Origin: Simkaniaceae bacterium
GTDB taxonomy: Bacteria; Chlamydiota; Chlamydiia; Chlamydiales; Simkaniaceae
Direction of reading: 5' to 3'
Assembly (NCBI GenBank): GCA_050248615.1
Contig: JBFWSA010000001.1
Location: forward strand, 36,841 to 100,840
DNA length: 64,000 nucleotides
Part shown: positions 1 to 64,000 of the stretch, piece after piece
How positions within the stretch are numbered: the first letter of the stretch is position 1
Layout of the letters: each line of letters starts with the position of its first letter
Notes under the pieces: model-generated
Database searches by the model: none
Told to the model about the DNA's origin: nothing
What the model saw: only the letters and a program-made list of their open reading frames with translations
Position numbers and translations under genes: made by a program

Positions 1-201
1 GGTTATAGGGGTAACTTAGGAATCGATGCCATGGTTTATAACAACACATTACACCCGATTGTTGAGATCAATTTACGCAAAACAATGGGATGGCTTGCTC
101 TCAAATTGCAGCGCAGTTTGAGTTATGAAAGTAAAGGTGCAGGACTTTTACCTACACATTTAGAAAAAATCACGTTTCCAAAACAGCTTAAGTTGTTATA
201 G
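1..201 (+). CDS. 3' end of an ATP-grasp-fold protein (partial, runs in from the window edge)
   Basis: Frame 1 is open from base 1 to TAG at 199-201. It translates GYRGNLGIDAMVY...IVEINLRKTMG, matching the ATP-grasp C-terminal 'G.xGID...EIN.R' pattern. Confidence 0.6.
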   Translation, partial: GYRGNLGIDAMVYNNTLHPIVEINLRKTMGWLALKLQRSLSYESKGAGLLPTHLEKITFPKQLKLL

Positions 202-208
202 TCATCTT

Positions 209-1585
209 ATGGAAGCATTCAAAATCAAAGGTGGAAATCCTTTAGAAGGACATGTCAGAGCAACGGGCGCAAAAAATGCGATCTCGAAAATGCTTGTTGC
301 TTCTTTATTATCCGATAAGAAATGCATTTTTAAGAATGTTCCGCATATTTCTGAAGTAGAAACCACGGTCCGTCTTTGTCAAGAGATCGGAATGGAAGTG
401 CAGTGGGATCACGATGGAGGAACAATCGAAGTGATCACTAAAGAGGTGAAGTCTTCTTATGTTCCGTTAAATTTTTCAGGGGCGAATCGGATTCCGATTT
501 TAATGATGGGGGCTCTTCTGGGGCGCACAAAAGAAAACATTGTGGTTCCCACAGTAGGTGGATGCAATATCGGCAAACGCCCTGTCGACTTTCATATTAA
601 AGCCTTGGAAGCTTTGGGTGCTGTTGTCGAATACCGGACGATCAAAAAAGAACGCGCCTATTTTGCCCATGCACCCGAGGGACTTCGGGGAGCTATCATC
701 GAACTTCCTTACCCTTCCGTTATGGCAACCGAAAATGCGATCCTTGCAGCGTGTCGGGCTAAAGGACGCACAGCCATTCGGGGAGCCGCTATCGAACCTG
801 AAATCATTGATCTTATCCTGTTCTTGCAGAAACTTGGCGTTGTGATTTATGTCGATGTGGATCGCACCATTTATGTTCAAGAAACCAAAACATTTTACGA
901 AGTCGAACATACCGTTATCACGGACCGGATTGAAGCTGCTTGCTTAGGCATGATGGGAATTGCCACCAAGGGGAAAGTTTTTGTTGAAGGAGCCCAGCAG
1001 CCTCATATGATCACTTTCCTGAATAAACTCAGGCAGATCAATGGGGGGTTTGCAGTCAAAGACAACGGAATTGAATTCTTTTATCAAGGACCCCTTAAAG
1101 GGGGGCTTCATTTAGAAACCGATGTCCACCCCGGTTTCCTCACAGATTGGCAACAACCCTTTGTGGTTTTACTCACACAGGCTCTAGGAAGCTCTGTGGT
1201 TCATGAAACCGTCTATGAAAATCGGTTTGGTTATGTAGAAACTCTTAAAGACATGGGGGCCCATGTTGAACTATTCACCCAATGCTTGGGAGACCGCCCC
1301 TGCCGCTTTGCCTCACAAAACTACCAGCATAGTCTTATCGTCAAAGGCCCCACAACCTTCAAAGGGAGTGAAATCCACATCCCCGATTTAAGAGCGGGAT
1401 TTGCCTACGTGATGGCAGCCCTTCTTGCCCCGGACGAGAGTCTCATCTCAGGCCTTCCCTATATCGACAGAGGCTATGAAAAGCTCGAGCTCAAATTGCA
1501 AGCTCTAGGAGCTGACATTCAGCGCATCCAGATTCCCCCTCCGGTAGAAATCTTAGAATCCTTCCAAGAAGCAGTTGTGACTTGA
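209..1585 (+). CDS. murA: UDP-N-acetylglucosamine 1-carboxyvinyltransferase
   Basis: Motifs GAKNA, GGCNIGKRPVDFH, PSVMATEN, HPGFLTDWQQP, ETVYENRF, DLRAG, IDRGYE. Confidence 0.97.
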   Translation: MEAFKIKGGNPLEGHVRATGAKNAISKMLVASLLSDKKCIFKNVPHISEVETTVRLCQEIGMEVQWDHDGGTIEVITKEVKSSYVPLNFSGANRIPILMMGALLGRTKENIVVPTVGGCNIGKRPVDFHIKALEALGAVVEYRTIKKERAYFAHAPEGLRGAIIELPYPSVMATENAILAACRAKGRTAIRGAAIEPEIIDLILFLQKLGVVIYVDVDRTIYVQETKTFYEVEHTVITDRIEAACLGMMGIATKGKVFVEGAQQPHMITFLNKLRQINGGFAVKDNGIEFFYQGPLKGGLHLETDVHPGFLTDWQQPFVVLLTQALGSSVVHETVYENRFGYVETLKDMGAHVELFTQCLGDRPCRFASQNYQHSLIVKGPTTFKGSEIHIPDLRAGFAYVMAALLAPDESLISGLPYIDRGYEKLELKLQALGADIQRIQIPPPVEILESFQEAVVT

Positions 1586-1609
1586 GGCATTTTCTAGTAA
1601 ACTATCTTC

Positions 1610-2554
1610 ATGATTCATTGGAGAACCCTTCAAAAAGATAATTTTAGAGACTGGAAAGCCCTTGCACAGTTTTTAGAAATCGATCCAAGCAAGGTCGTCC
1701 CCTCTCCTTTTTTTCCTTTAAATATGCCAAGAAGACTGGCTGAAAAGGTGGAAAAAGGGAGGCTTGAGGATCCTATTCTGCGCCAATTTTTACCCACCTT
1801 TGAGGAAGAAAAAATCGTTGAAGGCTTCTCTAGAGATCCTGTCTCAGATCGATCCTTTCAGAAAACACCCCGTCTCTTGCAGAAATATCCCGGAAGAGCT
1901 CTCCTGATCTGTACGAGTGCCTGCGTCATGCATTGCCGTTTTTGTTTTCGGCAAAACTATCCCTATGAAGGGACAAACGATTTTGAGGAAGAACTCTCCC
2001 TTATCGCACAAGACCCCTCTCTCATTGAAGTGATTCTGAGTGGGGGAGACCCCCTTTCTTTAAGCGATGAGAGACTAAAAGATTTGATTGAAGGTCTTGA
2101 AAAAATCCCTCATATTAAACTCCTCCGTTTCCATACCCGTTTCCCTATTGGCATCCCAGAAAGAATCACCGAAGCCTTTGTAAACATCCTCAAGACAAGC
2201 AGACTGCAAACGGTTTTTATATTGCATACCAATCATCCTCGAGAACTGGATGGAGATGTCTTTGGAGCTCTCCAGAAAATCCCCGGAACGCTATTAAGTC
2301 AAACCGTTCTCATCAAGGGTGTTAATGATTCCCTCGAAACCCTAAAAGAGCTTTTTTTAACCCTCTCTTGCCAGGGGATTATCCCCTACTATCTCCACCA
2401 ACTCGACCGAGTCAAACAAGCAAGCCATTTTGAAGTTCCTATTGCAGAGGGACTCGAACTCATTCAAAAACTCAGGGGGTGTTTACCAGGGTATGCAGTT
2501 CCAACTTATGTGCAAGAAATCCCCTTTGAGAATGCAAAGTCTATTATTACATAA
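1610..2554 (+). CDS. epmB: KamA-family radical SAM protein (EF-P beta-lysylation, lysine 2,3-aminomutase-like)
   Basis: DPILRQFLP, KYPGRALL, CVMHCRFCFR, ILSGGDPL, RFHTRFP, PYYLHQLDRV; ~314 aa. Confidence 0.88.
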   Translation: MIHWRTLQKDNFRDWKALAQFLEIDPSKVVPSPFFPLNMPRRLAEKVEKGRLEDPILRQFLPTFEEEKIVEGFSRDPVSDRSFQKTPRLLQKYPGRALLICTSACVMHCRFCFRQNYPYEGTNDFEEELSLIAQDPSLIEVILSGGDPLSLSDERLKDLIEGLEKIPHIKLLRFHTRFPIGIPERITEAFVNILKTSRLQTVFILHTNHPRELDGDVFGALQKIPGTLLSQTVLIKGVNDSLETLKELFLTLSCQGIIPYYLHQLDRVKQASHFEVPIAEGLELIQKLRGCLPGYAVPTYVQEIPFENAKSIIT

Positions 2555-2567
2555 CGCGAATTGCGGA

Positions 2568-4304
2568 TTACATCCGATCTAGCGTCTCTAACCCAAGAAT
2601 GTAGAGCCCCTGCTTCAAAATGCGGGCAGTAAGCTCGGAGAGAGCTAAGCGACTGTTTTCTTCAGGAGAGCCTTCTACTCGGCAGTCGCGAAAAAAAGCA
2701 TGAAACTTTTCGGCTAAACCGTAGAGATAATCAGAAAGACGATTAGGCAGAAGATCTCGATCCATCACCGCTAAGGTTTCCCCAAACTGCCTAATCTGAA
2801 GTCCTAATGCAACTTCTGTCGGATGTTTGAGAATAAGGGGTGTCGTAGCCATAATCGCCCCAATATCCTTACCACATTTCCGCTTGATTCCTTGAATACG
2901 TACATAGGAATAGAGAAGGTAGGCAGCAGTGTTCCCTTCAAAATTTAACATCCGATCGTAGCTAAAGATATAATCTTTCAAGCGGTGACACGAGAGGTCG
3001 GCATACTTCACTGCATCGATTCCCAAAATGCGAGAGAGGTGATCGAGCTCCCCTTCTGTAATAGCTTCTAAACGTTCTTGAAGGAGCATGCGGGCACGAT
3101 TAACTGCTTCTTGGAGAAGATCGATCAACCTTTCCGTTTCCCCTGAGCGTGTTTTGAATTTTTTTCCATCAGGACCTAAGACAACGCCAAAAGGAACATG
3201 TTCAATGAGCGTTTTTTCGGGGTCGTAGTAACCCGCTTTTTGAGCCGCTTTAAAAACCATTTGAAAATGGAGTTGTTGTCCTGCATCCACAACATAGATG
3301 ATCCGATCGGCTTTCTCTTCTGAAACGCGTTGCAGAAGGGCTGCTGTATCGGTAGTTCCATAGTTATATCCTCCATCACTTTTTTGGAGAATTAGGGGAA
3401 GGGGCATCCCATCTTTACTCTTAAAACCTTCAAGAAAAACGCATTTGGCACCATCAGAAATTTCTAGGATCCCTTTTTTTTCATAATCAGCAACCACTTG
3501 GGGAAGCATCGGGTTATAAAAGGACTCGCCACGCTCTGTTAAAGTCACCTTTAACACATCGTAGATCTCTTGAAACCCCTGGCGAGAGATTTCACAAATT
3601 CTTTCCCATGCTGCAATCGCCTCTTTTTCCCCTCCTTGCAAACGGACCACTTGGAGTTGCGAACGCTTTTTAAAGTCGGGATCTGCATCAAAAAGTTTTT
3701 TTGAAGCACGGTACCAATTCATGAGAGATGAAAGATCGGTCTTCTTCGCCCCTGTTAAGACGTCAGGTTCCTTCTCTTTCAAATAGGTGATGAGCATCCC
3801 AAACTGTGTTCCCCAATCTCCAATATGATTGAGTCTTAATACATCGTGTCCTAAAAATTCGAAGAGACGAGCTAAACTTTCCCCAATAATGGTGGAGCGT
3901 AAATGACCGACATGAAGCTCTTTAGCAACATTAGGAGAAGAAAACTCCACAATGATTTTTTTTCGCTTCTCTAAGGGAGGAACACCCAATCGTGAATCAG
4001 CAGCCACTTGGGTGAGTTCTTGAGAAAGAAAGTCAGGCGTTAGGGTAATATTGATAAACCCTGGGCCTGCGACCTCAAGCTTCTCTATCCTAGGATCTCC
4101 CTCCCACTTTTCTACAATTTGCTCGGCAATCTTTCGGGGATTTTGACCTAATAGCTTGGCCAACTTCATCGCAGAATTGCATTGATAATGCCCAAATTGC
4201 TCCTGAGTGCTTTGCGTAATATCTGCTAACAGCTCTTGATCAGAGAAAAGTTCTTGGATTATGGCGGTGGCTTGATTTTGAATCAGTGTGGAAAGGTTTT
4301 GCAT
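2568..4304 (-). CDS. argS: Arginine--tRNA ligase
   Basis: VEFSSPNVAKELHVGHLRSTIIG (HIGH), NHIGDWGTQFG, KFKTRSG, GNTAAYLLY. Confidence 0.98.
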   Translation of the reverse strand: MQNLSTLIQNQATAIIQELFSDQELLADITQSTQEQFGHYQCNSAMKLAKLLGQNPRKIAEQIVEKWEGDPRIEKLEVAGPGFINITLTPDFLSQELTQVAADSRLGVPPLEKRKKIIVEFSSPNVAKELHVGHLRSTIIGESLARLFEFLGHDVLRLNHIGDWGTQFGMLITYLKEKEPDVLTGAKKTDLSSLMNWYRASKKLFDADPDFKKRSQLQVVRLQGGEKEAIAAWERICEISRQGFQEIYDVLKVTLTERGESFYNPMLPQVVADYEKKGILEISDGAKCVFLEGFKSKDGMPLPLILQKSDGGYNYGTTDTAALLQRVSEEKADRIIYVVDAGQQLHFQMVFKAAQKAGYYDPEKTLIEHVPFGVVLGPDGKKFKTRSGETERLIDLLQEAVNRARMLLQERLEAITEGELDHLSRILGIDAVKYADLSCHRLKDYIFSYDRMLNFEGNTAAYLLYSYVRIQGIKRKCGKDIGAIMATTPLILKHPTEVALGLQIRQFGETLAVMDRDLLPNRLSDYLYGLAEKFHAFFRDCRVEGSPEENSRLALSELTARILKQGLYILGLETLDRM

Positions 4305-4429
4305 AATTAAATTTTTTTGTAGCGGTTTTTTTCCTCCTAAAATAACATTCGTCCTCTCTAGAAATCAACTTGAATATAATGAATTCTTCGGGTACGATGG
4401 CCTAACTTGTGTTGAATTAAGGAATAGCA

Positions 4430-5155
4430 ATGGCAAACTTGGTCATTAATAAAAGCTTGAAAGAGCTACTCACCGACTACCTGAAGAAAAACAAAAAGTC
4501 TGATCTCTTAACGACCTACTTCTTCTTTCTAGAGAAAAAGTACAACATCCAACCTGTCCTTTTCTTGCGAGAAAAAACGATCTATCAAAGTAAAGAAGAA
4601 GTTTTAAAGAAAGTGGAAGAGGAAGGCAAACTCTGGCGGGAAACGGAAATTAAAATCCAAGTAGGACAACAGGCGGTTAACGAACTCACGCGAAAAATCT
4701 ATATTTGTCCGTTTACAGGGAAAGTTTTTGGTGACAACACCCATCCTAACCCTCAAGATGCCATCTATGATTGGGTTTCAAGATGTCCTGAAAATAAAGA
4801 GCGTATCGATGGCATGATTGTTAAACGCTTTTTTGTTTCTGAAGATCCTGAAGTGATTAAAAACTATATTCAAAAAAGGCGTGAGCCCATTTCAAAAATT
4901 GTGTTTTCTTCAGGACTGACCGGTAAACTTTTTAATAGTAAAAAGGCTGTCGTAGAAGATTTTGAAAAAAATCAATTGAAACCGATGGAATTAATTGATG
5001 TTCCGGGGCAAAACCGCTTCAAAATCGAAGAGCATTTTTTAACCTTTATTCAAGACCAGCTTGATGACTCCAAAATTTCTGCATTCGTTGATGCCATGAG
5101 CGCTTATGATGAGTTTTCCAAGCATGTGGAACGCTGGGTTGAAGAAAACCAATAG
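4430..5155 (+). CDS. Conserved chlamydial hypothetical protein (DUF2709-like)
   Basis: 241 aa ORF with RBS AAGGAA; KIYICPFTGKVFGDNTHPNPQDAIYDWVS resembles a chlamydia-specific family (from memory). Confidence 0.7.
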   Translation: MANLVINKSLKELLTDYLKKNKKSDLLTTYFFFLEKKYNIQPVLFLREKTIYQSKEEVLKKVEEEGKLWRETEIKIQVGQQAVNELTRKIYICPFTGKVFGDNTHPNPQDAIYDWVSRCPENKERIDGMIVKRFFVSEDPEVIKNYIQKRREPISKIVFSSGLTGKLFNSKKAVVEDFEKNQLKPMELIDVPGQNRFKIEEHFLTFIQDQLDDSKISAFVDAMSAYDEFSKHVERWVEENQ

Positions 5156-5561
5156 GTGGGTCTCTTCCTCAGCTGAGGAAACCCAAGAAATCGGAAAACT
5201 GTTAGCGGAAGGCTTGCCAAAGCCCCTTGTGATCTGTTTTTCTGGTGACTTAGGAGCGGGAAAGACAACGCTCATCAAAGGATTCGCTTCAGCTTTAACG
5301 GGAATCAATTCTCACGAAGTCAACAGCCCGACCTTCACCTACCTCAATATCTATGAAGGAACCGAAACCCTCTACCATTTTGACCTCTACCGATTATCAG
5401 GAGCCGAAGATTTTTTAATGCGCGGTTTTGACGAATACTTTGAAGGCATTTGCTGCATCGAATGGGCAGAGAAAATTGAAGAAATCCTCCCTAGCAACAA
5501 GGCTTTCATCACAATTAAGTACTTAGGAGAAACAAAAAGAGAAATTTCTTATGAAATTTAA
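5106..5561 (+). CDS. tsaE: tRNA threonylcarbamoyladenosine biosynthesis ATPase TsaE (true start probably ~5124-5139)
   Basis: GDLGAGKTT, SPTF, YHFDLYRL, IEWAEK. Confidence 0.93.
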   Translation: MMSFPSMWNAGLKKTNRWVSSSAEETQEIGKLLAEGLPKPLVICFSGDLGAGKTTLIKGFASALTGINSHEVNSPTFTYLNIYEGTETLYHFDLYRLSGAEDFLMRGFDEYFEGICCIEWAEKIEEILPSNKAFITIKYLGETKREISYEI

Positions 5562-6090
5562 AAGTGTTCGGTTTGTGACCTCAGCTTTAAAACCTGAAGA
5601 ATGGCCCGTCAGTGATCTCCCTGAGGTGGCTATCGTCGGACGCTCCAATGTAGGCAAATCTTCTCTGATCAATCATCTACTCCAATCGAAAACAGTTGCC
5701 AAAGTCTCTTCCACTCCAGGGAAAACGCAGCGTATCAACTACTTTCTCATCGATAACACCTTTCATTTGGTCGACCTTCCAGGATATGGTTATGCCAAAA
5801 CCCCCAAGTCCCTCCAAAAAGAGTGGGGACAGTGGATGGAAACCTATTTTTTGGAGCGCCCCTTAAGACTCGTCCTCTTTTTAATCGATTCGAGACGAGA
5901 AGGACTTACTATAGAAGATGCCCAATTTCTAGAGTGGGCTAAACATCATCATATTCCCCTCCTTGTGATCCTCACAAAAGGAGATAAACTTTCAAAAAGA
6001 GAGCGCGACGAGAAATCCCATCTTCTGTATTCTGTTAAAGAAGGCAAATGCCGGGAAATTCTTATCCGCAAGATAAACGAAGCCCTTTAA
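5551..6090 (+). CDS. engB: Ribosome biogenesis GTP-binding protein YihA/YsxC
   Basis: GRSNVGKSSLIN, SSTPGKTQ, DLPGYGYA, TKGD. Confidence 0.95.
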   Translation: MKFKSVRFVTSALKPEEWPVSDLPEVAIVGRSNVGKSSLINHLLQSKTVAKVSSTPGKTQRINYFLIDNTFHLVDLPGYGYAKTPKSLQKEWGQWMETYFLERPLRLVLFLIDSRREGLTIEDAQFLEWAKHHHIPLLVILTKGDKLSKRERDEKSHLLYSVKEGKCREILIRKINEAL

Positions 6091-6105
6091 TACGGAAGTC
6101 AATGC

Positions 6106-6855
6106 ATGGGATTGATTCACAAAGATACCTTTGTCTGCTTTGACTGTGAAGCAACAGGGCTCGATCCAGAGCAAGACCGCATTATCGAAATTGCCGTTTG
6201 TAAGTTTACCTTTGATGAGGTCCTTGTCTCACGCGAAGATCTGATCAACCCGGGTATTTCTATTCCTCAGCACACCATTGAGATCCACCATATCACCGAT
6301 GACATGGTGGCAGGAAAGCCTCCCATCAAGGAGATCCTTTCCGAATATTTAAATATCATCGACAACCACGTTTTGATTGGTCATGCAATCCCTTTTGACA
6401 TTGCCCTTCTTAATCAAGAGGCCAAGCGGTGTCTCATAGAAACCCAGCTCTCTTCTCTAAAATATTTAGATACGTTGCGTATGGCCCGCCTTTATGGAGA
6501 GAGCCCGACAAATTCTCTAGAAAGTCTGCGTAAACATTTTAACATCGAAGCCCATGGAGCTCACCGCGCTATGAGCGATGTCATTGTCAACATTGAAGTC
6601 TTTAAACACCTGAGCCGTAAATTTAAAACAACAGAAGAAGCCCTCAAGCGTTTAGAAAAACCCATTCAGCTAAAAACAATGCCTTTAGGTAAACATAAAG
6701 GACGCCCCTTTCGCGATATTCCCATCGAATACCTCAGGTGGGCTGCCCACCAAAACTTCGACCAGGATCTCCTTTTCTCCCTTCGCTCTGAGCTAAAAAA
6801 ACGGAAACAAGGCAACCTTTTTTCACAAGCCAGCAACCCTTTTTCGGAGCTTTGA
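6106..6855 (+). CDS. DEDDh 3'-5' exonuclease (DNA pol III epsilon-like) with C-terminal DUF3820-like domain
   Basis: FDCEATG, GHAIPFD, HRAMSDV; C-terminal MPLGKHKG...IPIEYLRW. Confidence 0.85.
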   Translation: MGLIHKDTFVCFDCEATGLDPEQDRIIEIAVCKFTFDEVLVSREDLINPGISIPQHTIEIHHITDDMVAGKPPIKEILSEYLNIIDNHVLIGHAIPFDIALLNQEAKRCLIETQLSSLKYLDTLRMARLYGESPTNSLESLRKHFNIEAHGAHRAMSDVIVNIEVFKHLSRKFKTTEEALKRLEKPIQLKTMPLGKHKGRPFRDIPIEYLRWAAHQNFDQDLLFSLRSELKKRKQGNLFSQASNPFSEL

Positions 6856-6863
6856 AGATTCCT

Positions 6864-8030
6864 ATGAAACTCTCTTTACAAGACCTAGATATTCAGGGGA
6901 AAAAAGTTCTCATGCGTGTCGACTTTAATGTTCCTCTTCATCCCGATGGCAGTATTAGTGATGATACCCGTATTCGCCTTACACTTCCCTCAATTGAATA
7001 TGTGTTAAATCAAGGGGGTGCACTGATTTTAATGAGTCACTTTGGTCGCCCTAAGGGAATACCCAACCCAGCTTTTTCCTTAAAACCTTGTGCAGAGCGT
7101 CTCAGTCAACTCCTCGGGAAAGAGGTCAGACTGATCGCTACTTATGCCCAAGCTAAAGAGATCCATCCTGGGGAGGTCGTCCTTCTTGAAAATCTCCGTT
7201 TTCATGAAGGAGAAGAACATCCTGAAAAGGATCCTAGTTTTGCAAAATCCCTAGCAGAGCTCGGAGATATCTATGTCAATAATGCCTTTGGAACTGCCCA
7301 TCGTAACCATGCCTCAACAGCAGTCATTACCGAGTACTTCCCTAAGAAAAGTGCCATGGGTTTTTTAATGGAAAAAGAGGTCTCTTTCCTCTCTCAAGTC
7401 GTTATCTCCCCTAAGCGCCCTTTTTATGCAATCTTAGGAGGGGCCAAAGTGAGTTCTAAAATTGGAGTTCTCGAATCCCTAATTCAAAAGATCGATGCGA
7501 TCTTTATCGGAGGGGGGATGGCTTTTACTTTTTTAAAAGTTCAAGGGATTTCTATTGGAGACTCGATTTGCGATGATGCCCTAATAGAAAAAGCTCAGGC
7601 CTTTTTGAAAGGATGTCTTGAAAAAGCGATTCAAGTCCACTTACCTGTAGACATTATCATTACAAATGGCACCGAAAACCAAGTAGTTCTAGTCAAAGAG
7701 GGAATCCCCTCTGGTTGGAAAGGGATGGATATCGGGCCGAAAACACTAGAACAGTGGGTCCCCTTTTTAGAGAAAGCGGCTACCATTTTTTGGAATGGCC
7801 CCATGGGAGTTTTTGAAGATCCAGCCTTTGCAAGTGGCACCAATCGCCTCGCTCAAAATTTATCTACTCTATCTGGCAATGTGATTGTGGGTGGAGGAGA
7901 TTCCGTCGCCGCCATTAATGCCCTCCATTTAGAGAAAAATTTTGCGCACATCTCCACGGGGGGAGGGGCCTCTCTAGAATTTATTGAATATGGTCATCTC
8001 CCAGGAATCGATGCTTTGACAAACAAATAA
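6864..8030 (+). CDS. pgk: Phosphoglycerate kinase
   Basis: MRVDFNVP, SHFGRPKG, LLENLRF, GGAKVSSK, GGGDS, ISTGGGASLE; ATG at 6864. Confidence 0.98.
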   Translation: MKLSLQDLDIQGKKVLMRVDFNVPLHPDGSISDDTRIRLTLPSIEYVLNQGGALILMSHFGRPKGIPNPAFSLKPCAERLSQLLGKEVRLIATYAQAKEIHPGEVVLLENLRFHEGEEHPEKDPSFAKSLAELGDIYVNNAFGTAHRNHASTAVITEYFPKKSAMGFLMEKEVSFLSQVVISPKRPFYAILGGAKVSSKIGVLESLIQKIDAIFIGGGMAFTFLKVQGISIGDSICDDALIEKAQAFLKGCLEKAIQVHLPVDIIITNGTENQVVLVKEGIPSGWKGMDIGPKTLEQWVPFLEKAATIFWNGPMGVFEDPAFASGTNRLAQNLSTLSGNVIVGGGDSVAAINALHLEKNFAHISTGGGASLEFIEYGHLPGIDALTNK

Positions 8031-8047
8031 TTTCATCAGTTTCTCCG

Positions 8048-8075
8048 TTGTAAAATATCTTCTCCCTGCTATAAT
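8048..8075 (+). promoter_or_regulatory. Putative sigma66/sigma70 promoter (TTGTAA-16-TATAAT with extended TG) directly upstream of MITE A
   Basis: TTGTAA at 8048-8053 and TGCTATAAT at 8067-8075. Confidence 0.5.
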
Positions 8076-8086
8076 GTGGGGTAGAT

Positions 8087-8250
8087 GAACCTATCCAGTA
8101 TTTAAGGTTTTATTTGATTTCTTCGATTTTTGAACAGATTTTCCCTTTTCATTTTGATCACATTGTCCATGAGACAAGAGGTCAAAATGAAAAGGGGAAA
8201 GATGCCAGAAAGCGTGGAATAAAAAATATCCTTAAATACTGGATAGGTTC
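8087..8250. mobile_element. MITE-like palindromic element, family A, copy 1 (164 bp)
   Basis: TIR GAACCTATCCAGTATTTAAGG / CCTTAAATACTGGATAGGTTC and an internal hairpin. A second, inverted copy lies at 59882-60044. Confidence 0.9.
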
Positions 8251-8340
8251 ATGGATAATCAAAAATATCCACACCATTTTGACGCAGGAAAACCAGGACC
8301 ATGTGTAACATTCGTTTGAGGCGAGGCAAGTTGTGATATC

Positions 8341-8505
8341 AGTGCCTGACCGCAAAAGTTCTTGCAGTAATTTTTGCGTGAAAGACACGCGATTGAACCG
8401 CCGAAAAGGATGCTGTATTAATGCAATACAATATCTTTTTCGGCAGCTCAAGCCCGGGAACTTCGACGCTAAAAATTCCATGAAGAACTTTTCCGGTCAG
8501 GCACT
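8341..8505. mobile_element. MITE-like palindromic element, family F (165 bp)
   Basis: TIR AGTGCCTGACCGCAAAAGTTCTT / AAGAACTTTTCCGGTCAGGCACT; inner stem GCCGAAAAGGAT...ATCTTTTTCGGC. The same end recurs at 63986-64000. Confidence 0.88.
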
Positions 8506-8612
8506 AGCCCTCTATGTAGATAGAAAGTCCTTCTTCTCTTTATCTCTCTCTACAAACTCTTGCGGTCATCTACAATCAGATTCAATTGACAAATTTTTTA
8601 CCTTGGAGAGTC

Positions 8613-10205
8613 ATGTCATCCAAAGCTAATGCAGAATTTAGTCGCTGGCGTTCTTTTTTCTGGCCCATCCACCGTTGGGAAATTAAAAAGTTTGTTCCCC
8701 TTCTGATTTTGTATGCCTTGATTTGTTTTAATTATAGCTTGTTAAAAGCTGCTAAAGATGCCCTCGTCATCACAGCGCCTGGCTCAGGAGCTGCTGCCAT
8801 CCCCTTCATCAAAATCTGGGCGATTTTGCCAATGGCACTCCTCGTCACCTATCTTTTTACAAGACTCTTCAACAAATACAATCAAGAAAAGCTCTTCTAT
8901 ATCATGATCGGGAGCTTTCTCTCCTTTTTTGTTCTTTTTGCAACCGTTCTCTACCCTTTACGCGAAGTCTTACATCCTCATAATATGGCAGACCATATGC
9001 AACAGATTCTCCCTGAAGGGTTCAAAGGACTTATCTCAGTCTTCCGCAACTGGTCCTATACCCTCTTTTATGTCATGTCAGAGCTCTGGGGAACGGCCAT
9101 CATGTCTGTCCTCTTCTGGGCTTTTGCCAATGAAATCATGACTGTCAAAGATGCAAAAAGACTCTATGGAATTTTAGGGGTAGGGGCAAACCTTGCCGCC
9201 ATTCTTTCAGGACAAATTGCTATCATCCTTTCAGGCGAACTCATTGACATGTCCTTTATTTTTGGATCAGACCGCTGGGGACAGTGCCTAGGGCTCGTCA
9301 CAACAGTGGTTGTCTTTACAGGACTTCTCACGATCGCCCTCTTCCGCTGGTATCATGTAAGAGTTGTCAATCGGGACCCCGCCATGCAGCAAGAGCATAA
9401 ACGGAACCATGATGAACGCAAATCGGTTAAAATGGGGATGCGCAAAAATTTTGCTTACCTTGCTAAATCAAAATACCTGTTGTGTATCGCTGTTCTGGTA
9501 ATCGCCTTTAACGTAGCTATCAACATGATTGAAATCATTTGGAAGGATCAAATTTGCCTTCTTTACCCGAATCCTAACGATTTCAATGCCTATATGGGAA
9601 AAGTTTTAACTGCTATCGGAGTCCTTTCGACCTTTATCGGGCTTTTCCTCTGTGGAAATATGATCCGCAAGCTCGGTTGGACCATTAGCGCCCTCATCAC
9701 CCCTGTTGCGCTCCTGATCACAGGAATATTTTTCTTTAGCGTTCTCCTCTTCAAAGACAGTTATATTCTCTCCACTTGGACCACAATGATCGGGCTCACC
9801 CCCCTAGCGATAGGCGTTCTCTTTGGAACCATTCAAAACGTCTTATCCAGAGCCTGCAAATACACCCTATTTGACGCGACCAAAGAAATCTCTTTTATTC
9901 CCTTAAGCTCAGAATCTAAACTTAAAGGAAAAGCTGCCATCGATGGTGTGGGCTCAAGGCTCGGTAAAACAGGAGGATCGATCGTTCACGGCGGTCTTTT
10001 GATGTTCTTTGGAAGTGTTTCTCTCAGCACCCCTTTTGTGGGAGTTTTCCTTCTCCTCGTTGTTTTTGGATGGATCGTTGCTGTGCAATCCCTTGGCCGC
10101 CAATTTACTCACCTCACCTCTCAGGATGAAAAGCTCGATATCGAATCTCAACAACCCGTGGCTGTAGAAAGGTCCTCTACCCAAGAAGCCTCTGTCCCTT
10201 CATGA
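8613..10205 (+). CDS. Npt1/Npt2-family nucleotide transporter (ADP/ATP carrier family, NTT)
   Basis: FWPIHRWEIKKFVP, FYVMSELWG, KYTLFDATKE, KGKAAIDGVGSRLGKTGG; ~12 TM helices; ATG 8613 follows GGAGAG. Confidence 0.95.
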   Translation: MSSKANAEFSRWRSFFWPIHRWEIKKFVPLLILYALICFNYSLLKAAKDALVITAPGSGAAAIPFIKIWAILPMALLVTYLFTRLFNKYNQEKLFYIMIGSFLSFFVLFATVLYPLREVLHPHNMADHMQQILPEGFKGLISVFRNWSYTLFYVMSELWGTAIMSVLFWAFANEIMTVKDAKRLYGILGVGANLAAILSGQIAIILSGELIDMSFIFGSDRWGQCLGLVTTVVVFTGLLTIALFRWYHVRVVNRDPAMQQEHKRNHDERKSVKMGMRKNFAYLAKSKYLLCIAVLVIAFNVAINMIEIIWKDQICLLYPNPNDFNAYMGKVLTAIGVLSTFIGLFLCGNMIRKLGWTISALITPVALLITGIFFFSVLLFKDSYILSTWTTMIGLTPLAIGVLFGTIQNVLSRACKYTLFDATKEISFIPLSSESKLKGKAAIDGVGSRLGKTGGSIVHGGLLMFFGSVSLSTPFVGVFLLLVVFGWIVAVQSLGRQFTHLTSQDEKLDIESQQPVAVERSSTQEASVPS

Positions 10206-10849
10206 AACGGCATCTTTGCCTCCTGCTGACTTGTGTATCTCTCCAAGCGCAAGACCCTACAGAAGCGATTTTTTCGTGGATTTATCATTCAGGCACATGG
10301 GATGAATCGGGGTTTTCCTTAAGCGGCTCTCAGGTAGAGATCATGCAACCCTATATGCAGTTTTTGCAAGATTTTCTAAATCAGTATGAAATCCAAAGTG
10401 TCGTTGATGTCGGATGTGGAGATTGGGCATTTTCTCGCTATATCGATTGGAACAGAATTGAATATTTCGGCATTGATATCGTCCCCTTTGTAATAGAGCG
10501 TAATCTAGAGCTTTTTTCACAGTCTAATATTCATTTTATTCTCGGAAATGCTCTCGAAATGGATCTTCCTGAAGCCGATCTGTTAATTTGTAAAGATACC
10601 TTTCAGCACCTATCCAATCAAAGCATTAAACGCCTGCTTGCCCAATGTGGAAAATTTAAGCACTGCTTGTTTACAGATTATGTCGATCCTAAAACCCTCT
10701 CTAGCTCAAACTCTGATATCCCCAATGGAAACATGCATTTTATCGACTTAACAAAGCCCCCCTTCAACCTCAAAGGAGAAAAAGTTCTCCTTTTTCAAGG
10801 TGTGGGGGCTCCCAAGCAAACCCTGCACATTCAGCAAAGTTTAAATTAG
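10202..10849 (+). CDS. Class I SAM-dependent methyltransferase with putative signal peptide
   Basis: VVDVGCGD, YFGIDIV, DLLICKD; hydrophobic N-terminus. Confidence 0.8.
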   Translation: MKRHLCLLLTCVSLQAQDPTEAIFSWIYHSGTWDESGFSLSGSQVEIMQPYMQFLQDFLNQYEIQSVVDVGCGDWAFSRYIDWNRIEYFGIDIVPFVIERNLELFSQSNIHFILGNALEMDLPEADLLICKDTFQHLSNQSIKRLLAQCGKFKHCLFTDYVDPKTLSSSNSDIPNGNMHFIDLTKPPFNLKGEKVLLFQGVGAPKQTLHIQQSLN

Positions 10850-12108
10850 AACGCAAGACTTGCGCTTGCAGAAAGACCACTCAGAGTGGTATTGCCGCCA
10901 TCAATAAAGAAGTTAGGCCCTTCAGATCCTGATAGAGGAAAAGTAGGAACAGCAATGAGCGTAAAATCATACTGAGGATTCAAAAATTTACTGGTCCCAA
11001 AGAATACGCTATAGTCATACCCTAACTTAAGAGTTAAACAAACACGGTCTTGACAAAATGGTTTTTCCCAACAGAAGCCAATCCCTAAATCGGCAATAGT
11101 AACGACTGTGTGGAGATGCTTTTTCACTATAAAATCACTTTCATAAGGATCTGTGGAAACCCCAATAGCTAGGATAGCTTGGGTAAGGTTACGAATCGGC
11201 TTCTGATCTGCGAGTTTGTAACGCATGCTATACCATCCATCCAGAACAGAAAATGCACTCGTGCTATAGAGACAAAAGCCTTTCCCCAACATCCACTTGG
11301 TATTGAGACCTAGCTTTCCTCCAATTCCCCATAAGTCATTTTTCATCCGAATCCCAATTTTGCGAGCAATCTCTCCTGGTTCTGCAGCGATTCCCGCAGT
11401 AAAATTCAAAGCCAAAAACTTTAAATTATAGTTTTGGTCAAGCCAAGCAGTCCTGGCACCAACATAAGGCTTTAATGACAAAAACTTACTAACTAAAAAC
11501 TCTCTTCCTAAATCCAGATCCCACACATCAAAACGGTAGTGCCAATGAGCTGCTGCACGGTTAACCAACCTGGGAACATCAAAAAGTTTGGCGACCCAAA
11601 AAGGGCTGATATAGGTTCCAGTTCCAGAAGCCGCTCCAAAGTTTGCAGCAATGGCAACGTTGTTGGGGTCTGGGTCAGAATCCGTAGAGAGATGTCCTGA
11701 AGCTTTCCCATGAAAGCGCTTCCACTGAGAGGAAAGATCCCAACCATCATGAGGCAAATACCCTCCTAGACCAACAACAAAGCCCCATCCCCAGTGGAAT
11801 TTCGGCGTATGGGCTTTACCAGCCGTTAGATCTAACGTAAACGATTCACTATCGGGTGCATTATAATTATAATCCCCTATAATGGCATAATCAAGACCAT
11901 CTGCAGAAGCCCTAGCAAAGATAGGCCCCCCAAACATATACATTCCGATGCCTTGTTTAGCACAGGAACCTACAGGAGGCGTTATCGGTCTATTTTCTAG
12001 AGCAGTCACGCGCTCTTCTAAGCTTTGATTTTGAATATTGGATCCATTTGCCCATAAAAATGAAAGGCAAAATACAGGTGGAAGAAAAAACAAAGATCTT
12101 ATTTTCAT
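10846..12108 (-). CDS. MOMP-like / Lpg1974-family outer membrane beta-barrel protein
   Basis: Signal peptide; GWDL..W, LDLGREF, LKPYVGARTAWLDQ, WGIGGKLG; C-terminal Phe. Confidence 0.82.
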   Translation of the reverse strand: MKIRSLFFLPPVFCLSFLWANGSNIQNQSLEERVTALENRPITPPVGSCAKQGIGMYMFGGPIFARASADGLDYAIIGDYNYNAPDSESFTLDLTAGKAHTPKFHWGWGFVVGLGGYLPHDGWDLSSQWKRFHGKASGHLSTDSDPDPNNVAIAANFGAASGTGTYISPFWVAKLFDVPRLVNRAAAHWHYRFDVWDLDLGREFLVSKFLSLKPYVGARTAWLDQNYNLKFLALNFTAGIAAEPGEIARKIGIRMKNDLWGIGGKLGLNTKWMLGKGFCLYSTSAFSVLDGWYSMRYKLADQKPIRNLTQAILAIGVSTDPYESDFIVKKHLHTVVTIADLGIGFCWEKPFCQDRVCLTLKLGYDYSVFFGTSKFLNPQYDFTLIAVPTFPLSGSEGPNFFIDGGNTTLSGLSASASLAF

Positions 12109-12198
12109 GGTTCTCCTCAGAGATCAGTTGTTAGCAAAAGGACTAATTTTACCTTCTCAAAAGGTTTCTTGTCAAAGAAGGATTAAATGACTCACAAC

Positions 12199-12341
12199 TT
12201 GAGACCGTTGCAAAACTGCTTTCATTCAACTGAGCTGAGTTTTTTAGAGAAAATTTTTCTCAGCTTTTGAGGCCAGCTCTAATCAGAGCTGACCAATAAG
12301 AGAAAAAATTTAATCAAAATGGGTCAACTTAGGGTGAAAGC
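12199..12341. mobile_element. MITE-like element, family D (left end plus hairpin core; right TIR missing)
   Basis: End TTGAGACCGTTGCAAAA recurs at 63170 and as its reverse complement at 62318-62334. The core recurs at 14954-15027. GCTTTCA...TGAAAGC closes the stem. Confidence 0.75.
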
Positions 12342-12450
12342 TCTGGAGTCAGCTGAATAAACGCATTGTGTATATTCTTTGCTTGAAAAAATTTGAGGAC
12401 TTTGTAAATAGTGAGGAGTAGAACACATTTCATTCATTTGGGAGAAAAAA

Positions 12451-13659
12451 ATGAAATACTTCTCACTATTAACCGCTCTCTGCACAGCTTTCTCAGTTGC
12501 AAGCTACGCTGCAGAAGACAGCGAATTTATGGAATCTCGGATTGCTCAAGTAGAATCAACCCTCAGTGAGCACTCTAAACTTTTTGAACGTGTGATTGCA
12601 CAGTCTCAGTATGACTCAACAAACACATACTCTTCTGACACCATGTCCAGTAAAACTCCATCCGATCAAAATGTCGTGATGCATTCTGCTCATGGGTGCA
12701 TGGATAGCGGATTTATGATCCAAGCAGAGTTCCTTTGGTGGCGGGCCAATATGGATATGTTGGAGTATGTCCTTCAATCAAACGGAGAGAATACCATTCT
12801 CACTTCTACTCAAGCAAGTTTTAAAGAGCCTGATTTTGAATACGACCCTGGAGTACGGGTAGCAATCGGATACGATTTCGGCCGATCGAATTGGGATGTC
12901 AAGCTTGCCTGGACCTATCACTACACAGATGTTTCAGATAGTTCACGAGGACCTGGAGATTCTTTCTTAAGCCAAGTAGCAACCCGCTTTCAATCGGCTT
13001 CAGACACCTTCTATAACTTCATTATATCATCCAATGCCAAAGCAGATTGGCAAACCCGTCTCAATGCCCTCGATTTCGAAATGGGTTACGACTACTTTTT
13101 TAGCGATCGTTTTTCGATGCGCCCCCATTTCGGTTTAAAAGCAGCTTGGATCGATATGCATTATAATGCAGCTTATGACACTATGCTCGATGGTGCGATT
13201 GCCCCAGGAGACCCAAGTATCTTTACAGGAAGCATGCGTTCCCACTCAGAATACTGGGCTGTGGGTCCCCGTATGGGTTTCGATACCTACCTGCATATTG
13301 GCTGGGGATTTAGCCTTTATGGAAAGTTTGCCGGCGCTTTGATCTATGGAGAGTATGACACAACTTCCCGATTTTCTTTTTCGCGCCCTCCTCCAGCTCT
13401 TCTTGGAAGCAATGGAATTCTTGATGGATTCCCCTTGAAACACAATGACTACTCACGACTAAGAACTATGGCTGAAATGGCAATTGGTCTTGAATGGGGC
13501 TATTGCTTCTCAAATGATTACTATTTAGGTTTTAATATTGGCTGGGAAAACCAATACTGGTGGAATCAAATGGAATTATACTTCCTAACAACGGATTATC
13601 ACCCTCGTGGAGATCTCACCTATAGTGGTCTGGACGTTGGACTCCGCTTCGACTTCTAA
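12451..13659 (+). CDS. MOMP-like / Lpg1974-family outer membrane beta-barrel protein
   Basis: Signal peptide; EFLWWRA, PGVRVAIGY, MRPHFGLKAAWIDM, GWENQYWWNQ; C-terminal RFDF. Confidence 0.85.
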   Translation: MKYFSLLTALCTAFSVASYAAEDSEFMESRIAQVESTLSEHSKLFERVIAQSQYDSTNTYSSDTMSSKTPSDQNVVMHSAHGCMDSGFMIQAEFLWWRANMDMLEYVLQSNGENTILTSTQASFKEPDFEYDPGVRVAIGYDFGRSNWDVKLAWTYHYTDVSDSSRGPGDSFLSQVATRFQSASDTFYNFIISSNAKADWQTRLNALDFEMGYDYFFSDRFSMRPHFGLKAAWIDMHYNAAYDTMLDGAIAPGDPSIFTGSMRSHSEYWAVGPRMGFDTYLHIGWGFSLYGKFAGALIYGEYDTTSRFSFSRPPPALLGSNGILDGFPLKHNDYSRLRTMAEMAIGLEWGYCFSNDYYLGFNIGWENQYWWNQMELYFLTTDYHPRGDLTYSGLDVGLRFDF

Positions 13660-13672
13660 TTTCTTCTTGACT

Positions 13673-13699
13673 TCTAGGCAACCCCAAGGGCTGCCTAGA
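13673..13699 (+). terminator. Hairpin after porin gene (possible terminator)
   Basis: TCTAGGCAACC-CCAA-GGGCTGCCTAGA; only a weak U-tract follows. Confidence 0.5.
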
Positions 13700-13745
13700 G
13701 CATTTCATATTTAGGTTTTAAGGGGGATCTGGCATACTGATTATC

Positions 13746-14372
13746 ATGGACCAAGTTGTACAGTTTATTGTTGAAAACAGCCGTTTTGCCCCATGGATAA
13801 CCTTGGGGCTCGTCTTGCTAGCTGGACTCAATATCCCCATCAGCATTGACATCGTCATTGTCCTTTCTGCATTTTTGGCTGCAACCACCATTCCTGAACA
13901 TACATTTACCCTCTACATTAGCTTGCTCGTAGGTTGCTATTTTTCTGCATGGATTGCTTACTGGGTAGGACGTAAATTAGGGAAGAAACTTTTAAAAATC
14001 GGGTATTTTGCAAAAATGCTTCCTGAAACACGACTAAAAAAAGTAGAAGCTTTTTATGAAAAGCATGGGATGTTGACCCTTTTGATTGGAAGGTTTATCC
14101 CGTTCGGGGTGCGTAATTGCATCTTTATGAGTACTGGGATCAGTCAATCCAATTTTGGAAAATTTATCCGTAGAGATGCCTTAGCTTGCACGATCTGGAC
14201 AACGGTATGTTTCTTTGCCTACTACAGCATTGGGCACAATTATGAACTTCTCCTTCAAAAGCTCAAAACGCTAAACCTTTTCATCTTTTTAGCTTTCAGC
14301 CTGGCAATCATTGGATTCCTTTCTTATAGGAAATATAGGAAAAAAAGTGGAAATACGCTTGATAAAAACTAA
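13746..14372 (+). CDS. DedA-family membrane protein
   Basis: AYWVGRKLG, FYEKHG, GRFIPFGVR. Confidence 0.9.
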   Translation: MDQVVQFIVENSRFAPWITLGLVLLAGLNIPISIDIVIVLSAFLAATTIPEHTFTLYISLLVGCYFSAWIAYWVGRKLGKKLLKIGYFAKMLPETRLKKVEAFYEKHGMLTLLIGRFIPFGVRNCIFMSTGISQSNFGKFIRRDALACTIWTTVCFFAYYSIGHNYELLLQKLKTLNLFIFLAFSLAIIGFLSYRKYRKKSGNTLDKN

Positions 14373-14425
14373 CATTTAGATCCATAAATAAAGCGAATAG
14401 AGATGTAGGAAATTAGACGATTATT

Positions 14426-14932
14426 ATGCTGAATCCTCCCAACAGTCTTTCTCTTTTGAGGGCCCCCCTGGCGCTCCTTTTTATTATAGAAAACACGACC
14501 ATTCGTTTCATTGTCGTTCTTCTTGCCATGCTCACGGACTGCATTGATGGGTATCTAGCACGCCGCTACCGCTACACTTCTCGAATTGGGGCCATTCTCG
14601 ATCCCCTGATGGATAAGTTTTTTGTTTACGTGGCTCTCACAGTCCTCCTTGTTGAAGGTCAGATCGCTTCCTGGCAAGCCGCTACGATGCTCACGCGAGA
14701 TTTTGCCCTCTTCCTCTTTATGCTCTACTTGGGGGTTACGGGGACTTGGAGAAATCTCGAGTTTAAAGCGATTCGTTGGGGAAAAGTCACCACGGCTTCC
14801 CAATTCATCATCCTCTCAGCGATTGTTTTAAAAATTCCCTTTCCCCCTTTTCTCTATTATGCTTTTATCCTCTTTGGTTGCTTAGCCTTCCTAGAACTCA
14901 TCCAGTACTCGAAGAGGTTGTCTTCGAATTAA
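14426..14932 (+). CDS. pgsA: CDP-alcohol phosphatidyltransferase (PgsA-like)
   Basis: PNSLSLLR, TDCIDGYLARR...GAILDPLMDK signature. Confidence 0.88.
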   Translation: MLNPPNSLSLLRAPLALLFIIENTTIRFIVVLLAMLTDCIDGYLARRYRYTSRIGAILDPLMDKFFVYVALTVLLVEGQIASWQAATMLTRDFALFLFMLYLGVTGTWRNLEFKAIRWGKVTTASQFIILSAIVLKIPFPPFLYYAFILFGCLAFLELIQYSKRLSSN

Positions 14933-14953
14933 AATTTCATTAGATTTTTCCTT

Positions 14954-15027
14954 TTTTTAGAGAAAATTTTTCTCGGCTTTTGAGGCTAGCTCTAATGAGC
15001 TGACTGAAAAAGAGAAAAATATTTAAT
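14954..15027. repeat. Internal fragment of family D element
   Basis: TTTTTAGAGAAAATTTTTCTC(G/A)GCTTTTGAGGC(T/C)AGCTCTAAT..GAGCTGAC closely matches 12241-12314. Confidence 0.8.
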
Positions 15028-15048
15028 TCGGAGACAGCCTCGAAAAGA

Positions 15049-15206
15049 CAGGGCTAACGCATTAAAATTTGTTGAAGAAGTGCTTCCTAGGAGGAAAGTT
15101 CAAGGCGCCTGATGCAGGCAATCCTGCCAGGGGCTGTCGAAGCAAGGCAACATGGAAATTTTCCCTAGGAAGAACTTAAGCAACAAATTTTAATGCGTTA
15201 GCCCTG
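15049..15206. mobile_element. MITE family C (158 bp) with CAGGG...CCCTG ends and ~10 bp target-site duplication
   Basis: Perfect 26 bp TIR CAGGGCTAACGCATTAAAATTTGTTG; flanked by CTCGAAAAGA / TTCGAAAAGA. Confidence 0.9.
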
Positions 15207-15261
15207 TTCGAAAAGACTATCTTCTTGAATCTCCTTTGTTATTTTGCTAGAATTTTTCGCT

Positions 15262-16485
15262 ATGAAACGGAATTATTTCTTTAATCTTAGCATGCTTTTG
15301 GCTCTTATCTTGGGGGGAATTCTTGGGAGCACGTCTATTCCTTTCGTGCACGCAGGTGCTGACGTAGTTAGTGAACTCTTTTTGAATATGCTCAAATTGA
15401 TCAGCCTTCCTATGATTTTTCTCGCCATTGTTTCCACCCTTACGCGGATGAATAGTCTCCATGAAGCAGGTTACCTACTAAAAAAAATCTTTAAGTACAC
15501 TCTTGCTACAACACTGATTGCAGCCACAATTGGCCTGATCCTTTTTCTGATCATTCAACCGGTGAAAACAGGGGAACTCTCTGCTCCTGCATTTTCCCCT
15601 CTAAAAGAGAGTTACCTCTCCTTTTTAACCCAAATTATCCCCCCCAACCTCATTCAACCTTTTATAGAAAACAATGTGTTAGGGATGGCTTTTATTGGGA
15701 CCATTTTGAGCCTCGCAATCCTCAAACTTCCCGATGAGAAAGGGAATATTTTACGGGATTTTTTTGGAGCCCTTTTCGAGGCTCTCTTGAAAGTCACTTC
15801 GGCATTAATTTTACTCATGCCTCTCGGCATTTTTGCTTTTACGATCCAGTTTTCTCGAAACATCCAAGCCGAATCTCACCAACTCCAAGAGCTATTATTT
15901 TATGGAGTCTGTGTCGTTGCCGCTAACTTGATTCAAGGCTTTGTCATTCTCCCTCTTTTGCTCAAATGGAAAAAACAGTCTCCTATCCGCGTGGGCCGCG
16001 CTATGTTACCTGCTTTGACAATGGCTTTTTTCTCAAAATCATCGAATGCGACTCTCCCTCTCACCCTCGAATGTGCTAAAAATCGTTTGGGAGTTTCCGA
16101 TAAAACAGCCAGTTTTAGTCTTCCCCTCTGCTCTGTCATTAATATGAACGGATGTGCAGCATTTATTTTGATTACCATCTTTTTCGCATGTAAGAGTCAG
16201 GGGATGACCTTCACTTTAGGGGAAATGATTCCGTGGATCTTTCTCTCCACCCTTGCCGCGATCGGCAATGCAGGTGTTCCCATGGGGTGTTTCTTTTTAA
16301 CAACAGCTTTCTTAGTAGGGATGGGTGTCCCCCTTGAAATGATGGGGATGATTCTTCCCCTCTATTCTATTTTCGACATGGTAGAAACAGCTCTCAACGT
16401 TTGGTCAGACAGTTGCATCACAGTGGTTGTTGACAAAGAAGTGCGTGAGAAATCGGCTCAACCTGCTGCGTTAGCCCTCCACTGA
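15262..16485 (+). CDS. Dicarboxylate/amino acid:cation symporter (DAACS/SDF family)
   Basis: AFFSKSSNATLP, INMNG, AIGNAGVP, ETALNVWSD. Confidence 0.93.
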   Translation: MKRNYFFNLSMLLALILGGILGSTSIPFVHAGADVVSELFLNMLKLISLPMIFLAIVSTLTRMNSLHEAGYLLKKIFKYTLATTLIAATIGLILFLIIQPVKTGELSAPAFSPLKESYLSFLTQIIPPNLIQPFIENNVLGMAFIGTILSLAILKLPDEKGNILRDFFGALFEALLKVTSALILLMPLGIFAFTIQFSRNIQAESHQLQELLFYGVCVVAANLIQGFVILPLLLKWKKQSPIRVGRAMLPALTMAFFSKSSNATLPLTLECAKNRLGVSDKTASFSLPLCSVINMNGCAAFILITIFFACKSQGMTFTLGEMIPWIFLSTLAAIGNAGVPMGCFFLTTAFLVGMGVPLEMMGMILPLYSIFDMVETALNVWSDSCITVVVDKEVREKSAQPAALALH

Positions 16486-16500
16486 AGTTGTTTGAGTATA
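16483..16500. repeat. Single end of family B (ERIC-like) element overlapping the transporter stop codon
   Basis: TGAAGTTGTTTGAGTATA matches the right arm of the family B elements at 61574-61608 and 60091-60254. Confidence 0.7.
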
Positions 16501-16501
16501 A

Positions 16502-16530
16502 TTGAGGCCTCCTTTAATATGCGGCATAAT
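16502..16530 (+). promoter_or_regulatory. Putative sigma66 promoter for sppA-polA-coaE-rho
   Basis: TTGAGG-17 bp-CATAAT, ending 28 bp upstream of ATG 16559. Confidence 0.4.
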
Positions 16531-16558
16531 TCAATTTTTAATTTTTTAGGAAAAATTT

Positions 16559-17629
16559 ATGGATATCAAGCGTGAATCAATTCTCGTCTCCGCCGTACGC
16601 TCTTTTTGCAATACTTTTGCTGGAATGTTTGGAGTCATCGTTGGGATCATCATCATCGCAATTGTCATTGCAATTTTAGCTAAACCTCAAATGGTCTCTG
16701 ATAAAACCACCATGATTATTGCTGCTGATGCAGAAGGGCAACGCGAACTCCTTCCCGCTTCTACACCAGCCATTTTGCGCATCAATATCCATGGAGTCAT
16801 TGGAAGTCGCGATTTAAATAGTAAAACGTTTGAAGCGCAGCTTTTAGATTCTCGTGAAGGGGCCTTAAAAGGAGACCGCATCAAAGCCATTTACCTGCAC
16901 ATTAACTCTCCAGGGGGCGCCGCAACGGATGCTCACGATATCTACACAAAGCTTGTGGAGTATAAGGAAAAATATAAAGTGCCCATCTATGCTTATGTTG
17001 ATGGCATGTGCGCTTCTGGCGGCATGATGATCGCTTGTGCTGCAGATAAAATCCTATCTTCTCCCATCGGAATTATTGGCTCTGTTGGAGTGATTATGGG
17101 ACCTAATTTTAACGTCGCGGGGCTGATGGAAAAGTATGGGGTCAAACAACTCACCCTCACGAGAGGTAAAGATAAAGATATGCTCAGCCCTTACCGTGAA
17201 TGGAAGCTGGGCGAAGATCAATCTCTACAAGATATTATTGCCTATGATTATAATATTTTTGTGAATCTCGTGACCAAGGCACGCACACGTCTCAGTCGCA
17301 CAAAATTGGTCAATGACTATGGGGCCCAAGTTTTTGACCCTGCTAAAGCCGAGGAATATGGATATATTGACGATGGAAATAGTACCTATAACGCCTCTTT
17401 AAAAGAACTCGTCACCAAATCTGGCATTAAAGAGGATGAAAAATATCAGGTCGTTGAACTTAAAGTCGTCCATCCCGTATTATCAGACCTCATTGAAGGA
17501 AAATCCCCAATTTTCACTGGAAAAGTAAAGCACGAGCTTGTAATCGGCCCTGATTTCCACCCTGAACTCATGAACCGCCCCCTTTACCTTTATTCTCCAG
17601 CCCTTCAAATGTATGGCTCAGATGGATAA
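16559..17629 (+). CDS. S49 peptidase (SppA/SohB family)
   Basis: INSPGG, MCASGGMMIA, IGSVGV; N-terminal TM helix. Confidence 0.9.
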   Translation: MDIKRESILVSAVRSFCNTFAGMFGVIVGIIIIAIVIAILAKPQMVSDKTTMIIAADAEGQRELLPASTPAILRINIHGVIGSRDLNSKTFEAQLLDSREGALKGDRIKAIYLHINSPGGAATDAHDIYTKLVEYKEKYKVPIYAYVDGMCASGGMMIACAADKILSSPIGIIGSVGVIMGPNFNVAGLMEKYGVKQLTLTRGKDKDMLSPYREWKLGEDQSLQDIIAYDYNIFVNLVTKARTRLSRTKLVNDYGAQVFDPAKAEEYGYIDDGNSTYNASLKELVTKSGIKEDEKYQVVELKVVHPVLSDLIEGKSPIFTGKVKHELVIGPDFHPELMNRPLYLYSPALQMYGSDG

Positions 17630-17641
17630 AATACTTTTGAA

Positions 17642-20305
17642 ATGAAAAATTTATACATTCTCGACGCGGTCTCTTTCCTCTTTCGCTCCTATTTTGCGAT
17701 TGGGCGCATGACCAATAAGCGTGGAGAGTCGACAAATGCCCTCTATGGTTTCATTCGGTCTATCCAGAAAATTATCAAGGATTTTTCCCCTGAAAATCTT
17801 GTCGCTGTCTTTGATGGGCCCAATAATAAACAAACACGCGTAGCCATCTATGAGGCCTATAAAAGCAACCGTGAAGGAATGCCCGAGGACCTGTTTCCTC
17901 AGCTAGAGTGGGCTCATGAATACTGCAAGTATGCGGGAATCCCCTACCTTTCTGAAGAAGGGGTGGAAGCAGATGATCTCATTGGTACGATTGCTAAGTG
18001 GGCAGAAAAAAAGGGAGCCGAGGTCTTTATCTGTTCAAGCGATAAGGATCTCTGTCAGCTGATCACCGATCGGATTTTCATGCTGAATACTCATAAAGGG
18101 AACCTCCTCATTAACCGAGAAAAAGTCGAAGAGCTCCATGGGGTCAAACCCGAACAAATTGTCGATTATTTAGCGATCATGGGTGATAAATCGGATAATA
18201 TCCCAGGGATTCCAGGATTTGGTCCCAAAACAGCTGCCTCCCTTTTACAAGAATATGGGACCTTAGAGAATCTTCTCTCTAGCTTGGATGGAATGGAAAA
18301 TCAAAAAAGAGCAGAGAAAATCCGTATCCATGAAGCGGATGCCCGAATGAGCAGGCAGCTCGCTCAACTCATCCTCAATGTCCCCTTTCCTCTTGATCCC
18401 TCTTTTTATCATATTAAACCTCCCCATCTAGAAAAGCTAACGGCTCTCTACCAAGAGATGAATTTTAACACTCTTCTTAAGGAATTAGGACAAGAAAACA
18501 GCGTCTTACCGGTCGAAGAACGCCCTCCTATTGAAGAAGAAAAGGTGGATTACCAGATTATCGATGACCTCGAAGGGTTAAAAGCTCTCGTTACGACTTT
18601 AGGACAAGCACCCTCTGTCTGTATCGATACAGAAACCGATACACTCGCACCGATGGAGGCGCGCCTTGTAGGACTCGGTTTCTGTCTAAAGCCCCACCAA
18701 GCCTGGTATGTCCCCACAAACGGAAAATTGGGCCTAAGCACCGTCCTCCAAGAAGTCAAACCTCTCCTAGAAAATCCCGCTGTAGGTTTCTATGGGCACA
18801 ATATCAAGTATGACATCCACATTCTCAGAAATCATGGGATCCAACTGAAAAACATCTCCTTTGATACTATGATTGCTTCTTACCTTTTAAATCCTCAAAA
18901 CAATCGCCACAGTCTTGACCACCTCTCTTTGGAAAAATTTCATAAGGTAAAGATTTCGATCAAAGATCTCATCGGAACAGGAAAAAAGCAAATCTCCTTA
19001 AGAGAAGTTCCCATTCAAGACGTGGGACATTATTGCGCCGAAGATGTCGATTATACCTGCCGCTTAAAAAAGCTTTTCGAAAGCGAGCTTGCAAAAGAAA
19101 ACTTATCTCAGCTTTTCTACGAAATGGAGCTCCCTCTCATTCCTGTATTAGTTGCCATGGAACGCTTTGGTATGTATTTAGACCAAGAGCAACTGCATAC
19201 GATGTCTGGTGTGTTAAGACAAAAACTCGAAAGGATCGAAAAAGAAATCTATGATTTAGCGGGGGAGCCGTTTAATATCAAATCCCCCAAACAGCTAAGC
19301 GAAATTCTTTTTGATAAATTGCAAATCTCTATTGGCAACAAGAAAAAAAGTACCCGTGCAGACATTTTAGAAACCCTCAAACAAGACTACCCCATCGCAG
19401 CAAAAATCTTAGAGTTTAGAGGACTGGAAAAGTTGCGCTCCACTTATGTTGAAACTTTGCCCCTCCAAGTTTACGAAGATACAGGACGTATTCATTGCAC
19501 ATTTATGCAGACAGTAACAGCAACAGGACGTCTTTCCTGCCAAGATCCTAACTTGCAAAATATCCCCATCCGCTCCGAAGAGGGGCGTAAGATCCGCGAG
19601 GCGTTCAAACCTGATGATGACGCATGGTGCTACCTCTCTGCAGACTACTCGCAAATCGAACTCCGCCTCTTAGCGCACATGAGCCAGGACCCAAAACTTC
19701 TCGCAGCCTTTCAAAACGAAGAAGATATTCACGCCTCGACTGCTGCAAGTGTTTTCGATGTTCCTCTAGATCAAGTGACAAAAGAGATGCGCGCCCAAGC
19801 AAAGGCAGTGAACTTTGGGATTCTCTATGGACAGCAAGCCTTTGGTCTTTCTGAGGGCCTGGGCATTGATATTCAGGATGCAGCTCAGTTTATTAAAAAA
19901 TATTTTAATAAATACCCCGCTGTGAAAGCTTTTTTGGAAAAGTGTAAGGAGTCTGCCCATGAAACTGGGGTGGCTACAACTCTTTTTGGACGGAAACGTC
20001 CCATCCCAGAAATCCACAGCTCTAACGGGATGATCCGTGCCGCTGCCGAACGTTTAGCTGTCAATACCCCCCTTCAAGGAACCCAAGCCGATATCATTAA
20101 ACAAGCCATGATTAAAATTCATGCTGCTTTAGATCAAAAAGCCCATATGGTTCTCCAAATCCATGATGAACTCATTTTTGAACTCCCCAAGAAGAATGTG
20201 GAGTGGGTCAAAAATACGGTTACCGCGATTATGGAAAACATCGTTTCCCTCTCAGTCCCTTTAACAGTCAATATAGCCATTGGAAAAAATTGGGGGGAGT
20301 GCTAG
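17642..20305 (+). CDS. polA: DNA polymerase I
   Basis: 5'-3' exonuclease (EADD, GDKSDNIPG), 3'-5' exonuclease (DTET), polymerase motifs SADYSQIELR, AKAVNFGILYG, QIHDE. Confidence 0.99.
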   Translation: MKNLYILDAVSFLFRSYFAIGRMTNKRGESTNALYGFIRSIQKIIKDFSPENLVAVFDGPNNKQTRVAIYEAYKSNREGMPEDLFPQLEWAHEYCKYAGIPYLSEEGVEADDLIGTIAKWAEKKGAEVFICSSDKDLCQLITDRIFMLNTHKGNLLINREKVEELHGVKPEQIVDYLAIMGDKSDNIPGIPGFGPKTAASLLQEYGTLENLLSSLDGMENQKRAEKIRIHEADARMSRQLAQLILNVPFPLDPSFYHIKPPHLEKLTALYQEMNFNTLLKELGQENSVLPVEERPPIEEEKVDYQIIDDLEGLKALVTTLGQAPSVCIDTETDTLAPMEARLVGLGFCLKPHQAWYVPTNGKLGLSTVLQEVKPLLENPAVGFYGHNIKYDIHILRNHGIQLKNISFDTMIASYLLNPQNNRHSLDHLSLEKFHKVKISIKDLIGTGKKQISLREVPIQDVGHYCAEDVDYTCRLKKLFESELAKENLSQLFYEMELPLIPVLVAMERFGMYLDQEQLHTMSGVLRQKLERIEKEIYDLAGEPFNIKSPKQLSEILFDKLQISIGNKKKSTRADILETLKQDYPIAAKILEFRGLEKLRSTYVETLPLQVYEDTGRIHCTFMQTVTATGRLSCQDPNLQNIPIRSEEGRKIREAFKPDDDAWCYLSADYSQIELRLLAHMSQDPKLLAAFQNEEDIHASTAASVFDVPLDQVTKEMRAQAKAVNFGILYGQQAFGLSEGLGIDIQDAAQFIKKYFNKYPAVKAFLEKCKESAHETGVATTLFGRKRPIPEIHSSNGMIRAAAERLAVNTPLQGTQADIIKQAMIKIHAALDQKAHMVLQIHDELIFELPKKNVEWVKNTVTAIMENIVSLSVPLTVNIAIGKNWGEC

Positions 20306-20308
20306 ACT

Positions 20309-20890
20309 TTGAAGAAAATAGCGATAACAGGCGGCATCGCTTCTGGGAAGACAACTGTGTGCCGCATTCTTAAAAAGCACGGAGCTTACCAACTCAATTC
20401 TGATGACATCATCCATCAGCTACTTTCTGAAGATAAAACCACCATTGATCAAATCGTAGATCTTCTTGGACCGAGTATATTAGCAGATGGAAAAATTGAT
20501 CGGAAAAAAGTCGCTGCAATTGTCTTTTCCGATCCTCAGAAGCTAAAAGCTTTAGAAGGCATTCTTCATCCCAAACTGTTTCATGCCATTTGGCAAGAGC
20601 ATAAGCGTGTTTTAAAAGATGGGAATTATCGGCTTTTCTCTGTTGAAATGCCTCTCATCCAAGAAATAGGGAAAGAAAAAGATTTCGATTTTGTCATCGC
20701 AGTGATTTGCGATGAAGGGCAAGCGATAGCGCGCAGCCATTTTTCTGAAGAAGATTATAAAAGGCGCATGAACAATCAATGGCCCATAGAAAAAAAAGCC
20801 CAGTTTGCTGACTACGTAATAGTCAATAAAGGGTCTATTAAAGAATTAGAAAAACATGTTCTCGACCTTATCGAGACCCTAACTAAATAG
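20309..20890 (+). CDS. coaE: Dephospho-CoA kinase
   Basis: [28 protein letters not shown] start. Confidence 0.95.
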
Positions 20891-20895
20891 GAGAA

Positions 20896-22254
20896 TTGTT
20901 CGGAATGAACGAAGAAAATACGCATAACGCAACCTCAGAAGACGCAAAGCCCCCTCTCCACAAAAAACCCCGTGAACAAAAACCCCCTAAAGAGCCTACG
21001 ATTACTAAGATTGCTGATCTCCAGCGCATGAACATCGATCAACTCAGCCAATATGCAAAAAATATCGGTTTAGAAAATATCGCCTCTTTGACTAAGTCCC
21101 AAATCGTCTTTGAAGTCGTTAAAATGAAATCTGCCTCGAAAGATGAGGTCCTCGTAGGTGAAGGGGTCCTCGAAGTGCTCCCCGATGGTTTTGGTTTCTT
21201 GCGCTCTCCCAACTACAACTACCTTCCTTCAGCAGAAGATATTTATGTCTCTCCCGCCCAAATCCGTCGCTTTGACCTCAAGAAAGGAGATACGGTCTAT
21301 GGAACGATTCGCTCTCCCAAAGAAAAAGAGAAATACTTTGCCCTCCTGAAAGTCGATTTTATCAATGAACAGTCCCCAGAAAAATCTAAAGAACGGATCT
21401 TCTTCAACAACTTAACCCCTCTTTTCCCGACAGAGCGCTTAGTCATGGAAACAACGAAAGACCAACTCTCCATGCGCGTTCTTGACTTAGCAGCTCCTAT
21501 TGGGAAAGGACAACGGGGACTGATTGTCGCCCCTCCCAAAACCGGTAAAACCATTCTTCTCAAAAATATCGCGAACTCGATTGCTACCAATCATCCTGAA
21601 GTGGTCCTGATCGTCCTCTTAATTGATGAGCGTCCAGAAGAGGTAACCGACATGCAGCGCATGGTTAAAGGGGAAGTCGTCTCTTCAACTTTTGATGAAC
21701 CCCCTGAGCGTCATACCCAAGTAGCTGAAATGGTTATTGAAAAGGCTCGCTCTCTTGTGGAAACAGGAAAAGATGTCGTCATCCTCTTAGATTCCATTAC
21801 TCGCCTCGCGCGCGCTTTTAATACGGTCCAACCCCACTCCGGGAAAATCTTAACAGGGGGGGTCGATGCCCACTCTCTCCATAAACCCAAGCGTTTCTTT
21901 GGAGCTGCCCGGAATGTCGAGCATGGAGGGTCTCTCACCATTATCGCTACCGCTCTTATCGAAACAGGCTCCCGTATGGATGAAGTCATTTTCGAGGAAT
22001 TCAAAGGAACAGGTAACATGGAACTGGTGCTCGATCGCCGCTTGGCCGATCGTCGAACCTACCCAGCCATTGATGTGGTGAGAAGTGGAACGCGAAAAGA
22101 AGATCTCCTTTTCCACCCTGAAGAACTCGAAAAAATCTATCTCTTGAGACAAGCTCTTTCCGACCTCAACCCCCTTGACGCCATGAATCTTCTCTTGAGC
22201 CGATTAAAGAAAACCAACTCTAACGCTGAGTTTCTATTATCCATGAAAGAATAA
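20896..22254 (+). CDS. rho: Transcription termination factor Rho
   Basis: [50 protein letters not shown] before TTG. Confidence 0.99.
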
Positions 22255-22317
22255 AATGATTTTCTTTTTTTTCCCGGTCCCCTACGATCTGGAAATAGGG
22301 AATGAAATAGTTTTAAT

Positions 22318-23649
22318 ATGGTTTCAGAGACAGGAAAGTCAAAAAAAAAGCTTCTCCTTATCACTTCCTCGGGAGGTGGGGGGCATTTACAAGCCGCCCA
22401 AGCTCAAAGACTAAAAGCTTTGAGTGAAAACCCTTCTACGGAAATTTTACAGAGAGATATTTTAATTGATTGGGTCGGGAAGCGCTTTGGCAAAGGGTTC
22501 GTCTACCTCTGGAATATCTCCCAGAAGAAAGGGAACCTGAAGCTTTTAACCTTTCTTTCCATGAACATCCCCGTTGCAGACTTTCTTTTCTACCTCCATA
22601 TTTTTTCACGCGTCCTCATCACGATCGTTAAAGAAGACATCGACCAGGTGATCGACACCCAGCCTGTGGGAACCTCGGCGATTATTCGAGCGATTAAATG
22701 GGCGCGCAAGATTACCAACAAACCCCTGAAACTTGAAAAAATCGTTACGGAACTTCCCACTGACAAAGTCCACCATTTTTTCAAACCGATTAAAAGCTTA
22801 AAGCCCCCCTCTCGCTCCTTTCTGAAACTCATCACCACGACCCCGCTTCTCAATCAAAACCAAACAGCAGATGCCTTCTGGCAAAAGAACTGTGGGCTGA
22901 CAGAAAATGAGGTCTGTTATGAGAGCTTCCCTTTGCGCCCCTCCTTTAAAAAGTTTCAAAATGTCCTCCGTCAAACCAACGAGCGGATGAGTATTGAGAT
23001 CCATGTACACTCGGCAGAAGAAAAATTTTTGATTGCCGATACCATTAAGCATGGAAGCCTCCACTCCGAAATCTATCGTGACAAAATCGTCATCACCATT
23101 GAGCCCAACGACAAAGTCTCTACGATTCTTTTAGGAAGTCAACCCACAGAAGAAGCAACCATCAAGTATGTCAAACACTATATCGAGATGATGAAAAAAG
23201 CAGATCCTATTGAGCGTCATCTCCTTTTTGTCTTCTGCAACTCCCACACAGAACATAAGAATAGTCTCCTCAGACGGGTCCATGATTTTGTACAAAAAAT
23301 CTCTGCATACCCCCCCTGTCTCAACATCATCCCCATGTGTTTTCAGGGAGATGAAGTGATCGCCCCCCTCTATTTTCGTAGTGATGCCACCTTCACCCGC
23401 TCAGGAGGCCTCACCTCTATGGAACTCATGTCCGTAGCCCAAGGGCAGATCTGGATCCATTCGGAAACAAAACACGGCACCATCGACGGGGAAAAACTGT
23501 GCAAAGGAATGCCGATTTGGGAAAGGGGCAATGCCACCTATCTCCAAGAAAAAAAAGGGGCTCGCTTCATTACACCAGAAACCTTTGCAGAAGCCTGTCA
23601 ATCCTACTTTCTCCTCGACTCAACAACCCCCGCTGCCACTAGCATTTAA
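22318..23649 (+). CDS. GT-B glycosyltransferase-like protein (MGDG synthase/UgtP/GT28-like motifs)
   Basis: LLITSSGGGGHLQAA, FTRSGGLTSMEL, WERGNATYL. Confidence 0.6.
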   Translation: MVSETGKSKKKLLLITSSGGGGHLQAAQAQRLKALSENPSTEILQRDILIDWVGKRFGKGFVYLWNISQKKGNLKLLTFLSMNIPVADFLFYLHIFSRVLITIVKEDIDQVIDTQPVGTSAIIRAIKWARKITNKPLKLEKIVTELPTDKVHHFFKPIKSLKPPSRSFLKLITTTPLLNQNQTADAFWQKNCGLTENEVCYESFPLRPSFKKFQNVLRQTNERMSIEIHVHSAEEKFLIADTIKHGSLHSEIYRDKIVITIEPNDKVSTILLGSQPTEEATIKYVKHYIEMMKKADPIERHLLFVFCNSHTEHKNSLLRRVHDFVQKISAYPPCLNIIPMCFQGDEVIAPLYFRSDATFTRSGGLTSMELMSVAQGQIWIHSETKHGTIDGEKLCKGMPIWERGNATYLQEKKGARFITPETFAEACQSYFLLDSTTPAATSI

Positions 23650-23675
23650 TTAGGAAGTATGCGATATTTCCTTCT

Positions 23676-25019
23676 ATGCGTACCCTTCCAAAAACGATTA
23701 GTCCTATTCTAGAAGCGATTAAAACACGTAACTATACAGTTGCAGTTGTTGGGTTGGGTTATGTGGGTCTCCCCCTTCTCATGGCCTTTCATGAACAAAA
23801 GTTCTCCGTCTTAGGGATTGACATCGATGCTAATAAAATCGACTCGATCCAAAATGGGTTCTCTTACTTGAAACATATCCCCGATACGGCGATTCAAAAC
23901 CTGCAAGAATCGGATCGGTGCAGGGTCACAACCGATTTTTCCTTAGCAAAAGATGCCGATGCCCTGCTCATTTGTGTCCCCACTCCTCTCTCTCGCCATC
24001 GCGAGCCCGACCTTTCCTACGTGGAAAAAACTGTCAAAGCCCTCTCTCCTCATATGAAAAAAGGGCAAATTCTCATCTTAGAATCAACGACCTATCCCGG
24101 AACAACCGAGGAAGTTGTCAAGCCAATCTGTGAAAAGATTTCGGGACTAAAATCTGGAAAAGATTTCTATCTCGCTTATAGCCCCGAAAGAGAAGATCCC
24201 GGGAACTTACAATTCGAAACAGCAACCATTCCCAAAGTGGTGGGTGCAGAAGGAGAGGAAGCCCTAGAAATCGCTACTCTCCTCTACTCTGAAGCTATCC
24301 AAAAAGTGGTCCCCGTCTCCAGCACAAGAACGGGGGAGGCTGTCAAGCTTCTCGAAAATATCTTTCGTTCGGTAAATATCGCTCTTGTCAATGAACTTAA
24401 AATCGTTTTCGACAAAATGGAGATTGATATCCATGAAGTGATCGAAGCAGCGAAGACGAAACCCTTCGGATACATGCCCTTTTATCCCGGACCTGGACTC
24501 GGCGGCCACTGTATCCCCATCGACCCTTTTTACCTCACATGGAAAGCGCGAGAACTGGGGATTCATACCCGTTTCATTGAGCTCGCAGGAGAGATCAACA
24601 CGGCCATGCCCCACTATGTGATCAAACGCACTATGGAGGCGCTCAACAGTCAGAAAAAAGCGGTAAACGGGAGTCGCATTTTGTGTATTGGCCTTGCCTA
24701 CAAACCCAACATCGGGGACTGTCGAGAGTCTCCTGCCTTTACAATTATGGACCTCCTCCAAGCCCAAGGAGCTGAAGTGGAATACTTTGACCCTTACATC
24801 CCCGAGGTCCCCCAAACACGCGAACATAAAAATTGGCACAAGAAAAAGTCGATCATTTGGGATAAAAAGGCTCTCTCTTCATTCGCTGCCGCTATTGTCA
24901 TTACCCATCATAGCAGTATCCCCTACCCAGACCTCCTCGCCGCCTGTCCCTTGATTATCGACACCCGTAATGCCTGCGCCGATTATCCTTCAAAACCTAG
25001 CCAAGTCTGGAAGTCATGA
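23676..25019 (+). CDS. Nucleotide-sugar dehydrogenase (UDP-GlcNAc 6-dehydrogenase, WbpA/WecC-like)
   Basis: GLGYVGLP, ICVPTP, LESTTYPGTT, SPEREDPG, GPGLGGHCIPIDP. Confidence 0.93.
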   Translation: MRTLPKTISPILEAIKTRNYTVAVVGLGYVGLPLLMAFHEQKFSVLGIDIDANKIDSIQNGFSYLKHIPDTAIQNLQESDRCRVTTDFSLAKDADALLICVPTPLSRHREPDLSYVEKTVKALSPHMKKGQILILESTTYPGTTEEVVKPICEKISGLKSGKDFYLAYSPEREDPGNLQFETATIPKVVGAEGEEALEIATLLYSEAIQKVVPVSSTRTGEAVKLLENIFRSVNIALVNELKIVFDKMEIDIHEVIEAAKTKPFGYMPFYPGPGLGGHCIPIDPFYLTWKARELGIHTRFIELAGEINTAMPHYVIKRTMEALNSQKKAVNGSRILCIGLAYKPNIGDCRESPAFTIMDLLQAQGAEVEYFDPYIPEVPQTREHKNWHKKKSIIWDKKALSSFAAAIVITHHSSIPYPDLLAACPLIIDTRNACADYPSKPSQVWKS

Positions 25020-26092
25020 AAATTCTCAATATCGTCGGAGCCCGTCCTAATTTCATGAAAATGGCTCCTCTCCTTGCAGCCATGCAGAAAAGCGTTAAAA
25101 TCACCCCCCTTCTATTGCATACAGGACAACACTACGACTACAAAATGTCCCAGGTGTTTTTCGATAACCTCGGACTCAAAGAGCCCGATATCTTTTTGGA
25201 GTGTGGAGGAGGATCTCACGCTACACAAACAGCCAAAATCATGCTCTCTTTTGAACCCATCCTTCTCAACAATCCGGTAGATCTAGTCGTTGTCGCAGGA
25301 GATGTCAACTCCACCCTTGCCTGCAGTTTAGTTGCCAGTAAACTCCACATCCCCCTTGCCCATATCGAGGCAGGACTCCGCAGTTTTGACCGAGAAATGC
25401 CCGAAGAAATTAACCGCATCGTGACCGATAGCCTCTCCGATTACCTCTTCACAACCTGTGAAGATGCCAATAAAAATCTCCTCAAAGAGGGATGTGCACC
25501 TGAGAAGATCCACTTTGTGGGTAATCTCATGATCGATACCCTTTGCCTGATGCTCCCAAAAGCGCGGGCCTCTTCGATTCATCAAGACCTCGCTTGCCCT
25601 CCGACCTATGGATTAATCACGCTCCACCGCCCTTCGAACGTTGATTCTCCCGCAACCTTTTCTGGGATTCTCGACTCACTTGAAGCCATCCAAAAAGATC
25701 TTCCCCTCATCTGGCCCCTCCATCCTCGCAGTAAAAGTGCGATTGAAAAACACGGGTTTGGAAAGAGAATCGCTTCTCTCGCTAACTTAAAAATCATCGA
25801 CCCTCTCGGTTATATTGACAATCTCTCGTTAATGGATAAAGCGCGCGTGGTCCTTACCGATTCGGGGGGAATTCAAGAAGAGACAACAGTGCTTAACGTT
25901 CCCTGCCTCACGCTCCGTAAAAATACCGAGCGTCCCATCACCATTACCGAAGGGACTAACCGCTTAGTCGGCGTTGAAACCCAAAACATCTTAGAAGGAT
26001 TCCATGCGATCGCAACCATCTCCCCTAAATCGCCCCCTCTTTGGGATGGGAAAACAGCCTCTCGAATCGTCAAAATCCTGGAGGCTTTATGA
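25016..26092 (+). CDS. wecB: UDP-N-acetylglucosamine 2-epimerase (non-hydrolysing)
   Basis: GARPNFMK, HTGQHYD, GDVNSTLA, HIEAGLRS, TDSGGIQEE. Confidence 0.95.
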   Translation: MKILNIVGARPNFMKMAPLLAAMQKSVKITPLLLHTGQHYDYKMSQVFFDNLGLKEPDIFLECGGGSHATQTAKIMLSFEPILLNNPVDLVVVAGDVNSTLACSLVASKLHIPLAHIEAGLRSFDREMPEEINRIVTDSLSDYLFTTCEDANKNLLKEGCAPEKIHFVGNLMIDTLCLMLPKARASSIHQDLACPPTYGLITLHRPSNVDSPATFSGILDSLEAIQKDLPLIWPLHPRSKSAIEKHGFGKRIASLANLKIIDPLGYIDNLSLMDKARVVLTDSGGIQEETTVLNVPCLTLRKNTERPITITEGTNRLVGVETQNILEGFHAIATISPKSPPLWDGKTASRIVKILEAL

Positions 26093-28200
26093 AACAAGTC
26101 CTCATTAAACAAGGACAATCGATTGTAGAAGAGGTCCCCGCCCCCTGTGTTGAGAAAGGACGGGTCCTTGTTCAAGTCGATCACTCCTGCATCTCTCCTG
26201 GGACCGAGCTCAGCAGCCTACAAGGTAGCGGCGAGCCTCTTTGGAAAAAAGCCCTAAAAAATCCCCAAAAAGTAAAAAAAGCCATTGAGATGGTAATGGC
26301 CCAGGGCTTCAAAAAAACGAAAAGCTTAGTCGAAGGGAAACTCTCCTCGGGAAATGTTACCGGTTATTCCGCTGCAGGAACCATATTACAAGTCGGCAAG
26401 GGGATTACCGATCTCCGGATCGGAGACCGCGTTGCTTGTGCAGGTGCCCAGTGTGCCCATCACGCCGAAGTGATCTCTGTCCCCCGTAATTTAACAGTTC
26501 CCATTCCCGAAGGGGTCTCCTTTGCCCATGCTAGTACCGTGACCCTGGGAGCGATTGCCATGCAGGGTTTACGCCGCGCTGCCCCAACCCTCGGCGAAAC
26601 TTTTGTGGTCATTGGACTCGGTTTTTTAGGACAACTCACAACACAATTTCTTAAATTGAATGGGTGTCATGTTGTGGGGATCGATTTAGATGTAAACCGG
26701 ACAGACCTTGCTGAAGAATTAGGAATGGATATCAGCTTTAACCGGACAGATGTAGAAGAAATTGGCCGCCTCACTCTCGGAGTTGGTGCAGATGGTGTCA
26801 TTATTACAGCAGCCTCTTCCTCCCATGATCTTATTGCCGATGCCTTCCATCTATGCCGCCGGAAAGGGCGTGTTGTCCTTGTCGGGGATGTGGGTCTTAA
26901 CCTCAAACGGGCCGATTTTTACCAAAAAGAGATCGATTTCTTTATCTCCACTTCGTATGGGCCAGGTCGTTATGACTCCCAGTATGAAGAGCAGGGAATA
27001 GACTATCCCCTTCCTTATGTCCGCTGGACAGAAAATCGCAACATGAGCGCTTATCTCGACTTACTGGCTCAAGGGAAAGTCTTTATCGATGCTCTCATAG
27101 CCCAATCTTTTCCCATCGATCGCGCTCAGGAAGCTTACACCACCCTCCAAGGAGACGGCATAAAACCCCTTGGCGTCCTCCTCTCTTACCCCAAACGGGA
27201 GATCTCTCATACAATCACCACCCCCAAGCTCCAGTATCGAGAGGGAACCCATATTGAAGTGGCCGTCATTGGAGCGGGAGGGTTTGCTAAGGGCATGCAT
27301 CTTCCCAATTTAGAAAGCTTAAACGATCAGTTTCAAATCAAAGCTATCGTCTCCCGGTCGGGACATAATGCAGCAGCTACTGCCAAGCAATTTAATGCGC
27401 CGATTGCTTCCACAAACTATAGCGAGATTCTCTCAAACCCTGAAATCGATGCCGTGATCATTACAACCCGCCACGATCTCCACCAACGTATGGCACTTGA
27501 GGCTCTGAAAGCAGGAAAGCATGTTCTTCTCGAAAAACCTCTTTGCCTGAGCTTCGAAGAATTAGAAGAAATCAAAACCTATTTCTTAGAAAGCAGCTCC
27601 ACACCTCTTCTTCTGACAGGATTTAACCGCCGTTTTTCTCCCCCTATCCAAAAAATCAAGTCCCACTTAAAGGGACCTCTCGTCATTAACTACCGCATGA
27701 ATGCAGGCTTTATTCCGCGCGATCATTGGATCCAACAAGAAGAGGGAGGAGGGCGTAACATTGGAGAAGCGTGTCATATCTATGATCTCTTCACCTATCT
27801 TACAGAAAGCAAAGTCACCCAAATCAACGCCCAAAGCATCCGTCCCCCATCGGATCAATATCACATCAATGATAACTTCATCGCTACCCTGCAATTCCAA
27901 GATGGATCTGTTGCCACGTTGACCTACACCTCCCTCGGCTCTCCAGACTATCCCAAAGAACACATGGAAGTTTATGCCGATGGAAAAGTTTACGTCTTAG
28001 AAGACTACAAAAAAGTCACCCTATTTGGCTCGAAAGAGCCCGGCTACTCGAGCCAAATCTCCCAAAAGGGACAAAAAGAAGAACTCATTGCCTTTGCCCA
28101 AGCGATTCAAACCGGAGCAACTTGGCCGATCCCTCTTTGGCAACAGCTGCAAGCAACCGAAATCAGCCTCAAAGTCGAACAACAATTATGTGCGGAATAA
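26089..28200 (+). CDS. Bi-domain oxidoreductase (zinc-ADH-like plus Gfo/Idh/MocA), typical of polysaccharide loci
   Basis: ISPGTE, SYGPGRYD, YVRWTENRN; second domain IGAGGFA, HVLLEKP, GFNRRF, GEACH. Confidence 0.9.
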   Translation: MKQVLIKQGQSIVEEVPAPCVEKGRVLVQVDHSCISPGTELSSLQGSGEPLWKKALKNPQKVKKAIEMVMAQGFKKTKSLVEGKLSSGNVTGYSAAGTILQVGKGITDLRIGDRVACAGAQCAHHAEVISVPRNLTVPIPEGVSFAHASTVTLGAIAMQGLRRAAPTLGETFVVIGLGFLGQLTTQFLKLNGCHVVGIDLDVNRTDLAEELGMDISFNRTDVEEIGRLTLGVGADGVIITAASSSHDLIADAFHLCRRKGRVVLVGDVGLNLKRADFYQKEIDFFISTSYGPGRYDSQYEEQGIDYPLPYVRWTENRNMSAYLDLLAQGKVFIDALIAQSFPIDRAQEAYTTLQGDGIKPLGVLLSYPKREISHTITTPKLQYREGTHIEVAVIGAGGFAKGMHLPNLESLNDQFQIKAIVSRSGHNAAATAKQFNAPIASTNYSEILSNPEIDAVIITTRHDLHQRMALEALKAGKHVLLEKPLCLSFEELEEIKTYFLESSSTPLLLTGFNRRFSPPIQKIKSHLKGPLVINYRMNAGFIPRDHWIQQEEGGGRNIGEACHIYDLFTYLTESKVTQINAQSIRPPSDQYHINDNFIATLQFQDGSVATLTYTSLGSPDYPKEHMEVYADGKVYVLEDYKKVTLFGSKEPGYSSQISQKGQKEELIAFAQAIQTGATWPIPLWQQLQATEISLKVEQQLCAE

Positions 28201-30089
28201 ACGGCGCTTTAGCCTTTAAGAATTCTTCCTTTACCATCACTGAAGCCTATCTCAGGAAGATGCGTGACACCATGATCCATCGAGGGCCAGATGGGGCAGG
28301 AACCTGGGTCTCCTCTGATGGACGCGTCGGCTTTGGTCACCGCCGCCTCTCCATTATTGATCTATCCGAAAAAGCGGCTCAACCTATGGGTAATCCCGAA
28401 AAAACAGTCTGGATTACTTTTAATGGAGAGATTTATAACCACCAAGAACTCCGGAAAGAAATAGAAAGCCTCTCCCCCAAACCCTGGATGACAGATCATT
28501 CCGATACAGAAGTCATTCTAAGAGCCTTTGAACTTTGGGGGATCGATTGTATCCACCGCTTTCGTGGAATGTTTGCTATCGCTATCTGGGATACAAAAAA
28601 AAGAGAGCTTTACCTTGTACGTGATCGCATAGGAGTCAAACCGCTTTACTATAGTATCCATAATGGAAGGCTTACCTTTGCCTCCGAAATCAAAGCATTA
28701 CTTCAAGATCCTGATCAAACCCGCGCCGTGAATGAAGAAAGTCTTTATCACTACCTCTCATTCCTGACCACTCCCGCTCCTAATACTCTATTCGAAGGGA
28801 TCAAAAAACTTCCTGGTGGCACTTTTCTTCGCATTCATGAAGAAGGAACAATCAAAGAGCACCGCTACTGGGATGTTTGGGACCATACCACCCCTCTCTC
28901 TCACCTATCCGAACAAGAGATCTCAGAAAGGCTTCTGGCAGAACTCAAAACAGCAGTCCGTTACCGCGGCATCAGCGACGTGCCAGTAGGGATCTTTTTA
29001 TCAGGGGGGATTGATTCGAGCACCAACGCAGCCCTCTTTTCTGCAGAAAGCTCTTCACAAATCAAAACCTTTTCTATCGGCTATAAAGGGAATTACGCTA
29101 CTTACCAAAACGAGCTCCACTATGCTAAACAAATGGCTGATCTCATCCATGCGAAATATCATGAGCGACAACTTACTCTAGATGACCTTTTGGATTTTCT
29201 TCCTCAAATGATCCACCTCCAAGATGAACCCATTGCCGATCCCGTCTGTATTCCCGTCTACTACGTCTCCAAACTCGCTCGGGATCATGGAGTGACTGTT
29301 TGCCAAGTCGGTGAGGGGTCTGACGAACTCTTTTGGGGATACCCCTCTTGGAAAACAGCCTTGCGCTTGGAACAGCTCAACCGCATCCCCTTGATGCGTC
29401 CTTTAAAAAAACTCGGCATGGCCTATGGAAAAACGATTGGAAAAGAATTTTCAAAACAGTATGAACTCCTCCGCCGAGGGAGCTTAAACCAACCTGTTTT
29501 TTGGGGAGGGGCAGAAGCTTTTAATGAAGCAGAAAAACAGCGCCTCCTTTCTCCCTCGCTCCGGAAAAAGTTTGCCTCTACGACCTCTTGGGAAGTACTC
29601 AGCCCTATCTATAACCGCTTTAAAGAAAAAGCGTGGGAACAAAAACCCTTAAATTGGATGTCCTACCTCGATCTCAATCTCCGTCTTCCCGAACTTCTCT
29701 TAATGCGTGTAGACAAAATGAGTATGGGGGTAAGTTTAGAAGGACGCGTCCCCTTCCTCGATCACAAATTCGTCGAACTTGCCATGAGTATTCCCCAAAA
29801 AATAAAGACAAAAAAAGGGAATCTCAAATCCATCCTGAAGAAATCTGTCCGCGGTGTCATTCCCGATTCCCTCATTGATCGCCAAAAACAAGGGTTTGGT
29901 GTTCCCATTCATGAATGGTTCTTTGATCGCCTAGGAACAGAAATGAAAACCGAACTCAAATCTTTTTGCGAAGAAACAGACCTTCTCGATTATTCCGCTA
30001 TTGAAACCCATTTAAATAAAGGGGATGGTCCTCGAGCCTGGTATCTTTATAACCTCGCCCTCTGGTGGAAAACTTTTATAAAGGGATAA
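28188..30089 (+). CDS. Asparagine synthase (glutamine-hydrolysing)-family amidotransferase, probably a sugar amidotransferase
   Basis: N-terminal MCGI, HRGPD, HRRLSIIDL, NGEIYN, LSGGIDSS, RVPFLDH. Confidence 0.93.
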   Translation: MCGINGALAFKNSSFTITEAYLRKMRDTMIHRGPDGAGTWVSSDGRVGFGHRRLSIIDLSEKAAQPMGNPEKTVWITFNGEIYNHQELRKEIESLSPKPWMTDHSDTEVILRAFELWGIDCIHRFRGMFAIAIWDTKKRELYLVRDRIGVKPLYYSIHNGRLTFASEIKALLQDPDQTRAVNEESLYHYLSFLTTPAPNTLFEGIKKLPGGTFLRIHEEGTIKEHRYWDVWDHTTPLSHLSEQEISERLLAELKTAVRYRGISDVPVGIFLSGGIDSSTNAALFSAESSSQIKTFSIGYKGNYATYQNELHYAKQMADLIHAKYHERQLTLDDLLDFLPQMIHLQDEPIADPVCIPVYYVSKLARDHGVTVCQVGEGSDELFWGYPSWKTALRLEQLNRIPLMRPLKKLGMAYGKTIGKEFSKQYELLRRGSLNQPVFWGGAEAFNEAEKQRLLSPSLRKKFASTTSWEVLSPIYNRFKEKAWEQKPLNWMSYLDLNLRLPELLLMRVDKMSMGVSLEGRVPFLDHKFVELAMSIPQKIKTKKGNLKSILKKSVRGVIPDSLIDRQKQGFGVPIHEWFFDRLGTEMKTELKSFCEETDLLDYSAIETHLNKGDGPRAWYLYNLALWWKTFIKG

Positions 30090-30095
30090 ATCACT

Positions 30096-30941
30096 ATGGA
30101 AATAGAAAAACAAAATGCTAGTCAATTTTGGAGCAAAAGTCCAGCTGGATGGTCCCATGCTCCCAATGAATCCCCAGGTGAAAAAGAGTATTTCGAAAAG
30201 GTAAGACACCTGCGAAATACACACGAACTACGCACGTTACTAGATACCATTCCTTTTAAATCTTTTGCTAAAAAGAAGGTACTCGAGCTGGGCTGTGGTC
30301 AAGGATTTGATGCTTATGAGTTTTGTCTGAATCAATGCGACTATACAGGAATCGATATCGCGACTGAAAATATCAAACGAGCAAAACAAAACCTTTCTTA
30401 TTATGGCTTCAATCCAGAGATTCACCTAGGTGATGCTGAAAATCTCCCTTTTTCCGATCATACATACGATATCGTTTACTCGAATGGAGTGCTTCATCAT
30501 ACGCCCAATATGAAGCAAAGCTTTAAAGAAGCCAATAGAGTGCTCAAAAAAGATGGAGAGTTTTATGTGATTCTCTATCATAAACATTCGATCTTTTATA
30601 TTTTAACGGTGTTTCTTTTTGAATATATTCTTAAAGGAGGAATCTTTAAGTATTCTATGAAAAAACGGCGCTCTATGATTGAGTCCAGTATAAATTCAGA
30701 AGATGCTCCCTCGGTCCTTGTAAATGTTTATACAAAAAGAAAACTCAAAAAGCTTTTAAAACAGTCAGGTTTTCATGTCTATGACTTATGGATCCGTAAA
30801 CTTGAGCTTGCAGACTTTCCCTGTCAACGACTAATGAAGCATATCTGGCCTAATCTTTCTCCCCGTTTTGTCCATTGGCTGGAAAAGCATTGGGGGTGGT
30901 ATGTGGTTGGACATGCGATAAAAAAATCCCACTCATCATGA
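30096..30941 (+). CDS. Class I SAM-dependent methyltransferase
   Basis: VLELGCGQG, GDAENLPF, YSNGVLHH. Confidence 0.9.
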   Translation: MEIEKQNASQFWSKSPAGWSHAPNESPGEKEYFEKVRHLRNTHELRTLLDTIPFKSFAKKKVLELGCGQGFDAYEFCLNQCDYTGIDIATENIKRAKQNLSYYGFNPEIHLGDAENLPFSDHTYDIVYSNGVLHHTPNMKQSFKEANRVLKKDGEFYVILYHKHSIFYILTVFLFEYILKGGIFKYSMKKRRSMIESSINSEDAPSVLVNVYTKRKLKKLLKQSGFHVYDLWIRKLELADFPCQRLMKHIWPNLSPRFVHWLEKHWGWYVVGHAIKKSHSS

Positions 30942-32254
30942 TAGAAAACTCCAGAGTAAAATTTTTTTATCCTCGACTCCTTCGATTACGCCAGTTGATT
31001 CAAACTGATTTCGTTCAAAAAGTGATGGCTGCATTAGCAAGTCGTGGGATTGTCTTAATTTTAGGTTTTATCACATCGATTTTTACAGCTCGGTTACTAG
31101 GACCCGAAGGGCGAGGACTATTTGGAATAGCAACAGCGATTACAGCATTAGGAGTTCAGTTAGGACTCTTAGGATTTCATAGTGCCAATACTTTCCACGT
31201 CTCAAAAAATCCCTCTCTATTACCCACCATGATTACCAACTCTTTTGTAATCAGCATGGCAATGGGAGTTCTGCTGATGGGGCTGATTTTTTGTTTGCGC
31301 CACTTTATCCTGGGAAAAGATTCCTTATCTTTTTTTCTTTTATGTTTGTGCTTAGTAAATATCCCACTGAATATTTGCTTTTTACTTTTTCAAGGCCTTT
31401 TAACTGGACTGCAAAAATTTAAAAACTACAATCGGAGCGAAGTTTTAAATAAGCTTATCAATACTCTTCTCATTTTAGGTTGCATCTTTACAGGAAATTT
31501 ATCGCCTATTACGGCCACAGTTTTTCAAGGCGCTGCTTTCATGGTTTCTATAATCTACATGTTAAAGGCTTTTTTTAAATCTCCAAAGGGGTTAACGAAA
31601 CCTTCTTTATCACTACTTAAAGAGAATTTTTTTTACGGGGGAAAAGCTTATCTTGCTTGCTTTTTTGCTTGGGGGATTATGCGTCTCGATATTTTTATGC
31701 TCCAACGCTTTCAAAACCTTGAAGCCGTTGGTTATTTTTCGCTAGCCCTAACTCTAATTGATATTCTCCTCATGTTTTCATCTGTTGTAGCAGCGATTCT
31801 TCATCCTAAACTCTGTATTGAATCAGATCTTAAAAAAAAGTGGATCATGACAAAAAAAACTACCCTGGGATCTAGTGTCGTGATTCTTTTAGCTGCATGC
31901 ATTGTTATAGTTTGGAAAGCTCCTATTCAGTGGATGTTTGGTGCGGAATTTATTCCCTGTCATAGAACGCTTCTCTATCTTCTTCCTGGATTCTTTTTCC
32001 TTTCAATTCAAACAATTTTAGCTCAGTACATTATCTCCATTAAATTCCCCTGGAGTTTGGTAACAATTTGGGGAGTAGCTTTTGGTCTAAAATTTTTGAT
32101 CAGTTTAATGCTTATTAATACATTAGGAATCAAAGGAATTGGAATTGCTTGGACAATCACATATCTTGCCGTATTAATAAGTGTCGCAATCAACATTCAA
32201 TTCATGCGTAGAAAAATTCTTCTTTCCGAACCGAATGTGCAAAAAAATAGCTAG
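30938..32254 (+). CDS. Wzx-like polysaccharide flippase
   Basis: ARLLGPEGRG, RLDIFML...VGYFSLA; ~12 TM helices. Confidence 0.85.
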   Translation: MIENSRVKFFYPRLLRLRQLIQTDFVQKVMAALASRGIVLILGFITSIFTARLLGPEGRGLFGIATAITALGVQLGLLGFHSANTFHVSKNPSLLPTMITNSFVISMAMGVLLMGLIFCLRHFILGKDSLSFFLLCLCLVNIPLNICFLLFQGLLTGLQKFKNYNRSEVLNKLINTLLILGCIFTGNLSPITATVFQGAAFMVSIIYMLKAFFKSPKGLTKPSLSLLKENFFYGGKAYLACFFAWGIMRLDIFMLQRFQNLEAVGYFSLALTLIDILLMFSSVVAAILHPKLCIESDLKKKWIMTKKTTLGSSVVILLAACIVIVWKAPIQWMFGAEFIPCHRTLLYLLPGFFFLSIQTILAQYIISIKFPWSLVTIWGVAFGLKFLISLMLINTLGIKGIGIAWTITYLAVLISVAINIQFMRRKILLSEPNVQKNS

Positions 32255-32299
32255 CTAAGTATACTGATACACTACATTGATAAAAAAACTCTGAGTTAA

Positions 32300-33952
32300 A
32301 TGACCTCTTCCATAAACCCTATTATTGCAGTTACTTTGAACTTGAGAATTACAAATCGTCTTTCTGAAATCCAAAGATCTCTAGACATTTGTGACAAATA
32401 CAAAATAAAAATCACTCTAATGGTTGATAGTATGGAGGATAGAAAAGAGATTCTCCAACTGTTGAAGGAAGCTATCTTAAAAGGGCATGATGTCCAACCC
32501 CTTCTTTCCTCTCCAGCAAATGTTAAAAAAAGTAAAGAAACCCTAGAAAAGCTTTTAAAACCTCTAAACCCCCACTACCAAGTCGTTGCATGTCGTGTGG
32601 AACATGCCGCTAACCAATCATATAAAGACATTTACCAAGCCCTGGTCTCAGAAGGAATTTACTGTGATTCTTCTGTCGATGGAAAGTTTCCTTTTCTCTA
32701 TTCAATACATCAACCCTATTTTGCAAACCCCTATGCCCCTCAACTAAGAGCGCCTGCCTCAGAAAAAGAGATTGTCCAAATCCCTGTCTTTAATACTAGT
32801 TTAAAAAGCTATCTGAAGAAGCAAGCGAAAAAAAAAGGTAGGTCTCAGAAAAATGCATTTTTATCGAAAGGCGTTAGAAAACTTAGCAAATACTATTGCA
32901 AATTTGCTTTTCTTCGTAAAATGATTAATCCGATCATTCCCCAAAAATTCCTTTATTGTATCTGCGATTATGAACCCGAAGAATTAGTCAAACATCAATA
33001 CTTTGTGTTAGAAAATGATTTGTCTGATTTAGACACCTTAAAAGATTCTGCTACTTTCATAACTCTTTCTCAAATGGCTGAAATGGCACAACAAGAACTT
33101 TCAGCAACCCTGCGCAAAGATACCATAGAAGAAGCTGAATACCAAGTTGAAGGCTCTTACCAAGCTGTGATGGGTACAGATCGAAATCTTGCACAATCAG
33201 CCTATTTACAAAATTTAATCCCCTGGGACTGTGAATCGGTATTAGACTTTGGATGTGCTACTGGTTATTGGACAGATCGGATCGCAAAAATCTACCCTTG
33301 GATTTCTAAGATCATTGGTATAGATTTTGGTATAGATTTTATCAAAAAAGCCAATGATCTTTATCAAAATGAGCGGATCTCTTTTGTTCAAGGAAATTTT
33401 GAAGAGCTCCCTTTTCCAGATAAGAGCTTTGATTGTGTGTATGCAGATGCTACCCTAGAACATGCCTTTAATATTAATCACGCTCTTCAAGAAATTTATC
33501 GGGTGCTAAAAAAAAATGGATCTCTTATCGCGACGATTCCTAGCGATGCACGTAATCCTGAATGGTCAAACCCCTGCCATATTTGGAAAACTATTCCCGA
33601 AGAAACACGGAGACGACTTGAAGATAATGGATTTACCAATATCGAAATCGATGAGGTAAATATCTATAAAACTTTTTCTATGACTCCTTACCCTCCAGCC
33701 AATAGTCTGATGATGTTTATTCGTGCTAGGAAGGAAACCCCACTTGCAAGAGTTCAGCATGCAACTGAGTGGATCTCCAAAATAGATACCACCAAGCTTG
33801 TACCAACCGCAGGAACCTCTGATCCCGTAATAATTTTAAAAAAATTATTAAAACGTGAAGGCTACTGTGTTATCCAGAAAAAAAATACCATTCAACTTCT
33901 GCTTAATGAAAAAACACATACCTTTGAACCCCTAGACTTTCAAAATGGATAA
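32300..33952 (+). CDS. Fusion of degenerate polysaccharide-deacetylase-like domain and class I methyltransferase
   Basis: N-terminal ITLMVD, GHDVQ, CDSSV; C-terminal VLDFGCATG, LPFPDKSFDCV, LEH. Confidence 0.7.
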   Translation: MTSSINPIIAVTLNLRITNRLSEIQRSLDICDKYKIKITLMVDSMEDRKEILQLLKEAILKGHDVQPLLSSPANVKKSKETLEKLLKPLNPHYQVVACRVEHAANQSYKDIYQALVSEGIYCDSSVDGKFPFLYSIHQPYFANPYAPQLRAPASEKEIVQIPVFNTSLKSYLKKQAKKKGRSQKNAFLSKGVRKLSKYYCKFAFLRKMINPIIPQKFLYCICDYEPEELVKHQYFVLENDLSDLDTLKDSATFITLSQMAEMAQQELSATLRKDTIEEAEYQVEGSYQAVMGTDRNLAQSAYLQNLIPWDCESVLDFGCATGYWTDRIAKIYPWISKIIGIDFGIDFIKKANDLYQNERISFVQGNFEELPFPDKSFDCVYADATLEHAFNINHALQEIYRVLKKNGSLIATIPSDARNPEWSNPCHIWKTIPEETRRRLEDNGFTNIEIDEVNIYKTFSMTPYPPANSLMMFIRARKETPLARVQHATEWISKIDTTKLVPTAGTSDPVIILKKLLKREGYCVIQKKNTIQLLLNEKTHTFEPLDFQNG

Positions 33953-34733
33953 AATAGATCAGAAGACTCTTCTTCAGAAGCTAACTGATCGCGACCGTTT
34001 ATTTTATCATTATTCCAAACGGTGCGATGAAATCGACTCCGGCTATGAAGAGAAACTCGCTTGGTTTCATGATTATGCCCTTAATGCTTTTGCAAAATAT
34101 ATTCATCCACGCAATCACTCAGATAAAGTCTTAGATATCGGTTGCAGTCGTGGTTACTTGTTATCTGTTCTTTATGCCTGGGGGTTTAAGAACTTAACAG
34201 GTATCGACCTTTCTCCTAACGATATCTCACATGCAAAAGTCTTAGCACCTGAGATCTCCTTTGAAAAGGATGATGCTTTTGAATATCTTGCAAAACATCA
34301 AAATACTTTTGATATTATCATTTCGAAAGCTGTTTTAGAACATATTGAGAAAAAAAGAGTTTTTGAGTTTATTGAAAAATGCTATGAAGCTTTAACACCT
34401 AAAGGCATTCTCATTCTTGATGTTCCTAACATGGATTGGCTTTTTGCTTCCCATGAACGTTATATGGATTTCACTCATGAAGTGGGCTTTACTATTATTT
34501 CATTAAAACAGATAATGGGAGAAGTTTTTTCAAAGGTTGAAACGCATCCCATCGATTTTTATACCTTTCAAGATAAAAAAGTTCCTTTCTATAAAAAAGC
34601 TAAGCGCAATCTAACGCGCATTTTTGCACGTAAACTGTTAAACACTCTCTTTGAATGGGCAGATCCTCAAGGATGTAGTACATGCAATCCTATTTGGCAA
34701 CGCAGTATCCTTGGGGTAGGATATAAGTTATGA
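33945..34733 (+). CDS. Class I SAM-dependent methyltransferase
   Basis: VLDIGCSRG, AVLEHI, DVPN, YMDFTHE. Confidence 0.88.
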   Translation: MDKIDQKTLLQKLTDRDRLFYHYSKRCDEIDSGYEEKLAWFHDYALNAFAKYIHPRNHSDKVLDIGCSRGYLLSVLYAWGFKNLTGIDLSPNDISHAKVLAPEISFEKDDAFEYLAKHQNTFDIIISKAVLEHIEKKRVFEFIEKCYEALTPKGILILDVPNMDWLFASHERYMDFTHEVGFTIISLKQIMGEVFSKVETHPIDFYTFQDKKVPFYKKAKRNLTRIFARKLLNTLFEWADPQGCSTCNPIWQRSILGVGYKL

Positions 34734-36322
34734 CAAATCAAACACTCGTCATTAAGGAAAGTGTTCTTTCTCAAGAGGATAAAGAAAATTTCATTCATAT
34801 TGACTATTCTACTTTAAAAACGTGGTGTAAATCCGGAAAAATTTTTCAAAAATTTCGTAATTATCACGATGTTATTTTTTATTTAGATACAAGTCCCCTA
34901 TATCGACGTGCTGTTATTGTAGGACTGCTCGGCTATTTTCTCAAAAAAAAACGTGTAACAATTAAATATGCTAACCAAATAGAAGTAAAAGTTACTCTCC
35001 TATTTCTTTTTAAACGCTTAAGCATTTTTGTAAGAGATCTTCTATCAAAACCATTTTTTTTAAATAATCTTAATAAAAAAATAGAACATCTGCATCAAAA
35101 TATTCCTACCATGCAAACACTTCCTACAACAGGTTCTCCTTATTACATAAGAACTGATTTTCATTTTATGCTCCTAGCCGGAGGTTCTGTAGGACACATT
35201 GCAGGAGTTCTAAATAACTTAGAAAATGAAGGGAATGCACCCCCTTTACTCTTCAGTTGTACAAAGATCCCTACAGTGAAAAAAGGAATCCCCTGTCATC
35301 TGATTTTACCGGATGACAAATTTCTAGATTTTAATAATTTCCCCAACTTTGCTTTTTCTTCAACCTACACGAAAAAAGTGGGGCATTGGATGGAAAAACA
35401 TCCCCCTCGATTTATCTATGAGCGCTTCAGTTGTGGTAGTATTTCTGGAGTGGAGCTCTCTCAAAAATATCATATTCCTCTCATATTAGAATATAATGGA
35501 TCTGAAGTTTGGGTAAGCAAACATTGGGGCAAAAAATTTCATCACGAAAATATTTTCCTAGCAATTGAAGATCTCAACTTGCGGGGCGCACAACTGATTG
35601 TCGTTGTAAGTGCTCCCTTAAAAGAGCAATTAGTGGAGCGGGGAATAGATCCCCACAAAATCCTGGTGAACCCCAATGGAGTGGATCCCCAAAAATACAG
35701 CCCTGAGATTGATGGATCTCCTAAAAGAGAAGAGCTAAAAGTAAAAGATAAAATCGTGATTGGATTTATCGGCACTTTTGGGAAATGGCATGGGGCTGAG
35801 GTGCTCACGGAGTGTTTTGGGAAACTCTTAGACGAGTATAGAGAAAAGATCCACCTCCTCATGATTGGAGATGGGATCATGATGTCAGAGGTTACTCAGA
35901 AGATTCATGATTACCAGATGGAGAGCTATGTGACCTTGATGGGGATGATCCCTCAATCAGAGGCACCCGAGTATTTAGCTGCCTGCGATATTTTAGCCTC
36001 TCCCCATGTTCCCAATAGCGATGGCTCCAAGTTTTTTGGCTCTCCGACAAAGCTATTCGAATACATGGCGATGGGGAAAGGGATTGTTGCTTCAGATCTC
36101 GATCAAATTGGAGAAGTCCTTGAGCATAAGAAAACAGCTTACCTTGTCAAGCCAGGTGATCAAGAGGCTTTAGTCCAGGGACTCAAAGTGCTAATCGAGG
36201 ATCCCGACTTGCGCCAAACTTTGGGGATAAACGCCCGAGAAGAAGTCGTTAAAAATTACACCTGGAAACAACATACCCATAAAATCCTAGAAAAACTCAA
36301 AGAGCTATGTCCCTCCGCCTGA
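34730..36322 (+). CDS. GT4-family glycosyltransferase
   Basis: GGSVGH, PNGVD, GFIGTFGKWHG, SPTKLFEYMAMG. Confidence 0.92.
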   Translation: MTNQTLVIKESVLSQEDKENFIHIDYSTLKTWCKSGKIFQKFRNYHDVIFYLDTSPLYRRAVIVGLLGYFLKKKRVTIKYANQIEVKVTLLFLFKRLSIFVRDLLSKPFFLNNLNKKIEHLHQNIPTMQTLPTTGSPYYIRTDFHFMLLAGGSVGHIAGVLNNLENEGNAPPLLFSCTKIPTVKKGIPCHLILPDDKFLDFNNFPNFAFSSTYTKKVGHWMEKHPPRFIYERFSCGSISGVELSQKYHIPLILEYNGSEVWVSKHWGKKFHHENIFLAIEDLNLRGAQLIVVVSAPLKEQLVERGIDPHKILVNPNGVDPQKYSPEIDGSPKREELKVKDKIVIGFIGTFGKWHGAEVLTECFGKLLDEYREKIHLLMIGDGIMMSEVTQKIHDYQMESYVTLMGMIPQSEAPEYLAACDILASPHVPNSDGSKFFGSPTKLFEYMAMGKGIVASDLDQIGEVLEHKKTAYLVKPGDQEALVQGLKVLIEDPDLRQTLGINAREEVVKNYTWKQHTHKILEKLKELCPSA

Positions 36323-38178
36323 TCAAACGCGCGCTGCGCCTCCCTCCCCATATTGTCTTGTTGAAACTCCTCCGTATGGCGAAAAACCGTTGGCACCAGT
36401 ATCGTCGGGAACAAAGAGACCAAAAATACCCTACCTATTCTTCCTATCAGGGGAAGCTTAGTTCTTTCGTCACTCTTCCCCATCACGTTCCTCAATATAC
36501 GAAAGATCTCCTAAGTCACTCCTTTGATTTACTCGGGAGTGGTCCTGTAGAGGTCAAATATGGGCTCAAAGCCCCAGGTCTTGAAGGACATGTCTACCCG
36601 AGTCAAGCCGCTTTACCTCTAAACAACCGGATCAACCCCAAAAATCTAGACTATGCGGAAAAAGTGTGGAGTCATCTCGATCCCGATTATACTCCCCTGG
36701 ATTGGCAAATCGATTTTAAATCAGGATACCGCTGGGAGGAAAAAACACCCAGCCATAAAATTGCTTATGGGCACCTTCCCGGAGTCGATGTCAAAGTTCC
36801 CTGGGAGCTCGCACGCATGCAGCATCTCCCCCAACTCGCCTGGGCTTATGGAGAGACTAAAGAGGAAAAATATGTGCGGGAGTTTCAAAATCAAATCCTC
36901 GATTTCATTGCCACCAATCCTCCCCGCTTTGGTGTCAACTGGAGCTGCACCATGGATGTGGGCATCCGGATAGCAAATTGGCTGATCACTTATGATTTGA
37001 TGCAATGTTACGGAGCCTCTTTCTCACCAGAATTTGAAACCTTCTTCATTTCGAGTGTCTATGATCATGGGAAGCATATCATTCACCATTTAGAATGGAT
37101 GCCGACGTTCCGAAGCAATCATTACTTAGCCAATATTGCTGGACTCCTTTTTGTAGGAGCCTATCTAAGCGGCTGTGAAGAGTGGCTAGACTTCGCTATC
37201 GCTGAGTTTATCAAAGAAGTCCCTCTCCAGTTTCATCCAGATGGCTCTTCTTTTGAAGGGTCTACAAGTTACCACTGCCTCTCTGCACAAATCGTTGCTT
37301 ATACCTCGGCTTTAGCCATCTCCGTTAAAGGAGAGCGGTGTTTTCCTCAGGAGTATTATGAACAGCTCCATAAGATGGCCCTATTTGTCCAAGATATGAC
37401 TAAACCCAATGGGGCAGTTGTCCAAATCGGCGACCATGATAGTGGCTATCTCTTCCGCCTTTTCCCCCCTTACGATCAACACCTCAATCGACAACTCTTA
37501 ATCGATGAACTCCACTTCAAAAGTCTCTATCCCCACCCCTTTCCCCTCTGCAAAGAACCCTCACACACGTTCATCTCGGGGGATTTAACTCTATTAAAAG
37601 AGACCTTTCCTAAAACACAGATTGCCTTTCCTTATAAAAAAGAAAGGATCGATTGTAGGGCTTACCCCGATTTTGGAATGTATATCTATCGTAGTCCCCA
37701 TCTCTTTCTATCAGTACGCGTCGGATCGATTGGCCATTTGGGGCGAGGAGGTCATGCCCATAACGACCAACTCAGTGTTGAACTCGTCATCGATGGAAAA
37801 GAAATTGTCGTCGATCCAGGAACCTATCTCTATACACCGCTTCCGAAAAGGAGGAATGATTATCGCTCCGTCACAGCCCATTTCGCCCCCCAAATTTTGG
37901 GGAAAGAGCCGAGTGGGATTGAATCAGGAGTGTTTATCCTAGATAGAGATCCTAAAGGAAAATGCCTCCATTTTGATCGCCACACCTTTTTAGGGATGCA
38001 TACAGGTTATGGTTTCCCCGTCTATCGTTTGATTCAGTTAGGGGATCAGATTGTCATTACTGATTATTCTACTAAAGATCCCCTTGTTCCCCTCGAAAAG
38101 GTCCTCAAACAGGTACAACAGGTCCCCTTTTCTCCCGGTTATGGAATGATTAATTATGAAAATAACAATCATTGTTGA
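36307..38178 (+). CDS. Heparinase II/III-like (alginate lyase family) protein of polysaccharide loci
   Basis: KVPWELAR, NPPRFGVNW, NHYLAN, EGSTSYH, GHAHNDQLS, DPGTYLY. Confidence 0.88.
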   Translation: MSLRLIKRALRLPPHIVLLKLLRMAKNRWHQYRREQRDQKYPTYSSYQGKLSSFVTLPHHVPQYTKDLLSHSFDLLGSGPVEVKYGLKAPGLEGHVYPSQAALPLNNRINPKNLDYAEKVWSHLDPDYTPLDWQIDFKSGYRWEEKTPSHKIAYGHLPGVDVKVPWELARMQHLPQLAWAYGETKEEKYVREFQNQILDFIATNPPRFGVNWSCTMDVGIRIANWLITYDLMQCYGASFSPEFETFFISSVYDHGKHIIHHLEWMPTFRSNHYLANIAGLLFVGAYLSGCEEWLDFAIAEFIKEVPLQFHPDGSSFEGSTSYHCLSAQIVAYTSALAISVKGERCFPQEYYEQLHKMALFVQDMTKPNGAVVQIGDHDSGYLFRLFPPYDQHLNRQLLIDELHFKSLYPHPFPLCKEPSHTFISGDLTLLKETFPKTQIAFPYKKERIDCRAYPDFGMYIYRSPHLFLSVRVGSIGHLGRGGHAHNDQLSVELVIDGKEIVVDPGTYLYTPLPKRRNDYRSVTAHFAPQILGKEPSGIESGVFILDRDPKGKCLHFDRHTFLGMHTGYGFPVYRLIQLGDQIVITDYSTKDPLVPLEKVLKQVQQVPFSPGYGMINYENNNHC

Positions 38179-38821
38179 TGCTTTTCGTGCTTTTGCCACT
38201 GCATCATATGCATTAGAGAAAGACCCCCAAAATTATTACTTAACAAACTCTTGTGTATCTGTTTCTCAACTGGCCCAATCCGCTCATGATCCCCTACTTA
38301 TTGGAAAACCAGAAATCGGTTCTATACTTACCTACCACATTCCCAACTCCCCTACAAGAGTAAAGGAAACTCCTATTTTAGGAAGAGATGTGATCCATCG
38401 AACAGCAGCAGGCGCTTTAGGAATTTTAAAAGCAACCGATGCTGACCTGATCTTAGGTGCGAGTTTTGTAAATGCAGATGCAACTGCAGCCTATGTTCGC
38501 TTGTACAAAGGAGCCCAAGTAAAAATTGTTCCCATGGGACATGAGGGAACAACACCCTCATTTGAAGATGACCTCTGTGCAGAATATATTGATTCTCTCA
38601 TTAGAAATGAGTGGAAGGATCTAAGCCCATTTATCGACAAACTCAAAGATGGGCCTGGCAAGTATTTTTTTGGGGAAGATCAATGGCAATACCCCAAAGA
38701 AGACTTTGATTTGTGTATAAAAACAAGACGTTTTCCTTATGTTATTGTTGCAAAGATACAAGGAAACTACGCATGTTTAAAAAGGGTAGATGTTCAACTT
38801 CCTCAACCATATCAAGTATAA
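38156..38821 (+). CDS. ComB-like (2-phosphosulfolactate phosphatase family) phosphatase
   Basis: IIVDAFRAFAT, NSPT, HRTAAGA, ASFVNA, EDDLCA. Confidence 0.8.
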   Translation: MKITIIVDAFRAFATASYALEKDPQNYYLTNSCVSVSQLAQSAHDPLLIGKPEIGSILTYHIPNSPTRVKETPILGRDVIHRTAAGALGILKATDADLILGASFVNADATAAYVRLYKGAQVKIVPMGHEGTTPSFEDDLCAEYIDSLIRNEWKDLSPFIDKLKDGPGKYFFGEDQWQYPKEDFDLCIKTRRFPYVIVAKIQGNYACLKRVDVQLPQPYQV

Positions 38822-39461
38822 GATCCCGAATCCCACGACCTTTCCATTTAAGTGCATTAAGCTTTTGCTTTGTCATAGTATTCCAATCTTCACGACTAGT
38901 AATCTTCTTAATTTTGACCATATAATCAAAAACCGGAGTATTTAATGCAAAATGCATGGGATGAATCACAAGAACCTTAACTCCCTCTTGGAGAAGCCTT
39001 TTTCTTAATGAATCATCCACCTCAAGAGAATGCTTATGCCATAAATACCCCCCATCTTCCATAAAAATAGGAACTTCCAGAAATCCAAAACGATCTCTAA
39101 AAGGAGAAATAACTTCTAAATCACTACAAACGTTAGAGGAAATGCGCATTCCCGCTTCAGCCATGGCTTGTTTCGATTGATTACAGGTTTTAAAACGATG
39201 GCACCGAAACACAGGACAATTATGAGGAAGAGCCATCACATAATCTACAACTTGATTAATTGTAGATCCATGAGATGACTCCGAATCAAAGTAAGGATGC
39301 AGTCCTACCTCTAATTCACTTAAACAAGCTTCAACTCTAGAAGAGCGATGAGTAATAAAAACAGTAGGGTTGATCTTTCTCTTTTGAAAAAAATCTAACG
39401 TTTCTTCAATCGCCGGCTCTGGGGCCCAATCCAAATCTAATGTAATAATTAGCCCCTTCAT
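38742..39461 (-). CDS. Polysaccharide deacetylase-like protein (WbmS-like, NodB fold)
   Basis: ITLDLDWAP, TVFITH, EVGLHP, RCH, PIFMED, HPMH. Confidence 0.75.
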   Translation of the reverse strand: MKGLIITLDLDWAPEPAIEETLDFFQKRKINPTVFITHRSSRVEACLSELEVGLHPYFDSESSHGSTINQVVDYVMALPHNCPVFRCHRFKTCNQSKQAMAEAGMRISSNVCSDLEVISPFRDRFGFLEVPIFMEDGGYLWHKHSLEVDDSLRKRLLQEGVKVLVIHPMHFALNTPVFDYMVKIKKITSREDWNTMTKQKLNALKWKGRGIRDLILDMVEEVEHLPFLNMRSFLVSLQQ

Positions 39462-40381
39462 CGCAGGATCTCATGAAACTGTTTAAAACGCCTTTCATCA
39501 ATATCATGACGTAAAAAAAGCTCTTCCATAGAAGAATAACTGCGAAGATCCTCTGTCCGCTGACTCGTTGTCCAGGAATCCCCATCTCTCATGTATTGGG
39601 CATTCCCATAAGATAAAATGTTAAAAAGAGAGGCATTCATCTCTCTATTATCTTTAAAGTGCAATTGAGTACCTCTTCCATGCAAAGCTTCCCTTGCATG
39701 GGCGGCAAAAGAGTTAAACACCTCTTGAGAAATAGCATGCTTCTGATCTTTTTCTGGAGCATCGTAAGACATGTACTGGTAAAACTTCCACCGCGCTACT
39801 TTTCCTTTTGCTTCTTCAATTGCATTCAAAATAAAGCTCAATTCATTTGCCAAAGACATGTGATTTTTTTGGCTTATTACACTGTGAAGTTTCAATTCAA
39901 TACCACATTTCGTAAGACGGCTACAGACATGGACAATACGATCGAAATACTGATGAAATTTCTGATTATTTCTTCCAATAGAAGTCAAAAAGTTATCTTG
40001 GGCTCCATCAATTGTGACAGCAACCATATCGACAACACCTTCCATCTCAGAAATCACATTTTCATCTAAAAATGTGCCGTTGGTGTACACTTCGATTTCT
40101 AGATTTTTTGCTGGGTCTTTGCTTTTATACTGACGGATATGACGGAGGAGTTCAATAAATCCGCTAGGGGGACGTTTTCCAAAAATTACAACTTCTCCTC
40201 CTGACAGTGTTAATCTTCGAAAATTTAACCTCTCATACAGATGGGAAATAAATTCCTTCTTTGCCTCTAAATCAAGCTCTGCTCTGAGTTGATGAGACGC
40301 ATTTTCCAAGACACAATAGCTACAACTTAAATTACACCGATTTGTAACCATCCAGTACCCTTTATAATAAGTTTGCGACAA
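39458..40381 (-). CDS. Radical SAM protein with viperin (RSAD2)-like motifs
   Basis: CNLSCSYC, LTLSGGE, YTNG, VTIDG, LKLHSVISQKN, RWKFYQ, DNREMNAS. No C-terminal Cys-rich SPASM domain. Confidence 0.8.
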   Translation of the reverse strand: MSQTYYKGYWMVTNRCNLSCSYCVLENASHQLRAELDLEAKKEFISHLYERLNFRRLTLSGGEVVIFGKRPPSGFIELLRHIRQYKSKDPAKNLEIEVYTNGTFLDENVISEMEGVVDMVAVTIDGAQDNFLTSIGRNNQKFHQYFDRIVHVCSRLTKCGIELKLHSVISQKNHMSLANELSFILNAIEEAKGKVARWKFYQYMSYDAPEKDQKHAISQEVFNSFAAHAREALHGRGTQLHFKDNREMNASLFNILSYGNAQYMRDGDSWTTSQRTEDLRSYSSMEELFLRHDIDERRFKQFHEILR

Positions 40382-40391
40382 ATATTATCTC

Positions 40392-42026
40392 CTAAATAGT
40401 TGAAAATTCATTGATTAATACCCCATCAAAATAGCGAATAAGCTCCTTATCACTAGGTCCATCTCCAAAAACTTGCACTCTTCCAGACCAACGAATGTGA
40501 TTTAATAAACGATGAACGGCACGTAATTTAGAAGCTTCCCATGGCAAGATAAAGGTTTCACCTTCATAACGTTCTATCCGATGGCCCATAAGTAATTGAG
40601 AAGTGTCTCTACAAACTACCTGTAAAATTTGACCATCATATTCTATCAATCTATAGTCTGAAATAATTTTGCTAAGAGCTGCAACCTGATCCGACAGCAA
40701 TGGAGTAACCCACAAAGTTTTTCCTTCACCATCCGATACTACCCCCCCACTATAACTTATGATCCAATCTACCTGAAGACCGTAGGCAGCTATTTTTTTT
40801 AAAATGTCTTCAACGCCTCTTGCTGTACAAATCACTCGAAAGGGAAATCTTTTAAAAGAATCAAAGGATCTTTTAGTTCTTTCTTCATCATATTTATGGT
40901 AAAGAGTTCCATCAAAATCACTGATTGCTAGCATTTCCTTACGAAAAATCTTTGCAAGTAAGAGTCGAGATAAAAAGCGTTCATTAAAAAGAAATCCAAT
41001 CTCAAGAGATTTTCGAGATAAACTCTCATAGCAAGAAATCATCGTTTCAATATGCAAAATCACCTCATCATCCTCATCAACAAAATGGATGTAAGGGGCA
41101 CCTTCTAAAAATTCAGCAGCAGCATTTCCAGCTCGCTTCACAATATTCGGAAGCCCAGCAGCTAACGTCTCAAAAATTGCCCTACCAAAAGTCTCACATT
41201 TAGCCATTGATAAATGGAAGTGCTTGTCGTTTAAATAAATATAAAGGTGCTCATGAGAGACATAACCAAGAAAATGAACAGAATCTTGTAAATTCAAAAA
41301 CCTTACTTCTTTGATAAGAGTTTTAAAATATTTTTGATCTTGGATAGGACCAATAAGAGCAAGAGTGCTCCCTAAAAAATGCTGGCGTAATTTTGCAAAA
41401 AGCCGAATTAAACCTATCGTATCTTTTTGGGGTTTAATACTTCCTAGGGAACAAAATCGAATCGGCTCTTGAAGTGAACGTAGATGAGGGTTTAAAGCAG
41501 TTGTTTCTACTCCACGTGGGACAACATAAATGGATTCTTCAGGAACTGAATATTCTTTTAAGAGTTGCTCTTTTTCGAAATAACTCGGTGTAAGAATATT
41601 TCTGGCATTTGCCAAGACATTTTGTTCTCTTTCAAAATATTGATCAGGAACATTTTCACCAGAGAGTCTATAGGAAGGAGTTAAAAACATCGGAAACGTC
41701 CACACTTCTTTATCTGGGCTTAAGGGAAAATTGACTTGCCCAAATTGCATCGAGATATGCGCAAAAATAATATGGGTAAACTCTTTTTCTACTTCTTTGA
41801 CTTTTTCTCCAATAAAATCAGCATTAGTGAGACGTCTGATAAAACGATTCGAGGAATTATTGGGATAGTGAAAATGCCATCGGACACTCTCCTCTCTTTC
41901 ACCTCCAAATTGCATAATGCTTAAGGAAGATTTCAACTCGCGTCTTAGAGTACTCACCAAACGAGCACCTCCATCACGTTGTGCCATATCAGGACTGCAT
42001 TTTTCAGTTACAAGAAGCACTTTCAC
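40392..42026 (-). CDS. GT4 glycosyltransferase fused to a HAD-IIB (Cof/SPP-like) phosphatase; probable GTG start at 42026
   Basis: VVPRGV, LGSIKPQK, ETFGRAIFE (EX7E); HAD motifs SDFDGTL, CTAR, SKL, FGDGPSD. Confidence 0.85.
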   Translation of the reverse strand: MKVLLVTEKCSPDMAQRDGGARLVSTLRRELKSSLSIMQFGGEREESVRWHFHYPNNSSNRFIRRLTNADFIGEKVKEVEKEFTHIIFAHISMQFGQVNFPLSPDKEVWTFPMFLTPSYRLSGENVPDQYFEREQNVLANARNILTPSYFEKEQLLKEYSVPEESIYVVPRGVETTALNPHLRSLQEPIRFCSLGSIKPQKDTIGLIRLFAKLRQHFLGSTLALIGPIQDQKYFKTLIKEVRFLNLQDSVHFLGYVSHEHLYIYLNDKHFHLSMAKCETFGRAIFETLAAGLPNIVKRAGNAAAEFLEGAPYIHFVDEDDEVILHIETMISCYESLSRKSLEIGFLFNERFLSRLLLAKIFRKEMLAISDFDGTLYHKYDEERTKRSFDSFKRFPFRVICTARGVEDILKKIAAYGLQVDWIISYSGGVVSDGEGKTLWVTPLLSDQVAALSKIISDYRLIEYDGQILQVVCRDTSQLLMGHRIERYEGETFILPWEASKLRAVHRLLNHIRWSGRVQVFGDGPSDKELIRYFDGVLINEFSTI

Positions 42027-43095
42027 GTCTAAACAAATCCTTGTATTGAGCAAAAATATGGCTCCAACAGTAAGTAGGATCGAATTTCCCCTTACTAGGC
42101 AGGTTTTGAAGTGTTTGAGCAATCACTTTTACTATTTGCTCTTCTGGAAAAAGATCAACAAGTATTCCCTTATCACCCTTCACAATTTCTGGTAAAGCTC
42201 CACTATTTCCAGCAATCACAAAAGTCCCAGCAGTCAAAGCTTCTAGAATTGAACGCCCCATTCCTTCCGAATGAATATAACGCCCCCCAGGAACTGATGT
42301 AAGAACATCTCCACTTAGTTGCATATAGACATCTGCGTTAGCAATCTCCTGGCAAGTTTTCTGATTATTTAATACCCCAAGAAATGTGACACTTCCCAAA
42401 AGATTAATTTCTTGTGCAAAAGCTTTCACTTCATCCAGCAACGGTCCGTCACCTGCTAATCTCACATTTAATGAAAAACCTAGTTTTACAAGCTCCTTTA
42501 TTATCCGGAGAAAAAGTTTATGATTTTTGTAGGGAACAAAACGAGCTGCGGAAAAGATGCGTAGCGGAGAACTCACCTTTTTTTTTCCTGATTTTAAAGC
42601 CTCGCTATTGACTCCTCCAACAGATCGAAAAAAAGAACAAGTAATGCCTAAATCACGTAGGCGACTTTCTGTATATACTGAATTTGTAATGAGTACATCT
42701 ATCGATTGATTAAGTACTTTAACCCAATAACGCTGTCTTAAAAAATGATCCAAAATATGGTTCTTGACTAAGGGAGCTTTTAAGATTTCATTTCCCCCTG
42801 TCCTATAAAGGAATAATGCATTAGGAAATTGATTTCTGATTTCCTCTAGTTCTTCAATCCAGCGCCCGCTATTAAAAAAAACAATCTCAGGATTAAAATG
42901 ATGATAGTTGATTGCCTCTCCCGTTTCTTTAAATACAAGGGTATCTCTTCCATCTTTATCTTTAGAAACCACATCTAATAATGGAAACTGTAAGTGATCT
43001 TTAAAATAATCGATAAAATACCCTCCATGCATCTCCATTCCTCCTGAAAGGGGAGGCAAACGATCTGCAAAAAATAAAATCCCTCTTTTCTTCAT
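42004..43095 (-). CDS. GT4-family glycosyltransferase
   Basis: PPLSGGME, AARFVPYKN, AGDGP, EGMGRSILE (EX7E), GALPEIV. Confidence 0.9.
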   Translation of the reverse strand: MKKRGILFFADRLPPLSGGMEMHGGYFIDYFKDHLQFPLLDVVSKDKDGRDTLVFKETGEAINYHHFNPEIVFFNSGRWIEELEEIRNQFPNALFLYRTGGNEILKAPLVKNHILDHFLRQRYWVKVLNQSIDVLITNSVYTESRLRDLGITCSFFRSVGGVNSEALKSGKKKVSSPLRIFSAARFVPYKNHKLFLRIIKELVKLGFSLNVRLAGDGPLLDEVKAFAQEINLLGSVTFLGVLNNQKTCQEIANADVYMQLSGDVLTSVPGGRYIHSEGMGRSILEALTAGTFVIAGNSGALPEIVKGDKGILVDLFPEEQIVKVIAQTLQNLPSKGKFDPTYCWSHIFAQYKDLFRRESASCN

Positions 43096-43143
43096 CGCTA
43101 CTACTCTAAAAAACCAAAAGTAAGAATGCTACAAAAGAAATTA

Positions 43144-44973
43144 TTATTTTGTCATGCACTTAGATTGCACTGAAGGTAAGAACCCTCCTATCTGCGCATC
43201 CCAAAGAGACTTATAATGTCCATTCTTATTAAGGAGGTCTTCATGAGAACCATCTTCAATAATCTTTCCATTATCAAAAACTAAAATCCGATCCATATTC
43301 AAAAGAGTTGAAAGGCGGTGTGCAATGATGAGTGTTGTTTTTTCTTTCATCACCTCAAACAAAGTCTCTTTAATGGCTTTTTCTGTGACCGCATCTAATT
43401 GAGATGTTGCTTCATCAAGTATCAGCAGGGGAGCATTTTTTAGTAAAACTCTTGCAATAGCTACTCGCTGCCTTTCTCCTCCTGACAACTTCACACCCTG
43501 TTCCCCAATAAGCGAATGATACCCTCTTGGGAGTTGGAGAGCAAACTCATGTACATGTGCTTTTTTAGCTGCTTCAATCACTTCCTCATCTGAAGCACTC
43601 ACTCTCCCAAAGCGAATATTATCCATGAGTGTTCTGTGAAATAGGGAAGGATTTTGTGGAATCAGACCGATACAAGAGCGAAGCGTATTTTGATCAACAG
43701 ATTGAATATTTTGCCCGTCAACTAAAATCTGTCCATGAGTGACATCATAAAGACGCAAAAGCAAATTGATAAATGTCGACTTCCCACTACCCGAGTACCC
43801 CACTACCCCCACTTTCTGACCAGAGTGGATCGTCAGAGACTTATTAATAAAAAAAGGCCTATCAGGAGTATAGTGAAAACCTACCCGATCAAAAACAATT
43901 TTCCCAGCTTTTACTTTAAGTGGAGGAGCGTTTTTTTTATCAACAACTTCTACAGGTGAAAAAATAACCTTTAAAGAATGACGGCACTTTCCCCAAGCTT
44001 CATTTAGTTGATCGATCAGCTCAGTACCACTCCAAACATTCTCTGTGACATACAAGGTTGAACCTAAAATAAAAGCAAAGTCTCCAACCGTTATTAAATC
44101 AGAGATTTTAAAACGAATTAAAAAATAAATAATAAATCCAACAAGACAGGTAATAGAAAACCCCTGAAAAAAATAGAACTTAATTAAGAATCTCTCTTTT
44201 TTTTGAAACATTTCCGTCATCTGATTTAATGATTTTTTAATAAACGTTCCTTCAAAAACTCTCCTTACAAACAGCTTTACACTAGAAAAATTTGTAATAC
44301 TATCCACCACTCTTCCCGCAACATGTGATTGAGCTGTGGCCAGATCATTAGCTAAGTTTGAAATTTTTTTAGAAAATCTTAAACTCGTTAAAACAAAACA
44401 CAACGTCCAAATGAGTAGAGCCATAGAAAAAATAGGATGAATACAATACATCGTAATTAAGGCCGCTATTAACTGAGCTGCAGACCTTATCAACCGAATC
44501 GATAGATTACTTCCAATCCGCTCAAAATTTTCAGCCATAATCATGATATTATTCGCGATCGCTCCTCCAAGCGTCTCTTGAAAAAAGCGTTCTGATTGAT
44601 TATGAACCCGATCAAACAAACTTTGAATAAGATGATTCTTGATCACTGGAACTATTCTAAGATTAATGTAATTAATGACTCTCCAACAGATGTTATGCAT
44701 CTCAAAATTCATCACGACAAATATAGAAAATGCTAAAACAATTTTATTATTAATTGGCGAATCATTTAAAACATCTATTAAAATCTTAGTAAAAAAAGCA
44801 TTCAATAATCCATATATGCCTACAATTGATGCACATAGAGTTAAGGCTATAACTGATAACTTATAAGGTTTATAGAAACTCCAAAAAACCTTCCCTATAG
44901 AAGAAGGAGGTTCTTCAGCTAAAAAGTGAAATGATTTGACGGCTTCGCTCTTTCCAATCATGCTTCTCTGCAA
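43144..44973 (-). CDS. ABC exporter, fused TMD and ATPase (type IV, MsbA/Atm1-like); start uncertain (ATG 44961 likely)
   Basis: 6 TM helices; GYSGSGKST, LSGGERQR, LILDEATS, IAHRLST. Confidence 0.93.
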   Translation of the reverse strand: MQRSMIGKSEAVKSFHFLAEEPPSSIGKVFWSFYKPYKLSVIALTLCASIVGIYGLLNAFFTKILIDVLNDSPINNKIVLAFSIFVVMNFEMHNICWRVINYINLRIVPVIKNHLIQSLFDRVHNQSERFFQETLGGAIANNIMIMAENFERIGSNLSIRLIRSAAQLIAALITMYCIHPIFSMALLIWTLCFVLTSLRFSKKISNLANDLATAQSHVAGRVVDSITNFSSVKLFVRRVFEGTFIKKSLNQMTEMFQKKERFLIKFYFFQGFSITCLVGFIIYFLIRFKISDLITVGDFAFILGSTLYVTENVWSGTELIDQLNEAWGKCRHSLKVIFSPVEVVDKKNAPPLKVKAGKIVFDRVGFHYTPDRPFFINKSLTIHSGQKVGVVGYSGSGKSTFINLLLRLYDVTHGQILVDGQNIQSVDQNTLRSCIGLIPQNPSLFHRTLMDNIRFGRVSASDEEVIEAAKKAHVHEFALQLPRGYHSLIGEQGVKLSGGERQRVAIARVLLKNAPLLILDEATSQLDAVTEKAIKETLFEVMKEKTTLIIAHRLSTLLNMDRILVFDNGKIIEDGSHEDLLNKNGHYKSLWDAQIGGFLPSVQSKCMTK

Positions 44974-46036
44974 AAGACTTATAATCTCCAGTCGACTTTA
45001 AATCTTTTAATATATGGATAAATTCTTTTTTAGATGAGGCAAGATGTGCAGGGGATTTAAGATGTTCTAATTCATCCCATTTAGTGCTAACTACTGGAAT
45101 CCCACTTGCCATATATTCATAAAGCTTAAGAGGGTTGACCCGGTGAATCAATTCAGGATGCCCTTTTACATCAAATGGAATTAGACCTACAGTTGCATGT
45201 TGCAAATAGGCGGGGATTTCCTTCCAAGACCGCACACCTAACAAATGTAAATTAGGCAAGTGTTGAAGTTTTTTCGTTTCATTTGGCCCAATAAGCACAA
45301 AATTCATATTAGGCAGCGCACGCGCTGCTGACATAAGGAGATCTGTATCAAACCATTCTCGAATAGCTCCTACATAAACTGCAATGGGACCTTTTAAGTT
45401 TTGATATTCTAGGGGGACTTCCCGAGAGTGAGCAAAATGTGAAAAATCTACACCGTTTGGTACAAACTCCATACGTTTGGGTTGGGCACTTTTTACATAC
45501 GTTTCAAGCCCTTTTGCTGTGTAAATAACACAATCAACCTCTCTCATAAGTTTTTCTTCTAAATGCTTTTTTGCAACAGCTGTTTGTTGAAAAGCCTTAT
45601 TATAATCAGCCAAACGGTAAATAGAATATTTTGGAGAAAGAGTTTTCATTAAAAATGCATGGGTTGGGCTATCAAAATAAAGTAAATCAGGTTTATCAAA
45701 GCCTTGATGTTTTAGTTTAGAAGTTAAAGATGGAAATGAAAAAATCTGCCAGTTTTTATGTAGCCACTCAGAACGCAAAAGAGGGTGATTATAAGGCGAA
45801 AGTAAACTTCCAGAAAGATATGTCCAAATATTTTCCTCTCTTATCCCTCCTTTACAATAAATTTCAAAACGGCTTTTTAACCCAGGTGTTTGTTTAAGAA
45901 GATGAGCTGGAGAGATGGGATCTGAAATAAACGCAACTTTCCACCCTTGACATGCAAAAGCTCTTGCAAAATGATGACTTCCCACCTGAAAAGGGCTTGT
46001 CCAATAGTTGGCACAAGCCATAACAATTTTTTTCAT
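44915..46036 (-). CDS. Glycosyltransferase (GT-B, GumK/TuaH-like)
   Basis: VPNGVD, YVGAIREWFD, GLIPF, NPLKLYEYMASG. Confidence 0.88.
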   Translation of the reverse strand: MKKIVMACANYWTSPFQVGSHHFARAFACQGWKVAFISDPISPAHLLKQTPGLKSRFEIYCKGGIREENIWTYLSGSLLSPYNHPLLRSEWLHKNWQIFSFPSLTSKLKHQGFDKPDLLYFDSPTHAFLMKTLSPKYSIYRLADYNKAFQQTAVAKKHLEEKLMREVDCVIYTAKGLETYVKSAQPKRMEFVPNGVDFSHFAHSREVPLEYQNLKGPIAVYVGAIREWFDTDLLMSAARALPNMNFVLIGPNETKKLQHLPNLHLLGVRSWKEIPAYLQHATVGLIPFDVKGHPELIHRVNPLKLYEYMASGIPVVSTKWDELEHLKSPAHLASSKKEFIHILKDLKSTGDYKSFAEKHDWKERSRQIISLFS

Positions 46037-46118
46037 GAACTACTCTTTTTGATCTATCACACTTAAATTACCATAATGAATACTTTCATTCCGACATAAA
46101 AACCCCTCCTATATTAAA

Positions 46119-46195
46119 GTTATACCGAAATGGTTTCAAAAATTGGATTTTCGGCTACGCTAAAAAATCAATTTTTGAAACCATTTCGGTATAAC
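46119..46195. mobile_element. Short palindromic element E (internally deleted relative of family B)
   Basis: Perfect 27 bp IR GTTATACCGAAATGGTTTCAAAAATTG / CAATTTTTGAAACCATTTCGGTATAAC; aligns without gaps to the family B end. Confidence 0.8.
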
Positions 46196-46208
46196 AATAG
46201 CCCCTCTC

Positions 46209-47144
46209 TTACATGATGCTGATCACAAGTCCTTCCCAGTCGTGCTGCTGAATAAAAGAGTCGATCTTAGTTAAAGGAACCCCAGTCGCGTGGGCAAATC
46301 CAGGAGTATAGAGAAGTAAGTTGTTTTTTGAAGCTTCATGGGCCATGCGCTCTCCAAATCCTCCCACAAAGCTCTTCCACTTAAAGTGATTTCCTTTGAT
46401 TTTAGGAAGGCGTTTTTTAAGGTCCTGACGAGAGTTAATGTATCCCACAAAACGTAAAGGATGGACAGGGGCGATTTTATCTCCCAGTTTTTCCATCTCT
46501 TTTTTCTTAAGGAGCAATTCGAATACATTGAGATCGGCAAGTTTCTTAATGAGCTTCTCAATGTTCTTTTGATCTTCTGCATTGAGACGGAGATTATAAT
46601 ATAGCTGAGGATTTGGAGCGTTGCCCTCATTCACAGGAACCGGAGCCCGCATGACGCGCACTTCTGGAAGGGTCTCTCGACATAACGTTTGTATAAGCTG
46701 CGTCAGAGCTTCCGTCCCTAAAGAAAGATGCTCCCAGGCAATTTCTTCGGCTAGTCTCTGTTCATAAAGAGCCCCTGCATTTTCTAGTACATCTAAAAAA
46801 GCTTTCTTTGTCTGTGTAAATTCTTCTAAAGAGAGTCCCTCCTGGAGTTTCTGGGTAAATCTTGTATAGAAACTGGATAGCCCATCAAGATTTCCATCAA
46901 AAATGAACTTTCCCCCTCTATCTGGAGTAAAAACATAGGCAGTCTTTTCACCTTCAGTAACTTGAGAATGGATCGAGTAAAAAAGAAACTCTTGAAGCAG
47001 GGCCTCTTCCGGATCTTCAGAGGAGGATGAGGCAAGAGGATACTCTACTTTAACATCAGGAGAAGGCCATAGGGCATGAAGAGGTCCTCCTAAGAGGATC
47101 ATGAGAACCATAAGAAATTGCATCGCCAACCTTTTCATAACCAA
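46209..47144 (-). CDS. Exported hypothetical protein with a chlamydia-type C-terminal domain
   Basis: Signal peptide; C-terminal VHPLRF...FKWKSF motif recalled from chlamydial hypothetical proteins; RBS AAGGAG. Confidence 0.65.
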   Translation of the reverse strand: MVMKRLAMQFLMVLMILLGGPLHALWPSPDVKVEYPLASSSSEDPEEALLQEFLFYSIHSQVTEGEKTAYVFTPDRGGKFIFDGNLDGLSSFYTRFTQKLQEGLSLEEFTQTKKAFLDVLENAGALYEQRLAEEIAWEHLSLGTEALTQLIQTLCRETLPEVRVMRAPVPVNEGNAPNPQLYYNLRLNAEDQKNIEKLIKKLADLNVFELLLKKKEMEKLGDKIAPVHPLRFVGYINSRQDLKKRLPKIKGNHFKWKSFVGGFGERMAHEASKNNLLLYTPGFAHATGVPLTKIDSFIQQHDWEGLVISIM

Positions 47145-47322
47145 CTCCTTTATGAAGAATTAAATCAGAAAAATGTAATAAAAAAATTCAATATTATTCA
47201 ACCTCTTTTTCTCTCCAGTTTCACTAAATCAAAAAAATATTTGAAAAATATTGAAAAATCTTAGATGTATAAGTTTGAAAGATTAGTATTTTATTTAACC
47301 AGGTCTTATTGAGGAGAAAACA

Positions 47323-47598
47323 ATGAAAAATGTTCCTAAGTCTCAATTACATAGACTTTGCCCCAAGTGCTTAGCTTTGTCGATTGGAATCGTTTGGGGG
47401 ATTGCTGTCCTACTTACAGGATGGATCGCAATGACCGGATGGGGATATCAATTTGTTGACACGATGTCTTCTGTTTACACCGGATACTCAGCTTCTTTCG
47501 TAGGTGGTATCGTGGGTGGCATCTGGGCATTCTTCGTCGGAGCTATTCTTGGCGGAGCCATTGCTATGGTGCACAACAAGCTGATGAACCGATCGTAG
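47323..47598 (+). CDS. Small Gly-rich membrane protein (family often labelled bacteriophage holin-like)
   Basis: 91 aa with 2-3 TM helices; SVYTGY...GGIVGGIWAF; RBS GAGGAG; downstream hairpin. Confidence 0.6.
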   Translation: MKNVPKSQLHRLCPKCLALSIGIVWGIAVLLTGWIAMTGWGYQFVDTMSSVYTGYSASFVGGIVGGIWAFFVGAILGGAIAMVHNKLMNRS

Positions 47599-47604
47599 GG
47601 TTTC

Positions 47605-47636
47605 AGGGGGATCAGTACACGTGTGCTGATTTCCCT
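47605..47636 (+). terminator. Rho-independent terminator-like hairpin
   Basis: GGGGGATCAGTACACGTGTGCTGATTTCCC followed by TTCTT. Confidence 0.55.
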
Positions 47637-47670
47637 TCTTGAGAATTCCGATTAGAGTTATTCTCAGCTC

Positions 47671-48594
47671 ATGCTGTATCCCTTATTATTCAAGCCCGTT
47701 TATAAAGATTATATCTGGGGGGGAAATCGTATCCCCAAAATCTTTCACCGGACAGGTCCCCCCGGAAAATGCGCCGAATCTTGGGAAGTTTCAGACCATC
47801 CTGATGGAATGAGCGTCATAGAAAATGGGCCCTTAAAAGGACTCACCCTTCACGAACTATTTCTTGAGAATAAAGAAGCCTTAATGGGAAAAGATTCCCA
47901 TTTTGAGCGCTTCCCTCTTCTCATTAAAATCATCGATGCAGCGGAAAGCTTAAGTGTGCAGGTCCACCCAAACGATAAAACCGCAGCCAAGTTTGGAGGA
48001 GAAGCTAAAACAGAATCTTGGGTGGTGCTAGATGCTACTGAAAAGGCAAGCGTTTATGCAGGGCTAAAAGAAAACATCTCAAAAGAAGAAATTCTTCAAA
48101 AACTTCCAACAAAAGAGATTCTCTCTTTGATGCGCACCATTCCCATCAAAAAAGGGGATGTCATTTTTATTCCTGGGGGGCGTTTGCATGCTATTGGGGC
48201 AGGAAGTTTGGTCTTTGAAGTCCAACAAAACTCCAATACAACCTATCGAGTTTATGATTATGATCGGGGGCGGCCTCTCCACTTAGAACAAGCCAAAAAA
48301 GTGATGCGCTATGAAGACATAGAAGATCCTCTCATCACTCCCCTTCCAATAGAAAAAACAAAGGGCTACATACGCACAGAGCTGATTCGTACTCCCTATT
48401 TTGTCATGGAAAAGTGGATCATTCATCACACCATTCCTTGGGAAAAACTGGAAGATAAGATGGAAATCCTCTTTATTCTTGAGGGAGAAATCTCCCTCAT
48501 TCCAACGGGGCGTTCCCTCCTTCTTCCAGCGCACTGTGCCCCTTTAGAAATCCCTACAAGGGGTGTGACCCTATTTAGAGTCTATCTCCCTTAA
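47671..48594 (+). CDS. manA: Mannose-6-phosphate isomerase, class I
   Basis: IWGG, AESWE, FPLLIK, LSVQVHP, KTESW, HAIGAG, EVQQNSNTTYRVYDY. Confidence 0.92.
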   Translation: MLYPLLFKPVYKDYIWGGNRIPKIFHRTGPPGKCAESWEVSDHPDGMSVIENGPLKGLTLHELFLENKEALMGKDSHFERFPLLIKIIDAAESLSVQVHPNDKTAAKFGGEAKTESWVVLDATEKASVYAGLKENISKEEILQKLPTKEILSLMRTIPIKKGDVIFIPGGRLHAIGAGSLVFEVQQNSNTTYRVYDYDRGRPLHLEQAKKVMRYEDIEDPLITPLPIEKTKGYIRTELIRTPYFVMEKWIIHHTIPWEKLEDKMEILFILEGEISLIPTGRSLLLPAHCAPLEIPTRGVTLFRVYLP

Positions 48595-48869
48595 AGGTTG
48601 CTTGTTGCTGTAAATTCTAAATGAGGATTATTCTCCATAAAAACACTAAGCACAAGGGCTGCCGCTTCGCACCCATATCTTTCTGCATACTCAAGAGGTG
48701 TCCGGGGAATGCTTTCAATCGTTCTAATAAACGGGTTCTCCCCTTGATTCAGTAGCTGCATCACTTTTTTAACATTATTTTCTAGTGCTGCAGTAACAAG
48801 CTTTGTTGTATACAGCTTGCTGTTTTCAAATCCTATGTGGATATGTTGAGGATGAATTGTTTGTGCCAT
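48591..48869 (-). CDS. Small ankyrin-repeat-like protein
   Basis: AALENN...VMQLLNQGENP and TPLEYAERYG resemble ankyrin repeats; RBS GGGAG. Confidence 0.55.
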   Translation of the reverse strand: MAQTIHPQHIHIGFENSKLYTTKLVTAALENNVKKVMQLLNQGENPFIRTIESIPRTPLEYAERYGCEAAALVLSVFMENNPHLEFTATSNL

Positions 48870-49153
48870 ATTTCTTCTCCCAAATCTAAATGATTAATTA
48901 AAAGGCGAAAAAATCCTAACAAATTAAAGTGAAAATGAGAATACGATCAATTATTTTATAATAAAATATACAAACCATTAAATATTTTATTAAGATAATT
49001 CTTGGTACAGGACATTTTTTGAAAATAAGAAGCAAGCGAGGCAAAATCAGAGTTCCTTGAACGACGGGTCCCATAGCCAAAGTGCTATGGGTGAGGAGAA
49101 AAGGAAAACTGATGAAGCCGCAGCTGCTTATCATTTCAAAAAAATGTCCTGTA

Positions 49154-50122
49154 CTAAGAAGATAATTGTCTTAGCCCTTCAATCGCTAGGGCGAGAGCAC
49201 CCAGCTTGCCAATGTCATCTCCCAGAATACTGGGTTCAATCCGGCAGTGTTTGAAGGGAATATTCCAGGAAAAATAGGGAAGCGCATTCAAAAGGGGTTT
49301 CATGACAAGCTCTTTTTCATGCGTAGCAATCGTTCCTAAAAGGATCGCATCGGGATTTAGAGTCATGAGAAGAATCCCTATTCCTTGCGCTAAGCGCTCG
49401 ATATACTCTTCCCACACTTCTATCGCCAATGCATCCCCCTTTTTTACAGCAGCGGTCACACTTTTCATGTCGATCTTTTCTAGTGAACCCGCTTCCTCTA
49501 AAATACGTGTCTTTGCTCCCCCCTTGATCCTTTCTTGAAGACGACGGGCAACATTGGCTCCCCCACAATAGACTTCAAAACACCCCTTTTGACCACAAGG
49601 ACAGGGCGGACCTTGGGGATCGAGGACAAAATGTCCCACCTCTCCCGCCGTGTCTGTCCCCCCTAATAGGAGTTTTCCCTGGGTCACTACGCCTCCACCC
49701 ATTCCCGTACTCATCGTTAAATAGACAAGATTATCGGCATGCTTGGCACTTCCAAACTCCCACTCCGCAAGGGCCCCTGCATTTGCATCATTATTTACAA
49801 AAACGGGACGCCCTAAACGCTCCCGGAAATAGCGCACAATGGGAACATTTTTCCATTCAGGGAGATTTGGGGGAGCGATCAATACCCCTTCTTTCACCGA
49901 AAGAGGTCCTGGAAGGGCAAGCCCGATTCCGCGGATCTCTTCCACCTCTAAATTATGATCGCGCAAGAGATGTCCCACCTGTTCTACCAGCTGGGGAAGC
50001 CCTGTGTCAGGCCCTTTTAATTGCGCTGTGGGAATACGCTTGTGATCGATGATATTTCCCTCTTCATCCCCAAGACAGATCGAAACCTTTGTTCCCCCGA
50101 CATCAATTCCAATAAGATCCAT
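49154..50122 (-). CDS. ROK-family sugar kinase (glucokinase-like)
   Basis: GIDVGGTK, NNDANAGALAE, GEVGH, CPCGQKGCFE. Confidence 0.93.
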   Translation of the reverse strand: MDLIGIDVGGTKVSICLGDEEGNIIDHKRIPTAQLKGPDTGLPQLVEQVGHLLRDHNLEVEEIRGIGLALPGPLSVKEGVLIAPPNLPEWKNVPIVRYFRERLGRPVFVNNDANAGALAEWEFGSAKHADNLVYLTMSTGMGGGVVTQGKLLLGGTDTAGEVGHFVLDPQGPPCPCGQKGCFEVYCGGANVARRLQERIKGGAKTRILEEAGSLEKIDMKSVTAAVKKGDALAIEVWEEYIERLAQGIGILLMTLNPDAILLGTIATHEKELVMKPLLNALPYFSWNIPFKHCRIEPSILGDDIGKLGALALAIEGLRQLSS

Positions 50123-50569
50123 TTAATCGACTAGAGCTCCCTTATCTTTCATGTGCTTGACTAGCCCCGGATCGAGTCCAATCGCCTCACGAAAATCTGC
50201 TTTTACCACATCAGTTCCCACAAAACGTGCATGGGTAAGATTGGCTTTCTTAAAGTTACACTCCCCTAAATTCGCATTAAGAAAATCTGCCCCCCGACAA
50301 TCTGCTCCCTCTAAGTTTGCCTTGTTCAAATAGGCTCCTTGAAAGTTGACGTTTATCAGGACCGCTCCTTTGAGATCTGTTTTAGTGAGATTACAATTGG
50401 TAAGATTCGAGTTACTCAAGTTTGCATTCTTTAAATCGAGTCCACTTAAGTCCCCACCCGATAGATTGACCCCTTGTAAGTGTCTCTTCCCACTCTCTAG
50501 TTCTTCAAAACCCGTTCCTCTACACCCTACAAGAAAAAGAAGTAGGCAAATTCCTACAAGACATTTCAT
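50123..50569 (-). CDS. Pentapeptide-repeat lipoprotein
   Basis: Lipobox LVGC after ATG 50569; repeated A(N/D)LxG pentapeptides. Confidence 0.82.
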   Translation of the reverse strand: MKCLVGICLLLFLVGCRGTGFEELESGKRHLQGVNLSGGDLSGLDLKNANLSNSNLTNCNLTKTDLKGAVLINVNFQGAYLNKANLEGADCRGADFLNANLGECNFKKANLTHARFVGTDVVKADFREAIGLDPGLVKHMKDKGALVD

Positions 50570-50669
50570 ATACTCACCCAATCCTTCCCTAATGTGCATG
50601 ACACGTTTAGGACTACCATATATACTATCCTTTTGTTACTTTAAGAATGACCTTTCTGGAAAGAAAAAA

Positions 50670-51902
50670 ATGCCTTATTCGACAGGATATTCCATTGTTA
50701 AAAAGCTCTATGAAAAGGGGTTTACAGCCTACTTTGCAGGAGGATGGGTGCGCGATTTTCTCATGGATCACCCCTCTGATGATATCGATATTGCTACAGA
50801 TGCAAGCGTAGAAGACATCCAAAGCATTTTCCCAAAAACGATTCCCGTAGGTGTCAATTTTGGAATCGTGATTGTTGTTGAAGAGGGGCATCAATTTGAA
50901 GTCGCAACATTTCGAAAAGACCAGGGATATAAAGATGGGAGAAGACCCATTGGTGTTGAGCGAGCAGATCCTGAAGAAGATGCCAAAAGGCGGGATTTTA
51001 CGATTAATGGGATGTTTTACGATCCTTTAAACGAAAAGCTCTACGATTTTGTGAAGGGACAAGAAGATCTTAAACAAAAAATCGTCCGCGCTATCGGCAA
51101 TCCTCATGAACGCTTTTTAGAAGATCGTCTCCGAATGATACGCGCTGTACGGTATGCCAGTCGCTTTCATTTTTCTATCGAAAACGAAACCCTTAAAGCG
51201 ATCTTGGATCATGCCGAAGCTCTTTTCCCCGCTGTGGCAATCGAGCGTGTATGGAATGAGTTTTCTAAAATGTCTGCTTTTCCCAACTTCGATGTGGCCC
51301 TTGTCACCCTTCACCGTTTAAATCTCCTCCCCGTCATCTTCCCGATGCTCAAAGAGATTCCGATTGAAGAGATCCAAAGAAGAGTGCATATCCTTCCCTC
51401 CTTTCCTGAAGACACCCCCGTCATCGCCAAAGTTCTCGAGTTATTTCCCTCAATGACACTAGAAGAAAAAAAGGACCTCTGCCTCTACCTCAAGCTTTCT
51501 AATCACGACCGCGATTTTGTCTCCTTTTACCATCATGCCCAAGAGATCCTTCATCTAGAAAAAGACCGCGCACGTTCTCCCTTTGACTGGGCCCACTTCT
51601 ATGCCCACCCTTTTTATCCTCTCTCTTTAAAAATCCTAGCAACCCATCTTCCCCTTGAGGAAAGACAAACTTTTTTGCAAAAACACCATATGCAAGCAAA
51701 CGCCCTAAAAATTCCCATTCAAAAGATTCAAAATAAGACCCCCTTTATCACCTCAGAAGATCTGCGCAGGGAAGGAATACCCAACGGGAAGCAAATGGGG
51801 ACCCTTTTAAAAGAAGGAGAACGTCTTGCTATTAATGAATCCCTAGACGCCCCTGAAAAGATCATTAAACGCCTCAAAAAATCCCAATGGTGGCCTTTAT
51901 GA
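50670..51902 (+). CDS. cca: CCA tRNA nucleotidyltransferase / poly(A) polymerase family
   Basis: GGWVRD, DIDIAT, EVATFR, RRDFTING, EDRLRMIRAVR; ATG 50670. Confidence 0.88.
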   Translation: MPYSTGYSIVKKLYEKGFTAYFAGGWVRDFLMDHPSDDIDIATDASVEDIQSIFPKTIPVGVNFGIVIVVEEGHQFEVATFRKDQGYKDGRRPIGVERADPEEDAKRRDFTINGMFYDPLNEKLYDFVKGQEDLKQKIVRAIGNPHERFLEDRLRMIRAVRYASRFHFSIENETLKAILDHAEALFPAVAIERVWNEFSKMSAFPNFDVALVTLHRLNLLPVIFPMLKEIPIEEIQRRVHILPSFPEDTPVIAKVLELFPSMTLEEKKDLCLYLKLSNHDRDFVSFYHHAQEILHLEKDRARSPFDWAHFYAHPFYPLSLKILATHLPLEERQTFLQKHHMQANALKIPIQKIQNKTPFITSEDLRREGIPNGKQMGTLLKEGERLAINESLDAPEKIIKRLKKSQWWPL

Positions 51903-52615
51903 AAAAAGCGATCCAACTTCTCCAAAGTGTCGGGGGGCAAAGCCAAGACTTACAAAACCTAGGCATCTCAGAAGATACAATCAAAGTCCTCATTGAAAAG
52001 GGGATCATCGAACCTCTTGGATACCGCCTGAAAAAAACATCACCCCTCACTTTTCCCTATAACTTGATCTCTGATCCCCTCCCCCTCTTCTTGCATGGAT
52101 GGTTTAACACTGCTTGTCGCCAAAGACTCCAAACACTCATTGAAAAACACAACGTCCAAACCATTGTTGAACTGGGGAGCTGGCTGGGACAATCGACCCT
52201 CTTTATGGCCTCTTTGCTTCCCGACAGTGGAAAGCTTTACGCAGTCGATCATTGGGAAGGTCCCGAAGACTTACAAATCCCTTGCGTCTATAAACAGTTC
52301 CTTTCCAATGTCATCCATGCACAGCTTACCCATAAAATCGTCCCGCTACGTACCACGACTCAAGAGGCCTCAAAAGATTTTGAAAGCCGTGTGGACCTGA
52401 TCTATATTGATGCCTGCCACGAAGAAGAAGCCGTCTATCAAGACCTTAGGGACTGGTTCCCCATAGCAAAAAAATGGGGATCTATTCTATGCGGTGATGA
52501 TTTTTACTGGAAAAAAGAAAAAGGGTACCCCGTTCAAAAAGCCCTAAAGCGCTTTTGCAGAGAAGAAAATCTCACTTACGTGAATACGGATGTCTTCTGG
52601 GAGATCATTAGGTGA
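51899..52615 (+). CDS. Class I SAM-dependent methyltransferase (Methyltransf_24-like)
   Basis: VELGSWLGQST, AVDHW, LIYIDACH, GDD. Confidence 0.85.
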   Translation: MKKAIQLLQSVGGQSQDLQNLGISEDTIKVLIEKGIIEPLGYRLKKTSPLTFPYNLISDPLPLFLHGWFNTACRQRLQTLIEKHNVQTIVELGSWLGQSTLFMASLLPDSGKLYAVDHWEGPEDLQIPCVYKQFLSNVIHAQLTHKIVPLRTTTQEASKDFESRVDLIYIDACHEEEAVYQDLRDWFPIAKKWGSILCGDDFYWKKEKGYPVQKALKRFCREENLTYVNTDVFWEIIR

Positions 52616-52619
52616 GTCG

Positions 52620-54407
52620 TTATTGAACCCGCATCACAACGAGGGTGAGATCATCGTACTGAGAACACCCATCCGCGAATCGGGCAACCTCTTCAATAAT
52701 ATCATCCACAATGCGTTGGGGACGGAGTCTACTTTTCTCTCGTAGAAGAGCCATCAGCTTTTCTTCGCCAAAGAGTTCTTGTTGATCATTATGGGCTTCT
52801 ACAACTCCATCGGTAAAGAGCAATAAGAGATCTCCTGAACTCACTTTTACCCGCTCTGTATACACCCGATCATAAGGGATCACACCTAAAGCCATTCCAG
52901 GGGTGGTCAGCTTTTCGAGCTTCCCCTCTTTTCGCAATAAAAGAGCGGGAAAGTGTCCACAATTGGTATAATGAAACTCTTGTGTTTTAGGGTCAAAAAA
53001 AGCAACAAATGCGGTGACAAAAACTCCTGTATCTCCTGTATCTAAACAGAAAAGATTGTTGGTTTCATTCACAATGACTTCTAATTCTTCATGAATCTCT
53101 CCATAGCTACGGAGCATGCTGCGGACACTCAACGAATAAAGGCAGGCTGAAATGCCCTTTCCCGACGTATCGGCGATGGAAAGCAACAATTTATCGTTGG
53201 CAAGAAAATCATAAAAATCTCCCCCCACCTCTTTTGCAGCAATAAAGCGTGCAGCAATTTCTAGCCCTGGGAAATCGGGCAATTCTTTGGGCAATATGGA
53301 GGTTTGGACCTCCTCTCCAATCTTGAGCTCCCTAGCATAGGTCTCTTTTTCTACCCTTTCTTGTTCTGCGTCTTGCATATGATGGGTCAGGGATTCAACC
53401 GTTTCATTGAAAATTTCCCCAATCACATTAAACTCAAACCCCATCTTATCGGTAGCAAAGCGCTCTTCTAGATCCCCTTTCCCCACCCGTGTCATCACAC
53501 GAATCAGCCGTTTTAAAGGTTTAGAAAGACGCGAGGTGAGCCAAATAGCTCCTCCACCCCCTATTAAAACAATCAGCCCCAAAATCACCCCTACTTTGAA
53601 AATAAAATAGGGAATATCAACAAAGTTGACCTCCTCAGGAGCCGAAATGAGAAGAGAAAAATTGGTCTGAGGGACACGCTCTTTGATAGAAATAAACCTT
53701 TCTTCCTCAAAAGAAAAATGGGAATCATCTCCCTGATAAAGCTGAATCTTCCCCGAAGCATAGCCAAAACGCTCTCCCCTGAGTTTGGAGTCCGTTGAAG
53801 TCACCACCCTGCCATCTTCCATTAAAAGGGACGTTGCCGTCGGATAAAGGACCTCACTTTCTACAGGAAAATTTTTCAAAAACAGGTCGAGAGAAAAGGC
53901 GGTGATCCACCCTTCGCTTCCATCATTGGCAAAGCGGGATAAATAAAAGGTCGTCCCCTTAGGATCGACAACAAGATAGATCTCTTTTTGAGAAGCTTCC
54001 TTAAGGAAGGTAAAGTTCTTTCCCACCCTCTCTTTATCTGAAGAAAGATCACATACAAAGTATCCCCCTTGAGCTTTATGCACATGGAAGAGGGCTGAAA
54101 CCCCTTCCCGTTTTGCTAACTCTTCTAAATAACTCTCGGGATTTTCTATATTGCGCAGCAAATAAGCCATCCCTGATAAAAAATCTCTCTCTTGCTCAAT
54201 GAGAACAGAAATCGTCTCCACTTTTTTTCCCATCAAGATGCCTAGAGTAAAAAGATTATTTTCAGACTTTACCCGAACATCTTCTGTGTAAATCAAAAAA
54301 CTCAGAAAGAGGAGAGGAACGACTAAAAAAATCATTGCTATGAGCAAAATACGGGAGGCCAAAGAGCCCCTGATTTGACGAATTTTTTCCTTTTTGTTCT
54401 TGCTCAT
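52620..54407 (-). CDS. rsbU: RsbU-like membrane PP2C/SpoIIE phosphatase with HAMP domain
   Basis: 2 TM helices, HAMP, EVGGDFYD, IADTSGKG, FTDGV, DDLT. Confidence 0.88.
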   Translation of the reverse strand: MSKNKKEKIRQIRGSLASRILLIAMIFLVVPLLFLSFLIYTEDVRVKSENNLFTLGILMGKKVETISVLIEQERDFLSGMAYLLRNIENPESYLEELAKREGVSALFHVHKAQGGYFVCDLSSDKERVGKNFTFLKEASQKEIYLVVDPKGTTFYLSRFANDGSEGWITAFSLDLFLKNFPVESEVLYPTATSLLMEDGRVVTSTDSKLRGERFGYASGKIQLYQGDDSHFSFEEERFISIKERVPQTNFSLLISAPEEVNFVDIPYFIFKVGVILGLIVLIGGGGAIWLTSRLSKPLKRLIRVMTRVGKGDLEERFATDKMGFEFNVIGEIFNETVESLTHHMQDAEQERVEKETYARELKIGEEVQTSILPKELPDFPGLEIAARFIAAKEVGGDFYDFLANDKLLLSIADTSGKGISACLYSLSVRSMLRSYGEIHEELEVIVNETNNLFCLDTGDTGVFVTAFVAFFDPKTQEFHYTNCGHFPALLLRKEGKLEKLTTPGMALGVIPYDRVYTERVKVSSGDLLLLFTDGVVEAHNDQQELFGEEKLMALLREKSRLRPQRIVDDIIEEVARFADGCSQYDDLTLVVMRVQ

Positions 54408-54440
54408 GCTATAATGGTTCTAAAAAGTTCTATGATTGCT

Positions 54441-55190
54441 ATGTATACAAAAGAAATTACCAGTTTACAACATCCTATTGTCAAACACCTCGTCAAACTC
54501 CGAAAAAGCCGGGAATATCGTGAGGAAAAAGGGACCCTTTTGTTAGAGGGGAAAAAAATGGTGGAAGAGTATCAAGGTCCCATCGAAACCCTTCTCACCA
54601 CACATCCCTCCTCCCTGCAAGCAAAAAAACACTACCTCATCACTCCAGCTATCTTAGAAAAAATCTCCGGTTCCTCTACTCCTGAACCTTATCTTGCCGA
54701 AGTCCCCCTCCCTCCTTTTCAATCCTTAAAGGGGAAAACCTGCCTCTTAGCCCTTGATGAAATCCGGGATCCGGGAAACTTAGGAACCCTTCTCAGAACA
54801 GCCCTAGCTTTGGGATTTGAAGGGGTTTTTCTGACCGAAGGATGCGCAGATCCATATGGAGATAAAGCGCTACGTGCTGCCAAAGGAGCCACCTTTCATT
54901 TACCCCTGCAAAAAGGAACTGTTCACGCGCTCTCTCTCTTCATTCAAGAAAGTGGTCTTACTCCCTATGTTGCCGATCCCCAAGGAACGCCCCATCCTTC
55001 CTTTACCTCTCCCCTTATTCTGATCCTAGGAAACGAAGCCCATGGCCCCTCCGCACCCATAAAAAAACAGGGAACGCTCCTCTCCATTCCCCTCTCTGCA
55101 CAAACAGAATCCTTGAATGTTGCGGTCGCAGGTGGCATTCTGATGCATAAGATTAGAGAAATATTATGTCAAAGTTCGACGACTACCTAG
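54441..55190 (+). CDS. TrmH/SpoU-family RNA methyltransferase
   Basis: DPGNLGTLLRTA, LGNEAHG, ESLNVAVA; start may be 54432 or 54441. Confidence 0.92.
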   Translation: MYTKEITSLQHPIVKHLVKLRKSREYREEKGTLLLEGKKMVEEYQGPIETLLTTHPSSLQAKKHYLITPAILEKISGSSTPEPYLAEVPLPPFQSLKGKTCLLALDEIRDPGNLGTLLRTALALGFEGVFLTEGCADPYGDKALRAAKGATFHLPLQKGTVHALSLFIQESGLTPYVADPQGTPHPSFTSPLILILGNEAHGPSAPIKKQGTLLSIPLSAQTESLNVAVAGGILMHKIREILCQSSTTT

Positions 55191-56296
55191 ATTTTGAAGA
55201 AGACTACCAACCCCGGGGAAAAAGAGAGAGCCGTAAAGAGCGGCGGGAATCCCAAACACGTGATCGTTCAAAATACAAAAAAACCGACCAAGACCAAAGA
55301 CGCGAACACCTAAAAGCAGAAGAGCCTCCCTTAGGGGGAAATTATAAAAGGGGGCGTGTCTTAAGTATTTCGCCAGAAATCATCACCGTCGCTGCCGAAC
55401 ACCAAAACTATATCTGCACCCTAAAAGGGGCTCTAAAAAAAGAGCGTACCAAACAAAAAAACCTCATTGCTGTCGGAGACTTTGTCCATTTTGAAGTAAA
55501 AAGCATCGACTCTGGGGCCATTACTCATGTGGAAAAGCGTACCTCCTTTTTAGCCCGCGCCGATAATCTTTCTCGCCGCAAACAACAACTGATCGCTGTC
55601 AATATCGACCAAGTCTTTATCGTCATGTCTGTCGTTGCCCCCAAGCTGAAACCCCTTCTCATCGACCGGTATATCCTCTCTGCCCTTAAAGGGAATATGA
55701 AACCCATCATCCTCATCAATAAAATCGACCTCCTCTCCGATCCTCCCGAAAATATTCAAGCCGTGGATATCGCAGCTGAAAAAATGCTCCTCGAAGAATT
55801 CCGCGAAGCCTACACCCCCCTCAAGATTCCCATTGTGGAACTCAGCGTCACCACAGGGGAAAACCTGGATAAGCTCAAAGCACTGATGCATAACCAGACC
55901 TCCGTCTTTTCTGGCCAATCGGGAGTGGGAAAGTCATCCCTCATCAATGCAACCCTAGGGAGCTCTCTTCCTATCGGAGATATGGTAGAAAAAACCCGCA
56001 AAGGATCCCATACAACGACAACCGCTGAACTCATCCCCCTCCAAGACGAAGGATTTTGTGTAGATACTCCCGGGATTAAAAGTTTCGGCGTTTATGACAT
56101 TAACCCCGAAGAAATTCTCCTCACCTTCCCCGATTTTGTCCCCTTTGCTTCGGAGTGCAAGTTCCCCAACTGCACCCATATCCATGAACCCAATTGCGCC
56201 ATTAAAGAGGCTCTTGAAACAAAAAAGATCCACCCTCTCCGTTACGCTTCCTACACCACCCTCCTCCAAGAATCTCCTCCAAAGGATTGGGAATAA
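55166..56296 (+). CDS. rsgA: Ribosome small subunit-dependent GTPase A
   Basis: NKIDL, GQSGVGKSS, GSHTTT, DTPG, CKFPNCTHIHEPNC. Confidence 0.96.
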   Translation: MSKFDDYLDFEEDYQPRGKRESRKERRESQTRDRSKYKKTDQDQRREHLKAEEPPLGGNYKRGRVLSISPEIITVAAEHQNYICTLKGALKKERTKQKNLIAVGDFVHFEVKSIDSGAITHVEKRTSFLARADNLSRRKQQLIAVNIDQVFIVMSVVAPKLKPLLIDRYILSALKGNMKPIILINKIDLLSDPPENIQAVDIAAEKMLLEEFREAYTPLKIPIVELSVTTGENLDKLKALMHNQTSVFSGQSGVGKSSLINATLGSSLPIGDMVEKTRKGSHTTTTAELIPLQDEGFCVDTPGIKSFGVYDINPEEILLTFPDFVPFASECKFPNCTHIHEPNCAIKEALETKKIHPLRYASYTTLLQESPPKDWE

Positions 56297-56400
56297 TTCA
56301 TTATCAATAGCTTATAAAAATTACAACCTGTGTTGCCAATTTTACATCTTTTTTGGCATAATGAGTATCAAAAATAGATGTCATAGTAGGAGCGCTCCTG

Positions 56401-57546
56401 ATGTACAAAAGATTTTTTACCCCCCCCAAAGGAAGCTATTTTCTTTTTGGTCCTCGAGGAACTGGAAAATCCACATGGTTAAAAATGCATTGCCCTCAGG
56501 CGTTATGGATCGATCTTTTGGACCCTGAAACATTTCGATTTCTCTCTACCGGACCGGAAAGATTACAAGGAATGATTGAAAGTAACCCTTCCTGTTTACA
56601 GATTGTGATTGATGAAATACAAAAAATTCCCGAACTTTTAGACGTGGTTCATAGCCTCATCGAGGCAAAAAAAAACTATCAGTTTATTTTGACAGGCTCA
56701 AGTGCAAGAAAGTTAAAAAAATATGGCGTCAATCTTTTAGGAGGAAGAGCCCTTCTTAGACACATGCCCCCCTTTTTTGCTGCAGAATTAGGAAATAACT
56801 TTCAGCTTGAAAAGAACCTTAAGGTTGGCATGTTACCCATTGTTCTAGATGCTGTTGACCCTGAAGAAGTACTGCGTGCTTACGTAGGAATTTATTTAAA
56901 AGAAGAGGTCCAAGCAGAAGGGATTGTTCGCAATGTTGGCAACTTTGCCCGCTTTCTAGAAACCATGAGCTTTTCCCATGGAAGCATCATCAATACATCA
57001 AATATTTCGCGAGAATGTCAAATTGCCCGTAAAACTTTAGATAGTTACTTACAGATTTTAGAGGACCTTCTTCTATCTTTCCACCTTTCTATCTTTCGAA
57101 GAAAATCAAAACGAGATTTAGTCAGCCAAGAGAAGTTTTATTTTTTTGATGTAGGCGTCTACCTCTCAATGCGTCCTAAAAACCTCTATGACATTCCGAG
57201 TGAGATTGAAGGGGCAGCACTAGAAGGTCTCGTTGCCCAACATCTAAAAGGCTGGGTCGAGGCTCAAAAAGAAAAACATCAGCTCCATTATTGGAGAACA
57301 CGCTCAAAACTTGAAGTAGATTTCATCGTGTCTGGCCCCAAAACTTTTCTTGCGATTGAAGTCAAAAATGGGAAAGCTGTACATCCCAAAGATCTGCATG
57401 GATTACAAGCCTTTATTGATGACTACCCTGAAGCAACACCCCTACTTCTCTATCGTGGAAAGCAAACCTATAAAGAGGGAAAAGTCTCTTGTATCCCTAT
57501 CGAAACGTTTCTCAAAATGATTCATCCAGAAAATCCCCTCCTTTAA
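56401..57546 (+). CDS. AAA_14 ATPase with DUF4143 and C-terminal PD-(D/E)XK-like motif
   Basis: GPRGTGKST, IDEIQK, LTGSSA, KFYFFDVG, EVDF...AIEVK. Confidence 0.88.
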   Translation: MYKRFFTPPKGSYFLFGPRGTGKSTWLKMHCPQALWIDLLDPETFRFLSTGPERLQGMIESNPSCLQIVIDEIQKIPELLDVVHSLIEAKKNYQFILTGSSARKLKKYGVNLLGGRALLRHMPPFFAAELGNNFQLEKNLKVGMLPIVLDAVDPEEVLRAYVGIYLKEEVQAEGIVRNVGNFARFLETMSFSHGSIINTSNISRECQIARKTLDSYLQILEDLLLSFHLSIFRRKSKRDLVSQEKFYFFDVGVYLSMRPKNLYDIPSEIEGAALEGLVAQHLKGWVEAQKEKHQLHYWRTRSKLEVDFIVSGPKTFLAIEVKNGKAVHPKDLHGLQAFIDDYPEATPLLLYRGKQTYKEGKVSCIPIETFLKMIHPENPLL

Positions 57547-57577
57547 TTTGATAGATTACTCAAACCCAGAGTGCTAC

Positions 57578-57919
57578 TTATTTATAACCAGGGTCAGTCC
57601 TGAAGTTTGTTGCACCTAGAGATTGAAGCATCGTTAAAACCGGTTGTACAACTGTTGTTTCCCAATTTGCACGATCATCTTTGGGAAAGCTTTTATCCAA
57701 TTCTACAACATAATCAGGAAAAAGACGTATCCACGTTTGAGTTGTCTTTTGATAACCTACAAAATAGCGCCCAACAAAGGCTTTTTCTTTCATAGACCAA
57801 TTTGTTGTTGCATTGGTTGCTTCTTGAACCTTTTGTTTAAGCCCCTCAAAGTCTGTATCCAGATCAAACTTATATGCTAAATAAAAACTTGCTGGGCCTC
57901 CTACTGATGGTAAAGCCAT
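57578..57919 (-). CDS. Hypothetical protein
   Basis: ORF with RBS AGAGG before ATG 57919; no recognised motif. Confidence 0.55.
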   Translation of the reverse strand: MALPSVGGPASFYLAYKFDLDTDFEGLKQKVQEATNATTNWSMKEKAFVGRYFVGYQKTTQTWIRLFPDYVVELDKSFPKDDRANWETTVVQPVLTMLQSLGATNFRTDPGYK

Positions 57920-57997
57920 AAATAACCTCTTTTTTGAAAAACTCATAAAACGGCTAAATTTTAGCATTTTTTATGATTTTTTTCATCTAAATAAAAA

Positions 57998-58025
57998 ATC
58001 ACTTTGAATTTTTACTCAAAGTGAT
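57998..58025 (-). terminator. Rho-independent terminator of the 59622-58058 gene pair
   Basis: On the minus strand: ATCACTTTGA-GTAAAAAT-TCAAAGTGAT followed by TTTTTATTT. Confidence 0.65.
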
Positions 58026-58057
58026 CTTAGAGATTATTTTAACTTATAAAGAAATGC

Positions 58058-59221
58058 TTATATCAAAGCGCAAGAACTTGCATAATCTGCAGCACGAAAA
58101 GTAATTGCTTTACCACCAAAAGGCCGATCTCCAATATTTAATTTGAAATCTACCTCTGATTCTTCGATTATTTCAAGCTCACGACCAGGAAGTTGTGGTT
58201 TATATTCTCCAGGTTCTCCATAAAGTTCTCGAGTCCATCTTAATTGAAGAGCTTTAAAAGCTTGCCCTACAGGAAGACTTTCAAAACCCGCTTGAACACC
58301 AGCAGCGCCATTTTTAAAAACAGTGTACCTTCCCAACATGTAAATTTTAGGATTCACCGCTACACCTCTTTCGGCAGCCTCAGCAGCAAGAGAAGTAGAG
58401 AAAATAGCGCAGTCTGTATCGGAGTTTCTTGTCCATGCTTTGAGATCTTTATTAGGGTTTCCTGAGTACCCACTCACGCCAGAGCCTAGAACAGAGACAT
58501 CCGCGTCAACATATCCATGACCCACTAAAGTATTTGAAACATCGCCCCTAAAATGAGCCCACAATTCAAGACCTTCCATTAAACACTCTCTTGCTAAAGA
58601 GAATGTCAAAGGAACTCTCCCATACTGACGATGACCTTCAACAGCAATGATAATCGCAATATGGTTGAACTGTACAGGATCTTTGTACTTCGGACACCGT
58701 GGAATACTGCCCTGACCCAATTCGTCAATAACAATGATTTGTAACTCTACAATTTGTAGATGCCTTTCTGAAAAACGTTGTTCCAGATCGCGGTCTCTTT
58801 GTAATGACTTTTCACTCTCTACACCTGCGCCATATTCTATTGCAAGGAGCCTTTGTTGCTTAGGAAGAGATCCCTCTTCAGCAACCTCAATCTCCATGCT
58901 GCAAGGAGTGGGTAATCGCAAAGCGAGAATACCTGAGCGCTCAAAGCCAAATCCTTGCTCTTGAGGATTATTTACAAGTACAAAACCGTACTGTTCAGGA
59001 TTAGCATATATCTCTTCAGCTTGTTCTTGAGATATCATTCCGATACAAGAATGAGGATCCCTAGATTGCGCTTCTGCGTCAAAGTTTTTAGCCAGACCTG
59101 CACTGAATTCCTTATACTCTTTTGTCGTATCCCCCACCATTGAAACTGTTCCTCTGGGCGAAATCGTGATATATTGGAAATCCACCCTAAGGGATCGTTG
59201 GGATGTCGTATTTTGATTCAC
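58058..59221 (-). CDS. Hypothetical protein with a C-terminal pol-beta-like nucleotidyltransferase motif
   Basis: VSVLGSGVSGYS...SDTDCAIFS (hGS...DxD) plus a later EVDF acidic residue. Confidence 0.6.
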   Translation of the reverse strand: MNQNTTSQRSLRVDFQYITISPRGTVSMVGDTTKEYKEFSAGLAKNFDAEAQSRDPHSCIGMISQEQAEEIYANPEQYGFVLVNNPQEQGFGFERSGILALRLPTPCSMEIEVAEEGSLPKQQRLLAIEYGAGVESEKSLQRDRDLEQRFSERHLQIVELQIIVIDELGQGSIPRCPKYKDPVQFNHIAIIIAVEGHRQYGRVPLTFSLARECLMEGLELWAHFRGDVSNTLVGHGYVDADVSVLGSGVSGYSGNPNKDLKAWTRNSDTDCAIFSTSLAAEAAERGVAVNPKIYMLGRYTVFKNGAAGVQAGFESLPVGQAFKALQLRWTRELYGEPGEYKPQLPGRELEIIEESEVDFKLNIGDRPFGGKAITFRAADYASSCALI

Positions 59222-59622
59222 AGTAACCCCGGGTTAAGATAGGCACTAGGGGGCACTAGGGTCGTGTGGGGGTGTTTTACAGGCTTCATTTGTGAGAGAA
59301 TATCAGGATGCAGTGCTTGCCTAGCTTGACTCACAACAGATCCTGGAGTGTACACACCAATATAAAAAGCTTGTGGAGCTCCCTCTATAATTTGTGGTGT
59401 AGCTTTAGGAACTTCCCCTTCATGTCCTGGAGAAAGGACAATTGGAGAAACTTCTCTATCAACCATTCGAGGCGCCTGTGATGGGGGTGTAAGAGGCGAT
59501 CCTTTACTACCCTCTTCTAGAAGAACCTCATCTTCATCTTCCATCCCTGGCAAAAAGCAGGATGTAAAACAACTTGTAACTGTTTGGAAACAACTAGAAA
59601 GTGCATTAGATAGACAAACCAT
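59218..59622 (-). CDS. Hypothetical Pro/Ser/Glu-rich protein
   Basis: RBS GGGAGG; 4 bp ATGA overlap with the downstream gene. Confidence 0.6.
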   Translation of the reverse strand: MVCLSNALSSCFQTVTSCFTSCFLPGMEDEDEVLLEEGSKGSPLTPPSQAPRMVDREVSPIVLSPGHEGEVPKATPQIIEGAPQAFYIGVYTPGSVVSQARQALHPDILSQMKPVKHPHTTLVPPSAYLNPGLL

Positions 59623-59881
59623 ATAAACCCTCCCTTTTATGATCTTCCTTTTTTTAAATACAGTATATATTATAACAAAAAATTATATTTATTATATATT
59701 AAATTTTTAAATTTTATTATGTTTTAATATTTTTTAATATAAACAAAACCTAAACAACTTAATTTAAACTGTTTAATAAATTTTTGTGCGATGATATTAT
59801 CTTAAGTCGCTTATATATAGTGTTTTGAGATTATCTCAAGAACCATCCTCTAGAAATCTATCCCCAGAATCACAGGACTAA

Positions 59882-60044
59882 GAACCTATCCAGTATTTAA
59901 AACATTTTTTATTCCACACTTTTTGACATCTTTTCCATTTTCATTTTGACCTCTTGTCTCATGGACAATGTGATCAAAATGAAAATGGAAAATCTGTTCA
60001 AAAATCGAAGAAATCAAATAAATCCTTAAATACTGGATAGGTTC
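59882..60044. mobile_element. MITE family A, copy 2 (inverted relative to 8087-8250)
   Basis: Its reverse complement matches copy 1 with about 10 differences by hand alignment. Confidence 0.92.
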
Positions 60045-60090
60045 AAAGTTATTTGAGTATAAATCCTCATTTTTATTACAAATGAGGGTG

Positions 60091-60254
60091 TATACTCAAA
60101 CAACTTCAAAAGTTGGTTTTGGGCAAGCGCGAAAGCTTTCTGAATTCGTCGATCTTAAATGACCTAATATTAGAAATATGAGGTCATTTAAGATCGACAA
60201 ATTACGGTGCTTTGGCGCAGCCGAAAATTCAACTTTTGAGGTTGTTTGAGTATA
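60091..60254. mobile_element. ERIC-like MITE family B, full-length (164 bp); an extra single end at 60045-60061
   Basis: TIR TATACTCAAACAACTTCAAAAGTTG / CAACTTTTGAGGTTGTTTGAGTATA; inner stem GTCGATCTTAAATGACCT / AGGTCATTTAAGATCGAC. Confidence 0.9.
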
Positions 60255-60273
60255 AACTTACCTCAAAATATAG

Positions 60274-61566
<1,293 letters not shown>

Positions 61567-61573
61567 AGTCAGC

Positions 61574-61608
61574 TATACTCAAACAACTTTTGAAGTTGTT
61601 TGAGTGTA
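61574..61608. repeat. Minimal family B palindrome just downstream of eno
   Basis: TATACTCAAACAACTT-TTG-AAGTTGTTTGAGTGTA. Confidence 0.85.
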
Positions 61609-61669
61609 TTTAAATAATAATTTAAATAAAAGTTAAATTATGTTATAATATTTAAAAAATTGAGGGAAA

Positions 61670-61915
61670 ATGGGCAGCATCAAAAGAAATGACTCCAATC
61701 CTCCTGGATGGGGATCTACTCTATGGAATTTCGCCAGAGATACAGTCAACATAAGTGCCCGCGCAGTGAGTGTCTTTGCTTCAGACTACATTATGGGGCG
61801 ATCGCTCACCCCCATCATGGTCCGAAATGGTATCTGCATGGCTAACTTCATGCCAGAAGAGTCTCTTTCCACCATTAATACAATCATCGCGTCCTTATTC
61901 GCCCCAAAACAATGA
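61670..61915 (+). CDS. Hypothetical protein (possibly the N-terminal part of a split CAAX protease)
   Basis: RBS GAGGG; ATGA overlap with the next ORF. Confidence 0.45.
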   Translation: MGSIKRNDSNPPGWGSTLWNFARDTVNISARAVSVFASDYIMGRSLTPIMVRNGICMANFMPEESLSTINTIIASLFAPKQ

Positions 61916-62304
61916 TTCAAACAACCTTTAACTTCAATGGTGAGCAAACAGCTAACTCAATAGCCCCAGTATTAGAGGAATTCCAGTTTCGTTATCTCTT
62001 GCAACAACTTGCTTTAAGAGACATTCCACAAGCCCTTCTCAATAGACACTTTCCTGATAATCACTATGATTTAAATACCGTTTCCATCAAGGTCTTGCGA
62101 GCCCTTGTAACCGCGCTTATTTTCACTGGACTACATTTTCAATATGCTGACTGCGAAAATGGAGGGGGATTTGATACATTTCTTGGAAGCCTCATTTATA
62201 GCAGCCTCATAGAGGTCGGAGAGTCTGCTGTCTTTACAGCCACCCTTCATCTTTTATGGAACCAACTCACCCCAAGCCTCGATAGACTTCTCTATTCTGC
62301 CTAG
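61912..62304 (+). CDS. CPBP/Abi (CAAX type II) intramembrane protease core, short or split
   Basis: APVLEEFQFR, IFTGLH, HLLWN. Confidence 0.65.
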   Translation: MIQTTFNFNGEQTANSIAPVLEEFQFRYLLQQLALRDIPQALLNRHFPDNHYDLNTVSIKVLRALVTALIFTGLHFQYADCENGGGFDTFLGSLIYSSLIEVGESAVFTATLHLLWNQLTPSLDRLLYSA

Positions 62305-62317
62305 GCCTCTGCAATCC

Positions 62318-62334
62318 TTTTGCAACGGTCTCAA
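62318..62334. repeat. Right end of family D element
   Basis: TTTTGCAACGGTCTCAA is the exact reverse complement of 12199-12215. Confidence 0.7.
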
Positions 62335-62437
62335 CTTGAGTTCAAGAAATATTCTCAATATTTTGTGAATTTTTTTATTGAAAAAACCTATGTTGAGGAT
62401 CATACTGTCTTTCGATATAATGATATATGAGATATGG

Positions 62438-62722
62438 GTGATAAAATCCTTTGCTGACCAAGAAAGTCAAGATATCTATAACGGAAAACGGGCTCTTAAG
62501 AGACTTTCTCCCATTCTTTGGCGAATAGCTCATAGGAAGTTTGAAATGATTAACGCTGCCAAAGTACTAGAAGACTTAAAAGTTCCTCCTTCTAATCATT
62601 TAGAGTTGTTAAGGGGGAGCTTGAGAGGATATTATAGCATTCGTATCAATGATCAATGGCGGATCATTTTTCGATGGGAAAAAGGTCATGCTGAAAGTGT
62701 AAAGATTTTAGATTATCATTAG
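62438..62722 (+). CDS. higB: HigB (RelE/ParE superfamily) toxin; probable GTG start
   Basis: IKSF, DLKVPPSNHLELLRG, YSIRINDQWRIIFRW, DYH. Confidence 0.92.
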   Translation: MIKSFADQESQDIYNGKRALKRLSPILWRIAHRKFEMINAAKVLEDLKVPPSNHLELLRGSLRGYYSIRINDQWRIIFRWEKGHAESVKILDYH

Positions 62723-62725
62723 GAG

Positions 62726-63067
62726 ATGCAGATGTTACCAAAATACCGTAAACCGATTCATCCGGGAGAAATTTTGTGGGAAGATTTTTTGCACCCATTA
62801 GGAGTATCTCAGATAGAGTTTGTTCGCCATTTGGGAGGGACTTGGACTCAACCCAAACTAAGCAGTATTATTCGTGGTAAAAGAGCCATTACAGAGGCAA
62901 TTGCTTTAGACCTTGCTGATGCCCTTGGGACATCTCCTGAATTTTGGATTAATTTGCAGATCGATACCAATCTATGGGAAGCAAAAAAAGGAAGAAGAAA
63001 AATCCGACGTTATCCAAAACTTAAGCCACAAGCTAGACGCAAAAAAAGAAAGCATCAGTCTAGTTGA
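62726..63067 (+). CDS. higA: HigA antitoxin (Xre HTH)
   Basis: PIHPGEILWEDFL, GKRAIT, GTSPEFWINLQ. Confidence 0.93.
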   Translation: MQMLPKYRKPIHPGEILWEDFLHPLGVSQIEFVRHLGGTWTQPKLSSIIRGKRAITEAIALDLADALGTSPEFWINLQIDTNLWEAKKGRRKIRRYPKLKPQARRKKRKHQSS

Positions 63068-63169
63068 ACTCAAGATCTAATTTTTGCAGATCTTTTCAAA
63101 CCCAAGTTACTACTTAGATAGTGTCGTCATGAGATGGGCATTCAAGAAGAAGTGGCAATAGGTAGCACC

Positions 63170-63200
63170 TTGAGACCGTTGTAAAAATGCTTTCATTCAA
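63170..63200. repeat. Left end of family D element
   Basis: TTGAGACCGTTGTAAAAATGCTTTCATTCAA is 29/31 identical to 12199-12229. Confidence 0.8.
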
Positions 63201-63252
63201 ATTGGGTTTTCAAGCGTTGCAAAAAAAACCCAAAGGCGTATATGGGAAGATG

Positions 63253-63287
63253 TATACTCAAACAACTTTTGAAGCTGTTTGAGTATA
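63253..63287. repeat. Minimal family B palindrome
   Basis: TATACTCAAACAACTT-TTG-AAGCTGTTTGAGTATA. Confidence 0.85.
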
Positions 63288-63307
63288 GCCCAAGGAGTTT
63301 CTTTCTT

Positions 63308-63709
63308 ATGCGCCAAACGGTGGCTCTTTTTGGAGAAGCAGAAAAAGGGGAAATCAGTTCTCTCCTTTTCGTTAAGTCTCTGACCCATCTGAATGATATG
63401 CTCGGTAACCCTCCAGATGAGAGCCGAGGGATTTTTTTTGCCATTCAGTTTCTCCTCTATGAGCAAGAGCTGATTTACATTCGAGTTAAAGAAGAGGGCT
63501 TTAGCACCAAAGACTACCTTAAGGGGATGAAACACCTACTCAACAAAAAGAAGGTTTCTCACCTCACAGCGATTTGTTTGCCAGGGGTGGGAGATGCCCG
63601 TATTATTGACTCCGCAGGACCTGTTCTCGATACTCATGAGGCACTCATGATTACAACCGAGCGCGATCTCTATGATTATCTCACCTCCCTCCAGCTTCCT
63701 GCTATTTAA
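63308..63709 (+). CDS. Conserved chlamydial hypothetical protein
   Basis: ATG 63308 follows AAGGAG; ALFGEAEKG, RVKEEGFS, LPGVG, DLYDYL. Confidence 0.7.
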   Translation: MRQTVALFGEAEKGEISSLLFVKSLTHLNDMLGNPPDESRGIFFAIQFLLYEQELIYIRVKEEGFSTKDYLKGMKHLLNKKKVSHLTAICLPGVGDARIIDSAGPVLDTHEALMITTERDLYDYLTSLQLPAI

Positions 63710-63842
63710 ACTCCAGGTTTAAAATCATTTGAGTATATTTTCCCTATATCGTAAATTGAGACCTGAGTTTTGGTTTATATAGTCGATTCAGTTTAAAATT
63801 AGAAAAAAATCCCCAAGACCTTGAACTACCATGGAGAAAATA

Positions 63843-64000
63843 ATGCTGAAAACCGCTTTAACATTTTTTGCCCTCTGCATCCCTTTTTTTGTCTTTTCAG
63901 AGGGGGCTATTGTGATTGATCATAATGACCTCCCATCCTTTGGAAAAGCGGGAGCTACATTAACAGGAATTGCTACTCCTAGTTTAGTGCCTGACCGCAA
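63843..64000 (+). CDS. Exported protein (possibly cupin-like), partial; interrupted by a family F element
   Basis: RBS GGAG, ATG 63843, signal peptide; reads ...LTGIATPSL then VPDR from the element. Confidence 0.6.
   Translation, partial: MLKTALTFFALCIPFFVFSEGAIVIDHNDLPSFGKAGATLTGIATPSLVPDR
63986..64000. mobile_element. Start of a second family F element (truncated by the window edge)
   Basis: AGTGCCTGACCGCAA is 15/15 identical to 8341-8355. Confidence 0.75.

Follow-up and report, generated by a model that had tools for sequence, protein, structure and literature searches.

A horizontally acquired cassette of glycosyltransferases and a viperin-fold radical SAM enzyme in a Simkaniaceae bacterium

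What is made by a compact gene block in which a viperin-like radical SAM enzyme (rSAM) is encoded beside two GT4 glycosyltransferases, predicted phosphatases, a predicted deacetylase and an exporter, and does it serve the glycan genes among which it lies? The question is raised by a 64,000-nt stretch of contig JBFWSA010000001.1 from a Simkaniaceae bacterium, referred to here as the window. The initial annotation had described positions 38156-46036 as a candidate undescribed pathway, and in the literature searched we likewise found no description of this cassette. The cassette probably builds and exports a modified sugar compound, and it is common to environmental chlamydia and other bacteria living inside cells.

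Gene content and boundaries of the cassette

The gene content given in that annotation was confirmed by profile matches. The features used in this analysis are as follows.

23676..26092, plus strand: resident nucleotide-sugar dehydrogenase (NDP-sugar dehydrogenase, 422 bits) and WecB (TIGR00236 wecB, 316 bits, cutoff 210)
38156..38821, plus strand: ComB-like protein (2-phosphosulfolactate phosphatase family), 221 aa (PF04029, E 2e-21, 76.5 bits, cutoff 26.4)
38742..39461, minus strand: WbmS-like hydrolase, 239 aa (PF22537, E 8e-25; PDB 3hft, WbmS, E 3e-12)
39458..40381, minus strand: rSAM, 307 aa, C16-x3-C20-x2-C23 (CNLSCSYC motif; NF038283, 106 bits)
40392..42026, minus strand: GT4 fused to a Cof-type HAD-IIB phosphatase, GT4B-HAD (PF00534, E 5e-16; PF08282, E 1e-9)
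42004..43095, minus strand: second GT4, GT4A, 363 aa (PF00534, E 7e-22)
43144..44973, minus strand: MsbA-like half-size ABC exporter (TMD+NBD), 609 aa, inside the insertion (PF00664, PF00005)
44915..46036, minus strand: GumK_N/TuaH-like glycosyltransferase, a resident gene outside the cassette (PF22059, E 3e-16)
46119-46151 and 46163-46195, no strand: palindrome of 33-nt arms and an 11-nt loop (arms 94% complementary)

The minus-strand run is tightly packed, as had been claimed, with gaps or overlaps of -80 to +48 nt. The open reading frame of GT4B-HAD extends to 42122; its true start was placed near 42026 because homologues align only from residue 33.

The insertion site is empty in a same-genus genome (G292, contig C51), where a heparinase-like gene directly meets a convergent GumK-like glycosyltransferase. 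The former matches the window up to 38151 and the latter matches 44924-46021, and this junction delimits an acquired block of about 38152-44923 (also given as 38156-44915; ~6.8 kb, 37.0% GC). A search of the G292 assembly, which is 90% complete, for the rSAM gave no match. The block was thus acquired horizontally and inserted between two resident genes that converge. The rSAM is found in 7/300 genomes of the phylum and in 2/201 Rickettsiales, and the earlier claim of horizontal acquisition was borne out. The extent of the unit had to be redrawn, since only 38156-44915 is inserted and the glycosyltransferase starting at 46036 is resident. The latter has an orthologue in the cassette-free G292, does not adjoin the cassette at any other locus, and was rejected as a cassette member. 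The proposed AT-richness turned out to be modest: the insert is below rho (46.6% GC) and the window as a whole (42.2%), but it equals the resident stretch 30096-36322 (37.4%). The palindrome, which had been placed at the 5′ edge of the block, is real and unique in the window (two matches, one to each arm; none expected by chance). It lies beyond the insertion, in the gap that separates the start of the GumK-like gene from the stop of another gene (46209-47144), and belongs to the resident glycan island.

The ComB-like gene converges on the other cassette genes and starts (ATG) inside the resident heparinase-like gene, whose end it overlaps by 23 nt. Its product matched PDB 2z0j (E 5e-6). All eight NCBIfam ComB equivalogs gave 26-45 bits against cutoffs of 175-440, and the protein is a member of the Pfam family, not ComB (coenzyme M) itself. 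The WbmS-like protein is a putative de-N-acetylase of the glycoside hydrolase/deacetylase fold; "deacetylase" is the depositor's name for such proteins. Residues D9, D11, H55, R86, H88, E135, D136, H167, H170 and N174 were invariant in 13/13 orthologues. The exporter scored 358 bits against MsbA_rel (cutoff 780), and its orthologues (43-60% identity) adjoin the cassette in locus L002 and in 11/25 assessable metagenome loci; the identity in L008 was 37%.

Radical SAM enzyme and its relation to viperins

The rSAM combines the CxxxCxxC core with a viperin-type fold. When its AF2 model (pLDDT 94.9) was compared with the PDB by Foldseek, ranks 1-19 among the matches listed were all viperin or viperin-like. 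The listed viperin matches had TM scores of 0.70-0.76 by query length, and mouse viperin (6q2p) gave 0.76/0.80. The profiles agreed with the fold, which upholds the initial description of the enzyme as viperin-like. The PADLOC pVip models, which carry no curated cutoff, matched at E 3e-31 (98-107 bits), and the best NCBIfam match was viperin_w_prok (NF038283, 106.3 bits, cutoff 180). The partial TIM-barrel with its C-terminal extension is shared with viperin and pVip, whose profiles scored best of all families. The rSAM also shares with viperins the CxxxCxxC and GGE motifs, N101, D125, R137, K164, N173, W198-K199 and Q202; K164 and K199 presumably correspond to viperin's phosphate-binding lysines.

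Nevertheless, by score, motif and tree position the enzyme falls outside viperin and pVip. The score against NF038283 is below its cutoff, as is that against TIGR04278 (32 bits, cutoff 450). The hallmark of viperins is an N-[aromatic]-H sequence just before the cluster cysteines. It is present in 21/23 sequences of the neighbouring starred clade, whereas in 24/24 members of the rSAM family it is replaced by Y-x-M (Y9-W-M11). In a rapid tree that had no formal outgroup, the family was monophyletic (SH-aLRT 100) and, together with P0147, formed the sister group of the N-x-H clade (support 92 at the joining node). Residues Y22, R55, Y145, D212, K243, Y282 and H303 are invariant and family-specific, and H166 stands where viperins have N. 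The C terminus of the family reads F-[RK]-x-F-H-E, which includes H303, while several viperin-clade rows of the alignment (A1) end in R-G-G-x-Y-x-W. The rSAM therefore represents a discrete family with the viperin fold, a sister clade of viperins.

Viperins turn NTPs into 3'-deoxy-3',4'-didehydro-NTPs (ddhNTPs) and thereby protect against phage. These data bear on the idea that the cassette makes an antiviral or toxic nucleotide analogue, in which the rSAM would dehydrate an NTP or nucleotide sugar, and the phosphatases and glycosyltransferases would process its product, or detoxify it, to yield a glycosylated ddh-nucleoside. Viperins are the nearest family by profile, fold and tree, the shared lysines are conserved, and the several phosphatases could remove a triphosphate. 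Defence-like neighbours occur at some loci (AbiEii in L003, GmrSD in L004, a DUF4011 helicase-nuclease in L015), and one copy of the rearranged type 2 (see below) adjoins a pair of large serine recombinases, its contig being classified as viral. We consider this idea improbable. Besides the failed NCBIfam cutoffs (106 vs 180 and 32 vs 450), the Y-x-M substitution, the different C-terminal extension and the branching outside the N-x-H clade, there is no kinase partner. Viperins are encoded alone or with a kinase, but here the rSAM is encoded with glycosyltransferases, phosphatases and nucleotide-sugar enzymes, and WecB/WecC with two GT4s indicate sugar assembly. Moreover, most of the hosts are obligately intracellular. 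The anti-phage role suggested at the outset thus found little support, and in our best reading the cassette is not a viperin defence gene.

Distribution of the cassette and its three types

The core order GT4A, GT4B, rSAM, WbmS-like gene and convergent ComB-like gene was kept in 9/9 intact type-1 genome loci from four phyla, the named genomes being Chlamydiota, Rickettsiaceae, Paracaedibacter and Myxococcota. Eight of these nine loci have the HAD domain fused to GT4B, and L002 lacks it. A further 54 type-1 loci came from metagenomes, and with denominators that are subsets of these 54 we counted GT4B in 36/36, HAD-IIB in 39/43, GT4A in 30/35, the WbmS-like gene in 41/45 and the convergent ComB-like orthologue in 30/34 assessable loci. 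In the rearranged type 2 (Bacillota, Acholeplasma), the rSAM, WbmS-like gene, HAD-IIB, two GT4s, WecB and WecC are kept (8/8 to 11/11). Type 3 retains only GT4B-HAD and rSAM of the cassette genes, and carries in addition a BtrN-like rSAM, PTP-fold phosphatases with HCX5R and an EamA transporter. Common to all three types are only GT4, HAD-IIB and rSAM. Types 1 and 2 contain GT4A together with the WbmS-like gene, WecB and WecC; type 3 lacks all four. A phosphatase of the HAD_2 family adjoins the rSAM or, in L011, is fused to it; no second phosphatase was found beside the rSAM in five of the nine assessable type-2 metagenome loci or in L015.

The flanks vary from locus to locus and include housekeeping genes, transposases, TA/GmrSD genes and ABC-2 transporters, mostly of non-polysaccharide nature. 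The co-occurrence check proposed in the initial annotation was run, and it showed that these genes travel together as one unit outside polysaccharide loci. The site itself is a variable island: the region at 23.6-47.2 kb is absent from other genera of the family. Such a region could have gathered unrelated accessory genes with no shared pathway. We regard this as extremely improbable, given that the same genes recur in the same order, among unrelated flanks, at nine genome loci from four phyla and at dozens of loci in metagenomes, and that the catalytic motifs are kept in all cassette enzymes. The identity range among loci (33-76%) also excludes one recently spread clone.

WecB and a WecC-like dehydrogenase lie upstream of the cassette in 6/8 assessable genome loci and 10/20 metagenome loci. 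The cassette's own WecB proteins scored 392-414 bits and the WecC-like dehydrogenases 394-403 bits (cutoff 459); against TIGR00236 (cutoff 210 bits) the values were 392 for L008, 414 for L007 and 251 for L013. The cassette in the window has no WecB/WecC of its own and stands in a read-through position behind both resident operons. With a cassette-type WecB as query, a single WecB was found in this genome, in the resident island, and the resident WecB and dehydrogenase (23676-26092) probably provide the donor for this copy of the cassette.

Predicted pathway and comparison with known systems

On balance, and with modest confidence, we read the cassette as a self-contained, horizontally spread pathway, separate from the O-antigen-like island around it, for glycosylation of a phosphorylated acceptor, dephosphorylation, ManNAc(A) addition, de-N-acetylation, radical modification and export. 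We infer each chemical step and the product from family membership. In the GT4-HAD fusion, the GT4 domain would glycosylate the phosphorylated acceptor and the HAD-IIB domain would strip the acceptor phosphate, following the logic of sucrose-phosphate synthase (SPS)/phosphatase and MshA/MshA2. The second GT4 would then attach ManNAc or ManNAcA, the donor being made by the cassette's WecB/WecC in other genomes and presumably borrowed from the resident island here. The WbmS-like metal hydrolase would take off an N-acetyl group. The viperin-sister rSAM would carry out a radical step, most likely a dehydration or deoxygenation of the viperin/AprD4/BlsE type, on a phosphate- or carboxylate-bearing intermediate. 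Finally, the ComB-like phosphatase may act on a second phosphoester, and the MsbA-like transporter would export or flip the product.

The AF2 model of GT4-HAD (pLDDT 91.1) had SPS as its top Foldseek match (E 3e-15). The fold neighbours of GT4B include SPS, MshA (3c4q), BshA, GlgM, WaaG and ManT, all at ~E 1e-14, and also HepE. The EX7E motif (ETFGRxIFE) was found in 14/14 sequences, and DxDGT in 11/11 fused forms. The acceptor is not defined by GT4 similarity, as WaaG, ManT and HepE match GT4B as well as SPS, MshA and BshA do; one chain, 7qsg, is named "D-inositol 3-phosphate glycosyltransferase" but titled methylmannose polysaccharide mannosyltransferase. The most specific acceptor candidate is a cyclitol, e.g., inositol phosphate. 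Inositol-1-phosphate synthase was not found in this genome or in five other carrier genomes, so a cyclitol acceptor would need import. By profile, the best solved relative of GT4A was PimB′ (3oka/3okc, E 2.5e-24), ahead of all other solved GT4s by ten orders of magnitude (next, BshA, 5e-14), and the match mainly covered the donor-binding half. In contrast to phosphatidylinositol mannoside synthesis, the cassette would make UDP-ManNAc(A), not GDP-mannose, and contains no PI synthase.

These similarities would also suit the decoration of an envelope glycoconjugate, in which the cassette adds a short ManNAc(A) side branch or makes a glycolipid flipped by the MsbA/PglK-like transporter; candidate targets are a phosphatidylinositol-anchored PIM/GPI-like lipid and the product of the neighbouring island. 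PimB′ acts on a membrane inositol lipid, WaaG, ManT and HepE are among the fold neighbours of GT4B, WbmS comes from a Bordetella O-antigen locus (depositor's title of 3hft), and an exporter of the MsbA/PglK/HepA kind would also fit a lipid-linked product. Since the cassette lies inside an O-antigen-like island, in the same orientation as and behind both resident operons, and probably needs the island's only WecB, it may serve that glycan. We consider this possible but unlikely. Only in the window is the cassette inside an O-antigen/capsule-type locus; elsewhere unrelated genes surround it, and polysaccharide or LPS neighbours were seen in only 2/14 genome loci, namely L003 (GT9, GT4) and L011 (UDP-galactopyranose mutase). 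A priming phosphoglycosyltransferase, a polymerase, a ligase, Wzx/Wzy and an ABC-2 exporter are all missing from the cassette (38156-44915), and it was rejected as an O-antigen/capsule locus. None of its enzymes has TM segments, the GT4-HAD-IIB fusion is typical for soluble phosphorylated acceptors, and the cassette is found in wall-less Acholeplasma and Bacillota as well as in Gram-negatives.

The preferred reading was compared with known systems. SPS with an SPP-like domain (6kih, 2r60) has the same order of GT4 and HAD-IIB domains, but the identity is ~15%, the cassette HAD is of the Cof type (PF08282) and not S6PP, and the gene context is unrelated. In the case of mycothiol (MshA, MshA2, MshB) and bacillithiol (BshA, BshB), a GT4 acts on a small acceptor, phosphorylated in the case of MshA, followed by dephosphorylation and de-N-acetylation. 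For GT4B, the nearest solved folds include MshA and BshA. However, the cassette's deacetylase candidate is WbmS-like (PF22537) and not of the LmbE family, its phosphatase is fused to the glycosyltransferase, a Cys ligase is missing from all cassette types and an acetyltransferase from the cassette, and a second GT4, WecB/WecC, the rSAM and an exporter are added. In its deacetylase and its lack of a ligase, the cassette thus departs from an MshA/MshB-type pathway. Blasticidin S synthesis pairs a glycosyltransferase (BlsD) with a radical SAM enzyme (BlsE) acting on a uronic-acid glycoside. The same pairing is seen in the cassette, whose WecC-like dehydrogenase suggests a uronic acid (ManNAcA); in contrast, it has no nucleobase-handling genes, and BlsE (7vob) was absent among the Foldseek matches listed for the rSAM model, down to rank 48. 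Tailoring of 2-deoxystreptamine aminoglycosides (BtrM/BtrD/BtrN, AprD4) employs a GT4, a deacetylase and a radical SAM enzyme, the last for a redox or dehydration step on a pseudo-oligosaccharide. The cassette has the same kinds of enzymes, but it lacks DOI synthase and aminotransferases, its rSAM in the window is viperin-like rather than BtrN- or AprD4-like, and it is hosted by intracellular bacteria rather than by actinomycetes or bacilli. The mycothiol/aminoglycoside analogy drawn in the initial annotation gained some support from the type-3 variant, whose second rSAM had BtrN (4m7s/4m7t) as its sole PDB match (E 8e-10).

Cassette genes and their insertion into the resident island

The genome that contains the window is chlamydia-like and comprises 69 contigs with a total of 2.04 Mb. 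All seven genes that the initial annotation had listed within 38156-46036 are present and have family matches. They are given here with the neighbouring gene set:

23676-38178, plus strand: O-antigen-like set (nucleotide-sugar dehydrogenase, WecB, GFO/ADH oxidoreductase, AsnB-type amidotransferase, three methyltransferases, Wzx, GT4, heparinase II/III-like protein)
38156-38821, plus strand: ComB-like phosphatase-family protein (PF04029, E 2e-21)
38742-39461, minus strand: WbmS-like hydrolase (PF22537, E 8e-25; PDB 3hft, E 3e-12)
39458-40381, minus strand: viperin-like radical SAM enzyme (rSAM) with a CNLSCSYC motif
40392-42122 (ORF), minus strand: GT4 fused to a Cof-type HAD-IIB domain (GT4B-HAD); start probably near 42026, since homologues align from residue 33 only
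42004-43095, minus strand: second GT4 (GT4A)
43144-44973, minus strand: MsbA-like ABC half-transporter
44915-46036, minus strand: GumK_N/TuaH-like GT, resident

No transmembrane segments were found in the enzymes, except in the doubtful N-terminal extension of the GT4B-HAD ORF. The resident island (23676-47144) also contains, besides the GumK-like GT, a signal-peptide protein without a Pfam match. Hallmarks of an intracellular lifestyle occur elsewhere in the window (8586-13659): a TLC ATP/ADP translocase gene and, after it, two divergent porin genes of the Legionella_OMP family. The genome also carries DUF2709.

The limits of the cassette were determined by comparison with G292, a cassette-free genome of the same genus (90% complete), in which no rSAM match was found. 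On its contig with the resident island, the heparinase-like gene (window match ending at 38151) lies directly next to the GumK-like GT (window match 44924-46021), which is convergent with it. Window positions 38152-44923 are therefore a 6.8-kb insertion, which spans the ComB-like gene through the ABC exporter. The unit initially annotated thus holds for this block, but its GumK-like GT is a resident gene kept in G292. The palindrome noted at the edge of that unit is confirmed, with 33-nt arms at 46119-46195 and no second copy in the window, but is not part of the insertion. No direct repeats flanking the insertion were found. A promoter and terminator scan of 37800-47400 gave no excess over shuffles (24 vs. 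25.8 and 8 vs. 7.5). Three further genera of the family lack the 23.6-47.2 kb island altogether: there, the PMI/ROK genes come straight after the gene that follows rho. The island being genus-specific, the cassette inserted within it is an island within an island. Each cassette transcription unit lies downstream of a resident operon: the ComB-like gene follows the plus-strand operon with a 23-nt overlap, and the minus-strand unit, from the ABC gene through the WbmS-like gene, is placed after the GumK-like GT. The GC content is 37.0% in the insert, 42.2% in the window, and 37.4% in resident positions 30096-36322.

Recurrence of the cassette and its three types

Relatives of the rSAM fall into over 120 protein clusters (63-76% identity), and the cassette is conserved across phyla at 60-75% identity. 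Fourteen loci in named genomes encode relatives, and ten of these represent type 1, the window-like version. Nine are intact: those of Algichlamydia, Rhabdochlamydiaceae, Parachlamydiales, and Chlamydiales among the chlamydiae, and those of a Rickettsia endosymbiont, a Rickettsiaceae MAG, Ca. Paracaedibacter symbiosus, a Myxococcota MAG, and a MAG labelled Rhizobium. The order GT4A, GT4B, rSAM, WbmS-like, with a convergent ComB-like gene, is kept in 9/9 intact loci (GT4A of L005 is cut by the contig end), and HAD-IIB is fused to GT4B in all of them but L002. The tenth locus (L010:7272-12248), from the same Myxococcota MAG as the intact L004, has GT4A, GT4-HAD, rSAM, and WbmS-like genes split across frames; it is either a decaying duplicate or a product of sequencing errors. 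Flanks vary by locus and include housekeeping genes, transposases, AbiEii, GmrSD, STAND/ankyrin proteins, and ABC-2 transporters (L007, L014).

Metagenome contigs yielded 69 loci of the family, forming 55 clusters at 90% rSAM identity; counts are per locus and not per species, and one locus is identical to the window and two to L013. Among the assessable of the 54 type-1 loci, GT4B was present in 36/36, HAD-IIB in 39/43, GT4A in 30/35, the WbmS-like gene in 41/45, and the ComB-like gene in 30/34. The proposal that these genes travel as a unit is thus borne out by both sets of loci, with differing flanks, and the synteny counts rule out chance co-location as the explanation of the gene set.

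Directly upstream, 6/8 assessable intact type-1 loci have their own WecC-like and WecB genes; L003 has WecB only, located downstream, and L004 has neither. In metagenome loci of this type, both genes were found in 10/20 and the MsbA-like ABC gene in 11/25. The latter also occurs in L002 and L008 (49% and 37% identity to the window's). An exporter often travels with the cassette. Cassette WecB proteins score 392-414 bits, above the equivalog cutoff of 210, and the dehydrogenase matches UDP-ManNAc dehydrogenase best, at 394-403 bits, below the cutoff of 459. In Ca. Paracaedibacter symbiosus (L006:5541-7241), a WecC-like N-terminal domain and a full WecB share one 566-aa ORF and the remaining dehydrogenase is absent; the uronic-acid step may be dispensable there.

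Type 2 comprises 12 metagenome loci and genome loci L011-L013 and L015 (Bacillota, Acholeplasma), with an rSAM identity of 33-37% for the genome loci. Its genes are ordered rSAM, WbmS-like, HAD-IIB, GT4, GT4, WecB, WecC. The metagenome counts are complete: WbmS-like 11/11, HAD-IIB 11/11, GT4A 9/9, GT4B 8/8, WecB 8/8, and WecC 8/8. HAD-IIB is a free-standing gene except in L015, where a GT4 carries it at the N-terminus. The ComB-like gene is absent from type-2 loci, and a HAD_2 gene adjoins the rSAM in 4/9 metagenome loci as well as in L012 and L013. In a Ruminiclostridium MAG (L011:9028-10518), a HAD_2 domain and the viperin-like rSAM occur in one 496-aa ORF, which could be a real fusion or an assembly error. 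One type-2 cassette is immediately preceded by a tandem pair of large serine recombinases (L104:985-3871, with L086 identical; phrog_95, E 5e-120 and 4e-136); the contig is filed as viral, and no further phage-like genes were seen in the 12.8 kb examined.

Type 3 (L051/L061, L054, L055, L057) has an rSAM 60-62% identical to the window's. Its order is a PTP-fold phosphatase with HCLGGEHR[ST] (PF03162, 24-33 bits, near the cutoff of 27), GT4B-HAD, viperin-like rSAM, a second rSAM-SPASM, a second PTP-like protein, and, in L054, an EamA transporter. HAD-IIB is found in L054, L055, and L057, and the L051/L061 copy is without it. The only PDB relatives of the second rSAM are BtrN (E 8e-10). The second PTP-like protein lacks HCX5R and has no PDB relative at E 0.1. 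GT4A, WbmS-like, ComB-like, and WecB/WecC genes are all absent. A large ankyrin-repeat protein lies near the cassette in L054 (4687-10793). Comparison of the three types reduces the common part to GT4B, HAD-IIB, and rSAM; GT4A, WbmS-like, and WecB/WecC genes are present or absent together.

The distribution is patchy. The rSAM was found in 7/300 sampled genomes of the phylum, in 0/25 other members of the window's family (one further genome was unscored), and in 2/201 Rickettsiales, the query genome included and one copy truncated. No match was found in 72,556 plasmid records. For PGK, identity to the window is 57-58% in other chlamydial families and 41-45% in Paracaedibacter and the Myxococcota MAG, whereas the rSAM values are 65-69% for other chlamydial families, 70% for Paracaedibacter, and 59-60% for the Myxococcota MAG; the cassette therefore does not show the phylum-level step in divergence. 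When five proteins from each of 10 type-1 cassettes were concatenated, the resulting tree was star-like, a single-gene tree is also poorly resolved, and the AU test did not reject Chlamydiota monophyly (p 0.26). Trees alone are therefore no proof of repeated inter-phylum transfer, and the case for transfer rests on the patchy distribution, the insertion, and the flat identity across phyla. Frequent gene transfer among amoeba symbionts, including that of a COG0438 glycosyltransferase, has been described (PMC5751055); the parts of that article consulted do not describe the cassette.

The radical SAM enzyme and its relation to viperin

Among NCBIfam models, viperin_w_prok matches the rSAM far better than any other (E 2e-30), with 106 bits and thus under the 180-bit cutoff; MoaA follows with 52 bits. 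Since two PADLOC pVip models also match (E 3e-31 and 2e-28), defence-system scans may report the enzyme as a prokaryotic viperin. Its seven strongest PDB sequence matches are all viperins or viperin-like enzymes. In a Foldseek search with the AF2 model (pLDDT 94.9), all PDB matches listed as far as rank 19 are viperins or viperin-like, among them 6q2p (E 2e-17, TM 0.76/0.80), and SkfB, SuiB, anSME, DesII, and MoaA come after them. In a search of 1.8 billion cluster representatives, no more than 13 proteins matched at E <= 1e-30; the others were at E 1e-14 and weaker, where full-length matches are ~280 aa. ESM Atlas returned generic radical SAM clusters only.

A tree of 24 family members and 61 relatives was built by a quick method with no formal outgroup. 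In this tree the family is monophyletic (SH-aLRT 100) and, with one relative (P0147), sister at 92 to a starred clade of 23 sequences, 21 of which carry the viperin-clade motif N-x-H ahead of the cluster. The family has Y9-x-M11 in 24/24 and H166 where relatives carry N. Its own invariant residues are Y22, R55, Y145, D212, K243, Y282, and H303. It shares K164, K199, R137, N173, and Q202 with viperin relatives, and K164 and K199 may correspond to viperin's phosphate-binding lysines. The C-terminus reads F-[RK]-x-F-H-E, in contrast to the R-G-G-x-Y-x-W tail in several viperin-clade rows, and the C-terminal extension is the part most divergent from viperins. Nucleobase recognition by viperin has been assigned to the beta-8 loop of this extension in a preprint that takes MoaA as the outgroup and, in the part consulted, leaves the cassette's rSAM family unmentioned (10.1101/2023.09.13.557418).

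The membership tests argue against calling this enzyme a viperin. A viperin-type antiviral nucleotide system would account for the profile and fold matches, but the enzyme falls below the family cutoff, lacks N-x-H, and branches outside the N-x-H clade, and its partners are sugar-assembly genes, so we consider such a system very improbable. A discrete rSAM family, the viperins' nearest relative, in a sugar-assembly context bears on the origin of viperin chemistry and offers a new reaction to discover. The initial annotation knew of no described system with this gene combination, and our full-text literature searches agree: no description of the gene set or of the rSAM family was found. Subscription-only papers and bioRxiv supplements were outside their scope, and supplementary tables of viperin surveys could list these proteins.

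Proposed pathway and occurrence in the environment

We read GT4B, HAD-IIB, and rSAM as the core of a pathway, since GT4-HAD-IIB is an architecture for glycosylating a phosphorylated small acceptor and then dephosphorylating it. GT4B and HAD-IIB would act as a synthase/phosphatase pair; the EX7E motif is present in 14/14 GT4B proteins and DxDGT in 11/11 fused HADs. The rSAM would tailor the acceptor or the phosphorylated intermediate, with the viperin-like lysines holding a phosphate or carboxylate. Viperin, AprD4, and BlsE carry out dehydration or deoxygenation, and by analogy the radical step is most likely one of these. In types 1 and 2, an added module may operate: WecB/WecC would make UDP-ManNAc(A), GT4A would transfer the ManNAc(A) sugar, and the WbmS-like hydrolase would de-N-acetylate it. 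The WbmS-like residues D9, D11, H55, R86, H88, E135, D136, H167, H170, and N174 are kept in 13/13, a pattern that fits a metal-dependent hydrolase. A further phosphatase is usually present, from the interchangeable ComB-like, HAD_2, and PTP-fold families.

The model of GT4-HAD (pLDDT 91.1) is closest in fold to sucrose-phosphate synthase 6kih, and ManT, WaaG, MshA, BshA, and GlgM follow at indistinguishable E-values. These matches give no firm indication of the acceptor, as the fold search does not discriminate between acceptor classes. The 'MshA' label of 7qsg was dropped as evidence, the title of that entry being different.

Four hints, each weak alone, point to a cyclitol acceptor. PimB' is the nearest solved relative of GT4A (E 2.5e-24; the next is BshA, 5e-14), type 3 carries a BtrN-like rSAM, it also carries PF03162-type phosphatases, and the cassette is enriched in intracellular bacteria of eukaryotes. 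A search for inositol-1-phosphate synthase (PF01658) in the window's genome and five other carrier genomes gave no match. This result is neutral for a cyclitol; an inositol-type acceptor would thus need to be imported. We tentatively suggest, as a rather unlikely reading in its full form, that a pathway shared by exchange among bacteria inside eukaryotic cells and some gut Bacillota converts a phosphorylated host or diet cyclitol (e.g., inositol phosphate) into an exported aminoglycoside-like amino-pseudo-oligosaccharide, deoxygenated by a new viperin-sister rSAM family. If so, viperin chemistry belongs in a sugar/cyclitol-tailoring lineage. The product might instead be an envelope glycoconjugate or glycolipid: the cassette here lies inside a glycan island and borrows its WecB, the only copy in the genome, and the exporter type also suits lipid flipping. 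We regard this as possible, if doubtful.

As a compact uncharacterised pathway, the cassette can be tested by expression. Since the obligate intracellular bacteria in which it recurs (Chlamydiota, Rickettsiaceae, Paracaedibacter) keep few accessory pathways, it probably contributes to life in the host or to host interaction.

The insert also has near-identical copies in an RNA library from one organism. Across RNA libraries (4 runs), contigs of 151-516 nt, 95-100% identical, cover pieces of several cassette genes and flanks. They are a weak hint of transcription, as such libraries may contain DNA and contigs give neither strand nor level. Metagenomes with near-identical insert DNA come from landfill, hot springs, freshwater, activated sludge, wastewater, and sediment. 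Half or more of the sampled insert words were present in 16 runs; after removal of four possible source runs, 12 runs from nine studies were left.

Follow-up and report, generated by a model that had tools for sequence, protein, structure and literature searches.

A radical SAM family related to viperins that may act in sugar assembly rather than antiviral defence

The window analysed here, a stretch of 64,000 nucleotides from a Simkaniaceae genome, contains a gene for a viperin-like radical S-adenosylmethionine (SAM) protein among genes for sugar-handling enzymes (Table 1). An AGGAG ribosome-binding site, read directly from the sequence, lies 8 nt 5' of the start codon, and 10 nt separate the gene from the stop of the upstream gene, which encodes a GT4 glycosyltransferase with a HAD phosphatase domain (GT4/HAD). 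At its other end, the stop codon overlaps the start of the next gene, encoding a WbmS-like hydrolase, as ATGA. The start of the GT4/HAD gene is uncertain because its reading frame overlaps the upstream glycosyltransferase gene by 119 nt.

Table 1. Genes and features of the radical SAM locus in the window.
Feature	Position	Strand	Remarks
NDP-sugar (UDP-ManNAc-type) dehydrogenase and WecB UDP-GlcNAc 2-epimerase	23676..26092	plus	
ComB-like protein (2-phosphosulfolactate phosphatase family, PF04029)	38156..38821	plus	convergent with the operon
WbmS-like CE4-superfamily hydrolase ("polysaccharide deacetylase", PF22537)	38742..39461	minus	239 aa
Viperin-like radical SAM gene (P0001)	39458..40381	minus	307-aa ORF, TTG start
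Ribosome-binding site of the radical SAM gene	40382..40396	minus	AGGAG
GT4 glycosyltransferase with C-terminal HAD (Hydrolase_3/Cof-type) phosphatase domain	40392..42122	minus	576 aa
Second GT4 glycosyltransferase	42004..43095	minus	363 aa
MsbA-like ABC exporter	43144..44973	minus	accessory
GumK_N/TuaH-like glycosyltransferase	44915..46036	minus	head of the minus-strand operon

The radical SAM gene, the WbmS-like gene and the two GT4 genes are collinear in all 14 related loci, which come from four phyla-level groups. Clustering of reading frames placed the WbmS-like gene 3' of the radical SAM gene in 13 of these loci, and a tblastn match was obtained in all 14. Its product matches WbmS, a protein of a Bordetella O-antigen locus (PDB 3HFT, PF22537), with an E value of 3.4e-12, a TM score of 0.77 and about 21% identity, and combines a CE4-type fold with a complete set of the invariant D/H/E residues; no demonstrated activity of WbmS was found in the literature, where searches for the name returned mostly unrelated acronyms. 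The HAD domain is fused or adjacent across the related loci; the glycosyltransferase of locus L001 has no HAD domain, and the separate HAD protein of locus L012 resembles S6PP. The ComB-like gene is conserved at its place in 10/10 close loci, and 7 of 15 loci, counting the window, have an MsbA-like exporter close to the cassette. WecB/WecC-like genes occur in 11 loci and directly adjoin the cassette in most related ones; in the window, the dehydrogenase and WecB genes lie 13 kb away within a second glycan cluster. The GumK_N/TuaH-like gene is found in the window only and is absent from the related loci, among which no Wzx/Wzy or priming transferase is conserved. Matches of the glycosyltransferases and the ComB-like protein to solved structures are weak (MshA-type 7qsg at E 2.4e-5 for the GT4/HAD protein, GT-b; otherwise PimB' at 2.4e-6 and TTHA1438 at 5e-6), and no donor or acceptor could be assigned from them. 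A predicted complex of the radical SAM protein with its WbmS-like neighbour scored 0.01, which counts neither for nor against an interaction, and no fused forms of the radical SAM protein were seen among longer proteins, which is weak evidence.

An earlier note, made from the sequence, had placed this gene outside a typical context of prokaryotic viperins (pVips), with glycosyltransferases and phosphatases but no nucleotide kinase nearby. This is strongly borne out, as the glycan-type context is conserved in 14/14 related loci, its flanks do hold glycosyltransferases and phosphatases, and a nucleotide kinase is neither found beside it in the window nor conserved in the 14 related loci. Unlike viperins and pVips, the gene thus sits in a glycan cassette and not beside kinases or in a defence island; a PADLOC search across 18 neighbours returned no defence genes. 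Matches of PADLOC to mad2 (methyltransferase domains) and mad3 (ABC ATPase) involve generic domains only and were not taken as a defence system.

In the protein itself, the cluster motif CxxxCxxC corresponds to C16/C20/C23 and the GGE motif to residues 61-63. All six residues (G61-G62-E63 with the three cysteines) are invariant in 37/37 family members, and since no other cysteine is conserved across these 37, the family has no SPASM/twitch cluster. The 307-residue protein without a SPASM/twitch domain that the note had described is real, and all the motifs quoted there are present in the translation (YWMVT, CNLSCSYC, LTLSGGEV, YTNG, VTIDG, LKLHSVISQKN, RWKFYQ, ISQEVFNSF and DNREMNAS). An AF2 model of the protein has a pLDDT of 95, and its C-terminal end forms two helices.

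Profile searches and structural comparison both point to viperins as the closest known relatives. Specifically, the best NCBIfam match is the viperin model NF038283 (viperin_w_prok; E 1.6e-30, profile positions 6-276 of 281), and the best PADLOC match is pVip (E 3.2e-31). The NF038283 score of 106.3 bits is below the curated cutoff of 180 bits, and the viperin model TIGR04278 gives 32 bits against a cutoff of 450 bits; other family members reach 89-104 bits with the viperin model or return nothing at E 1e-22. When a profile of the family was compared with the PDB, the first nine chains were viperins or viperin-like proteins (3e-13 to 1.7e-10). Foldseek with the AF2 model returned viperins at ranks 1-22 (TM 0.69-0.84), and VIA-align aligned 255 residues with mouse viperin (5vsl) with a Z score of 27.8 and an rmsd of 2.1 A, matching model residues 4-294 to viperin residues 72-337, the C-terminal extension included. 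By the same measure, SuiB scored 21.6, BlsE 18.8, MoaA 18.0, DesII 16.3 and AprD4 12.6. Shared with viperins and pVips (NF038283, TIGR04278; PADLOC PDLC02903/4) are the partial-barrel radical SAM fold with its C-terminal extension, a similar length, the lack of an auxiliary cluster and the motifs CxxxCxxC, GGE, TNG, DS, G-R, K-x-x-S-V and W-K-x-x-Q. This resemblance is far beyond chance.

At the same time, the family is tight and separate. Its members are strongly conserved even between phyla, with 60-76% identity. Of 1.84e9 representatives scanned, no more than 13 matched at below 1e-30, and scores beyond these did not exceed 71 bits. Among the 63 nearest matches outside the family (230-340 aa), the viperin model is the best one in 51, of which 24 score above the cutoff, and MoaA is absent; MoaA likewise accounts for 0 of 76 scanned neighbours in the sequence space of the family and was not found in the host genome. 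A tree of 64 rows, picked from the best matches of the radical SAM protein itself and in which SPASM enzymes, not MoaA, served as outgroup, resolves the 14 family rows as a clade of their own (support 100/99, stem about 1.0), and the 22 pVips as another, at 100/98, to which the family does not belong. The family, the pVips and one bridging protein group together at 93/96, short of the starred level, and two quick trees gave the same topology. The pVips are thus the nearest clade, and the profile matches, the fold and the tree all uphold the wording "viperin-like". A reading of the protein as a divergent member of the viperin family itself is contradicted by the separate sister clade and by a score of 106 against the 180 bits required. 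On these sequence comparisons, the protein appears to belong to an uncharacterised radical SAM family that is a sister lineage of the viperins.

The clearest departures from viperins lie in the substrate pocket, which was compared in an alignment of 37 family members with 22 pVips, the numbering being checked on the 5vsl alignment. N77, H79, N222 and Y302 of mouse viperin, which we take to be substrate-pocket residues, are present together with N122 in 20-22 of the 22 pVips. In the family, N77 is replaced by Y (Y9), N122 by T (T58), N222 by H (H166) and Y302 by L or M (residue 252) in 37/37 members, and H79 by M (M11) in 36/37; a Glu conserved in pVips is K243 in every member. N254 and H303 are further invariants specific to the family. 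The motif pairings drawn earlier between this protein and viperin hold insofar as the motifs are present, but LKLHSV carries H for N222 and MNAS-L carries L for Y302. Kept in the family are G193-R194, W246-K247, D182 and K220, the last in 36/37 members, and the position of R245 is variable (C/K/R/A). In the numbering of the protein itself, R137, K164 and K199 are among the retained residues. The C-terminal clamp Arg, found in 21/22 pVips, is F, Y, H or L in the family, and RxxxY was not found at the C-terminus of any of the 37 members, where the family instead has ordered helices that end in an F/Y-H motif. According to one preprint, the triphosphate site of viperin consists of K120, K220, R245 and RxxxY (human K119, K219, R244, R346 and Y350), and the RxxxY clamp binds the terminal phosphate, its loss abolishing all ddhNTP synthesis (10.64898/2026.09.10.750538). 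Three or four basic residues of this phosphate site are retained in the family. As such, the protein appears to match viperin in its fold, in the [4Fe-4S]/SAM site and in part of the site that binds anions, with a substrate pocket that has been rebuilt.

These observations bear directly on whether the protein could be a genuine divergent pVip whose product, a ddh-nucleotide chain terminator, serves in antiviral defence, with the sugar genes as bystanders. The pVip models are its best profile matches, at about 1e-31, the viperin fold is present, the equivalents of R194, K220 and K247 are kept, and PADLOC includes a model for viperins without kinases. However, where viperins are invariant, the family has invariants of its own, N77, H79, N222 and Y302 being gone, and it lacks the clamp that is essential for all ddhNTP synthesis according to 10.64898/2026.09.10.750538; together with the low score, the position outside the pVip clade, the lack of defence genes around it and the identical non-defence neighbours in 14/14 loci across distant hosts, this renders an antiviral pVip highly improbable.

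The available data is instead compatible with a model in which the protein probably serves as a tailoring radical enzyme on an anionic amino-sugar intermediate within the sugar cassette, and not as an antiviral ddhNTP synthase; the gene neighbourhood lends this role circumstantial support. The cassette, comprising WecB-like and WecC-like enzymes, two GT4 glycosyltransferases, a HAD phosphatase, the radical SAM protein, the WbmS-type hydrolase and the ComB-like protein, often with an MsbA-like exporter, would build either a short glycan or a small amino-sugar/uronic-acid glycoside, with a phosphorylated intermediate on the way. Reductive cleavage of SAM would yield a 5'-deoxyadenosyl radical that takes a hydrogen atom from a ring carbon of the anionic sugar, which would bear a phosphate or carboxylate and might, for example, derive from ManNAcA. 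The substrate radical could then lose a neighbouring hydroxyl in a viperin-type dehydration to give an ene or deoxy sugar, or be re-quenched from the opposite face, which would amount to epimerisation. The product would pass to the translationally coupled CE4-like enzyme, which would probably N-deacetylate it, and the phosphate would be stripped by the phosphatases of the cassette. As the cassette holds no reductase or aminotransferase able to process a keto-sugar, a self-contained ene-forming dehydration or an epimerisation would be favoured. Since basic residues of the phosphate site are retained, the substrate may also contain a nucleotide, as an NDP-sugar or a nucleoside mono- or diphosphate. 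The earlier suggestion of a substrate other than a plain NTP therefore fits the pocket and the context, whereas the NDP-sugar or glycosylated nucleotide named there represents only one option.

The kind of chemistry proposed here, radical hydrogen abstraction on a sugar ring beside glycosyltransferases, resembles that of BlsE, DesII and AprD4. BlsE acts on a uronic acid glycoside, AprD4 carries an auxiliary-cluster domain, and the pathways of all three include a partner reductase or aminotransferase, which is not conserved in the cassette of the radical SAM gene. By Z score, all three are far less similar to the model than viperin is, and no BlsE- or DesII-type enzyme appears among the sequence matches listed. 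The order of a GT4 enzyme acting on a phosphorylated acceptor, followed by a HAD phosphatase and then a deacetylase, is also the logic of MshA/MshA2/MshB in mycothiol synthesis and of sucrose-phosphate synthase with its fused HAD-type domain, and the GT4, HAD phosphatase and deacetylase of the cassette match this order with weak sequence similarities; in contrast, the cassette has a deacetylase that is CE4/WbmS-like instead of LmbE-type, and those pathways have no radical SAM step.

A related scenario starts from blasticidin, in which a uronic-acid-forming dehydrogenase, glycosyltransferases and a radical SAM enzyme occur together and BlsE acts on cytosylglucuronic acid. By analogy, the cassette might produce a secreted nucleoside-type natural product, with the radical SAM protein dehydrating the ribose or hexuronate of a nucleotide- or nucleoside-linked sugar, the glycosyltransferases, phosphatases and deacetylase building and trimming the compound, and the ABC pump exporting it. 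The same three enzyme types co-occur here, the anion site is partly retained, BlsE is a clear structural match (Z 18.8), and an exporter is found in 7/15 loci. Yet half of the loci lack the exporter, the cassette contains no nucleobase- or nucleoside-handling gene, and the beta-8-loop positions, which contact the base in viperins as described in the Shomar et al. preprint, are not conserved within the family, and such a product is accordingly judged unlikely.

Even less probable is a substrate that is not the sugar but, for example, a peptide, a lipid or a cofactor. Homologues are named AlbA, MoaA or AslB in public annotations, and the structures that match best after viperin are those of SuiB, SkfB and anSME (Z 19-22), but the names are automatic labels, viperin stands 6 Z units above the peptide maturases, and the related loci share neither a conserved precursor peptide nor a sulfatase gene. 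Compared with SPASM/twitch enzymes (AlbA, anSME, AprD4, BtrN), the protein lacks a Cys-rich auxiliary-cluster domain after the core, and the corresponding cysteines are not conserved. Similarity to MoaA is weak (TIGR02666, 52.5 bits against a cutoff of 284; Z 18.0), and MoaA has a second, C-terminal [4Fe-4S] cluster, whereas the family has no conserved C-terminal cysteine.

The cassette is patchily distributed: a sample of 400 genomes from the phylum contained it in 7 cases. Its hosts belong to the Chlamydiota, the Rickettsiaceae and Paracaedibacter and, more distantly, to the Clostridia and Acholeplasma. It is horizontally mobile and has spread among bacteria that live inside other cells; no tRNA that could mark an integration site lies in the 64-kb window. 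In a more speculative and rather unlikely extension of the tailoring model, the viperin fold would have been recruited to sugar chemistry and would yield a 4-deoxy-4,5-unsaturated amino-uronic product. The viperin reaction would then be shifted up by one carbon and act on a hexuronate, for instance ManNAcA: a hydrogen atom would be abstracted at C5, beside the ring oxygen, the 4-OH would leave and one electron would be taken up, while the C6 carboxylate or a phosphate would be gripped by the retained Lys/Arg residues. Because O4 of an unsaturated sugar could not be extended, the product would cap the glycan and in this sense be a "chain terminator". Such an unusual glycoside, made by a 7-gene cassette exchanged among intracellular bacteria that are unrelated to one another (Chlamydiota, Rickettsiaceae, Paracaedibacter), would point to a function at the host interface.

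No description of the family or the cassette was found in the literature, where searches for ComB gave mostly unrelated words. Viperins have been treated as a single-function immune family that converts NTP to ddhNTP, and MoaA serves as their usual outgroup in a PLoS Biol paper of 2023 (PMC10732462) and in the Shomar et al. preprint. The present family lies between the two as the closest sampled sister of true viperins and is tied to a sugar-assembly cassette, not to defence. If its chemistry is confirmed, it would reveal a use of the viperin scaffold outside immunity, bear on the origin of antiviral activity and introduce a new type of sugar modification, made by environmental chlamydiae and rickettsial symbionts. 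As pVip profiles match the family at about 1e-31, defence-annotation pipelines may mislabel its members as viperins; in the ESM Atlas, matches fall into generic radical SAM clusters only.

The coordinates proposed for the radical SAM (rSAM) gene in the earlier note hold a single open reading frame, and every motif named there recurs in its translation, which confirms that observation. On inspection, an AGGAG precedes the start codon by 8 nt, the N-terminus aligns with the start of homologues (M-S-x-x-Y-Y-K-G-Y-W-M), and the stop codon and the ATG start of the following gene, which encodes a CE4-like, WbmS-like protein, share the sequence ATGA (4-nt overlap).

Profile comparisons place the enzyme close to viperins. 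Pfam recognizes only a generic Radical_SAM domain (46 bits), and the top NCBIfam match is the prokaryotic viperin (pVip) model NF038283 (E 1.6e-30, 106.3 bits against a curated cutoff of 180 bits, profile positions 6-276 of 281), followed by MoaA at 52.5 bits. The PADLOC pVip models score 106.7 and 97.6 bits, and a PDB search with a profile of 37 rSAM family members (the gene product and its close homologues) is led by nine viperin or viperin-like chains (3e-13 to 1.7e-10), ahead of MoaA (1.7e-9). The fold comparison suggested in the earlier note points the same way. Specifically, the confident AlphaFold2 model (pLDDT 95, pTM 0.92) retrieves only viperins at Foldseek ranks 1-22 (TM 0.69-0.84 over about 300-314 alignment columns). 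Among 48,161 chains compared all-against-all by VIA-align, mouse viperin scores Z 27.8 (rmsd 2.1 A over 255 residues, with positions 4-294 of the model aligned to 72-337 of viperin), followed by SuiB (21.6), SkfB (21.2), anSME (19.1), BlsE (18.8), MoaA (18.0), DesII (16.3) and AprD4 (12.6). Because viperin leads in profile, Foldseek and VIA-align comparisons, the predicted viperin fold is solid. Automatic annotation of the family is unreliable in both directions: pVip profiles match at about 1e-31, and public names include AlbA, MoaA and AslB.

Homologue searches and phylogeny nevertheless separate the family from viperins proper. A word-indexed search returned 341 homologues; the best 120 have identities of 63-99% and lengths of 297-320 aa. 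In a HMMER pass over 1.84 billion representatives, in which full-length family representatives show 33-52% identity, only 13 proteins fall below 1e-30, and scores thereafter are 71 bits or less. Of the 150 HMMER hits listed, the 71 with lengths of 230-340 aa were scanned against NCBIfam: 8 are family members or fragments, 24 exceed the viperin cutoff, 27 match viperin best yet stay below it, and 12 are SPASM-type or unassigned, with no MoaA among the 71. Scanning 13 more hits of 341-385 aa yielded one viperin and, again, no MoaA.

The main tree (IQ-TREE, LG+C20 PMSF) comprised 64 rows, namely 14 family members, 22 pVips, 24 sub-threshold proteins and 4 SPASM outgroup sequences; two truncated pVips and four long-branch rows of a first tree were left out. 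In this tree (a phylogeny was among the checks proposed in the earlier note), the family members form one clade (100/99) whose stem measures about 1.0 substitutions per site, and the pVips form another (100/98) with the family outside it. P0148, a bridging protein, joins the family at 97/89, and all three group at 93/96; two quick trees gave the identical topology. A sister relation to viperins is therefore well supported but not proven, since the rows are the best hits of the rSAM protein itself and the outgroup is SPASM, with no MoaA. P0148 (289 aa), branching between the family and true pVips, resembles an intermediate: equivalents of viperin N222, the conserved Glu and Y302 are present, N77/H79 and the RGGxY tail are missing, and the protein closes with a Y-H motif like that of the family.

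Alignment of the 37 family members with 22 pVips (mouse numbering from the 5vsl alignment, chain index + 44) suggests that the substrate pocket is rebuilt. The cluster cysteines, GGE, TNG, D182, G193-R194, K220, W246-K247 and Q250 are common to both groups. At other viperin-invariant positions, the family has its own, different invariant residues: N77 becomes Y9, N122 T58, N222 H166, the Glu conserved in 20/22 pVips K243, and Y302 Leu or Met at 252 (37/37 each), and H79 becomes M11, S180 T123 and M/I304 N254 (36/37 each). N77, H79, N222 and Y302 are taken here to be functional pocket residues. The R245 position is variable (C in 11, K in 9, R in 7 and A in 5 of 37), and the C-terminal Arg of 21/22 pVips is F, Y, H or L. 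The family C-terminus forms two ordered helices in the AlphaFold2 model, with a near-invariant F/Y-H at the end. According to a 2026 preprint, human viperin coordinates phosphate through K119, K219, R244 and a C-terminal RxxxY clamp (R346/Y350), in which alanine changes abolish all ddhNTP formation (10.64898/2026.09.10.750538); this clamp is absent from the aligned family. Nor does the family show conservation at the beta-8-loop positions with which viperins bind the base, as described in the preprint of Shomar et al. (10.1101/2023.09.13.557418).

In the window, a minus-strand operon encodes, in order, a GumK-like glycosyltransferase, an MsbA-like ABC exporter, a GT4, a GT4-HAD phosphatase fusion, the rSAM enzyme and the WbmS-like protein, followed by a convergent ComB-like phosphatase gene. 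Fourteen related loci from named genomes were compared by tblastn and ORF clustering. Ten are close (four Chlamydiota MAGs, Candidatus Paracaedibacter symbiosus, a Rickettsia endosymbiont, a Rickettsiaceae MAG, the "Rhizobium sp. Q54" MAG and two loci of a Deltaproteobacteria MAG), and the distant ones (33-37% identity) come from three Clostridia MAGs and one Acholeplasma MAG. All 14 share a collinear block of rSAM, WbmS-like and two GT4 genes; the ComB-like gene is present in 10/10 close loci, WecB- and/or WecC-like genes in 11 loci, and an ABC exporter in 7/15 loci. No further gene is conserved across them, and in particular no kinase, Wzx/Wzy or priming transferase. In distant loci, HAD is a stand-alone gene (L012) or fused to the other glycosyltransferase (L014), which shows that the phosphatase is part of the pathway rather than fused by chance. 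For the WbmS-like protein, the leading structural match is PDB 3HFT (E 3.4e-12; TM 0.77), ahead of CE4 deacetylases including ArnD and HP0310; the protein looks catalytically intact, as it keeps the full set of invariant residues (D9, D11, H55, H88, E135, D136, H167, H170). PADLOC found no defence system among 18 neighbours. Across all loci, the sole defence-like neighbour is the helicase-nuclease of L014.

The host (2.04 Mb, 96% complete) is an environmental chlamydia near Simkaniaceae, given that the window's Rho is 84-88% identical to that of Chlamydiae MAGs, Simkania negevensis and Neptunochlamydia. The rSAM gene occurs in 1/41 genomes (its own plus 40 relatives) and in 7 of 400 genomes drawn from the whole phylum (its own among them; another one was not scorable), with matches in four families. 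This patchy occurrence, together with 60-76% protein identity across phyla, indicates horizontal spread of the cassette under strong purifying selection. Cassette GC tracks host GC from 30% to 68% across loci and is 37.1% in the window vs 43.6% for the rest. Flanks of the "Rhizobium" locus (L002) have 42% GC, which is unusually low for that genus, so its label or binning may be wrong.

The conserved gene set looks like a self-contained pathway, in which UDP-ManNAc(A) would be made from UDP-GlcNAc, and a phosphorylated acceptor would be glycosylated, dephosphorylated and then deacetylated, with one radical step applied by the rSAM enzyme. Roughly half of the anion-binding residues of viperin are retained in the enzyme, so we expect an anionic sugar substrate carrying phosphate or carboxylate, possibly still nucleotide-linked. 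As no reductase or aminotransferase is conserved across the loci, a dehydration of the viperin type, yielding an ene, or an epimerisation would be a more economical assumption than a diol dehydratase reaction of the AprD4/BlsE type, which forms a keto product. The 4-nt gene overlap suggests that the rSAM and CE4-like enzymes act in consecutive steps. Of the earlier interpretation, viperin likeness (by fold, profile and tree) and a context unlike that of typical prokaryotic viperins stand and viperin membership does not: the protein belongs to a new and clearly delimited sister family of the viperins, whose biosynthetic context is conserved. The literature search found neither family nor cassette described, although subscription journals and preprint supplements, which it did not cover, may hold such a description.

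Coordinates of the rSAM gene and of further features in the window and related loci
Sequence	Feature	Coordinates	Strand	Length	Remark
Window	rSAM gene	39458..40381	-	307 aa	TTG start
Window	ORF beside glycan genes	46209-47144	-	311 aa	No Pfam match (E 1e-3 / 1e-4)
Window	ORF beside glycan genes	22318-23649	+	443 aa	No Pfam match (E 1e-3 / 1e-4)
Window	Second glycan cluster	23676-38178	+		
Window	RsbU-like SpoIIE phosphatase	52620-54407	-		HAMP domain; downstream of cassette
Window	Pentapeptide-repeat protein	50123-50599	-	158 aa	Downstream of cassette
L014 (Acholeplasma)	DUF4011/AAA_11/AAA_12/MTES_1575 helicase-nuclease	5627-9667		1346 aa	Directly upstream of rSAM gene
L001 (Candidatus Algichlamydia)	GT4-b (fused to HAD in window)	8908-10020		370 aa	No HAD domain, unlike other close loci
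L009 (same Deltaproteobacteria MAG as L003)	Second cassette copy	8050-12250			Degraded in appearance

The matches in L009 cover 182/307 residues of the rSAM protein and 132/239 of the WbmS-like protein, each in a single piece (one segment listed per pair). The second glycan cluster of the window encodes an NDP-sugar dehydrogenase, WecB, a 719-aa ADH/GFO-IDH-MocA fusion, an AsnB-type amidotransferase, three SAM methyltransferases, a Wzx-like flippase, a GT4 and a heparinase II/III-like protein. GC is 36-38% at 30-36 kb of the window vs 43-49% upstream (8-30 kb).
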